Shown here: piece by piece, positions 1 to 64,000 of the stretch
How positions within the stretch are numbered: the first letter of the stretch is position 1
Layout: the number at the start of each line of letters is the position of its first letter
From: Vicugna vicugna
Taxonomy: Eukaryota
Length of the DNA: 64,000 nucleotides
Reading direction: 5' to 3'
Assembly (NCBI GenBank): GCA_013265495.1
Contig: MU058213.1
Span: 496,001 to 560,000, forward strand
Notes under the pieces: model-generated
Seen by the model: the letters and a program-made list of their open reading frames with translations, nothing else
Told to the model about the DNA's origin: nothing
The model's database searches: none
Position numbers and translations under genes: made by a program

Positions 1-824
1 TATATTTCAGTTGTGCTTATACTGTCAGTTTCTTAAGATCTTAGATCTTTAAAACAAGCAAAACAACAGCTTTTATGTACCTCTTCCATACTACTAGATT
101 GAGATTGATCCAGAGCTGGTTACCATGTATTTCCTGATGAATAAGCTAATGATGTATTTGAATTTTAAATGGCTTTTCTATGGGTTGAGTTAATGGAGGC
201 AACGTCATTTCAGTAGCAGTTGCAGCCTGAGCAAGTTATAGAGAGCTTATTATTTTTTTGTATATTGATTTGGTCAAAATAGATGTAAATATATATACAT
301 GTATATGTATAAGCCATGCATTTTAGTTTTCATCTTTTTACTACACTACTCCAGTTCAGTCCTTTTTGACACTCAATTCCTGAATTTGTCTTAGAACAAT
401 TTCTAAGGAGACAAGTCAGTTCTTTTTTCTTCCAGATTTTATTGATTGACAACACAATAAAATGATAACATTATTTTTAAAAGAAGTTCACCTTAACCAT
501 ATTACTCTAATGACACTGTTTCATTTTTCATTTCCTGCCAGGCTTTGCTCATCCACATACATATTTTTATATGGCTGTAATCACAATGTACATGTCCTTT
601 TCTGTGGTAACCGGTGAGCGCTGTCTTCTGTACGTGGGTCACCTTTGTCATTAAAGTCAAATAAGGCTAGAGATGGAGATGAGACCACTAGGGGACTTAG
701 TGGGAAATCTTGAATTCAAAGTTTAATTGAAATAGAAGCAGAACAAAGTTAAGATTTTCAAAGACAGAGTTATACTTTATGAAAATGCAGGACAATTTTG
801 GGTTTTTTGTTATTTCTCTCTTTT

Positions 825-1124
825 TAATGTATAATAGCTTTATTGAAATATACTTTAAATACCATACAATTCACCCATTTAAAGTGTACAAGACAATGGA
901 TTTCAGTATATTCACAGAATTGTGCAGCCATCACCACAATTCATTTTAGAACATTTTCATCACACCACAAAAAAAAATCCCTTTCCCTTTAGTAGTCACT
1001 GCCCACTTCCTCCCAGCACCCCCAGCCATAGGCAGCCATTCTGCCTTCTGTCTCTATGAATTTGCCTATTCTGAACATTTCATATAAATCATACAATACA
1101 TAGTCTTTTGTTACTGACTTCTTT
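825..1124 (-). mobile_element. Old L1 (L1MB-like) 3' end fragment
   Basis: TTTATTGAAATATA...CAATTCACCCATTTAAAGTGTAC...GAATTTGCCTATTCTGAACATTTCATATAAAT resembles the reverse complement of the L1MB 3' UTR as I recall it; boundaries approximate. Confidence 0.75.
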
Positions 1125-1139
1125 TGCCCTTATACTCTT

Positions 1140-1233
1140 TTTTTTTTTTTGAGAATATAAGAGGGGTTTATTAGGGTACAACTCTGCTGTAGGCAACAGC
1201 GGACCACACAGATGGGAGGTGCCTGTGTGAGCC
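1140..1233 (-). mobile_element. Short L1-mediated polyadenylated insertion of unknown origin
   Basis: Perfect 15-bp direct repeat TGCCCTTATACTCTT at 1125-1139 and 1234-1248; poly(T) to 1150; TTTATT (minus-strand AATAAA) at 1167-1172. Confidence 0.8.
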
Positions 1234-1259
1234 TGCCCTTATACTCTTAATAGTTCTTT

Positions 1260-1318
1260 GTTTTCTTTTCTTTTCTTTTCTTTTCTTTTCTTTTCTTTTC
1301 TTTTCTTTTCTTTTCTTT

Positions 1319-1362
<44 letters not shown>

Positions 1363-1365
1363 TTT
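1260..1365. repeat. Compound (TTTTC)n(TTTC)n microsatellite
   Basis: Directly visible; explains the low-complexity ORFs 1171-1389 and 1258-1476. Confidence 0.97.
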
Positions 1366-1440
1366 GTAAGGATTGTATTTTATTCTCAACTGGTATTTTT
1401 GTTGCCTTTAAGAACTTTGCATCTAGACAAATTGTCTTTC

Positions 1441-1509
1441 TTTTTTTTTTGTTTTACTTTTTTTATTGAAGTATAGTCAGTTTACAATGTTGTGTCAATT
1501 TCTGGTGAT
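1441..1509 (-). mobile_element. Strongly 5'-truncated lineage-specific L1 3' end
   Basis: TTTTTATTGAAGTATAGTCAGTTTACAATGTTGTGTCAATTTCTGGTG; similar ends recur near 23595, 42590, 52550 and 57925, and at the ends of the longer L1s at 33345 and 46445. Confidence 0.8.
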
Positions 1510-4500
1510 TAGTTCTTTTTGAGAATCATTGAAATACAGGTTAGGTTCCTCCACCCATGTGCGTACTTTTTGACCTGTAGAGATACACTCCCTCAGGTAT
1601 GTATACTCAAACACCTACACCTACTTGCTAAGGAAGAAACACAAACACACCAAGACAAGCTTACAAACTAAGATAACTGATACACAAAGATAACCCTTTA
1701 CAAGTAAACGGTTTCACATCTGGGCATATCTAAGCACTGATATCACTACAAGACACACAAGTGAACACAATTCCTGACGTGTTTGTGAGAAAATGGGTGA
1801 AAATGTGCTAAGCTGGGAGGAAATGAGGCCTGAGTGGACAAGAGTGAATGAGAGCGTGGTGGCAAATTGGGTTTATTTCTAAAGCATTCTCCTGGGGTTT
1901 AAAACACTTACTAGAGCTTATAGTTTTTTAAGCCAGGAGCAATTGTCTGATATGTATGTATTATTTCATATGTATATAGACTTGTGGGTAAGATTGTTGT
2001 AGTTCCTTAAGCCTATAATATAGCAGCCCCTTTGAGCACGATATCATTCATTGTAAAGTAGGGAATTTCCATGTGGAAAATTATAGCCAGCAAAATGTTT
2101 TGGTTCCCTGGGTGTGATGCTGTCATTTTAAAGATGAGTTGTTAGGCAGTATTTCCTTGATATGCGTACCAGTGAAAAGAGAGGAGGCCCCTCAGATGTA
2201 TCCATTATAGGTCTGGCATCCTCAGCCTTTATTCTGGGGCAAGCATGGCAAGATTAGATACAACCCCAGGATTTATTTCTGTTCATGGTGGGCAACTATT
2301 AACCCAAGTTGTATTTTTAAAGAACTGTTCTCTTTTTTTCCTCCCATCTTTGTTTCCTCTTTATTTTAATGGCCACTGGGGTGCTAGATTTGCTTGGCAA
2401 GAGAGGGAGTGGGTGGGGTGGGATTGGGGACAGGGGGAAGTGGGGAAAACTTAATTTGATTGGGAAATATCAATAAGTGATTATTTAAAAGTCACCCCCC
2501 TCCCCTGCTGCCCCTGTTTTTCCACTTGTTTGTCCCTAAGATCTGCAGTTTCTTGGAGAAAATCACAGAACCACACACAAATGGACCTTGTCAGATTTGC
2601 ACATTTTTACCTCTGCAAGGCCTTCAGTGCATTTCGGCCTTTCTGTTAGCTATCAGCACGCCCTCTATACCTGCTTTTTCTTTGCCAGTTTTCTTGAGCC
2701 TCCATTCCTCCCCCTGGTCAAACGATCTCTCTTCCTACTCTCCAGGACATTGGACCGCTTCCTAACTGATCTCCTGGGTATAGTTTGCGTTCCACCAGAG
2801 GACCCCTCATCACCGCGTTCAGCTTCTTAGTTAGCCTTTCCTTCTGCATATCCTCTGCTCTCTCTTTTTCCACTGCCAGATAGGAGTTCTGGCCTATATC
2901 TCCTTTTGGGTAGGATACCAGGGGAGCCTCTTCAAAGAACTGTTGTTTGAACTGGTCTCTGAAAGATGTAAAAGGATTTGAGCATGAGAAAAGTGAACAG
3001 TGTAATCTGGGGGCTGGAGGCAGAAGAGCGTGGAGTGTTTTACTTTGGCTGTAATACGGGGTGTGGGAAGATCATGCCTTCCCCTTTACTTTTCTTCCTG
3101 TGCTTTCCCTGGCTCCCTTCCCATCCTCCTCCCACCCCTTTTGAGCATGTACTTTGATCTCTCTACATGGTATACTGCTCCTCCCCCCTCTATCTAGCTA
3201 CATCTGTCCTTCCCTGACCACCCACGGGAAGTGATCTCTGAACTTCTGTAGCACTAATTGCCAGTACCGTTCTTTTGTCAGTTAATTATATACTGCCTTG
3301 ATTTAAAAAAGCAAAAACTTTATGTGCATGTCCCATTTTCCCAAATAGAGTTTATTAATAAAGTCAAGGCTCTTAGGTCTCTGGGAACACCACCCACTTA
3401 AGCTAGCCTACTAGAAGGTTCGATGCCAGGCTTGGGAGTTGTAGTGGGTTGTTAGTTAAGGCAGGCGAGCTCCTTGAAATGAACTAGAGCTGGAACCCAG
3501 GGCCGGGTGCTCGGAAAGTCCCTGTCCTTCCTCCCTCTGACTGCAGTTTGCATGGACTCTTCGGCTTCTTTCTGTGCCTCTGCTCCATTCCAGGACAGCA
3601 ATTTGGATTTTTAAAAATACTGTGCATTACAATTATTATCTATCTTGATTACTGAGTTTCTTGGTGTCCTGTTCAATTTTGCACCTGAAGCAAATGCCCC
3701 AGCCCTACTCCATTCTCCTTTATCAACTGGCTTTCTCTTGGCTTCTGCTTTTCCCTTAGCTTCAGCGTGAATGTGACTTTCATTTGCACTGGTGCTTGCT
3801 GTGATGCTACCTCCAGACGAGACTGGGTGATACAGGATCTTTCAACTTAAGTTTTGTTTCTCAGCTTTCCAAATTCCTGGAGAAGGACTGGATTTGACCT
3901 ATCTTGCTTGGGCTAAGGGTACCTCCTGTACCAAACATCTATGGGGTAAGGGGCATTGCTTAGGCTGAGCACTTCACAGCACCTGGGGAAGGGTGGTCCC
4001 AGACAAGGGGTTTGAGGTTGGTCATCCCCAAATAGCTTACTTTGGTACCAGAGGTCAGAGGGAAGTGACCATGTCTTACAGTTTTTGTGTCTGCACTGCA
4101 TCTAAGAGATTAACTGCTGTAAAGTAGGTGTGTCTCTTATTTAGTATTTGTTTTTTGCTATGACTCTCTGACCTTTTGACCATTAGGATTAACTTTTGGA
4201 CATAACAAGCTAATCAGAGCAATAGTTTTAATGTTAAAAATAAATTACTGAAATTTGATCACTATTTAAAAGATTTCTACTTTTAGAGCAATTTTTAAAC
4301 TAGAACTATTTTTAAACATTTTTGAAATTTATTTCCAAGTTGAAAAAGAATAGGGGAATAGAATATTGATAATCAATTAAATAAAAAGTGATAATAAGTC
4401 TTTACTGACTCTGCCCCCCAGCCCAATTAGGACATGGTAAAATCAGATAGTCTCATCTTTGATCTCAAATCTGAGTCCCACCTCCTTATTTTGTTATACA

Positions 4501-7500
4501 TTTAGTATCTGCTTTGTTGCAGGCACAGTGTTGGGCTGATAATAAAAAAGTAAGTGCCTGCCCTCAAAGGGCTCACAGCCTATGAGGAAACAACTGATTA
4601 TAATATGATGAGATAAATATTGATAGAAGTGTGAGCAGACTGGTGACTTAATACCTCTCTTTATTGCTTTTTTTGTGTACATTCGTCTCTCACTTTTTTA
4701 TATTCTCTTTTTCAGTCTTCATCTCTCACCCAGTCTCTGCCATTCATTATCTGTGTTATATGGATCACAGTATAGTAATATCTCATTTACCTAGCATGAA
4801 GTAATGAAGCATGAAGTAATGAAGTATTCCTTCATTTGAAGACAATGACTTTACTAGCTAAAATGTATCAGACACTTGCTCTTTGTCAAGAACTGTTCTG
4901 AGTGATTTGTATGTATTCATTTGATGGATTAATATATCAGCCCCACTAGTTAGGTACTATTATTATTCTTATTTTACAGATGAGAAAGTGGAGAGACAAA
5001 AGGTAGTTCACTGTCTTCCCAGGATTACAAATAGAAGGGCTATAAGAAGGTGATCTTTTTAAAAAATTGATTTTAGATGTCATTTTTGGTAAAATGCATT
5101 CTAAAGCTTTTCCTGGTCTTCTTAAATGAGGTTCTTCAAACTCAATTTAACCAAGATGATTTGGAGGATGTAGTATGTAGAATTCATTGTGTGCATCAAG
5201 TACTATTGTGTGCTGCTGACTTGCCTTCTGAGGTTTATAGGCTATTGGTAATTACATTAAATTGTCCCCCACTTTCATGTTTTAGTTGCTTTATAGTTTT
5301 TCCTTCTCTTTTCCCTCCAGCTGTGGCTTCTTGTTGCCAGTTACTGCCATTTCAGTAACTTGCTTCTGTAAATGTGTAGTGTGTAGTGACATGGTAGGAA
5401 GTATTTTATAGAGGTAGTATGATACAGGGTAAAAAGCGTGGATTTTGGGGTGAGGTTCACATCTCACATTCATTGTTGAGAAAGAAGTTATGTGTCCTTG
5501 GGCAGACTCTTTATCCTGAGCCTCAGTTTATTCATCTATGAAATGGGGATAGCAACTTTTGCAGAATTTATTATAAGGAGATGTATTTGATAAAGTATCT
5601 GGCGCATAAGAGGTATGCAAATAAAAGTTGATTCCTTTATGTTTATCTTCATTATAATGGAATATGGCCCCGTTGTTACTCTGAGAAGCTCAAGTAAATG
5701 AAAGAAATTTGTTTCTCAGATGTAAGAAAGATATAGACAGTTTTATTCTGTCACTTAAAAACATTAGTTTACAGGTGGTACATAAGTGTTAATTTGAGAA
5801 GTATTATCCTAAACTCCTATTTTGGGTCCTTGTACTAAGCTATCAGCAACCTCTCCTCTGCATTAAATTAAGTTGCCTTTTACTTCTTCCTGTGTGGCTT
5901 TCTTATTTCCCTTGTTTGCTATTAAAGGAAAAATATCCTTTAGCCCTTTTTGAAAGAACCTGTGCCAAGGCAGACTTTATGACCCTGGGGGAGGTAAACT
6001 AAGCTTCTTGGCCAATAGCAGTGATTTCTAAGACTTCCTTTCTTTCATCAGTTCTGCTTTTTTTCAGCTACCACCCTCTTAAATAGTCATTTGTTTTTCT
6101 TTGCACCCCCACCCCCTTCCATTTTTCCTTTCGCAGAAACTATCCCCACTAGCTGTGTGGTTCTCATTCTTTCAGTAGTTTTATATGATTCGAGTTTTAT
6201 TGTATGTGGATATATATGTCTCAAAGGCTATATTCTGGTAATTTTCATTGTTTATAGGAAACTCTCCTATCTTAATATGATAAAAAAAAATTTCAGTTTT
6301 TGCACTAGAGGTTTTGTGCCTTCTGTCTTGAAACCCTAATGAAAACCTGCAATACTCTCTCCTTACTGGACTGTCAGATGGTTCGCCACGTGAAAATAAA
6401 TACTCCAGCTCAAGTCACCAAAATTTTTTTTAAACAGTTACTGAGGCATGATTTACGTATCATAAAATTCATACATTGTAAGTATATAATTCAATAATAG
6501 GAAATAACTTTATCTATCCCATACTCTTTAGCGCTGTCTTTAGTCTGTAAGAGAACAGTCATCTTGCCCTTTCCCCTTTTTGTTCACAGGATCCCTTTCG
6601 GTGAATTGTGTGGGTGTTGCGCCTGGCTGCCACCTGGTTCCTTACAAGTACCCCACCTGTTGGTTATTGCTTCAGTTATTCATTCTGGATATCATAGACC
6701 CTCATTAACAGTGAGTTCTCTACAGTTAGGACACAGGGTCAAAGTGGTGGGACAGTGCCATTTTCCTGAAGAATGGCTCCTTTTTGCCATTAGCCGAGGG
6801 AACTCATTCTCTCATCTTAGTTATTCTCCCCCTGATGAGAACTGTACTCTAACTCCAGGGCTGTCCATCTTTTTGGTTGGCCCTGTGTCTCCCACCTCCC
6901 CCTTGACACCTCAGGACGCGTTATGCAAACTGTAGGTGTGTGCCTCCTCAAACATTATAGCTGTTTCTCCATGTTAGTGTGAAAATTAATATAATTGCTA
7001 TAGCAAAGCATGGTATGTCCCCAGTCCCCTGAAATTGATTAGAGTAAAACAAATGCTATCCCTGAAAATCACAACTGTGCTGTTTCTCTGAAGCTGTGTA
7101 TGAAATGCTTCACTGTGCAGGCGTGAGGTGTGGTCCACTGGGGAGCATGCGTTCACAGCAGGCGAACACCCGAATCAATGGCAAGTACTGGGGCTAAATG
7201 GTGTGGTGCATCCTGACCATGGTTGACCTTCAGAGTGAAAGATTGAGTAGGGTTGGAGGAGCTAGGAAAGGCTTTGGAGAACCTGGACTTGAGCTAGTCT
7301 TTGAAGGGCATGCAGAGTTTGGATAGAATGGAGAAGTGAAGTTTGGGGCTGAGGTAGGGAGGATTGTTGAGGAGAAGTGCAGAGCATCATGGGAAACAAA
7401 GGAGGCAAGGAGGTGAAGGTGAATTCAGAATATTTGTGAGACCCTGAGGAAGCCAGCCTGATTAGAGCCCAGGATTCCTAGTGATTGTTAATGAAAGTAG

Positions 7501-10500
7501 GAAGGTGGAGTTTTATCAAAATCACCCAAGAAACTGTCAAAATACAAGCACGTATAAGCACAAATAAGAAAAAATTCTCAGCAAAGGGATGAAATGTAAG
7601 AGCACTGTTTCCAGAGGCACAGTCGGGTGACTGTGAGCAAGGTCATCAGGCAGGAAAGCAAAAGCTTAGAGTCAGGCAAGGACTCTGCTTGTCCCTGGGA
7701 GCATTGTTTTTACTTCCTGTCTTTATAAGGCTCCAGAAGTTTCCCTGGGTACTGGAACCATTCCTAGGAAAGGGCAGGGTCCAGAAACACAAGGCTTTGA
7801 AGGCCTGCACAGAACTTCAGAACAGTTAAAATGATCTCTCTTGATATTTCCTTAGGGAAAAGGAAAAAACACCCCAGCACTGGCCCAACCCAAGTTTCAG
7901 AGTTTCAATTATACAGGGCCTTTGGTCCCAAGCTGTGGAGCTTGGGAGAATATATAATTATATGTCTCTTTGAACAATTTTTAATATTTTTCATATAAAT
8001 CATTAGGCTTTTTTTCAACTTAATTAATGTTCTGGAATTATTTTCATGGGGCTCTTTGATGGCTAATGCTTTTTGTTGTTTTGCTTTTCCACCAAAGCAC
8101 TTTTTGCTGTTACCTGCAGATGGCATGCATAATATTTGTTACTGTTTTTTCATACATGGCAGTAAAATGCAACAAATGATTAAGTTCTTTAAATTAAAAA
8201 TAAAATGAATGCACATAATACAGAACTCAAAAGGGACCACTGGATATCTAGCGAACACTCTCCCTTTATTTTTAGCTCTCTAGTTTGTCTCAGGTTCTTG
8301 TGGATCCTTCCGGAGTTATTCCCAAGGCACTTATTTTTGAAAGTTGAGTGATCTTAGACTTTTAGGTTTGGAAGGCCCATAGGGGTCATTTGTTAACCAT
8401 TACTGTTTCTTGTGGTAATAGAGAAAAGTGGGCAAGATTTGAGGAATGGACCTGGATGAGTGAATGGGGTTGAGTGACCTCTCTAAAATTTCTTAGAATA
8501 TCACCATCTGAAACTAAAGCCTTTATGAAGCCTGTTTTCCAAAGGTCTCTTCCCTAAATTCCAAATCTATTTTTCTAATCTTTTTTCCTTGTTCTAAAGT
8601 CTGATATCTTACAGTACTATCCTACACTTGAGTGTCTTGGTTTTAAATTTTAATTAAAATAGAGACAGTAGATTAGATACTTTTAAATTTATTTTTAAAA
8701 AAGAAAATGAAACAAAGAACAAGGCAGAAGTCCATGTGCTACTTTATACTTTATTACTATATTAATAAAATTTGGTTTTAACTTTGTGATTAAATTTTTT
8801 TGCATTCATTCCTATGATTTATGATGTATTGGGAATTCATGTTTTCATAGAAGCATTTCTAATTTTATTATGGGAATTTAGGAAATGATCTGTAAAAATT
8901 TGCTTTATTTGGCAACTTTTCAGGAAAGCATTTATTAATATGGTCATTCCACTTTAGCTTCTTTTTCCCTAGTTCACAAAAACCTTGGCCCATGTTTGAC
9001 TTCATTATTTACTTTTTTCGCTGCTTGTCTGTTCTGGTTTTTCAAGTCACTTTCCTAAAGTATTTCACTTTAGTATTTTTGTGCTTAGCTATCATGATTC
9101 AGCTATCATATTCTTCCTTTCTTCTTACGCATTGTTCATCTTGGCAGTGATGAGGAAGAGTTACCATTTTTTCCTCCATGATTGGGTTAAATATTGCTTC
9201 CGTAAGATGATAGGCTTTGAGAGCTAGAAGAGATCTGAAGCCATGGAGCCCCGGTATGAAGTCTATGAATAGGCTTCTTTAGGCAAATAGAATTTGCCAC
9301 TTCTCATCTGCTGGTAGTGACTGCCTAAGGATGGAGGCAGAATTTACACTCAGTGGGGAAAGGGCTGTTTGATTTGCCTTGTCTATCGTGGACCTGGAGG
9401 AGCCTGGTCAGAACTGGGGCATGTATTGGTTATTCTTCATTTAGTCTGGGAAAACTGAGAAGTGAAGTAACTTGCTCAAAGTCACGGGGTCCTGAAGTCC
9501 ATAGATCTACTGACTCCCAGCTCAATGCCAGGAGCCAAGTGCTAGGCTTTTACTCCTTAAGAATTCTGGAGTTCCTTCTGGATGCTTTGTTTTGCTTTGT
9601 TTTTCCTCCTTGAGTGGTAATTGAATTCTATTGAGTATTTTAGTTTGTTGCAGTTTGTTGTATCTTTAGGAAAGACTCAGAAGTATTCATCAGACAGTCT
9701 AAAGGTAGAAGATTCTCCTTATTCTAGCAAATAAAGGGGGTTTGAGTTATATTGTCTAGCTAAAAATAACTTTTTTCATTTTTTTAAGACTGAAAAACTT
9801 GCTATCTTATCCTCATTGCAATCCAGCCAGACCCACCCTCCCAAAAAGTGGGGGAGTAGAATTTTATTAGAAGGAATGAATTTATTAGAGCAAGATCAAA
9901 ACAAAACCTGATCTAGAAGGATTAAAACACTAGCAAAATAAGATAAGGTAGGGAGATACTTTAATTACTTTTTATTTTAGACATTTATGAACTATACTAT
10001 CTGGTATTTTGGCCAAGATCATGCATTATTTTGCATTTGCAAACACAAATAACACAATACACAACACAAAGGATAGTAGCTATATACTGTGTGTATGTTA
10101 GTATTTATTTTATGATCACTGATTTGGGAAATCTTCATATTAAAAAGTATCCTCTGACATTTTCCACATCTTGTTGGCTTATTTTGGTGGTTTAGATTAG
10201 TTCTGATAATCCCTTAGGGCACTTTTATCTCGTGTTTTGCCGAAACTTTGCCTTTTTAAAGTCTCTAGAGTGCTGGGACAGCTTTCCTACAAAATATTTT
10301 GATGACTTATTAACTACGAATCAGCAGGTCTTCAAGTATTGCCAACAGCAATTAGGTACATCTTCATCGAGGCACATTTTGTTGAGAATAGTTGATTTCT
10401 CCCAGAGTAGTTTCCTCATTTGGAGGTCTGTTTTTCTATATAAACACATTTTTTTGTTGAACAGTGATGCACTTCTTAATCCTTACTGTGGCACAACTGT

Positions 10501-12807
10501 TGTTACATAGCATTGCTAGAGAACAGGGTTCTGCATACCCACGGATGTAAAAAGGGAGTGGAGAAAGAGAAGAGACATCCATCCCAGTGATGGGTTCTTT
10601 TCAGTGTGCCACCTGTGCTGTGCTCTTATGATGGAAGGTGGCAGGCGAGGGTCTGAGGGAGAATCAGATTTACTTTCACTATATGCTCAAGTTTACTGGT
10701 CACCACTTTTGCATATTGAATGAGTTCAACAGTGTATCTAAAGAAAACTTTTAAAGTGTTGAGTTTGAATCTACATTTAACATTAACCCTACGATTGAAT
10801 GTTACAGTCTCTGTGCCCTGTTTGTGCCATGTCTTTGATTCCTGAGATCTTTTAAATTCCAGTTTGAGGAATGTTCATAAAGTGGGGAGAGAGAACGACA
10901 ATCTGCTCAATGCAATTTTCTGAAATTCTTTCCCCCTCCTTCCCGTGGCCCCCTTCCTCTCCCTGTGTCCTACTGTCCTCCAGTCCAGTGCCTCCCTTCC
11001 CCAGGACAGCACATTAAATGTGACAGGCTCTTAGTCAGTGTATACAAATATATATTCATTTGAAGATGGGGAAATTGGTAAGGCTGAGAAAGAGTATTTC
11101 AGAATGATGGAAAAACTCTGGTCTAAAGTCCAGGAAGAGATGAAACTGAGGAACAGTGATGCCGTTCACCTTTTGTTCACTGCATAAAACTCAATTTGAT
11201 CTCGGCATGATTTCTGTTAGACCCAGCCTAGTTTATTTTAGAACTTTGTGTATAGTTCAGTGCTTACTAACTCAGTGTATTAAGACAAATCTTGCAAGAG
11301 GAAGAATGAGTCATAACGATACTTCCTTTGGGAGGGAAAGAGAAAGAAAATCCTCAGTCTGTACATTATATACTTGGAATGGATTCAGCATTTTGATTGA
11401 TGGTTAAGCACTGATAAGCTTTCCCTGCAAGCCACCTCATATCATATTTGGTTTTGTCCACAGTATAACTGGTGGAAGGATCTTTTAGGTTAACCAGCAG
11501 AGATAAGGAGTTCTATAACTTTATTACCCTGAGAGACTTATGTCATTTCTATTTTAAGATTTTTTTGAGTTTGCAACAACTTTTAGAAAAGCTTGAACAT
11601 TTCCTAGTCTACCCAGTCTATTAAACAAACAAACCAAAAAGAAGACTGAAAAACATTTGGTGGTAAGAAACTGGGTATGCTAAAGGGTGTGGCTGGTGTG
11701 GCATTTATCTAAGCACAGAATGGATTCTTCTCTGACCTCACCTTGTATCTCTGATGCTGCAACTCCACCGAGAAGAATAAAAAGAGATGAGGTGGGCTAT
11801 GACTGGGAGGCGGTTTGACTGCTTGGAGGTAGAAAAGGAAGTGGAGGTATTATTCACATGGGAGCCACAAAGTCTTTCAGTAGAGTCTTGAAAGATTGAA
11901 GTGCTATGAGTAACCTCTGAAGTATTTCTCTTAATAGTCACAAAAATGACTTGGCTGCTTTCTACTTTAAGGTTGCCCTCATTAACCTGCTTCCAATTAA
12001 ATCTATTCTTTGTTGTGGCCCTAACAAGTTTTTTCTGGACTACCCTCAGACTTCAGACTTTATTTTCTTTCCTTGTTCTTTTGAGATCTGTAGATCCCAA
12101 AATAAATCAACGTGACATCAGTAGCAATGGCAGGAAAGACAGGGCTACTTAGCTAATCTCATACCTGTTGAGGGTTAGTAAGTTTCCAGGGAACTTTTAC
12201 ACAGAATAGTCAACCACTGTTTTCCCAAACTTATGTGTGCAGAGCAACTACGTCACTCAGATCTATGTCCACATCTGGTCAATCATAGCATCCTAAGAAC
12301 TCCACAAAAATCATTAGTGTACTGCCTTTTAGCTTCATTGTATAGAAAGGCAGTGAACAGAATAGAAGGATAGATTTAGCATCCAGTTTATTTCCTTTAA
12401 AAAAGTATTGTTACTGCAAAAGTAATACGCATTATATACAACTAAAATAAAATGGTTTTCATTTTTTAGATGGTAAATACTGTATGCATAGTGCTTTGAA
12501 TGCAGTTAACATTAAGAACATTTTCTGGTTATAATTAGTGTTACCTAGAATCATAAGCTCATGAAAGGGAAATAGGACTCCTAAACGCCCTTGCAGTTGA
12601 GGATTGGCTGCACATTATCCTTGACAGATATTCACACTCAGCTTGTGCTTTAGCAATGCCAGATAACTTTCTTTACTCCCACCTTCTCCATTGAAGAAAA
12701 TGTTCCTCAAACCAACAGAGATGAAACTAAAGGCTGACATTAAATAGGAGAGCATTTAGTTGCTTTAAATGTTAAAATCTCCAGGTAGAGAGAACTTTTT
12801 TTTTTTT

Positions 12808-13037
12808 CATCATATCATTCCATTTATGTGAAACTTCCGGAACAGGCAAATCCATCCAGACAGAAAGTAGTCTGGGGGTGCGAGGGGCTGGGGGGTACTG
12901 CTAACAGATGTGGGGTCTCCTTTTGGGGTGACTCACAACAGTGTGAATGTACTAAATAACCCTGAATGGTACACTTGCCAGTGGTCAAAATGGTGAATTT
13001 CACATTATGCGATTTTATCTCGATAAAAAAATTTTTT
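12808..13037 (+). mobile_element. Old L1MB-like 3' end carried inside the 3' part of the FAM50A retrocopy
   Basis: ATTCCATTTATGTGAAACTTCCGGAACAGGCAAATCCATCCAGACAGAAAGTAG...TGTGAATGTACTAA...GGTGAATTTCACATTATGCGATTTTATCTCGATAAAAAA resembles the reverse complement of the L1MB-like copies at 825-1124 and 57395-57700. Confidence 0.8.
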
Positions 13038-13210
13038 TCAATGAAACAGTGCAGGTGCTCCAACTGACATGGACGTTTCTTTATCATAAAAGAAAAAAGC
13101 AGTAATGACAGTGCCGGGGCAGCAGATGATTGGCCCATCCTGTCTCAGAGAGAGGGCCAGGTGCCCAGAGTCCTGGAGCGTGGGGAAAGGGGGACCGTGC
13201 ACCTCCACCT

Positions 13211-14227
13211 TCACCGGATCGTGTACTTGTCCCACTTCTTCTCAGGGTCGTAGGGCTCCCAGCGGCTGGCGGGGAAAATGTGCTTGTTCTTCTCATACCA
13301 GCTCCTCAGCACCACCTTGCCTGCGTGCGACTCATCCTTCTCCACTGTGGCGTCACTGAGCAGCCGCACATCATCGTGAACATCGAAGTTAAAGAGAGGC
13401 CCACTCTTTCCTCGTGCCTTGGTGACAATGAAGTCGTAAAAGCTGTGGTGGTGGGATATGATTAGGTCCTCCTTGATGTACATGAGCTGCTCCACTCCTG
13501 CTGACCTGAGCTCACTGAAGTCTTTGCGCAGGATCTCCAGTGCCTTCTGCAGGAACTGCTGCATTGTGTTGCCCTTTTTCATCTTGACTGTTCGCCGGTG
13601 TCCAGAGCCATCCCAGTAACTGAACGTGATTTCAATCTCCTCGCTCTTGATCTTCTCCTGCTTGGCTTCCCACTCCTGCCGGAGCTCTTCCCGGAGCCGA
13701 TTCTCCTCCTCCTCCCGGTCTCGGTCAGGCAGGAAGCTGGTGTCCACATCTGGATTCTTCCCCAGTTTCCTCTTCTTTGTGGTGACCTCTTCCCTTTCCA
13801 GCTCCTCCTCATACATAACCACCTCTTCCTCCTCCTCGCCTGCCTCCTCTTCTTCCTCCAGTGTAAAGGACAGGCTGGAGATCTTCCGCTTGGCCTCCTT
13901 CTTGCGCTCCTCTCGCAGTTTCTTCAGCTTCAGCTGCAGCTCCTTCGACTGCTCCTTCTTGGCCAGCTGCTTCTCCCACTCCTTCACCAGTGCCTGCTGC
14001 TTCGCCTTCATGTCATTCAGGGTCACCAGACCCACAGTGCTGGACTTGAGCTCTGCCTCCACGGCGTCATAGTGTGCAGAGAACTTCTTGTCAATGTTGG
14101 ATTTCATGATGTTCTCCTCGGCGATCCTCTGCTTCATTTGCTCCATCTGCTCGCGCTGCTTCTCCCGCTTCTTCATCAGGTGCATGGCGCGGCCCTCCTC
14201 GCTCGCTGCACCCTTGTACTGAGCCAT
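13211..14227 (-). CDS. FAM50A: FAM50A/XAP5-like protein, 338 aa, single exon (retrocopy ORF)
   Basis: [24 protein letters not shown]...[17 protein letters not shown]...[14 protein letters not shown]...[21 protein letters not shown] is recognisably FAM50A; no stops or frameshifts; Kozak GCCGCCATGG. Expression cannot be seen from sequence. Confidence 0.88.
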
Positions 14228-14280
14228 GGCGGCGGCGGCGACAGCGAAGGCGACAACGGCCCGGCCGAATCTCAGGAGCC

Positions 14281-14300
14281 GCGGCGGCGGCGGCGGCGGC
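14281..14300 (-). repeat. (GCC)n tract in the CpG-rich 5' UTR of the retrocopy
   Basis: GCGGCGGCGGCGGCGGCGGC on +; a second GGC run at 14228-14240 abuts the start codon. Confidence 0.9.
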
Positions 14301-14571
14301 CGTGCAGTCAGCTCGAGAGAACTTATTTAAAAATTGTTTCCAGATTAATTCTGAAACCAGGCCCAAACAAAAAAGAAAAAAAAGAATGTTGATTTGAAAT
14401 TTTTTAACCAAAGCAAATTGAAGCAGATACTAAGTTTTGGATGGTGAACCACATTCAATTCAAAAGACTAGTGGATATATTTATCTAGAGGAAATATTTT
14501 GATCCTAACTACTATTATCTAATATATATCAACATTGAAATGCTTTTATTTTTTAAAGATAAACATATATA

Positions 14572-14680
14572 GGCGGGAGGGTATAGGTCAGTGGTAGAGT
14601 ACGTGCTTGGCGTGCATGAGGTCCTGGGTCCAATCCCCAGTACCTCCGTTAAAAAAAAATAAGTTTAAAAAATAAATAAA
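14572..14680 (+). mobile_element. tRNA-derived SINE (camelid Vic-1-like)
   Basis: GGGAGGGTATAGGTCAGTGGTAGAG (A box)...GGGTCCAATCCC (B box), A-rich tail, flanked by ATAAACAT(A/G)TA repeats; four related copies in the window. Confidence 0.85.
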
Positions 14681-14722
14681 TAAACATGTAATCACTGAAT
14701 TTTCTTTAGCGTGGAAGGATAA

Positions 14723-15147
14723 TGAGACTACCAGTCAGTCAATATCTGAAACAAAAAAAAGACAAAGCTGAGCTTAATACCTACTTTAATAAGAGAGAGC
14801 TATGCTGGCTAGGCACCTTCTCTGAGCAGAGGAGACCAATTTCTTATACAGAGTTTTTGGGAAGAATGGAATTCTGGGACTGGCAAACTTTCTGAGGCCA
14901 TAGTGACCTCATCTGCAGAAGCATGATTATTTGAGTCTGTTGATTGGTTGGCTGGCACTCAGAGGAGTGTTTACCAGAGTGAGTCTCTTCCTCATTGGTG
15001 GACCTTCAGAAGTGAGAGGCTTATGGTGATCGATTGCCTTGCAAAGGCAAATCGTTGATTTTTGTTGCTATTGTTGTTGACTAATACTTGTTACTGTGGC
15101 TACAGAAAAATCAATCTTTTCTATGTTTGTGGGAACTTTAATTCTCA
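14723..15147 (-). mobile_element. Putative solo ERV LTR
   Basis: TGAGA...TCTCA inverted termini; minus-strand order CCAAT (14994-14998, 14943-14947), TATAAGAA (14841-14848), ATTAAA (14785-14790), then a T-rich stretch. No clear TSD; family not recognised. Confidence 0.55.
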
Positions 15148-15194
15148 ATGTCAAATACGTATAATTACTTGTATAAAGCAAGCATATACTTAAA

Positions 15195-15875
15195 ATATTT
15201 TTGAGGTATAACTTAAAGGAAGAACATTTTAAGTGGACAGCTCAATAAGTTTCTGCGTATGTGTATACTTGGGTAACTATCACCCAGTTCAGGATATAGT
15301 GTATTTTCATTACCCTAGAATGTTGTCTAATACCCTCACCTAGCTATTCAGTACCCCTCTTAGCTATTCTGATTTCCAACCCCATGGACTTGTTTTGACT
15401 GTTCTTGAATTTCATGTGTGTGGAAGCATGTAGTATGTATTATTTTATGTCTAGCTTTTTATATTCCTTGCAGCATAATGCACGTGAGATTCATTCATGT
15501 TTTGCATATATAGTTGTTCTTTAATACTAGGTAGTATTCTGTTTTATGACTCTTCCTCAATTCATTTGTATATTCTCTTGGAAATGGACATTTGGGTCAT
15601 TTTCAGTTTGGAGGTATTATGAGTAAAGCTGCAGTGGACATTTTTGTACGTCTTATTAACACAAACACTATTTCTCTTGGTTATATGGCTAGAAGTGAAA
15701 TTGCTGCATCATTGTGGTATGGGTATGTTTAGTTTTGGTAGATGCTACCAAATAGTTTCCCAAAGTGGTTGAATCAATTTGTACTCCATTAGCAAATTAT
15801 GAGTTTCAGTTGCTCCACATCCTTGTCAACACTTGGTATTGCCACTCTTTTTTATTTTAGCCATGCCAGTAGGTA
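15195..15875 (-). mobile_element. Old L1 (L1M-type) 3' fragment
   Basis: GAGATTCATTCATGTT...GGACATTTGGG...CAAAGTGGTTG...TTGCTCCACATCCTTGTCAACACTTGGTATT are typical antisense L1M motifs. Confidence 0.75.
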
Positions 15876-16204
15876 TACGTATTTTTATTTTTAAAAAGGC
15901 AAATTTGAAGGAAAAAAGCCTGTGCCATTTCAGCAACTTAACATGAGAAACTTAAAAATACAGCGTTAGCCGGTTTAATCAAGTATTAACTTTCCTATTA
16001 ATTCTTAGCCTAATTTATTCATTTATTTAAAAATAAGCCTTGATTTATTTCTTAAACAGCTTCTTAACTTAGATTTGATCTAGGAAGAAACATCCTAAGC
16101 AAAGCTACTGTCACTGTAAAGTTAAGACGTTAGTGTTTCAATAACTGTGAATGAATGACTCCATGTTAACTTAAGTGACTTTCAGTTTACCCTTAGCCTT
16201 GAAA

Positions 16205-19150
16205 TTAATTATATTTGCTATTTTTTAGTTCTTGGCATGTGCCATGATCTGTTCTCTGTTGAGGATGCAGTAGTGAACAAAACAAAGTCCCTGACTGAAT
16301 ACAGTTTAGATTTTAGTGACAAAATATAGATAATGAATCAGTAAATATATAGCATGTCAGATAATAATATAGAGGGAAATATAGGATAAGAAAATAGAGA
16401 TTGCCTAGTGCAATAGTTTGGGGGGCCTGTGGGATATTTTATATATAGTGGACAGGGAAGTCCTTTCTAATAGTTGACATTTAAGCACAGACCTTAAAGA
16501 AGAGAGAGAACAGGTCATTTAGCTGTTATAGGGATGAGTTTTCCAGGTAGAAGAAACATCAAGTGTAGAAGCCCTCAGGTGAGAGTGTGCCTCGTTTGTC
16601 AGAGGAAGAGCAAGGTCACTTAATGTTGCTGAGGTCTTGTGAGCAAAGTGGTGAATGGTTGGAAATGAGTTGGGGCTTGAGGGGGATCATGTAGGGTCTT
16701 GTGGACCATTGTAAGGCCATCTGGCTTTTATTCATATTGAGATAAGATGCCATTAAAAGATTGTGAGTAGCAGAATTAATGGAATCTGGCTGGTTCACAC
16801 ACAAACTTGTATACACATGTTCATGGACACTATTTGTAATAGTCAAGAACTGTCTTTCACCATCTGAATGGTTAGACTGCAAAAAATACATACCATGGAA
16901 TCCAGTTTAAAAAGTGAACTGTTGATACACGGCAACTTGGATGAATCTTTACATATTTATGCTTAGTGATAACAGCCAATCCCTAAGGTTACATATGATG
17001 CTATGCATACGGCACTTTTTAAAATGACTTAATTTTAGAAAAGGGGGGCAGATCAGTTGTTTGCCAGGGGTTAGAGAGGGACATGAATGTGGTTGTAAAA
17101 GGACAACATGAATCTTTGTGTTGTTGCAACTGTTCAGTTTCTTGATTATGGTGGTGGATACACAAATCTAAAAGGTAATAAAGTTGTATGGAACATACTA
17201 CATACATGTATACACAAATATGAGAACAAGTAAAACTGGGGAAATCAGATTAAGATCAGTGGACTATGTCAATGTCAACATGCTCATTGTGATATACTGT
17301 AGTTTTACAAAATGTTACTGTCAGGGGAAACTGGACAGCATGTTCAAGGAATCCCTCTGTGTTGTTTCTTCCAACTGCGTGAGAATCTCTAACTCTCTCA
17401 ATAAGAACTTCAGTTAAAAACAATAAGATAGCTCTGGTACCTTTGCAGCAGATAGACTGTAGACTGTATGGGCATTAGAGTGGGGGCAGGAGCCTGAGTT
17501 AGGAGGCAATTGCAATAACCCAGGAAAGAGATGATGATGACTTGGACCAGAGGGGAAGCAGTGGAGATGGTAAGACATGATGTTTTAAAGATAGAGCCAA
17601 ATGTTTGATGGATCAGATGTGGAGTGTGAGAGAACTCACAGTTAATTCCAAGAGTTGTAGACTGAGCAACTAAAAGAATGGAGTTGCTGTTAATTAAATG
17701 GTAAAAACATGGCAAGAGCAGGTGTGGGGGAGAAAATTAAGAGTGTTTTGTACATTCACTTTTGAGATATCTGTTATCCATCCAAGTAGAGATGTGACAG
17801 AGGTAGTTATTTTTAAGTCCAGAGTTTGGGAAAGAAGTCCAAATTGGAGCTGTAAATGCAAGAATTGTCAATGTATGAAATCACCTAGGGAGTGAGTATA
17901 GAAAGAGAAGCTGCCAAAGAACTAAGTCCTGGGGGGCACTCCAGCATTTAAAGGTAGGGAGAACGAGGAGGAACTAGCAGAGGAGAATAGGGTGGGGCAG
18001 CCAGAGAGAGAAAGGGGGACCAAGGGAAAAATCAGTGTCCAAGTGCCCATGGCCAAGTGAGAAAAGTTTTTTAGGATGAAAGAATTCATGTGTTGTCAAA
18101 TGCTGCTTCTCATAGGTCTTGTAAGACGAGAACTAAGAGGTGACAGTTAGATTTGGCACCAGGCAGGTCATTGCTGACAAGATCAGTTTGGATGGACTAA
18201 GTGCTGGGAATGAAAGCCAGGTTGGAGAAGGTTTAAAAGAATGAGAGGGAGAGGACTTGGGGTACTGAAAACAGACAGTTCTTTCAAAGAGTTTTGCTAT
18301 AAAGAGGAACCAAGAAGTAGCCTGGAGGAGGACATGAAGGGTCTGGAGGGGGATATGAAATCAAAGGAATGTTTGTTTTTAATTTGGGAGATACATTACA
18401 GTCTCTGTGCTGATGGGCATGGTCCCATAGAGAAAAGGCACAATTATTGGAGTGATCTTGAATAAATGAGCATGGGTGAGATCTGGTTACAGGTAATGTG
18501 ATTGGCTTTAGATAAGAATCTGGACAGCTTATCTATAAAAACAAGAGTGAAGGTAGAGTTCATGGGTACAAATTCAGGTCAGGTGATAGACCATAGCAAT
18601 GGGAGTGTAGATGTCCTTTTATGATTGCTTCTATATTCTCAGTGAAATATTAAGATAGTGTCTTCAGCTGAGAGTGACAGGTAAAAATATTAAAGATTTG
18701 AAGGAAAAGAAGAGGTAAAATAGCCCTGTATGATAGAGGGAGAGTGTGGGAGAGTGACTGGACTAGGGAAATGCAGTGGGAATGTTAGGCAGCACTCTTT
18801 GATGTTAGTGGTGACAAATATTAAATATGGCTTGTCAATTTGTGTGTTTTTCTCCTATTTTATCTGCCACCCTGGCAAATTTTATCTGAGGAGTAAGAAG
18901 AGTGTTTTAACCAGGATTGGGGTTTTGCTAGAGGAGGAGTTCCAGAGAGGGAAGATCAAAGAAATTGAGAGTTAGGGAGGGGTACAATTTTTGGTAATGA
19001 TTAGAACTAGGTTACAAGCATCCGGATGTAGAGTGGAGGTAGGGCGGAGCACTGGATCATCAGAAGAGAGAAAAAAGGCCAGGGAACTTGGAGACTAGGT
19101 GTTGGAAGGGTCAATTATGTGGATGTTGAAGTCACAGTGATTACTGGTGC
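16205..19150. mobile_element. Degenerate L2 interrupted by an L1M 3' fragment (about 16790-17415)
   Basis: Purine-rich L2-like motifs (GACATTTAAGCACAGACCTTAAAGAAG, GAGATGATGATGACTTGGACCAG, GTCAAATGCTGCT); the inner segment has L1M motifs (CAACTTGGATGAATCTT, GTGGACTATGTCAATGTC). Confidence 0.65.
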
Positions 19151-21651
19151 CAAATTAATGATCATCTCTTCCTCAGCAGTTTGACTATAAGTATTATAAG
19201 TCCTGGAGAGAAAATAAGTTAGGAGCAGTAATGGTGTAATATTTCTTTTAGATCATGGCAGATTATTTGCTCGTTTCACTTTTTAGAGTCAGCTCTTTGC
19301 AAAAGATGATACCAGATATAGCGTTAACAAAGACATGTGCTTTTGTTTAGCCTACAAATACATTTAAAGCCCACAGCCAGCATTTGTTTTATTTAGTAAT
19401 TTTTAATTGGTTTATTTATCTTGTTTAGCTAATTTGATATTGTTATGGGTTTGTTCAAAAATTGTTATATTAGAACAGTTCACAATATGGACCTCAAAAC
19501 AAACCATTATGAAAATATTAACCAGAACCTTTTTTTTAGACCTAGAAATATGGATGGCAAAGGACCATGTTCAGCTCTTCAGAAAAAATAGATATGGAAT
19601 TTAAAAAACATTATTAAATACTAACAAATTAACATGAGGTTTTATCTCCTTACAGCCAATCTGTGAACAAATCCTTTTGACTTTGCTTCTGAAATATACA
19701 GCATGTTTTTTTCCATTTGTCTCTATATATATGTACAACTCCAGGCAAAGCCACCATTGTTTCTCATCTAGATTGCTGCTGGTAGCAGATTCCTAGGCTG
19801 AGGGAGCTGCTAGACACCTTGAGATCTTGGCTCAGAAATCACCTTTCAGAACAGTCTGTCTGAACCACTTAGAGTAACTTTCCTGACCCTCATTTCCCCC
19901 ATGGCATTGTCCTGGGTTTACCTTTAGCATGTTTATTACTGTCTGTTCTTAACTTGGTTTTTTTTGTTCATTGTTTTTTGTCTATACGCCACCTTTAAAA
20001 TAAATTAGAGCAAGGAACTTGTCTGTCTTGTATACTGCTTATGCCTATTGTCTGGAACAAGTCAGTTCCTGGTACAGGAGATGTTCAAAAATACTTGTTG
20101 AATGAATAGTAAATATACTGGAAAACAAATTATCATCTGGGAAACTTGACACATTAAAAAAGTTTCATATCTGGTGGGTCAGGTTGGTTTTAGTACCCAG
20201 GGGTCCTAGGAGAAGCCAGTGAGGAAAAGATGCCTCACACATCTGAAGACTAAGACTTGGTGTCTTTAGAGAGGAGATTCATTTCTTTACTCAAATCTTC
20301 ACTAGAGCATGTCATTAATTTCAGAGATCTGATGACTGATTATCAGATTTTTTTTAATTTTGTTTTAACTGGGGAAGATTAGACAGCAGAGAACGCTGAG
20401 TAGCAAGCCCAAATGGTTTGACACTGAGGGAAGAAGAGATAAATAATGCAGATGCTGTAAAGTGCTAGCAGAAGTATCAAAGACTAATTATCAGTGCTTT
20501 TATAGTTGTGATAAGGGAAACGTGGTGCAAAAGAGACACTAGATACCTGGGGGAGTTAGAGGAAACTACCAAAGAGGGAAAGGGGAGACTGATATATGAT
20601 CCAATTAAATCAAATTTGGCTTAACTGTGTGCCACCAGGTACTGTACCTGGTGACGGCATCCCAGGAAGAAATGAGATCTAGGAATCTCTGCTCTTCAAG
20701 CATCTTACAGTGTCCAGCAAGAGAGACAGACGAAAGATGACCTAGTACAATGTCATTGTTGGTTTGACATGAGATAGGGGGTGTCTTTGGGAGTAGCTGG
20801 CCAGCCAGCCCTGGAATAGGGTTTCATGTGGTGGTCATCAGCTTAGCTTTTGCAGAGTTCAATCCACCAGAAGTTACCTAATTTCTTTAAAAGTGTCCCA
20901 GACTAACCACGCTCATAAAATACTGGTACATAAGTCAAAACATGAATGTATTAATTTACAGTAAGGAAAGCTAGATGAATAGCCAAGTTTTAATTAGAAG
21001 ACTACTTGATGAGCATGGAGAAGAATAAGGGGAGTTGAATTACTAAATGTTGATTACGTCAGGTATAAGCCATCTGATATTTCTTCATAGGAGGCATGTA
21101 ACTGCAGTGGGACCAGCCAGTCACATCTGTTGGTCAGGATATCATGCCTCCCTTATGTTTAATGAACACGGCCACATCTTGTTTGATGAACCCCATTTCT
21201 TTGTATCTGCATGCTTACTGCCTTCTTTCTCTGGTTGTGTTACCACCATTCTGTAGTCATTTGTTCTATCTACTTTGGGGGGAATCATTTTTCTTATCAT
21301 ATATATGTTGATAGTACCAGTTACACCCTTACATTTTGAAGATACCCATCTTTCCTAGGGGTGGGAATGGAGAGCAAGGAAGACTTCTGGGAATGTACGT
21401 ATGCATCTTAGCTAAGCCTTGGAAGAATATGTAGGGGTTTGGATGAGGACAGAGGTAGATAAGAAAGAGTGCATTAATTGCAGCGAGAAGGAACAGAATA
21501 AACAAAGGCATAGAGACCCAAAAGCTTGGGGTCTGTTTGGCCTATCGGCTGTGTGACGGTGAGCAGTTGGAGATCATATTAGAACGCTAGCTGGAACCCG
21601 GTTGTGAGCTGTGTATCTCGTGCTGAGGAATTTGGACTTTATCTTGTAGGT

Positions 21652-21881
21652 CAGGGGTTGGCAGACCTTTTCCAGTAAAGGGCCAGATGGTAAATATTTT
21701 AGGTTTTGCAGACCATATGATCTCTGTTGCATTTATTCAGCTTTCCCATTGTAGCACAAGAGCAGCCGTGGACAACACAGGAGTGAATGAATGTGACTAT
21801 GTTCCAATAAGATAGTACTGACAAAAACAGGCAGCAGGCTGAATTTGGCCCACTGACACTGTAGTTTGCCTAACCCCACTG
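21652..21881. mobile_element. MER58A-like hAT-Charlie DNA transposon
   Basis: CAGGGGTTGGCAGAC...GTAAAGGGCCAGATGGTAAATATTTTAGG...TGTTCCAATAA...GTAGTTTGCCTAACCCC with degenerate terminal inverted repeats. Confidence 0.8.
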
Positions 21882-22884
21882 AAGGCACTGTGAGTCTCTA
21901 TTAGGTTTTTGAACCAGAGAACAATGTGACCACATGTGTGCATTAAAGAGGGAACAGATTAAGAGGCTGAACTCTGAGCTTGCCCTGTTGAAATAGTGAT
22001 GAAATGGGGGTTACACCTCATATCTTTAGAGAATATAACTCTGAATGTATTTCTGATTTCTTTAAAATATAGTCAGTTTGAAGATCTTACTCTATAAAAA
22101 AATGTGAAACAAATAAAATAAGTGGAGATTGGTTAGAGTAGAGAAGTGTTTCTCTTAAAAAATTATTTTGGATCCTAGTGTTAATTTTTGCAAAAACTGA
22201 ATGGCTGTTGATGGGAATACGGTACTAACTGCTTCAGTAGGGGCTCTCTTTGGGTTCATTGTGCCTGCCTGACCATCTACCTTGTTTAGATCTCAGAGAA
22301 ACCTTCGGTTACAAAACGCTTTGTCTCCATTTTGTGCAAATGTATCATTTAGGTATTAAGAAAGCCTCTGTATTAGTTTAGAACAGTTAAAGCTGTTCCG
22401 CCTGGTGCTGGTGCAGTGATAAATATAAATGTCAATACAGCATCTGAAATCTCACAACAGGGCTTCGTTTTAAGTGATCCAAAAGATCTAGAATATAGCT
22501 GCTAATTTTTAAAAATTATCTAAATAGAAAGCTAAAATTTAAAACGTTTGTGAAATGAGATGGCTGAGAATCCTTCTGGAAATTAGCAGGGTCCTGGAAG
22601 TCTTGGGTGAAAAATAAGGAGGAGTCTAGAGACAAGTAATAAATGAAAAGGAAATTGTTTAATGGAATGAAGACTTCTGGCCCAGAAAATTCCAGGAGTT
22701 TCCTTATGTTCCTCAGTACTACCTCAGCTAACTGAAATCCAGTGAAGCAGTGGCAGACTGAAAAAGAAAAGCATACCATAGCAGTAACTCCCACAGACTT
22801 TGGGGACTATTTTAACAAAGTTCTTCATCCTGTGAATAAGACAAGATGGGCGGCCACGAGAATTTACGAAGTGAGCTCCTCTAG

Positions 22885-23071
22885 AGCGGTGGCCCTCAAA
22901 GCCTAATTCCTGACCGGCTGCATCAGCACCACCTGGCAGCAGGTTAAAAATGCAGGTTTTCAGCCCTACCCTAGACCTACTCAGTCAGGAAACTAGGGGT
23001 GGGGCCCAGGGGCGGTGTCCTAACGAGCCCTCCAGGGAGCTCTGATTCACTCTGAAACTTGAAAACCACTG
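22885..23071. mobile_element. MER5A-like hAT-Charlie DNA transposon
   Basis: GCATCAGCACCACCTGG...AAATGCAG...CCCTAGACCTACT...GGGGTGGGGCCCAG...TTGAAAACCACTG. Confidence 0.8.
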
Positions 23072-23581
23072 CTCTGAAAGTGATGGAGAATTAAACAGTC
23101 TGGTCATACCAGAATTTCAGGTTAAAAAATTTTCTACTTCTGCCTGAAAGTTTGCCTAACTTATCTGGCAAAACTAATCTTTGCTTATATGCAACCTTTT
23201 AAAAAATGATTTATGAGAATATTATGCTTTTGAAAATCTACTTCTGTGCTGTATAAATTATGAAATGCTATTTTTATGAGGTGTATTTTACTTTAGCTTG
23301 GGGATTTTAAAGAAGGTCCTATAGATCCAGTATAGATTTAAAATACTTTTCTAGTACACTGGTTGAACCTATTGAGAATTTGTTCCCCTTCCGATATACA
23401 GATGTCAGAGGACAAGCAAGAGAGGACATGTGATCTGGGGGACAGAGAACAAAGCAAAGCACTGCTTCCAGAGCGTCCCTTCCTAAGGAGTCTCTTGCTA
23501 ATACTTGGAACATTGTCAGTACACAGATAATCCTCAATAAAGGATGAGAGTAGAGAGGGAAGGTACAGTCAAGTTCGAGAG

Positions 23582-23765
23582 TCTTTTGTTGTTGTTTTTG
23601 AAGTATAGTCAGTTTACAATGTTGTGTCGGTTTCTGGTGTACAGCACAATGCTTCAGTCATAGAGGAACATACACACATTCGTTTTCATATTCTTTCTCA
23701 CCGTAAGTTACTACAAGATATTGGATATAGTTCCCTGTGCTATACGTTATGGACTTGTTTGTCTT
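23582..23765 (-). mobile_element. 5'-truncated lineage-specific L1 3' end
   Basis: TTGAAGTATAGTCAGTTTACAATGTTGTGTC...AAGATATTGGATATAGTTCCCTGTGCTATAC. Confidence 0.75.
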
Positions 23766-24019
23766 ATGAGAATCTGAGAATCTGAACATTTCTGAGCAAC
23801 ATTAGGTAGGATGAGCACCAGCCATTTGCTTTTTATTGAAGCTTCTGGGAAACTTTGGTATATAACCTGTAAGTTCTTGCCTAGGAATTGGCAAAATTTC
23901 ATTATCCGAACTTGAAGGAGATGCCCTTTCCATTGCTTTGAAAAGGGGAAAACAAGCCAAAGAAGTAAATTCCTTAAAAATTTAAGTGAAAACCACTTTG
24001 ATATGTTTCCCCCTAGAAA

Positions 24020-24950
24020 ATGCCATAATAAACTAGTAAGAGTTAAAAGAAAATGGAAGAAGAGATTTTTAACATATAACTGACAAAGATTTGTATCCAG
24101 AATATAGTAAAGAGTATCTGTTTTTTTAAAAAAGATAAACAGCACAGTACAAAAATGGGCAACAGATTCTTCACAGTCTAAGGAACATGACTGAGTCCAA
24201 GTGACTAAGGCCAAGAACATATGAAAAGATGCTCAACCTCATTATAACTCAGCAAAATGCAAATTAAAACCACAGTGAAGTATCATTTCACATCCACCCG
24301 AATGAGTAAAAATAAATTGTCTGCTAATACCAACAGTTAGCAAGGATAAGTAACATGAAATTGTCATGCATTAAATCTTCTAGGAATATAAATTGGTAAA
24401 ACCACTTTGAAAATAGTTTGACATTACCTAGTAAAGTTGAGTAATACCATATCCTTTTTCCAGCAATTCTATTCCTAGGTTTGAATAACTTGGAGAAACT
24501 CTTGCCCATGTATACCAGGAAGTAGGTAACAAAATTGTTTACAGCAGAAAACTAGAGCAGGAAAGATTGTAAGTAATTCTGGTGTTCATTTATACAATGG
24601 ACTATGGTAGAGAAATGAAAATAAAAGAAGTACAGATCGAAGCATGAACCCAAAGCAATGTTGAGTGTAAAAAGCAGGTCACAGAAGGATACATACTATA
24701 TGAATATATATATTCATATATATATATATATATATTCACATACATGTGCAAAAAAAGCAAAACTAAAACTGTGTAAAGATATATACATTTAAGGTAAAAC
24801 TGTAAAAGAAAGAGAGAATGATTAATTCAAAATTCAATACAGTGGCTTCTTCTTTTGGGGAGAGAGATACAGCAGGAAAGGGGAACGTGCGAGTACTAGT
24901 AATGTTTCCTTTCTGAGGCTGGGTTGTGTGTTCATTTTGTTATTCTTTAA
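24020..24950 (+). mobile_element. Old L1ME-like ORF2 end and 3' UTR fragment
   Basis: CATATGAAAAGATGCTCAACCTCATTA...AAATGCAAATTAAAACCACAGTGA...CCAGCAATTCTATTCCTAGGT. Confidence 0.75.
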
Positions 24951-25170
24951 GCAGCACTGTAAACATGCCTGGATTTTACTCTGGGATAAAGGGCTGTCTC
25001 TTGGTCACTCTGTTAGTCACTCTAAGAAATGTCATGTTCCCAAACAGCAGATCTGTTAGTCACTGTAAGGAATGTCGTGTTCCAAAACTATAGACCCTGG
25101 GTGGCATGTAACATTACCTTTGCCCCGATACCTCATTCCGATCATCTTGTGCATTATAGTGCCTTAGTAG

Positions 25171-25805
25171 TAGGGTGACCATTGGATTTATGGCCCATAC
25201 TGGAACACTTGAGAGTGGAGTGAGGGGATGCTTAAAATAATGAAAACAATATGAATTTCTGTGAAGTATTTATTGAACAAGAAGTTGGCTCTACTATATA
25301 CTATAAACCTCAAAAATAAATTATATTAAACCACACTAAAAACCTTTTGTATTGATTGTCCAAACATTTAAAACTAGCAAAAGCTAAATAATTACTCTTG
25401 GTACGAATTCATGTCCTTTTTCCAGTTTCTTACCCTTATCTGTCTCAAATACCATGTCATTGGTATTTTTATGAGGGGAGTATTTTTTCAAAATGGTCTT
25501 ATATTTTTCCCCTAAAATTGCCTGCCACCTTCTTTAAAATTGCATTTTGTGGTCAATCTATTTGAAAGTGCTGGTACTTTCTTTTGAATCTTCTCTGCAG
25601 ACTATTATTTTTAACTGAGAAAATACACTCTCAGGATACTTGGTTATTGTCTTAAAGTGGAAATGCAAAGGAGGTTTACCAAACTTAGTAATGGCAACAG
25701 TGATAATAATTATTTGTTCAGAAAAGCAGGAAAAAAATCGAGGATAACTGCTAAACCAGATGAGGTGCCAGAACAGGTGTAAGCCAGACCTGTCTTGGGC
25801 AGTTA
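25171..25805. mobile_element. hAT-Tip100-like (MER96B-related) DNA transposon relic
   Basis: Begins TAGGGTGACCAT...TTTATGGCCCATACTGGAACACTTGAGAGTG; right boundary and family uncertain. Confidence 0.5.
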
Positions 25806-27066
25806 CACAAAATGCCTACAGTTTAACATCTGCATAAGCGCACCTCTGTTAATTTACTCATTATTGGACCCAGATGGTTACTAGCTGACAGACCTCTGTG
25901 GTGAACCCTCCTTTCTTCTCAAAAGATGAAAACACATAAAGGGATCCATAAATGTTACCGGTTTAAGGAAGAAAATATATTAGTTAAAATACTAAGTTGG
26001 GAAAACTTGGCAGACGGGGAGCAGGAAGTAGATCCAAACTTTGAAGTATTGGGCATTTGGCAGCCACGAAAAATTTAACCAAATTGCTAAGTCTTAGGAT
26101 TATTTCTTAGTCACATAGGAACATTTTATGAGATAAATGATCCACATGTATGGAATTTATAGAGCTACTTCATTTGTACTGTAGACGTTTTGTGGAACTT
26201 ACGTATTTTTTCCTATAGAACAGTCCCGCTGTATCTGGAAGGACATTGCTTGTTGGGTCACTTCATAGCTGTTTGGGAGGCATCCACACGGCGAGGAACC
26301 AGTGAGGTTCCTTCCAATCACCGGACCCTCCCGACCAGCCTTCCCAGTCTGTGGATCACATATCCCAGCATGGTTCTGAGTATTTTACTGAAACATTTTC
26401 AGAAGGCTGTATTTTTTTTCTTTTAAAAATGCCTTTTCAAAAAAGTTTTTAAATGCACCTTCTCAAAAAATATTATTTTCCAATGGCCACTCTTCCCATG
26501 GAGAGAGTATTAATACCACCCCCCATATTAATATTGAGTCAGAAAATAATATTGTTCTAAGCAATTTACAGTAAAACAAACGTGCCTCAAACATACTGTG
26601 CTTATGCAAAGTACTCTGATAGCGATCATTTGAAAGCTATTGATGGAAAAAAATGTATTTTGGCACATGTTATAAGTTCTTTCCCTCTAGAACTCAGTTA
26701 TCAGAAAATCTAGATTCTATCAAGTAACTGTATTAACGGATTTGAATTTTATTCTTGCTTCTCCCTCTTTTTTCCCAGTTGTGGTTTTTTGTTTTTGTTA
26801 TTATTTGGTTGCTTTTTGTCAACAAAAGATAAAAGGCAGAGGCATTGAATGAACCATGGATGAAGGTAGTGTGTGGCATATGGCCAAATAGTATATAACA
26901 CGTGGAAATTACATTTCATTTAACCTAAAATAGACCTAAATAGGTGGAAATGACTTCACCATTTTAAATGTTTTTGTTTCTTCTCTCCATAGCTCTGAGG
27001 AAGAACAGAAATCACTGCTAACTGTACTGAAAAGGAAAAATTAAGTGACTTCCTCCACTGCAAACC

Positions 27067-27192
27067 ATGGCACTACCGTTCCGGAAAGACTTAGAAAAAT
27101 ACAAGGACCTCGATGAAGACGAACTCCTTGGGAATCTGTCAGAAACAGAGCTGAAACAGCTGGAAACTGTTCTGGATGATCTTGACCCTGAG
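27067..27192 (+). CDS. TMOD3: Tropomodulin-3 coding exon 1
   Basis: ACCATGG start; MALPFRKDLEKYKDLDEDELLGNLSETELKQLETVLDDLDPE; donor GAG|GTAGGT. Confidence 0.97.
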
Positions 27193-28405
27193 GTAGGTGC
27201 TACCTAGTAAAGACATGAAATAATTTTTCAAACCCTTTGATACTAAGTCGCTGCCTTTGAGCAGTTAGCTTCTTCATGACTTCCCTGGCACTGCCATCCC
27301 CCTTCTTCTCTTTACCCAAATGAACTTTTTGCCTCCTTTCCAGTCCCCCTACTTCTGCCTCACATCTCTGCGGATGTGACTGTTCTAAACTATTTTCTCC
27401 CACATCTCTATTTACAAACATCTCCTGAAATTTTCTCTCCTGTAAGAAACCTTTTCTCTCTGGGCGGGGAGCAGTGTTTTTGGTGAGACGCAGCAGATGA
27501 CTAGCTCTTCGATGTATGCCAGCCTCCATGCCTCTTCAGGGCTTCTGTCCCAGGATGGCTGCAGTGTAGAGTGTCTCGAGAAAGTTCTTCATGACCTTGC
27601 GGTTACCTTTCTGAAAGATGCTGGCCAGATTGGACCAAAGTTTCTAGTTATTGATAGACTAGATCTAAGTAGACTCTGGGCAGTGGAGCAGACCTGAATA
27701 TATGTATATATGTTTTATTTGCAAACTTGTTGTTTATCTTAAACAATACACAAGGCGATGGTAGAGACCCTTGACCCTTGAATTGTTATTCCCTGGGATG
27801 TATGGGGGTGGGGGACGGGTTGAAGGCAGTGAGGGGAGAACACGAAGGTTCTGGCTCCTTAACCTGAAGGTAATGGTTATTTGCTAGGCTTCTTTTGTTT
27901 ACCACGTTTTATTATGCCAAGACGTTGATTTCTTTTTAGTGCCTTTTAAGGATTGTGGTGGAGTTTATGAATGTGCTCTTGTCACTACCACACATTTATT
28001 CCTGCTGGAATGTTTTCAAATTTTTATTGAAAATTACACTTCTGTTCTCAGCATTACTTTAGCACCTGAGTAATGTGTCTGTACCATCAATCAAATCCCT
28101 TAACCATAATTGTTATTGTAAGGAAAAATTTCCAGTTCACCTGAGTGTGGGATAACTCAGAATAACAGTGCTGTTTTGCATGTCACAGTAGTAACTTCTA
28201 CGGGCAGTTCAACCTATCAGACCTATTTAAATCTAACGGTAGGAACATACAAGTTCATCCAGTCTAGGGTTTCTCAACCTTGGCACTGTTGACATTTGGG
28301 GCTGAGTAACTCTGCTGTGAGTCTGTCCTATGCATTGTTGGATGTTTTGCAGCATCCATGGCCTCTACTCACTGCATACCAGTAGCACACCCTCCTGTTT
28401 TAAAA

Positions 28406-29064
28406 TGTATCTGGGATTTTGTTTAGATAAGGTGTGGTAAGATGACAGGCATGGAGACAACTTGAAAGAAGAGTTTGTTACTCACATTTCTCAACAGCAG
28501 GAGGTGCGCCTAGCCATGCAGGCTCACACTTGGAGAAGCAGCTGGGTTGGGAAGCGGAGGGCATGAGGAGCAAGCACAGCCAGAACTTTTATTGTGGTTT
28601 CCAAGGGAAGGAATAGGAGAGACATGATAGGCCAGTCTGAGCAAGTTTAGAATTGGAGGGTTTGAATAATTTCAGTGGCTCTGGGCTGCAGGAGTGGTCT
28701 CTAATTGTCTGGTACCTGGCCCTGGGTGATTTAGGGCAGGGGAAATACTGGCTTGGTGTGTGAGAGATAAAAGAGGGTTGAGGGTATGGGCTCTGGACTG
28801 ATTGGTTTTTGTAAGGAAGGTGCCTGGTGGTGAGGTTGGGGGAGTCGTTTGCTATCCCTACAAATTAGTTAGCCCCAGGAGGGGCAGTCTTTCCAGGATT
28901 AGCAAGGCCTTCAAGATGTCAAAGCACTATAACATACAGAAAATAAAAAATGTGATTGGGGGAGGGAAATAGCTCAGTGGTAGGGCACATGCTTAGCCTG
29001 CACGAGGTCCTGGGTTCAATCCCCAGTACCTCCACTAAAAATTTATTTTTAAAGGTGATTAATA
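28406..29064. mobile_element. Solo ERVL-type LTR (MER76-like, tentative)
   Basis: Begins TGTATCTGGGATTTTG; contains GAGTTTGTTACTCACA and CTTTTATTGTGGTTTCC; fills the gap between the MER20 halves. Confidence 0.55.
28958..29053 (+). mobile_element. tRNA-derived SINE (camelid Vic-1-like)
   Basis: GGGGGAGGGAAATAGCTCAGTGGTAG...GAGGTCCTGGGTTCAATCCCCAGTACCTCC; flanked by AAA(T/G)GTGATT-like repeats. Confidence 0.88.
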
Positions 29065-32002
29065 TGCCCTCTCCCCAAATTATGACAGCCAAAAATATTC
29101 CCAGATATTGCCAGTTGTCCCGAGATGGAAATGCCCCTGATTGAGAAATATCGATCTTGCTCTTGCTTGCTCTCTGTTTCATAGATGGAAAACAAAAGTT
29201 AGGTGACTTGTCTGAGTTATTACAATTAGGGAAAGAACTGAGACTAGACTCCTGGCTACCTGATTGACCCCTGGCAGAGTCTAGTGGTCTTTCTGTTAAA
29301 CTACAGTGAGTCCCCTTGAACTCATGCCCTATGCTGTTGGCTTATATTTTCTTATTTGGAAATCCATGGCCTGCTTCTTGTATGGGGAGGCTTGAGTTCT
29401 AACAACTGGGTGTATTTTGAAAACTCTCCAACCCTAGTTGCAATCCCCCAACCTCAGATACTGTTCAATGAGGGTAGAAGAAGAGTGATATTTATTGATA
29501 GCTTTCCACTTGTTGGGTGAAGTTTTTGAGAAGTGTGCCAGTAAAGGACCAGGGAAGAAAGAGGGCAAAGGTGGCAGCAGCTGCTTCAGCCAGAGGAACA
29601 CACTGTACCTTACAGAGTCTCAGAAGGTAGGTAGAGAAGAGCAGATGAAGTTTATATATGGTGCCTTGTTTTATCTTGGAGGGCTATTTTACTTGTTGCT
29701 GCATTCAATATATATATTTGCTAACTTACTGCGTTTTCTAGAAACTTCTGTCTAAAAGACAGCCAGCCAACCTAGGCAAAAGCTATTTTTTTCATTTCCA
29801 GGGCTGCGAATATATTACTACAACAAAATTCCACTGCAAGGGAGAAGCATATAATTTTTAGTGGCAGTCATTTTGATGAGATTTTTACTTGTTAACTAAT
29901 TATGATCCATTAACTTACTTGATTAAAGTGTACTTCTACTAAAGCTTAGTTCATGGCCTCCAAAACCAGTTAGCTGTTATTTATTTTGTGGTCAAAGACT
30001 GTGTTTAAGGAGCCAGGGTTCTGGCTAACTTATCATTTAAAACCTCTGTGTTTCACGTGGGCTTGAGCAGGCAGGTGGAATTATGCAAGTCCATTGCTAC
30101 CACCATGAAGGAGCAGTATGTATGTATGTGCCTTATTGATGGTGATGGAAAGTAACTTATATTAATTTGCCTTATTGAGCAAAGTATCCTCAAATCTTTA
30201 TTCAGTTAATATTGGAGGGAGGGCAACCTATAGATCCCAGTTACTATGCTAGGCTTAGAGATACGAGAGTGAGCAAGACAAATGTGGTCTCTGCCTTCAT
30301 GATGCAGGCTGCTAGGAGTGGGGGGAGTTAGGCATTAATGACATAATCATGCCATAGTAATATAGGAGCATATGATGGGACGCCAGGAAAAGCGGGAAGG
30401 AGGGAATGGAGCTGCAGTCTGAAATATGAGTAGCAAAGAGGGATGGACAGAGCATTCCAGGGAAGGCCCTGTGGTAGAAGGAAGTAAATGGCAAGCACAA
30501 GGGAGGAACAAGAGCTGATGTGGCTAGAATGGAGAGGGCATGTGAAACGGAGCTAGGATAACTTTGCGGGTGGAAGTGGCGGTTGAAGAGTGTCAGGCAG
30601 CTGATCCAGGGAGACCAGCTGGGAGGCTAATGTACTATTCTGTCCCAGCTTGGATCATCATTTATACCAAAGTAATGGTATTGGAGGTGGAGAAAGGTTA
30701 GACAGTTTTTTAGGAAGTAAAAATGGGTAGTACTTGATGGTTGGTTGGAAATGAATTCTTGTGTTTAACTCTTGATTTCAAAATCTGAGGGTAGAGATCT
30801 TGTGTTCCTTTTTTATATTCCTAAGACAGTTTTCTGTTAGAAAAATATTCTTGGTGCATGATTAGGAACAGACCTCATCTTTATAGGTGAGCTTTCTGTT
30901 TAATGCATACTATTATATGGGGAGAACATAAAGGTAAGTTTTTTTTTAATTACTGTGGATCTCAGCAAATGGCCAGAGTTGAAGTACTATATTTTTCAGT
31001 TAAAAAATGAATATTTCCTCTTATCATTTTCCATATAAGATCACCATTTGTAATGAAAAATGATCTTGTAACACCCAGGAGATTCAGCATCATGGCCAGT
31101 ACTGGGAGATGTTGCAAAATAGGGTTGGCTGTTTTGTGTGACTTTTCTTGCTACTTCTCATTTTCACAGCAAAGAATACTTGAGAATAGTAAGACAAGGC
31201 AATATCACCTCCTTGACTTTTGACGAGCAAAAGAATGGACGTCGTGTTGCCTAGTCACCACTGGTTCTTCCTGGGCTTAGTGAATGTACAGAGCAGGGAC
31301 TAACAGGGACAACGTCAGTCCCTCACCTCCCATCTCTCCCCTGCTCTCAGTCACTCCATGAACTCAAAAGGGCTGTACCCATGTGGAAACACAGGGATGT
31401 CACTCTTCCCATGAATATCCCTGGATGTCTTGGTGCATGAGTAGCAGTGACGGTGGTTGCTGCAAATCCCTCCTAATGCTGACGTACACACACATAGAAC
31501 ACATTCATACACCTTGAAGTTGAACCTTCCCCACTGCATTTAAACACAAACAAGTAAACATTGCCTGATAGCCTACTGTATGTGTACATGTTTTTCTTAT
31601 GAGAAAGTCATGATAATGAAGTCATTATGAAAGACTATGATGTATATAGTCTTTTAACATTCTTTTATGCAGTGGAATTATTTTCTATATATACATATAT
31701 ACTGAGCTGTTATTATGCATTAAACGATATTTTTTATTACTGTCCCAGGACATTTAAAAAGTAAAGGCTGTTTCCTGCCAGTAGAATACTTTCTGAAGAA
31801 AATGTGATTGTGCCTATGTTAATAACATGTGAGTGAATTTTACCTAATAAAAAAAACCTTTGGAACACTTTTAAATTGCTGCTCTAAAATCCTGTAATGA
31901 AGTCTTGAATGCCTGCGTCACATTCTTAAATGGGTAATACCTGGAAGCATATAGTGTCGGTGTTCTTGATGGTCATAATGGCTGGCTCATTTTCTTTGGC
32001 AG

Positions 32003-32159
32003 AATGCCCTTCTGCCTGCAGGGTTCCGGCAGAAGAACCAGACGTCGAAGTCTGCCACAGGGCCATTTGATAGAGAACACCTCCTTTCGTATCTGGAGAA
32101 GGAAGCTTTGGAGCATAAGGACAGGGAAGACTATGTGCCCTACACTGGAGAAAAAAAAG
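32003..32159 (+). CDS. TMOD3: Tropomodulin-3 coding exon 2
   Basis: CAG|AAT; NALLPAGFRQKNQTSKSATGPFDREHLLSYLEKEALEHKDREDYVPYTGEKK; G|GTAAAC. Confidence 0.97.
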
Positions 32160-33249
32160 GTAAACAGAATTTTGAAGTCATTCAATAGCACTTGATTTTT
32201 CTTTTTTAGATAGGACTGGGGAAAATAGTATTTTTAGAGGTGCATATTGATAGCCTTAAAGATATAATACTATTCACCTGAAAAATTATTAGGTAATTTA
32301 GGGCATTCATGTACATTCACCAACTTGGCCAATAAGTTCCTTAATGATTTGTTAGTCAGGTTTTATTACACAGTGATTTTTCATTCTCTTTAGAACTCTT
32401 TAGTTTTCTCCTGTAACAAGTATTAAAAGCATACTGAGGTAAAATTTTAAATGTACTAGTGTATTAAAGAATGCAAATGATGTCAAAGTGCTGCTCTGTT
32501 CTAACTCCTGTCTTTAAAGTAGAATGCCGTAAAAAATAATTCAGGCCATATTTTCAAAGACTCTTTAAAGGATATCCTACAGCCTTCCTTATTAATTCAG
32601 TGCTTCATAACCATTATCATTATAATTGTCAATGCTTCATAATCATTACTTTCAGGAAATTCTTCTAGCCCAAGTCCCATTGCAGATTTTGTCCATAACT
32701 AGCCTCAGTGGAGAAAGAGTACAGCTGTATTTTTAAAAGCTCTCTATATAATAACATTTACCATGAAGTAGGTTAAGTTTCTCAGCTTTCAATACCGGTT
32801 GGCCTAAGAAGGCAGATCCTACTTGCACTGCTATTTAGAATACGGTTCGTGGAGCGCTGGGGAATGCTGGCCGCAGGAGGGCTGAAGATCAGCTCTTCCG
32901 GGCACTGTTTTTCTGTCTGAATCCTTAGTAGTCCAGGCGGGGAGAATGACTAGAGCACAGTGCTTTCTCCTAGTGAGGCTCTAGCCTTTTCTTTGGAAGG
33001 AAGCCCTTCTCAATAATCTGGCTGCAACCCTGTCACATGGCTATCCCTTAGCTGCAAGGGAAGGTGAAAATTTCTTTTTAGCATTTCCACCTCTGTGATA
33101 GAGGAAGGTTGTAAATGGCTTTTGAGTAGGTGTTCCACAAGATCTGCGTCAGGCCTTTTCAAAATTATCTGTCATCTCCAACTCCTCAGCTCTTTCTGTA
33201 GACCCCACTTCCCCCTTATCTCTAGTTGAGAATCACTACCTTAGATATT

Positions 33250-35559
33250 TGTATTAGTCAAGGTTTTCAGGGAATTGGAACCAAAAGGGTGTATGTGTGT
33301 GTGTATAGAGAGAGATGGATATATTTGTTCATTCATTCATTCCTTTTTTTTTTAAATTGAAGTATAGTTGGTGTAAAATGTATGTTTCAGGTATACAGCA
33401 CAGTGATTTCACATTTTTAAAGGTTACACTCCATTTAAATTTATTTTAAAATGTTGGCTATATTCCTGGTGCTGTACACTATATCCTTGTAGCTTATTTA
33501 TTTTATACATGGTAGTTTGTACTTCTTAATCCCCTACCCGTATCTTGCCCCTCCTCTCTTCCTCTCCCCCTGGTAACCACTAGTTTGTCTTCCATATCTG
33601 TGAGTTTGTTTCTTTTTTGTTATATTGACTACTTTTTTTTTAATTCCACATATAGGTGATAACATAACAGTATTTGTCTTTCTCTAACTTATTTCACTAA
33701 GCATAATACCCTCTAGGTCCATCCATGTTGTTGCAAATGGCAAAATTTCGTTCTTTTTTATGGCTGAGTAGTGTTCCATCGTGTGTGTGTGTGTGTATGT
33801 GTGTGTGTGTGTGTGTGTACACCACATCTTCTTTATCTGTTTATTGATGGACACTTAGGTTGCTTCTGTATCTTAGCTGTTGTACATAATGATGCTCTGA
33901 ACATTGGAGTGCTGTATCTTTTTGAATTAGTACTTTTGTTTTCTTCAGATATATATCCAGGAGTGGAATTGCTGGATCATATGGTAGTTCTATTCTTAGT
34001 GTTTTGAGGAACTTCCCTACTGTTTTCCACAGTGGCTGCACCAATTTACATTCCCACCAACGGTGTACGAGGGTTCCTTTTTCTTTACATCCTCACCAAC
34101 ATTTGTTATTTGTGTTCTTTTTGATGATAGTCATTCTGACTGGTGTATCTCATTGTGGCTTCAATTTGCATTTCTCTGATGACTAACTATGTTGAGTACT
34201 TTTTTATGTACCTATTGTATATGTTCTTTGGGAAATGTCTCTTTAGGTCTTCTGCCCACTTTTTAATCCAGTTGTTTGTTTTTTTTGATGTTGTGTTTTA
34301 TGAGCTGCTTATACATTTTGGATATTAATCCCTTACCAGTCATATCATTTGCAGACATTTTTTCCCATTCAGTAGGTTGTCTTTTTATTTTGTTAATGGT
34401 TTCCTTTGCTGTGCAAAAGCTTTTAAATTTACTTAGGTTCCACTTGTCTATTTTTGCTTTTGTTTCTTTTGCCTTAGGCAGCAGATCCAAAAAAAGTACT
34501 GCTATGATTTATGTTAAAGGGTGTTCTACCTATGTTTTCTTCTAGGAGTTCTATAAACCTGAAATAGTCTTACATTTACATTTAGGTCTTTAATCCATTT
34601 TGAGCTTATTTTTTTATATGGTGTTAGAGAATGTTTTAATTTCATTCTTTTACATGTAGCTGTCCACTTTTCCCAGCACCACTTATTGAAGAGATTGTCT
34701 TTTCTCCATTGTATGTTCTGCCTCATTTGTCATAAGTGCATGGGTTTATTTCTGGACTCTTTATTCTGTTCCACTGATCTGTGTTCTGTTTTGGTGCCAG
34801 TACCATATTGTTTTGATGCCTGTAGCTTTGTAGCATAGTCCAAAGTCAGGGAGTGTGTCTCCTCCAACTCTGTTCTTTTTTCCTAAGATTGTTTTGGCTA
34901 TTATGGTCTGCTGTGTTTCCATACAAATTTTAAAATTATTTGTTCTAGTTCTGTGAAAAATACCATTGGTATTTTGATAATGATTGCAATGAATCTGTAG
35001 ATGGCCTTGGGGAGTATGGTCATTTTACCAATATTAATTCTTCAAATCTGTGAACATGGTATATCTTTCCATCTGTTTGTATTGTATCTAATATCTTTCA
35101 TCAGTGTCTTTTAGTTTTCGGAGTACAGGTCTTTTACCTCCTTAGGTAGGTTTATTCCTAGGTATTTTTTTTTCTTTTTGATGCAGTTGTAAATGAGTTG
35201 TTTCCTCAACTGAAAGATTTGTTTTAAAGAATTTGCTCATATAATTGTGGAAGTTTAGCAAGACTAAAATCTGGAGAATAGGCCGGCAGGCTGGAGACCC
35301 AGGGAAGAGTTGCAGTTTGAGTGCAAAGGCAGTCTCCTGGCAGAATTCCTTTTTGCTCTCAGAGGAGATAGCTTTTGTTCTATTAAGATCTTCAGTGGAT
35401 TGGTTGAGGCTCACCACGTTTTGGCTTTACTCAAAGTCCACTGATTTAAATGTTAATCTCATCCAAAAAAGCGCTTTCATAGAAACCTCCAGAATAATAT
35501 TTGACCTGATATCTGGGCACCATGCCCAGCCAAATCGGCACATAAAATTAACCATCACA
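33250..35559. mobile_element. MLT2-like ERVL LTR split by an L1 insertion
   Basis: Starts TGTATTAGTCAAGGTTTTCAG; resumes near 35212 (GCAGGCTGGAGACCCAGGGAAGAG) and ends CATAAAATTAACCATCACA. Confidence 0.8.
33345..35205 (-). mobile_element. 5'-truncated L1 (about 1.9 kb) with disrupted ORF2 C-terminus
   Basis: Minus-strand ORF2 fragments ([47 protein letters not shown]...[11 protein letters not shown]) in separate short ORFs; poly(T) at the left end; internal (TG)n at 33781-33818. Confidence 0.92.
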
Positions 35560-36388
35560 CTACTTGCTGATGGTGCTGGAAGTGTCATGTTTCTCAGGTG
35601 TTTGGGACCAGAAAGAGGTTTGAAAACCAATGCATAGGTTTGAATTGTGGAGAATCACAAAGATAGACAAGTGCATCAGTACTTTGTATTTGTCATAGAA
35701 ATGACTGCTGTTTGTATTTCCATGTGTACAGCCATACCTATACCACTGTTTATAGCTTTAATCTTATTTATGTAGGAGAAGACAGTTTTATGAGATCACT
35801 TTTTACTATTATGTATGTTTCGGGTGGACTCTGGGGGTATAATTAGGAAGAATAGAAATAGAGGGAGAGATGTGAGAAAAAGAGATGATGGGAAGAATAT
35901 GGATTTGAGGACAAGGAGAGAAAATAAGAGATGTGAAAGAGCTGCATTTGTCCTAAGCTGGCCCAGAAAACTTCCCAGTGTGCTCTTGTTTCATGATCTC
36001 CGGTTACCTAGGAAAAGGTCTTGGAGGGTTAGAGGAGGTAGGAAAGAAGGTAGAGAAGAACTGTGGAAAATAAGAAGGTATCAAAGGGGAGAAATGGTAG
36101 AGGTGAGGAATATGGATGACATTAGAAAAAAATATTACATCCTTAACTGTGATGTAATAGTTTCTATTTCCTTTTGTTTTTTTTCCTATTTTTTACTTTA
36201 CATTTTAGATGGGTATGAAATAAATGGGAGTGGTTGAATTAAAAAGCAAGTAATTTTGTATTCACAACCAGTGGCTTTCTTTTTATAATATGTTCAGTAT
36301 TTTTGCTGCCTCTTTCACTATATATGTCTATTAAATACTATTAGCTGTGATGCAGTGATTACCCCTAGCATTTTTTAAAATAATGAAC

Positions 36389-36478
36389 TTTTTTTTAATG
36401 GAGGTATGGGGGATTGAACCTAGGACCTCGTGCATGCTGAGCATGCACTCTACCACTGAGCTATATACCCCACACCCC
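36389..36478 (-). mobile_element. tRNA-derived SINE (camelid Vic-1-like)
   Basis: GGGGATTGAACCTAGGACCTCGTGCATGCT...CTCTACCACTGAGCTATA; TSD-like TAAAATAATGAACTTTT / TAAAATACGAACTTTT. Confidence 0.88.
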
Positions 36479-39329
36479 TAAAATACGAACTTTTTATTGA
36501 AGTATAACATGCTTACAGAATATGCACAGATAAGAAGGCTACAGATCAATCAGTTATATAGTGAGCACACCCATGTCATCAGCAGCCAGGTCAAGACATT
36601 ATCAGCACCTCCAGAAGGTCCCTCCATGCTTCCTCCCAGTCACTTTTCTCTTTCTTCTTTCCAAAAGTAACCACCATCATAGCTTTTCATACAGTAGATT
36701 AGTTCTGCTTGTTTTGACATTTATATAAATGGAATCATACAGTCTGTGTATAGTTTTTGTGAGGACCAAATTTGTTAATGAGTGTGGTGAAGTCAGTATA
36801 AAAATCCTTTATGGTGTAATCATTGCATAGGATCGTATGGTGATGTTATTACCAAGCAAGAGATTTCCATTCTCTGTCATGAAGGAGTGGTCCAGAACCA
36901 CAGAGATACGTTTTTGAGTTTGAGCAATCCATCTTACGGAAGCAGACACCACCACCCTAGACTTGATGGGGCCAAGCCTTAAAAGCCATGTTACAGTGTC
37001 ATAGACCTGGAGGAGGGCAAATCTGTCTTCAGCAATTGGGGAACTTTGGTTGCAGAGCTGTATTTTGAAACAGAGCTAAAAGCCACCTCTAGGCTTCTCA
37101 AAGTCACCCTGGGACCTCATCTTTAAATTTGTTGGTCTTGGTTATCCTTAGTCACTGATACGCCTTCCTTCCTTTGGGTCTCATCCCCAAGATCTTAATC
37201 ACATTCCAGGAGATCGTCAGAACAATTCATCTACATCGTATTAGTATTCCTCCCAATCAACCTAAATGTGAATGCCCTCCTTAGCTCTCAAATTCGAGAA
37301 TCTTGTTTTTTTTAAGCTGCCTCTCAAGTGACCTTTTACCCTGAACACCTACCTGGGTTGAGTCCCATGTTTCTTACTTAATGGCTTAATTTCACAGGAG
37401 AGAGACTTTCAGATGAAGGATGCCTTCCCAGACAGTAGAGGTTCTCCTGGTTCTTCTTAAAACAGTTTGCAAACCTGTTAAGAAAGAAAAGCATTTTACC
37501 TTTTTGGTGTATTTAGACTAGTTAGAATCCATAAAATGTGCTGTTGGTGTCTAAACTAAGTCATTTTTCCTACTAAGATGACAGGTCTCGGAGTTCAGTC
37601 CCCAGTGGCAGTATTAGCTTTCTGTGCCAGAGAATGTTATAGGGATTCACTCAGTTCCTTCAGCTCCTTCCAGGTTGTATGCCAAAATCACGTAGTGATC
37701 GCTCATAAATTATTTTTAAAGATCAATCAGATGACTGCTCAGTTTTTTTTTAAAGGAAAAAATTGGGAACCACTAAAAGGAATAGTTATCCAACTACTTT
37801 CTCATATTTGGAGACTAATTAAATGGTGATTAATTATACTTGTTATTTTTTCGCTTAAAATCACACTCTTTGGAGCTAAAATTATGCAGAACTGATGTGA
37901 CAAAAGGGAACCCCATAAAACTGAAAATTGGACATTTCAGGATTTTTCCTTTTGACCACAATCAAAAACTATATACCCATGCCAAATTTTATCTTTCTGG
38001 ATCACCTCAAAATGCCTTAAAAGGCCTGACAGAGTAAGGACACTTGAGAGTTGTTATATAGAAATAAATTAGTAATTTCACTTTGTGATTTGTGAAATGA
38101 TTGTTTATAATTACACATTTTACAGAATTAAAGCATATGTCAACATCTGGGAAGGAGGAATTAACCCTAATTAAGTGAAATTCAAGGCATTATGTCTTTA
38201 GTGCATTTGGGGGAATATTTTGTCCTATACCAGTAAATGTTCTGTTTTTAAGAATTACAGTTTTGTTGACAGCAAAAAGAAGATATTAGGCAGCTAATAA
38301 AAGCACAGCTGACAAAAGATGTATTAAGGATTGTTTTTAAGTGCATTGTTCACAGAATCTACAATCTGCACTTGTTGAGTTCATCTAAATCTAACAAGCT
38401 TATGGTAGGTATCATGGTATCATCAAGCAATCTTAGTAAAAATGAATGGAAGTGACTTTCCTATGAGTCTACTATGTTCAAAATGTTGAGAAACTAGATG
38501 TTTAAGAAAATTAATACAATAACACAATTCCAATAGATGTTCCTTTTACTTGGACATATAGTAAAAAGTTAGGAGGCTTTTTACCTTTTTTTCCTTGAAA
38601 TGTTGCAAAATACGTAACTGAGGCATTGATCAAAAGTGAAGGAGAGTATTCGTGTAGCTCTTCCTCATTCCTGAGAATGGTGAAAATGCAAAGTCTGACT
38701 ATACCGCTGGTTATTATTTCTCGTGTTTTTACGCATCTTGACTATCTTGTCTCCAGGATAGATAAGGCATAGAGCCTTGCCATGAATTTGACACTGAAGA
38801 GAAATAATATGGCCCAGTTTTTAATATTTCTTACTGACTCTCATTTTGCTTTGCTTTCTCTGGAGCCTTCCTCCCCATTTCTAGTATCATACTCCACCTT
38901 TACCTAGTCTAAGACTTTTTTCCCTTGGTGTCCCATACTTCAGAGACTCCAAAGCTATTCTGCACCTTGTGCACCCACTCCAGTGCACCATCAAAGATTT
39001 CCATTCAGGCCACTGACCCTCGAGATTGGGCTCTCCCCTTTTCACAGAGCAAGACTGTTCCCTGTTGGCCTTTAGGGTAGAGCCATCTGTGCTTTCTGGT
39101 GTGTTCCCTTCCCTCCAAGACAAAGGAATGAACGGGGGACAGAACCCAGATAGAGCCTGGGGCGCTCTCTGAGCCGAGGAGACACAGCTGAGCTCCAGAA
39201 AGACCAGGACAGCCAGTGTTCATAGGACAGAGTGCCAGAGAGGAGGGAGGCACACCAAAAGTGTGCTCTGGAGATCTGCAGGGGACTGCCTTTTAGGGTT
39301 CAGCAGAGTACTGATCAGCACATGTGTGT

Positions 39330-40080
39330 GATGAAACTACCCTGGGCCAAAGGAAAAACCATCTGAAAAGATCAGAGATACAGTGCCCCAGCTCGTGCAG
39401 TGCTGGGAATATGTGTTCCCACCAGTTAGACTGGAAAACCTTATCATTCACTGGGCACTGGGACTCAGAAGGGTCTTTCCTCAGTGCTGGAGAAAAAATG
39501 ACTCCTAGACTGAACACTGTTCCAGTCCCACCCAACAAATCTTAAAATCAAGGCCCTAAAGGATCAGGTTGTTTCCAGGTAACTTAATCATGTTCCAGAA
39601 TGAAACTCTAGAATATTTATAGTGACACCAAAACATCCACCACCCAAAAAGTTAAAATTCATAATATCTGGTAGCCAATAAAAAATTACCAGCATGCAAA
39701 GAAGTGGGGAAATTCGATTTGTAAGGAAGAAAAACGATCTATCAATACTAACTGAGCAATGACAGGTGATAAAACCAGCAGGTAAGGATACTAAAACAGT
39801 TATTATAATTATATTTCATATGTTCAAAATGTTAGAGGAATGGAAGATATGAAACAAAAAAAAAGAGGAAAGGGAATAAAGAATTGATGCGACAAATAGA
39901 AAAGATACACTATGCTAACTCTAATCAAAAGAAAGCAAGATTATTCATATTAATATGAGACAAAGTAAATTTCAGAGCAAACAATCATTTTATAATGACA
40001 AAATGGGCAATTCATCAAGAGAACATAATCTTAAGTCAATTAAAAAGAAAAAAGCTAGTAACACAGCCTCACAGTATATG
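39330..40080 (+). mobile_element. Old L1M 5'/ORF1/ORF2-start relic
   Basis: AAAATTCATAATATCTGG...AAAAATTACCAGCATGCAAAGAAG; TATGCTAACTCTAATCAAAAGAAAGC; boundaries uncertain. Confidence 0.55.
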
Positions 40081-43000
40081 GTTCTGAAAAAATTAAAATC
40101 AAAATTCTACAGTAATAAATCACATACAGACATGTGGAAGGGACAGGACACCCAGAATGGGTATGTTTATCCAGGGAAAATTTCCTATAAAACATGAGCG
40201 ATGAACAATCCATCAGGCTTACTTCTTACTCCAAAGGAGCAATGAGTGAACCGAACAAAAGATACAGTGACCAGTCTGCAAAGGAGATGCCAGCTTCTGC
40301 ATGACTAATTTAGGCAGCCCATTCTACCTAGCGGTGCCTGAGACCACTTTTTAGAGGTATGTCACGGATATTTAGAACTCACTAGATTTGAGTACAAAAC
40401 AGAGCCAGTCTTTATCTTGAATTTAGTGGAAACAAACTGCCCACTGGCAATTACACAATCCTGTTGATTAAGGCAAGTTTTAACTATGACCTTTCTGGTT
40501 TACTAAGGAATCAGAAATCCTTTCCTTTCCTCCAAAGAAATCATGTCTCCGGGCAGTGAGCTGGGCAATCGTAGGGCTCGCTTTATTTGTCATCTCTCAG
40601 GGGATTGCTGTTCTTTTATGCCTGATGATCAGCATTCTTGAAAACTTTTTGTTATTTTGTCCATTTTGGGGTTTCAGTCATGGGTAAACCCTGCCCCTAT
40701 TACTCCGTCTTGGTCAGAAGTGGAAGTCTCCAGAATCATATGTAGATGTCCTGTTTCCCCAACTAGAGTATAAGCTCCTTAGAGTAAAGGATCTCTTATT
40801 TTATTTTTCTTATGGTGTCTTTCTAGCTCATTATGTAGTATATACAAACTCACCAAACATTTGTTGAATAAATAAGCATTTATTGGAGATTGTATTGTAG
40901 TATTGAGCAAGTATCATGTGCTGTTAGGTTAAAGCAAGAATGTCTTTCCAAGATCTGCCCCCTCATCCTTTGGTTTTGTTGGTTTGAGATTTGTGCACTT
41001 GCTGTCAAAAGGAAGTCCCAGAGCCCCTTGTGGAGATTACAGTGGCCTAGTTGCCTTAAAGCTTTTCTGGAACAAGGTAACTTATAAACATACACATAGT
41101 AAAATGAGCTAGGGCCTTTCACCTCTGTAGAAATGAAATGACTAATGACATCTCTGTAGTTTTTATATACTCAACAAGGATGAGATGACTAACGTAATTC
41201 TTAACATTGTGATTGCTGTAACTTGCTATCAGGGCAGAAGAGATGAGGACTAGTGAAGAAAGGTCCTGGCAGTAAAATTAACATGGTTCACGATGTCTTA
41301 CTGATTTTGGAACAATAACAAGGGTCTTAGCAAGATACTCTTACCCCCTCCTCCTCTTGGCACAAACACAGGTGTGGATAAACGCCATATATTTAAGTTA
41401 CTATTATATGAATTCTTATCTTGATTTCTTGTGTTTCCTTAGATGCCATTTTGTAGTTGCAGAAACATTACTGAACTGTTTCAACATTCTTAGCAACCAA
41501 GAGTCATAGCCCTGTTTTTGTTTTGTTTCATTTGGGAGTGGGGAGCATGTCATTTCATACTTGTCTGAGAGATTTTTTCTGATCTCATCATTGCTTATTT
41601 GCATGTTTTGCTACAATGTAAAGAACTGAAATTTTAGCTTTTAAAAAAATCCAGTTTGGGGCTTTGCTTTGTTAAATAAGGAAATTAAAATTATTTGGAT
41701 AGAGTGCTGTCTACTGAAGAATAAAAGTGAATAATCTTTTTTTAGACATGTTATTTCAAATAAATACAAATATTGAAAGTTATAAGTCAGGGCTTTGGGG
41801 CCATATTTCAAGGAGAGGAAAAGGAAAATTAGATCAATACAGGATTACTCATCCTAATCTTTTCAGAGCTATAATTATACAGATTAGCACTTTATCAACC
41901 TGAGTAGGCAAGAATCAGAATCATGCAGGGAGCTTTTGCAAAAATATTCATGTCTAGTCAATCTACATTTCCTGAGTTTAAGAACCACTGATACAGATAC
42001 GTGTTCAGTCCTCCTGGATTGTTTGTTTTGGAAAACACTCTGTTTTATGTCTCTCTTACATAGACATGCAAGAAATTCCAGAGGAATTAAGAATAAAGAA
42101 TTAACAGGTGTCTGTTATGTTTATCGTATACGAGTTCCTTTGTGTATCTAAATCATTTTAGCAGAATGAGACTGAAACTTCTATAAAGAATAATCTTTGA
42201 TTTGAAAAAAACAGATTAGAAGAAAGACGATCATAATAAAATGGAGTACCAACAAGTTTGTTAACAGATGGTTTTGGATAAAAGCAGTATCAAAATCACG
42301 CATTTCCCTACCCGCTGCAAACAACCACGCACACACCCTACATAATGCCTCTACATCTAATAAAAGCCTAACATTTCACTCATCCTGCAAGACACTGAAG
42401 GCAGTAATCACATTAACCATTATAATGGAGATTTATTTATCAGCATTTCATAGTAATTAAGATTTTTAATTTAAATCTAATTGATATGAGACTGATTCAA
42501 ATTAACACACGTGTTTAGAAAGGTGTTTTCTGTTAATATGGAACCGATCCAACAGTTTGCTAATTATGTATTTCTCAGAAAACAGCTGATTTTTTAATTG
42601 ACATATAGTCAATTTACAGTGTTGCATTAATTTCTAGTGTACAGCATAGTGATTCAGTTATACATATATATATGCATATTCTTTTTAAGATTCTTTTCCA
42701 TTATAGGTTATTACAAGATAATAAATATAGTTCTCTGTGCTATACATAGGACCTTCTTATTTTGTGTTGCTTTGTTATTCCTAATGGGATTCATTTTGTA
42801 TTTATAAATACTAGCAAAAGTTTATGTATGGGAAAATAGATATGAATAATACCTCTATGGAATGTGGGTAAGGATTACAAAAATAAACATTTTAGATTTT
42901 TGTAACGCTTTTGATTCCATTGGGTCCTAGAATAAGACATGGGCAGCTGTTTGATAGCTTATGTAGTTTCATTTACTGAGTGAATACTGTAATCCATTGG

Positions 43001-43807
43001 TTCTTGACCTTGGCTGCTATGCATTAGAATCCCTCAAGAGCTTTTGAAAATCCAGATGTCCCTTACAGCACATTAGACCAAGTCAGTCAGAACCACTGGT
43101 GACAGGACTCGGACATCAGAATTTATGAAAGTTTCCCCATTGAATCCAGCGTACAGCCAACATTAGCCACTGCCATAGACACTGAAAATGCAGGAAAGAT
43201 TTTACTCAGGAAAATGTAATTATCCTGAAATGACAATCCAGGCATGCCATCTGAATTGTAAGGCACTTTCATTGTTATATCAGCCACTGTGAAAAGTAAT
43301 ATGGAATATCAGGATGTCACAATTTGGATTTGCCTTCATCTGTGAACCAGTGAGAAAAGATTATCTAGTAATCACCAGAACTCCAAAATTTGGTACTAAA
43401 AAGATAAATTGTATACCATTATACATTTGTTTGAGGGGAAAGGACCACTGCTACAGAGTTAGGTTTGAAAGCCACTAGTTTGTTGGAAAAAGCACTGGGT
43501 TGAGAGTGTGAGAACCCATGTTCTCCTGTTAACTTTGCTGTGTAACTTTGAACCAGGGTATTTATATTATACTTTCTATGATGAGGTAGTTGAGCTGGAA
43601 GTGGTCATCATATTTGCTTCATCAACAAGTTGGACTGCCTTCTGTGTGCGAGGCAGGGATGTAGGGATGGAACAGAACAGAACATTGAAAAGCTCAGAGA
43701 GGACAGACGAGCATGCGAAAATGTGTAAGTGAGGCTGTAGTGAAATGTTCAGGGGATTCAGGGAGCAGAGAAGTGTACTTCATCTGGTTCAATATTGGGA
43801 CAAATGT

Positions 43808-44461
43808 TGTAGTTGCCTGTTCAGCAACCATTCACAGATTCCTTCTTCCTAACTGGCAGAACTGTCTCTGAAACTGAAAATGTCAGATGCTTTCTTTTCT
43901 AGCTCCCCTTGCAGGTGGGGGATGGACATGTGACCCAGTGCTGGTCCGTGAGACCAGAGGAGAAATCTGTTGAATATTTTTCTTTATAAAAATTGGTGAT
44001 TGAGAAAAATGCCCTTCCTTCCTGTCCTGATCTTCCTGCATGAGGATGTGATACTTAGTGCTGCAAAGATCACCTTGAGACTAAAGGCCTGAGAACAAAG
44101 GCCTCCTTGCTGGTTATAGTCAAAGAGAAATGTGGAGCCTGGATCTTTAATGTTAACATGGAGCTGCTGAACCAACCCGATAGCCATCTACCTGTGGGCA
44201 TTTTAAGTGAGATAAAAATACTTATTGTTTGAACCCTTGCTGCTCTGACAGTGGTCTGGATCAGCGGTATCAGCATCGCCTGGGAGGTTGGTTAGAAATA
44301 CAAATTCCTAGAGCTCACATCGGACCTACTGCGTCAGAATATGCACTTTAATAAGACCACTAGGTGGATAAGATGCACATTAAAGCTTGAGAAGCACCGG
44401 TTTAAACCACTTTGAATTAGGCATTCTGTTATATACAGTTTAAAACATCCTTAATAATATA
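43808..44461. mobile_element. MLT1-like MaLR LTR containing a MER5A1-like insert (about 44245-44400)
   Basis: CCCCTTGCAGGTGGGG...CATGTGACCCAG, CTGCTGAACCAACC and GGCATTCTGTTA motifs; the inner element has GACCTACTGCGTCAGAAT...CACATTAAAGCTTGAGAAGCAC. Confidence 0.65.
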
Positions 44462-44834
44462 ATTACATTGTGGATTTGGCCAAGTCTCATTTTTTAAATA
44501 AGAAAATACTTGACCGGAAAGACTTCTGATTCAGATGTTGAGAGTTGCAAGAGACTTTTTATTCTCACCAAAACAAGCAATATAAATATAAGCTACATAA
44601 TCATAGTTTTTTTTTTTTAAACTGTATCAGAAAGCTTGAAGACACAAATCTAAGTGACTCCAGAGAGTGGCAAGCCCTCCATAAAAGAGGTAATCCAGTC
44701 TGCCTTCTTTCCTGACTAAAATGTAGAGGAAAGGAGGAAACCACCATAGTACGGAGAAACCAGCCTCGCTTTTAAACTTTGAATGACTGTGTACGGGCTC
44801 GCATGCCAGATTGGAAACCAGAGAAGCCCTAGAG

Positions 44835-45019
44835 CAGTGCTGTCCACTAGAACCTTCTGCCGTGATAGACATGTGCTAACCACCGTGGTCGCTGGTAGCC
44901 AGATGTGGCTATTGAGCACTTGAAATGTGGCTCGTGGGACTGAGAAACTGCATTTTTAATTTTAATTAATGTAGACAAATAGTCACATGTGGCCGGTGGC
45001 TACCATGTTGACAGTGCGG
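44835..45019. mobile_element. MER3-like hAT-Charlie DNA transposon with intact 8-bp TSD
   Basis: CAGTGCTGTCCACTAGAACC...ATGTGGCTATTGAGCACTTGAAATGTGGCT...; CCCTAGAG at 44827-44834 and 45020-45027. Confidence 0.88.
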
Positions 45020-46444
45020 CCCTAGAGACAGCGCCAGGCTGCGCCGCCCCCCAGTCCTCTGCCACCCGTCTGCACTTAGTGCTGGGGTGTTACTCCAAGA
45101 ACCGAGGCAGTGAAGCAGAGCTGAGAGAAAATGCCTGAGGCGTAGGTTTTCAGCTGGGGAGATAGAGGGGAGCTGGGAGAAATCCCTTTCAGGCCATTTC
45201 CAGCTTCACAAAGTGTAGGGCAGACAACAACAAGAGTGGGGCCGAAAGATCTGCCAAGGGCCAAAAAGTCGGGGGTGGACCTGGAAAACAGCTCCTGGAA
45301 GGAGCAGGCTCGCTCCTTTACAGTTCAGAACAGCAGACAGCTCAGGAGATTCCAGAACCTCACCAGTTCTAATCCCATGCCTTGCTGAGGATTTAAGTCC
45401 TGATCCTGTCCTCAAAATGTCTGAATCCAGTGAGGAAATGAATCAAACTAAAGTTGCCACAAGAAGCCCAGGTTCAGCTCAACTGTAGAGCACGTTATGT
45501 CAGCCCTGGCCCGAGCGGCAGGCTCCTTGCTGGAATTAGATCTCATTTCCTTTAGTCTCTGCTGTAGTTTTATACAAAACTTCCTGGTACGAAGTCAAAG
45601 ATCTTAAGACAAAAGACGCATGTGGCCCCTAGTCAAGAAAAGTAAACAATCAGTAGAAGACCCAGAGATGACCCAGACGTTGGTGTTATCAGTCAGGAGC
45701 TTTTTAACTATGACACAAATGCCATAGAATCTGGTGGACAAGGTGCACAGCATGTGTGAAGAGATGAGGAATTTCAGGAGAGACAGGGAGACTTTTTTTT
45801 TAAAGAACCAAATAAAAATGCTAAAAATAAATGTCATGTCAGAAATTAAGATCCTTTAGATGGGCTTAGCTGAAAATACCTGACCAGCTTTGGGCAGATT
45901 CCTGGGAGCAGTCTGTATTGTGGAAGAATTCCTTATGAGTTACACCGATATTTACTTTGAACAAGAATTAACACACCACTCATTATACTGGTTATTAAGC
46001 CCACAAACATTTCTTTTGATAGAGCACTGCATACATTCATCAGGCCACATAGTCTCACATATTTTCCTGGTAATTTTCTGATAGAAAAGAAAATAATTGG
46101 CACTTGTGTGAATCCACACATAGACTTTTCATGTTGGCAACTTTGCATTGAACATATGATCATAAAATACTGATTTTCACGTGATAAATACTGTAGTTTT
46201 CTGGAGTAACTAGTTTCTTAACAGGTAACCCTGTTAGTGTCCATTGAGGCTTAAGGAATAGTGACAGGAAGTTTCAGGCTGCCACTCAGGACATACAGGA
46301 AATTTCTTTGCAATTAGAACTTGAATTTCTAGAATGATCATTGCCTCTGCCATCCCTCAAGTGACTATAGCAGTTTTTTCCTTAGGGAAGTGAATTCTTT
46401 TTTCCCTTTAATCTCTTTAAAGTTTTATAATTTTTTAATTTACA

Positions 46445-47415
46445 CTTTTTTTATTAAAGTGTCCTTGATTTACAGTATTGTGTTAGTTTCTGTTGTACAG
46501 CATAAAGATTCAGTTATACATAAATATTGTTTCATTGTAGGTTGTTACAAGATATTGAATATAGTTAGTTCCATGTGCTATGCTATAGGATCTTGTGGTT
46601 TATCTGTTTTATATATTGTAGTTTGTATCTGCAAATCCCAGACTCCTAATTTATCCATCCCCTCTTCTTCCCTTTGGTAACCATAAGTTTGTTTTTTGTC
46701 TGTGAGTCTGCTTCTGTTTTGTAAATAAGTTCACTGTATCATTTATTTAGATTCCATGTATAAATGATATCATGTAATAGTTGTCTTTTTCTTTCTGACT
46801 TACTTCGCTTAGTATGATACTCTCTAGGTCCATCTATGTTGCTGAAAATGACATTATTTCATTTTTATGGCTGTGTAGTATTCCATTGTATATATATACC
46901 ACAACTTTATGCAGTCATCTGTCCGTGGACATTTACGTTGTATCCATGTCTTGGCTATTGTAAATAGTGCTATTATGAATACGGAGGTGCATCTATCTTT
47001 CGAATTAAGAGTTTTATCTGGATATATGCCCAAGAGTGGGATTGCTGGATCATAGGGTGACTATTTTTAGTTGTTTATGGAATCTCCATACTGTTCTCCA
47101 TAGTGGCTACACCAATTTACGTTCCCACCAGCAGTGTAGGAGGGTTCCTTTTTCTCTATATCCTTTCCAGCATTTATCATTTGTGGACTTTTTAATGATG
47201 ACCATTCTGACCAGTGTGGAGTGATGCCTCATTGTAGTTTTGATTTGCATTTCTCTGATAATTAGAAATATTGAGCATCTTTTCATGTGCCTGTTGGCCA
47301 TCTGTATGTCTTTACTGGAGAAATGTCTATTTAGGTCTTCTGCCCATTTTCTGATTGGGCTGGGTTGGGTTTTTTGGTTTGTTTTTTGTTTTTTTGGTTA
47401 TTAAGTTGTTTGTAT
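46445..47415 (-). mobile_element. 5'-truncated L1 (about 1 kb)
   Basis: Minus-strand ORF2 fragment [10 protein letters not shown]...[12 protein letters not shown]...KCWKG...GTLLHCWWE plus L1 3' UTR and tail. Confidence 0.9.
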
Positions 47416-47697
47416 GTTTTATACATGTATTTTTTTATTTAGTATTTATAGAATAACTCATAATTACTCCAAAAAGAGCCTATTTTTATTTTCACAAATG
47501 GGAAATTTCTCAGCTGATTACGTTTTTTCATTGCAACTTATATGGCCAAAGTATTGCCTTGGAAGCTTACAAATACATACTGAAGATGAAACATTTCACC
47601 TTCATGTGCACATACTTCTAATAACTTTTGTTAGAATAAAATGGTAATGAGTTACCAGCAGTAATCATAAAATTAACGAACTGCTTTATTTCTACAG

Positions 47698-47820
47698 GAA
47701 AAATATTTATCCCTAAGCAGAAACCTATACAGACTTTTACAGAAGAAAAAATATCTCTTGATCCAGAATTAGAAGAAGCTTTGACAAGTGCTTCTGATAC
47801 AGAATTGTGTGACCTCGCAG
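47698..47820 (+). CDS. TMOD3: Tropomodulin-3 coding exon 3
   Basis: CAG|GA; (G)KIFIPKQKPIQTFTEEKISLDPELEEALTSASDTELCDLA; G|GTATCT. Confidence 0.96.
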
Positions 47821-49086
47821 GTATCTCCTAAAACAAACTAATCTGTGAATGAGCGTAGAGGGGAGGGGATGCCGGCACACACACATCTATATTTGCCTAA
47901 TGAAGTGCTGTTGAATAAGTAACCATATATTTGACTTTGTTTTTTACACTGTAATCTGACATTAAGGGCTTTGTTTCTTTAAATTCTCTTATTGGTGAGA
48001 TTTTCATGTTGATGGAATGTATTGATTACTTGACATCTTTTCCCATGTTGCCATCTTTGAAAGTTTTTATAAAAATCTTTCACAGCTGCTGGTGCTCAGC
48101 TAGAAGCTGCCTCCAGGGTCTACTGCTGTCCCATTTTATCAGCAGACCCAAAGACAGATAACTGGAACTTAGATAAAATAGTCCGGAGCTATACTCACCA
48201 CTTCCCCAACTTTTCTGAAGTGTATAGGGAACAGTCTAAACCCCCCTGTGATTTTCATCATTACCAGTTTCTTATCTGCCCCTACCTATGACCACCCGCA
48301 TCCATTTTCGTAGAGAGAAACGTATGATGCCTGGGGAGAGCTTAGTACCAAATAACCCCAAGAACATGTTTAAAAAGAGCAGTGATGGTTCTTTGGGGAG
48401 GACCCAGGAACCCAGTCAAGGTCTGGTACCACAGCTAGAGTGGGTGTCTTACTCACTGGGGTGCTGAGGACTGATGGATTTGTAAATGATGGATTCATCA
48501 CAGTGGAAGGGCCAGAGGCATACTGTAGCTTCTGCCTCATTTTGTGCAAAAGTGCATCAAAAACAAAACCAAATTTGTCTCTCCTCCTAAGTGTCATTTC
48601 TGAGGGATGCCACTTTAATCTTAAACATGGGAATTCAACTATACTTTTATATTCCATTCATAGCTGAAATACAAATGTAAATTAATATGAGAGTTAAGGT
48701 TAAATTGAAAATCTGCCTTGTATTGCATTAAGTTTGGAAAAACCTTGTGAGGATGAACAGCCAACAATAGATCATTTCCACTTTCTCTCTTGGCCACCAG
48801 ATGGAGCTAAGTAAGCATAGATGTATGTTTAGGGTAAGGCTGGCTCCTACATTGTCTGAATTCAGAAATGTAGATGGGGAGAAATTACAAGACTATTGAT
48901 AAGAAAGAGACTGTAGGTGGTTTCTAATCACGTTGCCTCCTTTTTTGGCTGCAAAGTGTGTATTTAATTGAGTAGGAAAATGTATGGAGAATGTTAAAAT
49001 CATTGGTAGGAATTTTGGAATAAAATTCTTTATGTTTAAAATTGATGGAAACAAAAAAATAACTTTCCTTTTCTATATAAATATAG

Positions 49087-49176
49087 CTATTCTTGGGATG
49101 CACAATTTGATAACGAATACACAGTTCTGCGACGTAGTGGGAAGTAGTAATGGTGTCGACCAAGAACATTTTTCAA
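49087..49176 (+). CDS. TMOD3: Tropomodulin-3 coding exon 4
   Basis: TAG|CT; (A)ILGMHNLITNTQFCDVVGSSNGVDQEHFS; A|GTGAGT. Confidence 0.96.
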
Positions 49177-50842
49177 GTGAGTACTTACAGTGCTTTGTGA
49201 ATTCCAGTCCATTGTTAATTATGTTTTGTTTTCTCCATGTAACGACTTCAGTATATTCATACTAAATGTTAGGCATTTGTGCTTGAAACCTAAGATTCCA
49301 GCTAGATAGTATTGACATTGAAAATAGAACATTCAATATTTTATGCTTAATGTGTCAGCAAATGTAACAGGAAGTCCCTTCTCACTTCACCAAATAATAC
49401 TAATGGTAAACACTATAAAAGCTACCCAAACTTGGCTTTTATTGACATTTTGTTTTCAATGTTACTGATTTTCAAGAAATCCACAGCAGTGCCAACAAAG
49501 AAAGTACATTATAAAATTAGATTCAGGAGGAACCACAGAACTCTTCAGCCCCTAAACCTTTTAGTCTGATACAAAGTAGTAGCCTAAAGAAAAGGTTTTT
49601 TAAAAATTTATTTATAGATGTTTTTAAATTACCAAAGTAATGCATACTTTTGTAGTAAATTTAAACACGAACTAAGTGCTTAAGGTAAGAAGTAAAAGTG
49701 TCTCTGTTCACAGCCGTCATGCTTGCTCACACCCCGCCTCCACCCCCACCCCTAACTGTTAACAGTTTGGAATATATCCTTCTAGAGTTTGTATTATGCT
49801 TATATGAACTTATATGTGTATCCATGTTATACACAAATAGTCTTGTTTTTTACAAAAAAGTGGTATCATAGATATTTCTTGTAACTTAATTTTTCAATAA
49901 TAATGCTATTGGCTAATTTTGGGGAATGCTTACCATGGGTCATGTGACAGCTCTTGAATATGAATTGTTCTCAATCTTCACAACAGTTCTGTAAAATTAA
50001 GTATTATTATTGTCTTTAATTTGCATGTGAAGAAGCTGAGGTTTTAGGATGATTAAGTAACTAGCTTCAGTATCCCAAGAGGATGATGGTAAGGATTTTA
50101 ATCCAGGCTGTGTAGTCTGTCACTTAGCATTGTATCACATTCCTAGGTAGCACGTACAGATTTACCTCATTCAGACATCTGTATAACATTCCAATTTATG
50201 AATGTTCTATAATTGCCCATTCCCCTATTTTTTAAAACTTTTTATTGTAGAAATATTCCAGCATACATAATAGAAGAGGGAATAATATATCCATCATCCA
50301 GCTTCAGCTGTTTTTCACGATTCACTGGCCACGTTTCTTCCACCGTCTGCCTCCCTCCCACGCCTTGCACTTTTTTCCCTGGACTGTCTTAAAGCAAATC
50401 CTGTTTGTTTGTATAACTTCCTTCATAACTATTTCCATATGTATCTCTCACAAAGGCTTGTCTTGTAACATAACCACAATATTATCAAACTAAAAAACTA
50501 CCAATAATTCCTTCATATCATCTAATACCCAGTCCATGTGCAGATTTCTCGTGTTCTCTCAAAAACGTCATTTCACAGTTGGTTTGTTCAGGATTCAAGT
50601 AAGGGTCACACGCTGCATTTAGTTGTCATTTGGTCTCAGTTCCTCTTAATCTCTTAACAGTCCTCCTTAACTTCTCTCCCTCTTTCTTCATGCCATTTAT
50701 TCTTAAAGAAATGGGGCCAACATGTAGAATCTTCCACATTCTGGATTTGGCTGATTACAACCTTTTGGTATCATTTTACATGTTTCTCTTTCTCCTGTGT
50801 TTCTGTAAACTTATTTTCTAGAGGCTTGATCAAATTCAGGCA

Positions 50843-50844
<2 letters not shown>

Positions 50845-50884
<40 letters not shown>
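50845..50884. repeat. (GT)20 microsatellite
   Basis: Directly visible; a shorter (GT)n lies at about 51439-51460. Confidence 0.97.
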
Positions 50885-50887
<3 letters not shown>

Positions 50888-51542
50888 ATGCTTCCTTGGT
50901 GGTGATTAAATCACATTAGGAAGTATATCAAGTCTGGTCATTTGTGGAAAATCTTAAGATTGATCCGTGAACTCAAATGTTGGCAGCCTGGTCCATGCAT
51001 TTAAAATCCCCCATGAACCTTTCTTAATGGTTTCAGCACCCGGTTGACTGGATCCATTATTTCATTATAGAGCAAGTCTCTTTAAATACACACATTCTAC
51101 GGAAAGGGGAAGAAATCTCTTGGTTTTATAAAATTTAGAATTGAGGAAGAGCATATTATAACTTTATCTTGAACATTGCTAAAAATAAATGGGATCACCA
51201 GCTTGTGTTATCAAATATGTTTTTGTGGTAAAGATACCTTGTAATATGCCAAGAGGCAAGAGGAAGTAAAAATACTCATTTTTGAAGGCTGATATATTGC
51301 AAACAAATTGAATGTTGAATTAAGTTTGGTATTTATATTCAGTAAAATTTTATTTGAGTGCTTTATGTGTCAACACATGCAGGATCTTTTGGGAATTTGG
51401 AGGAAGAAACTTACAAATTAGTTCTACCAAAGAAGGTTGTGTGTGTGTGTGTGTGTGTGTTGTATGTTTCCAAAGTAATGTATGCATTCACTGTGATAGT
51501 GTCAACCAGTGACTCTCTCTCTCTTTTCATTTGTTACTACAG

Positions 51543-51673
51543 ATGTGGTAAAAGGTGAAAAGATTCTTCCAGTATTTGATGAGCCCCCAAATCCAACCAA
51601 TGTTGAAGAGAGTTTAAAAAGAATTAAAGAAAATGATGTTCATCTTGTTGAAGTTAATTTGAATAATATAAAG
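51543..51673 (+). CDS. TMOD3: Tropomodulin-3 coding exon 5
   Basis: CAG|AT; (N)VVKGEKILPVFDEPPNPTNVEESLKRIKENDVHLVEVNLNNIK; AAG|GTAGGT. Confidence 0.97.
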
Positions 51674-52533
51674 GTAGGTGTGATAAGCAAACAAAATGAT
51701 GATTTGAATTGCTTTGAGTCGTTTGGATCCAGGATAAGGGCTGGGCAGCTTTAATATAGTCTGATTCCTTCTAGTTAATAGTCAAGTGTTTACTTCTAAT
51801 AGATGCTAACATAGATTCCTTCCTATTTTAGAAATTAAAAATTTTCTAAAATTTTTCTGATTTACTTTTTGAAGACTATCGGGTAGAAACATAAGCTCTA
51901 TGGACTGTCAGAATAAATCTCTCTGGCTTCCAAAGTACTGCCCACTTTTAAGAGCATTTTAGTCTTTCAGGTTTTGTTTTTCAATCAGGTCTCTTGAGGT
52001 ATAATTTATTCTTAGTGAAATTCTCCCTTTCTAGTGTGCAGTTCTGTGAGTGAAGGCAAATGCATGCAGTTGTACAACTGCCAGCACATGTCACACCCCT
52101 TTGTCATTGTTTCCTGCCACCAGCTCTAGCCCCTGACAACCACTGCTCTGTTTTCCTTCCTTATCATTTTGCCTTCTCCAGAATGTCATATAAATGGGAT
52201 CATAAAACGTGTAGCCGTTGAGCCTGGCTTCTTTCACTGAGCATGATGCATGTGAGGCTCATCCGTGCCGTTGCGTGTCTCAGTAGTCTGCTCCTTTGTA
52301 TTGCTGAGTGGCATTCCTTGGTCTGGGTGGGCTGCGATTTGTTGATCCATTCACCAGTTGATAGACATAGGAGATGCTTCCAGTTTGGGGTGATTAAATA
52401 TAAAGGCTCTCTACACTATACATGTACATATATGCATATATATTTGCATACTGGTTTTTGTGTGAACATATGTTTCCATTTCTCTTGAGTAAACACCTAG
52501 AAGTGGGTTTTGTGAGATCTTACTGGGATTTTT

Positions 52534-52793
52534 TCTTTTCTTTTCTTTTTTTAATTGAAGTGTAGTCAGTTTACGATGCTGTATCAACTTCTGGTGTACG
52601 GCATAATGTTTCAGTCATACATATGCATACATGTATTCCTGTTCATATATTTTTTCATTATAGGTTATTATAAAATATTGAATATAGTTGCCGGTGCTAT
52701 ACAGTATAACTTCTTTATCTGTTTTATATATAGTAGTTAGTATCTACAAATCTCAAACTCCCGTTTTATCCCGTCTCACCCTCTTAAAATATC
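52534..52793 (-). mobile_element. 5'-truncated lineage-specific L1 with TSD
   Basis: ACTGGGATTTTT at 52522-52533 and 52794-52805, the latter followed by AA (TTTT/AA site); (TTTTC)n tail and L1 3' end. Confidence 0.82.
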
Positions 52794-53688
52794 ACTGGGA
52801 TTTTTAAAATGCAACTCTTCCTTGGAGGAAAGAAAGAAAAACGAGTTAAGAGGGCATAGGGATGATTAGTTACCAAAGAGTCAACGCAAATGGTCTCTTA
52901 GATACTAGTCATTGTATAACAGCTTCATTACAAATTCCTCGCTTTAAATCTCAATTTATCTGAATTGGAAGCAGAGGGAACATCTGGAAATTACAAGAAC
53001 CTAGGGAATAAGACCTTTGGCTCTTTTCATGGGTGTTCCTTCCTCTGAATGGAGCAGGGGAAGCCTTGGAAAAACCTAATATCCCTTGTTGATTACTAAT
53101 CTTATTTTTATCTTTTTTAAGTTCAGTTCTTGTGTGTCTGTCTCTAAATCAGTAGTAATGATCTGAAAATAACCAGGCTACAGGGAATTGAAGTCCTGGT
53201 ACTTAAGGGAAAGGTCAGTGCCTCCTATAACTGTATCTTACCTCATTTCAAGTAGGGTAGGGTCAGTGTCCCTTACTGTCTTCTCGGTTAAGTGACTGAG
53301 AACAGTATGTCATCTGCCTTAGGGATCTTTGGAAGCAGATTCCCACCTCTTTGCAGAAAAGCAGGTCCGCTTTGCGTACTCATGGGTTGACTTCTCATAT
53401 ACAAATAATTAAAAGTAGAATAGTGAGAATTTCTATAGCCTCAACACTAGAGAAACAGGGACGTATGCTCTGCTCTATGCCAACAGTTTGTGCAAATGCA
53501 CCATAACAGAGAAGTCAGAGAGATAAGGAGGCAGCTGAGTTATTCTCATTTATAGACTAGTGGTTGTTATGTTACATAATTTCTGAATACATTTTAATGC
53601 AAAAAAAAAAGTACAAATGTATTTGATTAAGGGACTGAATTTCCTGAAAACTAAAATGTAATAATGTTTCACATTTCTGTCTTTCAAG

Positions 53689-53796
53689 AATATCCCAATT
53701 CCAACCCTAAAAGATTTTGCGAAGGCTTTGGAAACCAACACACAAGTGAAATATTTCAGTCTTGCAGCCACCCGAAGCAATGACCCCGTTGCTGTT
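53689..53796 (+). CDS. TMOD3: Tropomodulin-3 coding exon 6
   Basis: [51 protein letters not shown]. Confidence 0.96.
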
Positions 53797-54284
53797 GTAA
53801 GTAAGCCGCTACTGATAATACAAAAATTACGACTATCTGATACCAGGGTATGTTACAGAGGTGGTTAAACTGTGATCTTATGAACAACTTACTCCCTTTT
53901 TTCAATTAATATTTAGCTCACTGTTAGGCAATACATCATTTGCTAAAATGTTTCTTTTCCTGTATTTCCTTTCTATGAAATTTTTAAAACACAAATGGAG
54001 TCATGCAATATAGACTGTTCTGCAACTTAAATTTTCACTCAACAGTATGTCTTAGGGATCCTTGCATATCAGCATATGAAGTTCTACATTGTTCTTTTAA
54101 CATCTGCAGAGAATTCCATTTATAGATCTATAGTGTTGAGTTTGTCAGATGTTTTTTCTGTGTCTGCTAAGGTGATCATGTGGTTTTTGGCCTTTGTTCA
54201 GTTAGCACAGTGTATTACATTGACTATGTATTGAATCAGCTTTGCATTCCTGGGGTAAACCCCACTTGATCATGATATAAACCC

Positions 54285-55540
54285 TTTTCTTCACTTGGCT
54301 TTGAGGATGTTACTCCCTTTGATTCTCCCCCGACCTCCCTAGACATCCTTTTGCTGGTCCTTGCACTGGTCCCTCCTCATCTCCCCAACATCTGAGCATC
54401 GAAATGGCTCAGGGCTCAGTCCTCGTCCCTCCTCTTTTCTCTCCACACTCACTTTCTGGGTCATCCTGTTCTGTTCCGTTGCTGTATGTTGCCCGTGCAC
54501 GCTGGTGTCTGCATGTGTGCCGATGACTCCCAGTGTTTTTATTTCCGGTTCATTCCTCTCCCCTGAACTCCAAACCCGTGTCCAGCTACCATTTAACAAC
54601 TTTACTTGGCTGTCTAACAGACGTCTCAGACCTAAGCCCCAAACCAGACTCCTGCCTTCCATCCCGTTCCTGCCTCTCTCACACGCTTTCCTGTCTCACT
54701 AACTGCCAACTTCATTCTTTCATTTGCTCACGTCAAAATAAGAATGATGATGATGTTGATGGAGTGATCCTTGACTTCCCTTTCTCACAACTTTAAATGT
54801 ATATCCAGCCCTGTCTTCACATGTTTCTGGAGTCCAGCCCCTTCTCACCATTTTCACAGCTACTGCTCTGATCAGAGCCAGTCTCTCCTCCCATCTGGAC
54901 ACTGTGGTAGCCTCCTAATTGAGCTGTCTACTTCCATCATACCCACCCCAAAGCCAGCTCTTCACACAGCATCAACAGTGACTCTTTTAAAACTTAAATG
55001 ATCTCATTCCTGTGCTCAGAGCCCTATCTCACTAAGTAAAAATAACAATCTTTCAATGGCCTCATAAGGACTCACATGAGCAGACCTTGTCTCCTTTCTG
55101 GTCATTTCTTTCCTTCCCCTCTAGTCACCCAGCCTCCTTGCTCTGCCTCAGACATGCCACAGATGCTCCCCACTCAGGGCCTTTACACTTGTTCCTCCTG
55201 CCTAGAACTTTCTCCCTGAAGATACTCCACGTAGTCTCCATCACTTAAGGTATTTGAGCCCTGCTCAAATGTCACCTTTCGAGTGAGGCCTTTCCTGGCG
55301 CCCGTAAATAAAATAACAGCCCCACCCCTGCCCCGCCGCTCCCCCTCCACCCTGCCTTGCCTTTTTTCTTCCTCTCCAGCCCTTTTCACCATCTGACATT
55401 ATATTCTGCTTACTTGTTTATAATCTGGATCCCCGAGTAGAATGTAAATTCCATCAGGCAGAGGCTCGTATATTTTATTTCTGAATCTAAAGCACAGTAC
55501 TTATCAAATAGTAGGCCATTCGTAATATCTGAATAAACGT
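54285..55540. mobile_element. Degenerate L2 3' region
   Basis: Pyrimidine-rich L2-like motifs GGCTCAGTCCTC, GATGACTCCCAG, TCAGGGCCTTTACAC, CTCAAATGTCACCTT, AGAATGTAAATTCCATCAGG. Confidence 0.75.
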
Positions 55541-56390
55541 GGGCACAGGTGGCTGGGTAAGGGATTTGCTCCAGGTCACACAGCCAGTTGTTGCTACTAG
55601 AAGGTTCAAGTGTGTAGATCTGTCCCTCGTTCTTTCTGGTATCGCTAACCCCTGTTGCCTTTTCGTTAACTTGACTTTAACTTTAAGCTTGATCTTACCC
55701 ATATTCTCTGAGTTTGGCTTTGCTTTTGACCACTAAACTCAGATTAATACTGTTCCTCCTCCAGCCTCACCCCTCTTCTCTCCCCTCTGCTCACTTATAG
55801 GGTCTGTTAATTAATCACTATGGTGTTTATTAAGCACTGAGTCAGATGCCCAGCATTACCATATCGTGTGAGAAGTGGACACAGGGAGAAGACATGCTCT
55901 TCTCTGAGGGATGTAATATTAGCCCCTTCTTCTCCGTGGTCTTTGTGCTCTTGCAGTTCTAGTTACCTGTGATATTTCCTTTTGGTCCTGCCTTGGAATC
56001 AGTCATAATTTACCTTCATTTGAGCTTCACAATAACCCAGCTGTAGCAGGACCCAAGTAAGGAGAGATACTCCAAAGAGACATTGATGAAGTTAGTCCTA
56101 CACACAGACTGAAAGGAAGTGTGAGAGCCACAGGAGAAAGAAGCATGAAGCAGCAGTGTGAACACACGCGAGAGTGACTGGCAGTAGAGCGTGTTACCAG
56201 TAGGGAACTACACGTGACAAAAAAATCTAAAGATGGTGACAGAGTACCTGTGAAAAGTAGATACATCCGAGACCTCTGAGCTGGTGTGTCGAGCTAAACA
56301 ATCTAACAAACGTTAAGTGTATTTGTCAGGCATGTACATTGTGCAAGGATGCTGTCAAACTACTCTTCAAATATTTTCTTTAACTTCTAG

Positions 56391-56534
56391 GCTTTTGCAG
56401 ATATGCTAAGAGTGAACAAAAATTTGAAGAGCTTAAATATGGAGTCCAACTTCATTACAGGAGCTGGGATTCTAGCACTGATTGATGCTTTGAGAGATAA
56501 CGAAACCCTGGCAGAGCTGAAGATTGACAATCAG
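56391..56534 (+). CDS. TMOD3: Tropomodulin-3 coding exon 7 (LRR region)
   Basis: [63 protein letters not shown]. Confidence 0.97.
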
Positions 56535-56793
56535 GTCAGTGTTCCATGGCAGCGGCTTGGAGGAGGCTGCAGCCCACACGGTGCAGGGCTTAGGGGACTC
56601 AGGAGGTGGGTGGGTGGAGGGCTTTCGGGGAGCCCTTGGGAAGGTGGTGGCCTGAAGGGAGGGAGAGGACATCTAAGGCATCCAGAATACTAACTTCATG
56701 TGTAGAGAGGTATACAAGCCACTCCCCTTGGCTGGTATTCAGAGAATTTAGATGGGCGGCTGTTTAGGGTGGAGGGGGGCAGAGGGGACTAGG

Positions 56794-56884
56794 TTTATTT
56801 ATTTGTTTAATGGAGGCACTGGGGATTGAGCCCAGGACCTTGTGCCTGCTAAGCACACACTCCCCCTGAGCTCTACCCTCCCCC
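56794..56884 (-). mobile_element. tRNA-derived SINE (camelid Vic-1-like)
   Basis: TTTAATGGAGGCACTGGGGATTGAGCCCAGGACCTTGTGCCTGCTAAGCAC...TGAGCTCTACCCTCCCCC. Confidence 0.82.
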
Positions 56885-57394
56885 ACAATGGCTGTTTTGA
56901 ACTGGAAGGAGTCTTACAGGTGACACTCCCATCCTCAAACTTTTCAGCTCTTTGGTGGTAAGAGCCACATAAGAGACTTTTTGTATCTGTAGCATGTCAC
57001 AGCCCCAGACACAGCAGATGAACGGAAGAGGCTCAGTGAAAAACAGGAAGCTCCAGAACCCAGGCCGCCCTGAGGGCACAGGCTTCTGTCCAGCCACACT
57101 CAGTGCTGATGCCATGAGACAACGCGGGTTACCCACGCCCAGACGAGCTTTTCTTTAAAGAGGCCGAGAAGTTTACGTTAGAAATGTTTCCATTCAGAGT
57201 GGCAATTAACTAAAAATAAAACAACATACACATTTGACTGAAATACTTCAGTTTGGAAAGTAATTTCAGTTATTTTTTTAAGGTGGTAAATGACTCCCTT
57301 AGCCCTTGAAAAAATAAGTACATTTTGTAGATTATGAAGGTAGAAAGGTTTCTATCTTAAAATTTAACCAGAATGCTATTTAATCAATGTTTTC

Positions 57395-58290
57395 CATTTT
57401 TTATTGAGATAGAATTCACTCTTTTATAGTATACAGTTAAATGGTTTTTAGTATATTCATAGAGTTGTGCGACCATCACCGTTGTCTAACTCCAGAACAT
57501 TTTTATCACCCTAAAAAGAAACTCCAAAACCCATTAGCAGTCACTTCCTATCCTCCCCTCCCACCAGTCCCTGGCAACCACTAATCTATTTCAGTCTCTA
57601 TGCATTTGCCTATTTTGGACAGTTCATATAAATGGAGTTATGTAATGTGTGATCTTTTGTGTCTGCCTTCTGTCACTTAGCAAAATGTTCTGGAGGTCAC
57701 TCATGTTGTAGCACGTATCAGTACCTATTCCTTTTTATGGCTGAATAATCTATTACACTAACTTTTTGGATTTTAGAAATATGCTGCTATGACCATTCAT
57801 ACACAAATTCTTACACGAATATATGTTTTCATTTCTCATGGGTATATACCTAGGGGTGGAATTGTTAGGTCATATGGTAACTCTTTGCTATTTTTTTTCC
57901 TTTTTTTTTTTCAATTTGCATTTTTTTATTGAGTTATAGTCGGTTTACAATGTTGTGTCAATTTCCAGTGTAGAGCACGATTTTTCAGTTATACATGAAC
58001 ATGCATATATTAATTGTCACATTCTTTTTCTCTGTAAGCTACTACAAGATCTTGTATATATTTTGCTGTGCTATACATCTTACGCTATTTAATCAGTGTT
58101 TTCAGTATCATCAACTCAGCGTTTTTGAGGGATAGCCAAATCGTTTTCCATAATAGCTATATTGTTTTAATTTCTGCTAGTATCCCTGAAGCTCCCAGTT
58201 TTTCCATATTCTTCCCAGCAATTATTGTCCGTCTTTTTAATTATGGTCATCCTAATCCTAGTGGGTATGACATGGTATCTCATTGTAATA
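57395..58290 (-). mobile_element. Old L1MB-like fragment interrupted by a younger L1 3' end (about 57890-58080)
   Basis: CCCTGGCAACCACTAATCTA...TTTGCCTATTTTGGAC...; inner TTTTATTGAGTTATAGTCGGTTTACAATGTTGTGTCAATTTCC. Confidence 0.75.
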
Positions 58291-58477
58291 ATGCACTTTT
58301 TTTTATGTTTGTATGATCATACATAAGAGAAACAAAATATAAGTTTCGTATAATGTTGAAAGAATTGGGAAAATTTTAAAAGAATCAGCATGTACCTGAA
58401 TGTCTTAGCCTTGAGTTACCGTGAACAGTATTTTGATCTAATTTATTAATACGATTCTTTATTTCTAATTATTTCAG

Positions 58478-58622
58478 AGGCAGCAGTTGGGGACAGCTGT
58501 AGAATTGGAAATGGCCAAGATGCTTGAGGAAAATACCAATATCCTTAAATTCGGATATCAGTTTACGCAGCAGGGACCCCGAACCAGGGCAGCTAACGCT
58601 ATAACAAAAAATAATGACTTAG
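58478..58622 (+). CDS. TMOD3: Tropomodulin-3 coding exon 8
   Basis: [61 protein letters not shown]. Confidence 0.97.
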
Positions 58623-61600
58623 GTAAGTCATTATTTATAAGTCGCTATAAAACTGAATTTCTGAATTGTATCTCTAAGCTAATGCATTGGAGGAGCTTTT
58701 TTAAAAATAAATATTAACACAGGAAGATCACTTGGTCTTTGTTTGTAAAACCTGCACAGCCCTTTTCATACTGACTGAATTAGAGTTCAGTTCAGATGAG
58801 GCTGCAGTGATTAGGTGAGCAGGTAAGATCAGCTTCCTACGGCAAACGTGTTTCGCAGCTTTCAGTGAACCAGTTTTCTACAACACACATTATTAAACAA
58901 TGCTGCCTATAACAAATACTTTGTTCTCAGTTTCAAGTCACCTCTTGGAGCTATTAAAACAAAGATTTCAACATTACAGGAAAGTTTTGCCCTTTGATCA
59001 AACAGGCCTAGATAGAAATTCAATTTTACATGGGAAGATACAGAATAATTGTAGTTTTAACCCAAGTTTTCAAGTCAGTGTGATGTAAAGATTTGCTCTA
59101 CTTACTTGTTGCCCTGACCCCGCCATCCCTGGGCGGTGTGTCCCCTCGCTGCGCACATCTAGGTCAGCAATCTCCTTCCCTCGCTCCTGTTGAACTGCTG
59201 AGGCTTATGGATTCCATTAAAAACAACTTTTCCAGCCAAGGCTGAACTAAAGAATATGATGCTTATAATTTTGTTTCTACGTGTTTACAGAAATTGACTT
59301 TTAAGTTTGTGTTTATCATTGAAATAGTTTAAAAGATGCATTTAGACAAGAATTAAAATAAGACTTCTTAAAGGGAGTCACATTTTACTGTGAGGATACT
59401 GGGATTTGAGAGCCAGTGTAGGCCACTGAGAGCATGATTTAAGTGATACTTCAAAAACAGCATTCTTACTACTCTTCTAGAGATAGAGAGGAAATGAGAT
59501 TAGTTAGGACTTACTGGCAATTGACTCATCATGAAGTACTGAGGACATATATTAGTGGAGCAGGTTTGGGAAGAAACTGCCAAAGAATTGTTAATGGGGC
59601 CAGACTTATGAGTCTCATGGGGAGGACGCACTGAGGAACTGCTGGGGTGACAAGGGCACCGAGTGAGAAAGTCGGCAGGGGCTCTGCCCGTCTTCCTCTG
59701 CTGTGTTCCGTAGCCTCCCATCCATCCACCCTCAGCTTGATTTTTTTTTTTTAAGCCTTCCTTGCACTTTGACCTCTGTCTGTAGGTCAAGGTGGCAAGC
59801 CTAAAGACCATGTTTTCTTACAGTCAGTCTAGTATGTGGTAACTGAAAGGAATGTCAAAAAACAAGGCTTGAAACTTGCACCACATCTCTTGGGCGTATA
59901 ATCTTTCTTCCCCTTGCAAATGGGGCTGTATTAGAGCTTAGTGTTCTGATTCTGATAACGTCTTTCCCTCTCTCTTCTTGTTTTCTTAGTCTCAACTTTT
60001 CTTTGAAATAATCCTACGTATTCGCCATCTCTCCAGCTGAGACGTATCACAACTATAACAGCAAAGGTTATCTGGAGTACGTGCGATACTCAGTCGAACT
60101 TTGCCTCACGTTACTGTCTTCACACTACTTAGCTGCATAATCCATTTTCTACATCTTTTTTGTTTGTTCCATCTGTCCTGTCGATCTTGTTTATAATGTG
60201 CATTTTTTGTAACATGCATTGTAGTATTTGAAATGGTCTGCCAATAATATCCAAACACTACTGCAACTCAGAATTTTCTTGAAAATGCCCCACCCTAAAG
60301 AATTATGTCGCTTGCCTTTCAGATGTTTCTGTGTCGTTCGGAGATCTATATACATGAATTAAGTTTGTGTTTGAGGGCTCAGTTCTCCATTTGATTTTCT
60401 TCCCTTTTCAGTAAACACAGGAAACTGTTAGACCAAAATTAGGGTGCAGCTAGTTGGATACGTGTGAAAGTGCTCAAGGGAACTTGGTACTTCAGCCCTC
60501 CTGGTTTTTTCTTTCTAGCTAGCGTCCAGCCGTTGGCTTTTATGCACATCACTTGACTGGTCTCATCTCTCGAGGGCCAGTGATCAGAAGCCAGCAGTCA
60601 GAGCAGCATGGAAGCAGAATCTGTGGCCTGGCCAGAAGGCAGTGCCCCTGTTGGCTTTTCACTCCTCTGTTAAACAGCAAATTCAGGCTGAACAAAAGCA
60701 CTTGTCTTTCTACTTGCTTCCACAGAAGAGAGCACAGAAATTAATAAACCAACAAATATCAAAGCCAGATCCTTGTAACTATAAAAGATGAATTGGCTTT
60801 CCCCACCTGAAAAAGATGGCTGACCTCAGGACCATCCGGTAACCCCACTGTGGTGGGTGAGGAAGCCGGGGACCCTTTGTTGAACGCTTTCTGTATTCTC
60901 AGTCCTGCCCTAAGCAGCGGGTCATGCCTTTGCTTGTACAGCAGGGGGTTAAGATACCATTATTCTCCTGTTACAGAGGATGGGTTGAGGCTCAGAGGGG
61001 AACTTACTTGCCAGAGAGCACACTGCACACAGCGACAGAGCCATGGCTCAGTTTGTCACTGACGCTGGAAGCCGTGCTCTTTGTCCTAAGTAGGAGTTGG
61101 CCGCGGTGCCGGGGTGCCCTGACCTGGTGGCTCTCAGCGAATGCTCCCTGTAGCTGACGGGGAGATCTGACGCTGAAGCCCGGGCGGGCCCTGCCGCTGC
61201 TGCGCACTGCCCAGCGGGCCCGGGTCGCCAGGCCACGAGGAGGCTGAGGGTCCTCGGAGGTGCACCTTTGTTCACCCCGTTAGCTGAGCGAGGTGGCTGA
61301 CCACCTTGGGGCTGAAGCCGATAGTAGCCAGATGTGACATCACCACATTACCAAGGTCTAAGGTTTTCATTACTTTGTTGTTTATCAGAGCCCTGAACTG
61401 GGTCCCTTCAGAGGAGTTAAGAGACGGAAAATCTGGAGAGCAGTAGTAACAAATCACTTACCTATAAAAATGACAAGGCTATTTTTGGTGTGTTCTTTCT
61501 CAGACTAAGGAGATAATCAGAAGAGCATGCAAATACTTACTTTTTTAACACTTTCTAATCCCGCTGCCTGAATGTCATTCAAAATTTAACACAGTAAGTT

Positions 61601-61919
61601 ATTAATCATTTTTTAATGGAGGTATGAATTTTTTTAATACACAAATGAGACAGGCACAGTGACTTGAAGGTGACTGCTGACCGTTCTGGTTTAGATTTCT
61701 AATCACTGCTGTGTAAGCACAGCTGAGCTCAGCCCCTCAGTTCTCGACAGGTGAGTGACCATGTGAAGGATGGGAATTTCTTATTTTAATGGCCATGTGA
61801 ACTGCAGGTGGACGTTTCATTTTTGTACAATTATAACCGGATTACATAGAAACTTGTTTGTCACAAGCAAATTAACATTGTACAAACTAACAGGGATTTC
61901 ACCATTATTTTCCTCATAG

Positions 61920-61951
61920 TTCGCAAGAGACGAGTCGAAGGAGACCAGTAA
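61920..61951 (+). CDS. TMOD3: Tropomodulin-3 last coding exon
   Basis: TAG|TT; (V)RKRRVEGDQ then TAA at 61949-61951. Confidence 0.95.
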
Positions 61952-63592
61952 GTCCGCCAACGTGTGATCTTTGGAAGACTTCGAAAGGTCGCCAAGGGCT
62001 CGTGTTGTGATATCAGATGTAAAATTTTCCTAGGTAGAAGGGAAGAGACTGGAAATCCTTTTTTTTTTTCCTTAACTGCATATATCTCTTTTTTAGTTTA
62101 AGTTGTTACCAGTTTCAAATTGTAAATCAATTATAGGTGATATTTTGTATTCTAAAGCATTATTTCTACTTTCTGCTAAAATCATTTTTAATTTAGCTTA
62201 ATTAAATGGTTTATGATGAGTCTCGGGTTAAAAAAATACAATTGTAAAAAAAGTCTAGGAAATCATTATGTAGAATAATGAACATTTTAAGGACCAATCT
62301 TTTTTTAAGTGAAAAAGGGACATTGCTGATGTGAGAATTGCTGTTGCACCTCTTGGGCACAAGGCGCTTCAAAACTTCCCTTATTCCACGGCATGTAGAC
62401 TTTTCCATGTTTTAAAACACATGAACTTGGCAAGAGTGTGCTTTTTGCTTCATCAAGAAAGCAAATACTTTGCTTTAAAAGTATAGTTATATATAGTTTT
62501 TCATTTTAATAATGTGGGCATTATTAAATTTTCATGAACACTCATAGTAAAAGAAAGCATCTGAGTAGGAAAGCTGTTTCCTTCCCTGTGAAATGCACAC
62601 AGCCAATTTTCAGATATTTAGGATAAAAGAAAAAAGAAAGCTTTTGTTAGACACATGGAATCAGGGGTAATAAACGGTAGAGACTGCCTGAGAAGCACGC
62701 ACACTGGGCATTTAAATTGATGGTTACTGTAAAGGAAGGTGGAGGCTGGCCTGGGTGCAAGGTAAGAGTGAGAAGCTCCCGCGTGCGACGCAGAACTGCC
62801 TGAACGGCGCGCAGTCCCCACTCACTACCAGTTTTCCAGCCAGTAAGGAAAACGGCTGTTCTTGGTAGATCTAATTTTTATTATCTTGTTTCATCTTGTA
62901 CTTTTTTGTCCGTATTGTATAAAAGTAATTTCTCATAAGTTGTCCTCCTCAAAGTATTCACACCCACAGTTGGACAGTGTACTGTGGTGGGAAGAATGAC
63001 CCCAGAGCCAGGAGTGGGAGCGCTGATGTGGAGCTAATTCACGCGTGCCTCGGGGCGGCCCCTGGAGCAGGAGACCCCTGAGGCACTGCAGCTACAGAGG
63101 ACAGGGGACAAAGCAATCAGCAATTCAGGCCTGGCTGTATCATTTACAGGGAGATTTTTCAAAAGGAGAGAATATCATTTCAGAATAGGAGGAAGATGTG
63201 TTGTTAATTTTTCTAAAACTTCTTGAAATTGAGTTACAACACGTCTGCTCCTTTGGCTTGGGCTGGACAGTTTATCTAATGATCACAGGCAAAAGCTTTC
63301 CTCAGACGAACTGACTGCTTTTTTGAAAAGTAGTATCCAGTGTTTTAAAGGGGCCAAAGATTGACTTGTACTATTCCACTGTTCCCTTTCAGTTACAGGG
63401 TGCTGGGTTTGATTTTTTTCAAGTTAGCAAGTCAGGCTCACGCTGACTCGCTCTCCCTCACTTTTTCATAAACGACTTTGGAAATGTACTCGATTCAGAG
63501 CCAGCACAGCCCCAGCAGGGTGGGGCGTCAGGGACACAAAGCCACGGTTACACTTCCTGCATGGCTGCCTCGCTTGCACTGCCCTGTAAGTC

Positions 63593-63598
63593 AATAAA
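63593..63598 (+). promoter_or_regulatory. Candidate TMOD3 polyadenylation signal
   Basis: AATAAA in the 3' UTR; alternatives are AATAAA 63801-63806 and ATTAAA at 62201, 62523 and 63897. Usage cannot be determined from sequence. Confidence 0.4.
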
Positions 63599-64000
63599 TT
63601 GTTAAGTATGTTACCCCTTCCTCCCGTAAGTTCTTTTCAAAATACAGGCAGGTGGGACCTCACCTAGAATTGTGTATCATACTTATGGGTAATACCTTTT
63701 TCACTTATTTATCAAAGTATGAAGAAGTTGAGTTTTTTGCTTGTACCATTCCACTTCTGAGCTACAACAGTTCATTATATAATTGAAGAAAAGATTTCTT
63801 AATAAATAACTAAGGGTGAACATTCATCCAACTGAATACAGACAAATCTTTCAAAAACTGTAATTACAAGGGAGAAAACTAGTGTTTACTTTGATCATTA
63901 AAAATCTGGCACCTCCTACCCTTTTAGTAACTTTCAGTATTTCTGTATTGCTCTAAAATTTTATGATAGATGAGGGTTATGAAATACTCTTGATTTTTAA

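Follow-up and report, generated by a model that had tools for sequence, protein, structure and literature searches.

A full-length FAM50A retrocopy lying antisense to TMOD3 in Vicugna vicugna is probably a young processed pseudogene with a still open reading frame

The analysed window, 64,000 nucleotides of contig MU058213.1 of Vicugna vicugna, contains a retrocopy of camelid FAM50A, full-length and of L1 type, on the minus strand at positions 12788–14328. This copy is probably a young processed pseudogene of L1 and germ-line origin, whose reading frame has not yet been broken. Besides FAM50B, this genome carries at least three copies derived from FAM50A, and the other two, r2 (G000:C571) and r3 (G000:C6962), have intact frames as well. 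The initial annotation had described a single-exon ORF of 338 amino acids with Kozak context, both UTRs, a poly(A) tail and a target-site duplication (TSD), and all of these elements were confirmed.

The ORF extends over positions 13211–14227 of the minus strand in a single exon and encodes a XAP5 domain (Pfam, E=5e-55). Its start codon is embedded in the context GCCGCCGCCATGG, inherited from the FAM50A parent, and is preceded by a 5' UTR of 86 nt (14228–14313), which begins at C|AGCTG of the first parental exon and, apart from one additional GCC in a repeat, is identical to it. A single G without parental counterpart (14314, minus strand) separates the first mRNA base from the TSD. Such an additional 5' G derived from the cap is a mark of full-length reverse transcription by L1, and the G at 14314 is most likely a copy of the mRNA cap. 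At the opposite end, the 3' UTR (12808–13210, minus strand, about 400 nt) corresponds to parent exon 13, from which it differs by five substitutions, one of them common to r2, and two 1-nt deletions. The hexamer CATAAA at 12823–12828, located 15 nt ahead of the poly(A) tail, presumably served as poly(A) signal. The tail itself comprises 12 nt (12796–12807, minus strand; T12 on the plus strand) which are absent from the parent, where the DNA at this position consists of other sequence. The distal part of the 3' UTR consists of an old interspersed repeat that the parent carries as well, and an overlapping 104-codon ORF lies in the 3' UTR.

The whole insert is flanked by a 14-bp TSD, GAGAGAACTTTTTT at 12788–12801 and GAGAGAACTTATTT at 14315–14328 (both on the minus strand), with 10 bp matching exactly and 13 of 14 positions overall. 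The last four bases of the 3' copy run into the poly(A) tail, and a T-run ahead of the 5' copy gives rise to a TT|AAAT site resembling that of the L1 endonuclease. All 12 exon junctions of the parent are fused, each with at most one mismatch per 20 nt. Loss of the introns, a new 3' poly(A) tail and a TSD at an endonuclease-like site together characterize a processed retrocopy mediated by L1.

The parent FAM50A, known as an X-linked gene for a splicing factor, has 13 exons and resides on contig C8878 next to a GDI gene, the arrangement of GDI1 and FAM50A in human Xq28; the contigs carry no chromosome names. Retrocopy and parent are 99% identical, with seven substitutions in 1017 coding nucleotides and an overall divergence of 0.6–0.7%, compared with 75% identity to FAM50B of this genome, which bears out FAM50A rather than FAM50B as the source. 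Both proteins share the camelid residue Q78. In the protein tree, as proposed in the initial annotation, the copy groups beside the camelid FAM50A parent (support 94/89, not starred); the DNA tree with FAM50B as outgroup left both inner branches open and was uninformative. Relatives of more than 90% identity fall into one cluster of 284 members, 15 of which are listed.

The host locus was identified by two coding exons on the opposite strand, the first at 27067–27192, 12.7 kb from the retrocopy, and the second at 32003–32158 (both plus strand). The latter matches many mammalian tropomodulin-3 proteins at 100% identity and almost all tropomodulin-2 entries at 85–90%, with one dog entry named "Tropomodulin 2" at 100%; a second tropomodulin gene was found upstream of TMOD3. 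The probable TMOD3 promoter island, a CpG island 5.0 kb ahead of the window start, has a CAG|GTAAG donor and would contain exon 1. The retrocopy lies antisense between this island and the first coding exon, so that the earlier placement holds with regard to host, orientation and position ahead of the coding exons, while its assignment to intron 1 is probable. TMOD3 itself is presumably autosomal. Disruption of TMOD3 by premature polyadenylation was considered and rejected, since the host strand of the insert contains neither AATAAA nor ATTAAA. Two acceptor-like tracts on the insert end near 13801 and 13861.

These features suggest the following course of events. An X-chromosomal FAM50A transcript that had been capped, spliced and polyadenylated would have been captured by LINE-1 machinery in germ-line cells. 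Reverse transcription would have reached the first base of the mRNA, and the product would have entered the long intron 1 of TMOD3 in antisense orientation. The insertion may date back roughly 3–5 million years (range 1–9), probably after the split between South American camelids and Old World camels. Arriving without the upstream promoter of its parent, the copy would then have become at least partly methylated and would since have evolved at the neutral rate. The frame would still be open because too little time has elapsed.

The substitution spectrum is in agreement with such a history. In parental numbering, the copy carries the protein changes A11E, R84W, E102K, K107del and P259S, which the initial annotation did not contain, as well as three silent changes, one of them common to r2. 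The private coding changes comprise four nonsynonymous and two synonymous substitutions, close to the neutral expectation of 4.3:1.7 (omega 0.79–0.81; P(≤4N)=0.55). Purifying selection on the copy, that is a dN/dS significantly below 1, was not detected with these six coding changes, which offer little power: at least four nonsynonymous changes out of six would be improbable at omega 0.1 (P=0.017) and 0.05 (P=0.002), but the data are still compatible with omega 0.2 (P(≥4N)=0.10), and omega 0.5 fits like omega 1 (P 0.28 vs 0.32). The parent protein, in contrast, shows no difference at 339 positions from FAM50A of Camelus. Three of the four replaced residues are invariant or nearly so among homologues (P259 and E102 in 130 of 130, R84 in 129), and A11 is found in 122. 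However, 78% of the columns in this homologue set are at least 95% conserved, and changes at fixed residues are thus no more than expected under neutrality. P259 is located four to five residues from E254 and D255, where variants of Armfield syndrome are reported to fall (PMC7378245).

Decay is concentrated at CpG sites, which were hit in 4 of 138 cases compared with 5 of 1365 elsewhere, an eightfold enrichment (p=0.006) pointing to at least partial methylation; R84W recurs in r3. Within the first 300 nt, none of 56 CpG sites has decayed, as opposed to 4 of 82 in the remainder (p=0.15), which fits a methylated pseudogene less readily. The same applies to the indels. Leaving the GCC repeat aside there are three, of which one is in-frame and lies in the CDS and two, of 1 nt each, lie in the 3' UTR, a placement as selection would produce it, with a probability of about 0.1 if random and of 0.007 if the 3' UTR density is applied to the CDS. 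The intact frame, by contrast, is unremarkable given a divergence of only 0.6–0.7%. Its survival under neutrality amounts to 0.74 for substitutions alone, 0.34 with one indel and 0.07 with three, and does not drop below 5% for any of these indel numbers.

The initial annotation had read the copy as a candidate retrogene. A young protein-coding out-of-X retrogene would use the CpG-rich 5' end as promoter and supply a FAM50A-like protein to spermatocytes or spermatids during X silencing. The intact ORF with its Kozak context, the parental neighbourhood resembling Xq28, indels that avoid a frameshift and undecayed 5' CpG sites agree with this proposal, as does r3, a camelid FAM50A copy showing that such copies can come under selection. 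Moreover, a CpG-island-like segment was brought in with the copy (13800–14314; 515 bp, GC 0.60, CpG o/e 0.76), the 5' 315 bp of which reach GC 0.62 and CpG o/e 0.96, and CpG islands are reported to provide 35–52% of novel retrocopy promoters (PMC4772013). However, the GC-rich upstream promoter of the parent is missing, and the new upstream flank is AT-rich (14329–14900, GC 0.34, five CpG). This flank includes a high-copy SINE-like repeat (14572–14660, plus strand), which we take to be a camelid SINE of the Vic-1 type. As a donor of an upstream promoter the region 14329–20500 was discarded, consisting on inspection by eye of AT-rich DNA and old repeats, and no CpG island was found between 14500 and 61000. 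Together with an omega of about 0.8 and three changes at near-invariant residues, and with an ORF survival expected from age, these observations led us to abandon the term retrogene and to hold a coding function quite improbable. A back-up niche would already be filled, since the frame of FAM50B, an autosomal and testis-high paralogue as reported (PMC3141237), is open in this genome. The exact protein is absent from a collection of 15 billion proteins, whereas that of r2 is present and annotated in alpaca (XP_031535059.2); r3 and FAM50B of this genome are absent as well, and since FAM50B is a real gene, absence from the collection is uninformative.

The sister copies suggest that the insertion is one of several independent events. 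The copy r2 has four private changes and is younger and 5'-shorter; its TSD is different, and its poly(A) tail was added 3 nt earlier. It has two changes from the parent in common with the TMOD3-intron copy, one at a CpG site where r3 retains the parental base. Independent insertions are nevertheless preferred over descent of either copy from the other, as 5' ends, poly(A) sites and TSDs all differ. The oldest copy, r3, is common to Camelus, where its orthologues stop at 299–300 amino acids in two species; its C-terminal domain shows (past) selective constraint, which makes r3 a stronger candidate than the TMOD3-intron copy for a genuine camelid retrogene. That two other intact copies exist, and that the oldest has been shortened in two Camelus species, is in line with a processed pseudogene in the TMOD3 intron. 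The insertion is independent and lineage-restricted as first suggested; it is not a "second" retroposition, being one of at least three.

Apart from any protein, the copy could act as a regulatory element. The imported CpG island would be methylated in oocytes by read-through from TMOD3 and unmethylated in sperm. A new germline DMR would thereby arise, with antisense transcription from its paternal copy and a skewed allelic expression of TMOD3, on the model of PPP1R26P1 in human RB1. An X-derived parent, an intronic site and a 5' CpG island are three features reported for imprinted retrogenes (PMC1796624); the latter two are found here directly, and the first is probable. Four of seven mouse retrogenes with all three features are reported to be imprinted (PMC3080381), although such counts stem from expressed retrogenes and the three features are not sufficient. 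Tmod3 mRNA is described as present throughout mouse oocyte maturation (PMC4931587), and the undecayed 5' CpG sites (0/56) would be expected of DNA unmethylated in sperm. On the other hand, the 5' signal is not significant (p=0.15), and the copy taken over its full length is enriched in CpG decay. Furthermore, a proven human gDMR inserted into mouse Rb1 reportedly acquired no germline methylation (PMC4537222), and retrotransposed islands with low methylation in testis and high methylation in soma are described as common without imprinting (PMC4509998). We regard a regulatory role of this kind as unlikely, and the analogy lends little probability to the copy being a nascent germline DMR, methylated on the maternal and active on the paternal allele, as a lineage-specific imprint of South American camelids. 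Should the island prove to be differentially methylated, it would rank among the youngest imprint origins known. It would then offer a direct test of X origin versus oocyte host transcription versus local sequence, with the near-identical r2 and r3 at other sites as same-sequence controls and Old World camels as empty-site control. An empty TMOD3 site in Camelus would contain a single AAATAAGTTCTCTC.

It is very improbable that the insertion was created by misassembly, or that it occurs as a private or polymorphic variant and is not fixed in the lineage. Among 24 public runs listed, the best 14, all DNA runs from four coded organisms, contain 0.76–0.81 of 274 words sampled from 12000–14560, which are word shares and not read mapping. 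This is below the share of 0.837 that a genome without the copy would retain through flanks, parent, r2, r3 and FAM50B (0.386 for the flanks and 0.425 for spliced parent mRNA, each taken alone). The DNA shares are non-discriminating, presumably because near-identical paralogues collapsed in contig assemblies give the same ceiling with the copy present. Six RNA runs reach 0.05–0.28, which is no evidence for the copy because parent mRNA alone suffices, and four runs are at 0.00. Against mis-joined reads of parent and r2 stand the TSD, the 5' G, the poly(A) tail, ten private substitutions with a CpG-decay spectrum and junctions unlike those of r2, and a divergence of 0.6–0.7% indicates an age beyond usual within-species polymorphism.

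As a processed pseudogene, the copy is ordinary, one of the thousands of retrocopies reported for therian genomes (PMC4772013). Fused exons, poly(A) tail, TSD, a TT|AAAT-like site, lack of the parental promoter and a neutral spectrum are shared with L1 processed pseudogenes of mammalian housekeeping genes; unlike typical ones, it carries no disabling mutation, is full length to the first base and has a CpG-island-like 5' end. With FAM50B, the therian autosomal retrogene of FAM50A, it shares the parent, a single coding exon and probably an autosomal-type location. However, FAM50B is an old, conserved and testis-high gene that is imprinted in human and not intronic (PMC3141237), whereas the present copy is about 99% identical to its parent, intronic and shows no selection. 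Mcts2, Nap1l5, U2af1-rs1, Inpp5f_v2 and the RB1/PPP1R26P1 DMR have the intronic site, the 5' CpG island and probably the X-derived parent in common with it, but the vicugna copy is far younger than these imprinted elements. Its closest counterparts are r2 and r3, with the same parent, the same mechanism and open frames. Among the papers listed on FAM50A/FAM50B retrogenes, camelid retrocopies and FAM50A with TMOD3, none deals with this copy; RetrogeneDB (PMC4069623) mentions alpaca. In camelid phylogeny, the presence or absence of the copy could serve as a marker, and it is a caution that camelid FAM50A reads and annotations are mis-assigned between four loci. Among the relatives of the encoded protein, solved structures are those of human FAM50A only (8c6j and 9fmd).

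The FAM50A retrocopy at window positions 12788–14328 (minus strand) displays the outline of a processed mRNA. Starting with one copy of a 14 bp target-site duplication (TSD; 14328–14315), it continues with a G that is not found in the parent gene (14314), a 5′ UTR of 86 nt directly after this base, an ORF of 338 codons (14227–13211), a 3′ UTR of about 400 nt, a poly(A) of 12 nt and, finally, the other TSD copy; the single-exon 338-aa ORF, both UTRs, poly(A) and TSD described in the initial annotation are thus borne out. Between the TSD copies, 13 of 14 bases match (10 exact), and the insertion site is TT|AAAT. The copy starts at C|AGCTG of the parent, and its protein aligns with human FAM50A along the entire length and matches Pfam XAP5 with E=5e-55. 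Quite probably, a FAM50A mRNA would have been retrocopied full-length by L1, inserted in TMOD3 and then left to neutral decay, while an artefact or a private insertion appears very improbable. No account of the copy was found among the papers that the literature searches brought up.

The parent lies on contig C8878 of the same genome and, as previously stated, is a multi-exon gene, comprising 13 exons separated by GT-AG introns of 95–2155 nt and encoding 339 aa. It directly follows a GDI gene; human GDI1 and FAM50A are both placed within Xq28 in PMC7378245. Three further single-exon relatives, all with open frames, are present: r2 on C571 (99%), r3 on C6962 (89%) and FAM50B on C10751 (75%). 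The camelid FAM50A 3′ UTR ends within an old interspersed repeat (69–86% genome-wide matches; window 12808–13050 and L015:7680–7913), with CATAAA in place of AATAAA ahead of the cleavage site. An intron-less GDI-family copy (G000:C6135:2142442-2143747), consisting of two pieces with one stop, is probably another processed pseudogene. In fruit bat, pika and elephant seal, proteins named ‘FAM50A-like’ (P0036, P0043, P0059) are changed at scattered positions, which suggests that FAM50A retrocopies may arise repeatedly across mammals.

Tropomodulin exons are found on the plus strand from window position 27067. Many mammalian tropomodulin-3 entries match the exon at 32003–32158 at 100% identity, almost all tropomodulin-2 entries at 85–90%, and a second tropomodulin gene is located 25–80 kb upstream. 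TMOD3 exon 1 is probably the CpG island whose CAG|GTAAG donor lies at C1645:490,974, on the contig of the window (G000:C1645:496001-560000). The retrocopy is antisense, 17.8 kb past this donor and 12.7 kb ahead of the first TMOD3 coding exon, which would place it in intron 1. Of the position given earlier, the antisense orientation and, by exon identity, the host gene stand, and the intron number is deduced. In the 3′ part of TMOD3 a small CpG-rich patch was observed (61001–61300; 20 CpG in 300 bp, GC 0.65).

Compared with the parent, the retrocopy differs by 7 substitutions over the 1017 nt of coding sequence and by 5 over 403 nt of the 3′ UTR; the 5′ UTR (83 nt) has no substitution. It also carries a 3-nt coding deletion, two 1-nt deletions in the 3′ UTR and one additional GCC. 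Two substitutions are common with r2, leaving 10 private ones, of which that at mRNA position 1477 is probably a change on the parent side. With published rates of 7e-9 and 1.1e-8 per 5-year generation (PMC7331169, PMC7305198), equivalent to 1.4e-9 and 2.2e-9 per year, the private divergence of 0.60–0.67% (95% CI 0.27–1.22%) corresponds by clock arithmetic to about 3–5 My (range 1–9); the CpG richness of the sequence pushes this value upward. When the change in r3 since the split from Camelus, dated to 11–25 My ago in PMC13751797, serves as calibration, the age is 0.47 of the split (CI 0.11–1.49). From both estimates, the insertion probably occurred after this split.

Within the CDS, the private changes amount to the replacements A11E, R84W, E102K and P259S plus two silent substitutions. 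If neutral evolution is modelled with a bias for transitions and CpG, 4.3 of the 6 would be replacements, against 4 observed (omega 0.79–0.81, P=0.55). The probability of at least 4 replacements is 0.002, 0.017, 0.10 and 0.45 at omega 0.05, 0.1, 0.2 and 0.5, respectively. Parent-like constraint is rejected, the parent showing 0 differences from Camelus FAM50A over 339 positions; weak constraint is compatible with the data. The conservation of these residues was read from 130 homologues, drawn from 135 proteins chosen by similarity after removal of r2, the window copy and three r3 entries from Camelus. None of the 130 deviates at P259 or E102; R84 is shared by 129 and A11 by 122 of them, and all have K or R at position 107. 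Since 78% of the columns are at least 95% conserved, changes at conserved residues are to be expected from random mutation, and a copy under selection should have escaped them. P259 comes just after the conserved KEDLI stretch, which holds the Armfield variants E254G, D255G and D255N (PMC7378245), and P259S would be expected to affect function. Private changes are over-represented at CpG (4/138 vs 5/1365 elsewhere, p=0.006) and R84W is also present in r3, the pattern expected of methylated DNA.

The intact frame has to be weighed against its ascertainment: the locus was picked out on account of it, and retrocopies number thousands in therian genomes (PMC4772013). In 20,000 simulations with 10 substitutions the frame stayed intact in 74% of runs, decreasing to 34%, 16% and 7% with 1, 2 and 3 added random indels, 80% of which were assumed to be frameshifting. 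The strongest point for a protein-coding out-of-X retrogene is that none of the three indels is a CDS frameshift (by placement, P is about 0.1; with the indel density of the 3′ UTR applied to the CDS, it is 0.007). However, both the substitution pattern and the intact FAM50B of the vicuña genome, the human counterpart of which is testis-high (PMC3141237), tell against such a retrogene, which is regarded as decidedly unlikely. The initial interpretation is retained as far as a retrocopy of the 13-exon gene is concerned, with 12 of 12 junctions fused, whereas its retrogene part is not supported, given the neutral pattern and a parent promoter that was not carried over. Vicuña FAM50B (L022:4233–5237, minus strand) shows several changes in FAM50A-conserved motifs, e.g. 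AELK to AKLK, DGSG to DGCG and DFIV to DLIV; a new back-up copy would become more plausible should FAM50B prove to evolve faster in camelids.

Left behind was the GC-rich upstream promoter; upstream of the copy there is now AT-rich DNA (GC 0.34) containing a SINE-like repeat of high copy number. What did come along is half of the parent island, its downstream part (515 bp, GC 0.60, CpG o/e 0.76), with CpG decay at 0 of 56 sites in the first 300 nt vs 4 of 82 beyond (p=0.15). By analogy, this island might form a maternal germline DMR inside TMOD3: the copy would have the three features of imprinted retrogenes described in PMC1796624, 4 of 7 retrogenes that combine them in mouse are imprinted (PMC3080381), and Tmod3 mRNA is reported in mouse oocytes (PMC4931587). 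Human RB1 is imprinted by a processed pseudogene, which, however, did not imprint when moved to mouse (PMC4537222). Imprinting is rated as unlikely, and neutral decay of an L1 retrocopy remains preferred.

The copy r2 (G000:C571:281626-283106; L016:5627-7108) is very young, which would account for its open frame, has the TSD AAGAAAAAATTGTA and sits, as judged by eye, inside L1-like DNA. With one replacement (K116E), its protein equals alpaca XP_031535059.2 exactly, which RefSeq merely names ‘protein FAM50A’. The bases common to r2 and the window copy but absent from the parent are at mRNA positions 1070 and 1197; at the first of these, r3 agrees with the parent. They could stem from repeated CpG decay, from an older allele of the parent or from introgression of the X-linked allele.

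The older copy r3 (G000:C6962:5679195-5680237; L019:6196-7238), with an open frame of 332 aa, is a better retrogene candidate than the window copy. Its orthologues in C. dromedarius and C. ferus have the 7-residue deletion of r3 and are annotated as ending at 299–300 aa; between r3 and its Camelus orthologue, 15 of 300 residues differ. Relative to the parent, codons 1–150 show 24 replacement and 17 silent changes vs 8 and 33 in codons 151–339 (Fisher p=0.0006). C-terminal omega is 0.20–0.27 (P 0.0001–0.003) when half of the silent changes, or only those towards A/T, are assigned to r3; with FAM50B to polarise them, 9 of the C-terminal silent changes fall to r3 and 12 to the parent, with 7 assigned to neither. 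Constraint is limited to the C-terminal XAP5 domain. From this codon pattern, the C-terminal omega and the Camelus ends, r3 looks like a copy that was formerly under selection and later drifted or died in Camelus. Camelid FAM50A copies can thus be co-opted, and open frames can also outlive function. An old high-copy repeat (L019:5795-6155; 2940 candidate matches, with about 70% identity to many copies in the genome) ends about 40 bp before r3; it presumably represents a sense-oriented MaLR-type LTR and is a possible promoter donor.

Follow-up and report, generated by a model that had tools for sequence, protein, structure and literature searches.

The window analysed here, a stretch of 64,000 nucleotides of Vicugna vicugna DNA, contains eight coding exons of TMOD3 on the plus strand (27067 to 58621) and, on the minus strand at 12788-14328, a full-length processed copy of FAM50A with a 14-bp target-site duplication and a 12-nt poly-A. 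The copy is antisense to TMOD3. A distance of 12.7 kb separates it from the first coding exon of TMOD3 downstream (26993-27192, plus strand, ATG at 27067), which is preceded by a splice acceptor ending at 26992. The TMOD3 exon compared was 98% identical to mammalian TMOD3, and 81-89% identical to the named TMOD2 rows among the matches listed. No tropomodulin exons were found to the left of 27067 in the window, and outside the copy, in 1-12787 and 14329-27000, there was no 200-nt segment with a GC content of 55% and a CpG observed/expected ratio (o/e) of 0.6. TMOD3 presumably has a non-coding first exon. Because the ATG exon opens with a splice acceptor and neither a tropomodulin exon nor, outside the copy, an island lies to its left in the window, the copy most likely sits antisense within the 5' intron of TMOD3, with the TMOD3 promoter to the left of the window.

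Anatomy and parentage of the FAM50A copy

The duplication at the 5' end of the copy (14315-14328, minus strand) is identical in 13 of 14 bases to its partner at the 3' end (12788-12801, minus strand), which overlaps the 12-nt poly-A tail (12796-12807, minus strand). On the minus strand, the sequence at the insertion point is TT|AAAT, which resembles the L1 endonuclease target. Between the duplications, all on the minus strand, lie a 5' UTR from FAM50A (14228-14314; 87 nt, GC 79%, 17 CpG, two GCC runs), an intronless, open FAM50A frame of 338 aa (13211-14227), a proximal FAM50A 3' UTR (13040-13210, left boundary approximate) to which the tail of the Aotus model P0005 corresponds in translation, and a 3' read-through extension (12808-13039) that includes an old repeat fragment and a CATAAA signal at 12823-12828. 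The continuous frame of 338 codons without introns, the poly-A and the duplication are features of a processed retrocopy and confirm the status that the initial annotation had given to this locus. In dromedary gene models, extra residues are present after E37, S194 and L240, where the copy reads through continuously. These positions can be read as introns of the parent, so that codon 37 (at 14117) would mark the end of the parent's first exon, a boundary taken from the insertion after E37 in the dromedary model P0122.

The copy thus extends ~230 nt into an old repeat past the proximal 3' UTR and ends ~15 nt after CATAAA. The repeat fragment, which we take to be L1M-like, is matched at two other places in the window, with 73% and 80% identity. 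Because the extension lies inside the duplications and the tail of P0005 aligns weakly into it (E 3e-5 within a 400-nt subject), it probably arrived with the parent's mRNA. The camelid germline may therefore express a longer form of FAM50A mRNA with a repeat-containing 3' extension. On this anatomy, L1 would have copied a FAM50A mRNA with a long 3' UTR over its full length.

The protein encoded by the copy is FAM50A (PF04921) and is 99% identical to camelid FAM50A P0128, the reference parent used here (a single sequence recorded under C. dromedarius, C. ferus and 'n=3 Camelidae'). Copy and P0128 have Q78 in common, a residue present in no non-camelid row of the alignments compared, and on these grounds the sequence itself points to a camelid. 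Copy and P0128 differ by four substitutions (A11E, R84W, E102K and P258S) and by one codon deletion (a Lys lost near 107); P0128 additionally has a 5-residue splice insertion relative to the copy. At all five changed places, the parent residue is kept in 9 of the 9 other mammalian proteins aligned; in a wider protein set, armadillo has H at 84, so that this site is not invariant, and a dromedary model is without residue 11. R84W (TGG) fits a CpG transition, taken as CGG -> TGG, and A11E would be a C>A transversion that removed one CpG at 14195-14197, inside the CpG-rich stretch. The exact protein of the copy has no match in the public collections searched. No camelid 'FAM50A-like' copy was found among the members listed for 7 clusters (15 of 284 in the largest), which is no evidence of absence, and no published paper on the locus was found in literature judged by title and abstract start.

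The CpG-rich 5' end

Dense CpG and (GCC)n runs at the 5' end of the retrocopy, in CpG-poor surroundings, had been noted in the initial annotation, and this description holds. The 215 nt of 14100-14314 have a GC content of 66.5% and 26 CpG (o/e 1.10), compared to an o/e of 0.16 in the left 2-kb flank, 0.26 in the right 2-kb flank and 0.25 in the whole window. None of the 289 background windows (non-overlapping, 215 nt, outside the copy) matched the 26 CpG (mean 1.9, highest 17, next 8), which confirms that the CpG density is real and not a matter of chance. All 26 CpGs fall within 14119-14302, in the part that matches the first exon of the FAM50A parent, i.e. the 5' UTR and codons 1-37 (14117-14227, minus strand; 9 CpG, o/e 0.95, including the site of A11E), and 10 of the 26 are carried by two GGC/GCC runs (14228-14239 and 14281-14298). 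With thresholds of 200 bp, GC 50% and o/e 0.6, the 5' end of the retrocopy is a CpG island, and 13835-14325 averages GC 0.60 and o/e 0.80.

We judge the GCC-rich leader to be inherited from the FAM50A parent because its in-frame translation can be aligned, from 14299 on, to the leader translations of two FAM50A models from pig (P0006 and P0154; 78% over 55 aa, first coding residues included). The 256 nt upstream of the copy have 25% GC and 0 CpG, and no GC box was found in 14001-14700. Since this upstream sequence is AT-rich and without CpG, and no GC box is present, the half of the parent's promoter that is transcribed came with the copy and the upstream half did not.

Beyond the 5' end of the copy, at a distance of ~250 bp, lies a tRNA-derived SINE (14571-14665, plus strand), which is 83-88% identical, in aligned columns, to three other copies in the window (28960-29041, 36389-36465 and 56795-56882) and is probably older than the FAM50A copy. 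Two of the four SINEs were called tRNA-Ala by ARAGORN; these calls were rejected as tRNA genes. A donor-like site at 14584, within the SINE, could have closed an alternative first exon of TMOD3 but was rejected as background, with 150 equal or better sites in the 64 kb. The SINE at 14571-14665 has 4 CpGs, compared to 1, 1 and 0 in the three other copies; as a sign of local hypomethylation this was set aside, being a single case in a right flank with a window-like o/e of 0.26. The only other island-like stretch found, 61000-61400 in the last intron of TMOD3, has GC 60%, 21 CpG and o/e 0.58, with TGCCGC at 61192 and GGCCGC at 61099, and has no further match within the 64 kb. Blocks of strong GC skew (reaching +0.43 and -0.28) at 17001-19000, 30001-31000 and 54001-56000 are probably old repeats or low-complexity sequence.

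Age, constraint and CpG retention

Copy and parent differ by 4 changes in 809 non-synonymous sites, a divergence of 0.49% (95% CI 0.13-1.27%). At 7e-9 mutations per 5-year generation (PMC7331169), this corresponds, if the copy is neutral, to an insertion age of 3.5 Myr (1.0-9.0); if it is partly constrained, its insertion would date further back and the retention of its CpGs would say more. The insertion would accordingly have occurred a few million years ago in a camelid lineage, antisense, in what is most likely the 5' intron of TMOD3. In a comparison of 12000-14560 with sequencing runs (24 rows), the share of its words found was 0.76-0.81 in 14 DNA runs, which carry 4 organism labels. These values were rejected as proof of a shared insertion, because the flanks make up 41% of the stretch compared and the parent exons can supply much else. 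Among the RNA runs, in which reads from parent and copy are pooled, the share was 0.20-0.28 in five and 0.05 in one, values that we count neither for nor against expression of the copy; four rows had next to no words of 12000-14560.

Five copy-only changes at conserved sites make relaxed constraint on the protein of the copy likely. Under parent-like constraint, five changes have P = 0.001 if 0.8 are expected and P = 0.11 if 2.5 are expected. A frame that is still open is what chance would allow, with P = 0.54-0.62 at 0.4-0.5% divergence and P = 0.27 at 1.1% (indel rate assumed). Ordinary full-length processed pseudogenes have the same duplication, poly-A, lack of introns, parent UTRs and copy-only damaging changes as the copy, which differs from them in its open frame, a difference expected about half the time at such an age.

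CpG sites mutate 5-15 times faster than background. Given a starting count of 28 CpGs, which is an assumption, a fully methylated copy would keep 24-27 of them at 0.4-0.5% divergence and 20-25 at 1.1%; 26 were observed. The alternative raised in the initial annotation, that CpG retention could equally reflect youth, thus accounts for the retention quantitatively. At the age of the copy, the loss expected even with full methylation is 1-4 of ~28 CpGs, and because so few would be removed at ~0.5% divergence, CpG retention barely bears on imprinting. A direct count of decay, though an underpowered and indirect gauge of methylation, uses CpG positions where a transition alters the protein: of the 12 such non-synonymous targets in codons 1-37 none shows a transition, and of the 47 in the remainder one does (R84W), which makes 1 of 59 in the whole frame. 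Full methylation predicts 0.4-0.7 transitions among the 12 targets, so that zero is unremarkable (P = 0.5-0.64). The likelihood ratio relative to full methylation is 1.3-1.9 for an imprint-like rate at a divergence of 0.4-0.5% (up to 4 at the upper bound) and 1.5-2.3 for an unmethylated island (up to 6 at the upper bound); the transition counts in codons 1-37 and in the whole frame lean slightly to low germline methylation, and so slightly towards the proposal of the initial annotation.

These observations appear compatible, above all, with an ordinary young retropseudogene methylated on both alleles, to which we assign a probability of about 0.7. The 5' end would be CpG-rich because it is the first exon of the parent, which belongs to a promoter CpG island, and has had too little time to decay; separated from the upstream half of its promoter, the copy would most likely be methylated on both alleles, silent or barely transcribed, and drifting neutrally. 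Points against this reading are the frame, which is open over its full length, the slight lean of the transition counts, the variable site 84 and the share of mouse retrogenes of this layout that are imprinted (4 of 7). An inherited island that escapes methylation on both alleles (or only in sperm and testis), supports weak biallelic or testis transcription and possibly a divergent transcript towards TMOD3, and has no imprint, is unlikely. The parent's leader is included in the copy and the absence of transitions in codons 1-37 is in its favour, whereas the missing upstream promoter and GC box, the AT-rich flank, the relaxed protein constraint, the lack of an exact protein match in the collections searched and the background frequency of donor-like sites such as 14584 count against it. 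Of 104 human intronic islands that are absent from mouse and have a paralogue elsewhere, 77 are more than 80% methylated, a base rate in favour of the methylated pseudogene, 15 are less than 20% methylated, which speaks for the unmethylated island, and 12 lie between (PMC4122923).

Methylation and the prospect of imprinting

X linkage of FAM50A in camelids is expected from the conservation of the eutherian X. The layout of the locus had been likened to that of imprinted intronic retrogenes, and much of this likeness stands, namely the copy of a gene that is presumably X-linked in camelids, the antisense orientation and the 5' CpG island, with an intronic position that is only probable. Zrsr1 (U2af1-rs1, in Commd1), Nap1l5 (in Herc3), Mcts2 (in H13) and Inpp5f_v2 share with the copy the 5' CpG island and, presumably, the X-linked parent and the position in a host gene, and antisense orientation is common to the copy, Zrsr1 and Nap1l5. 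However, the four mouse retrogenes are expressed, and three of them predate the rodent-primate split while Zrsr1 is common to mouse and rat; the copy, known here from its sequence, is ~0.5% from its parent and appears to be under relaxed constraint.

The three features (X-linked parent, intronic site and 5' CpG island) predicted Mcts2 (PMC1796624). Of the 7 expressed mouse retrogenes that combine them, 4 are imprinted and 3 biallelic, and the features are stated not to be sufficient (PMC3080381). The non-imprinted Chmp1b, 4933416C03Rik and 1110033J19Rik have the same three features, which are present or likely in the copy, and are expressed and biallelic in newborn brain (PMC3080381). These three cases also favour an unmethylated, biallelic island.

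Potential retention of a methylation mark was assessed by ZFP57 motifs. The copy has no TGCCGC and two GGCCGC variant motifs on the minus strand (14189-14194 and 14296-14301), 107 bp apart. In mouse, motif pairs less than 38 bp apart occur in all ICR peaks (PMC4756812); no such cluster is present in the copy under this mouse-derived rule. At least two motifs were found in 337 of 1000 shuffles, i.e. the number in the copy is at chance level, with no enrichment over shuffles. In layout the copy resembles the imprinted intronic retrogenes; because the motif cluster is missing and the likeness is confined to layout, it cannot be counted as one of them.

A stable imprint would require that TMOD3 transcription in growing oocytes methylates the island, that sperm leave it unmethylated, and that a KRAB-zinc-finger protein keeps the maternal mark, resulting in paternal expression and perhaps altered TMOD3 polyadenylation; we consider this highly improbable. 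All three features that predicted Mcts2 are present or likely in the copy (PMC1796624), its orientation is that of U2af1-rs1 and Nap1l5, mouse oocytes contain Tmod3 mRNA (PMC4931587), and ZFP57 recognises the Commd1 ICR, which has no TGCCGC, through GGCCGC (PMC4756812), the variant of which the copy has two. Against this, the 4 of 7 figure was drawn from expressed retrogenes (PMC3080381), and of the 104 human intronic islands, which were not selected for expression, the passages covered name RB1 alone as imprinted (PMC4122923); the spacing of the motifs in the copy exceeds that in mouse ICR peaks and their number is matched by a third of shuffles, and CpG retention has little power at the age of the copy. 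Imprinted retrogenes vary in constraint, Inpp5f_v2 being partly neutral (PMC3107425), and because of this variation relaxed constraint lowers the odds of an imprint without excluding it. Host transcripts can be cut short by transcription from an intragenic island, whether or not methylation is involved (PMC7470969).

A transient or placenta-only maternal mark, whereby host transcription methylates the island in oocytes, sperm remain unmethylated and full methylation follows after implantation with no lasting allelic expression, appears just as doubtful. Host expression in mouse oocytes (PMC4931587), the link at Gnas between transcription through the island and oocyte methylation (PMC3080381), a CpG-transition count that is slightly low and the lack of a tight ZFP57 cluster to retain the mark all agree with it; however, a core of ~200 bp without the upstream promoter may not escape methylation in sperm. 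Overall, the step from layout to candidate germline DMR finds no positive support, given the youth of the copy, its relaxed constraint, the missing upstream promoter, the absence of a <38-bp ZFP57 cluster and the insufficiency of the three features, and nothing was seen that would set the copy above other young intronic X-derived copies as an imprinting candidate.

PPP1R26P1 in RB1 intron 2 is likewise a retrocopy that brought CpG-rich sequence into an intron (PMC3839921). In that case retention is informative, since the island has persisted beyond the anthropoid radiation and sister copies between genes have decayed (PMC3839921); the FAM50A copy, unlike PPP1R26P1, is too young for a contrast with decaying sister copies.

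FAM50B (X5L), cited as an analogy in the initial annotation, is a retrocopy of the same parent, which is X-linked in human (PMC3141237). The analogy is weaker than was suggested there: FAM50B is imprinted in human, a point in favour of a stable imprint here, but is biallelic in mouse and opossum and lies outside host introns (PMC3141237). FAM50B is also ancient, being 77% identical to its parent in human, whereas the copy arose independently, is young and has 99% identity with FAM50A of camelids. The boldest possibility, an imprint being born in a camelid-only FAM50A copy 1-9 Myr old, with a maternally methylated first-exon island that is active on the paternal allele while the protein decays, is a long shot. 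If imprinted, the copy would rank with the youngest retrocopies for which imprinting has been described, and FAM50A, the parent of FAM50B, would have given rise to imprinted copies twice independently. This would suggest that imprintability rides on the parent's first-exon sequence and host transcription, without selection on the protein, and the locus could show whether an imprint forms immediately when a copy enters an intron transcribed in oocytes, or only after selection. As the ordinary young retrocopy that we favour, it matters little, apart from being a possible camelid phylogenetic marker, a trap for FAM50A read mapping and a record of a longer 3' UTR.

A separate cluster of toothed whale proteins (P0026 and P0137-P0143), named FAM50A or 'FAM50A-like' and mostly 329-332 aa long, includes several on contigs of 102-104 Mb, apart from toothed whale FAM50A proper, which is on contigs of 127-136 Mb. 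This cluster is possibly another independent retrocopy.
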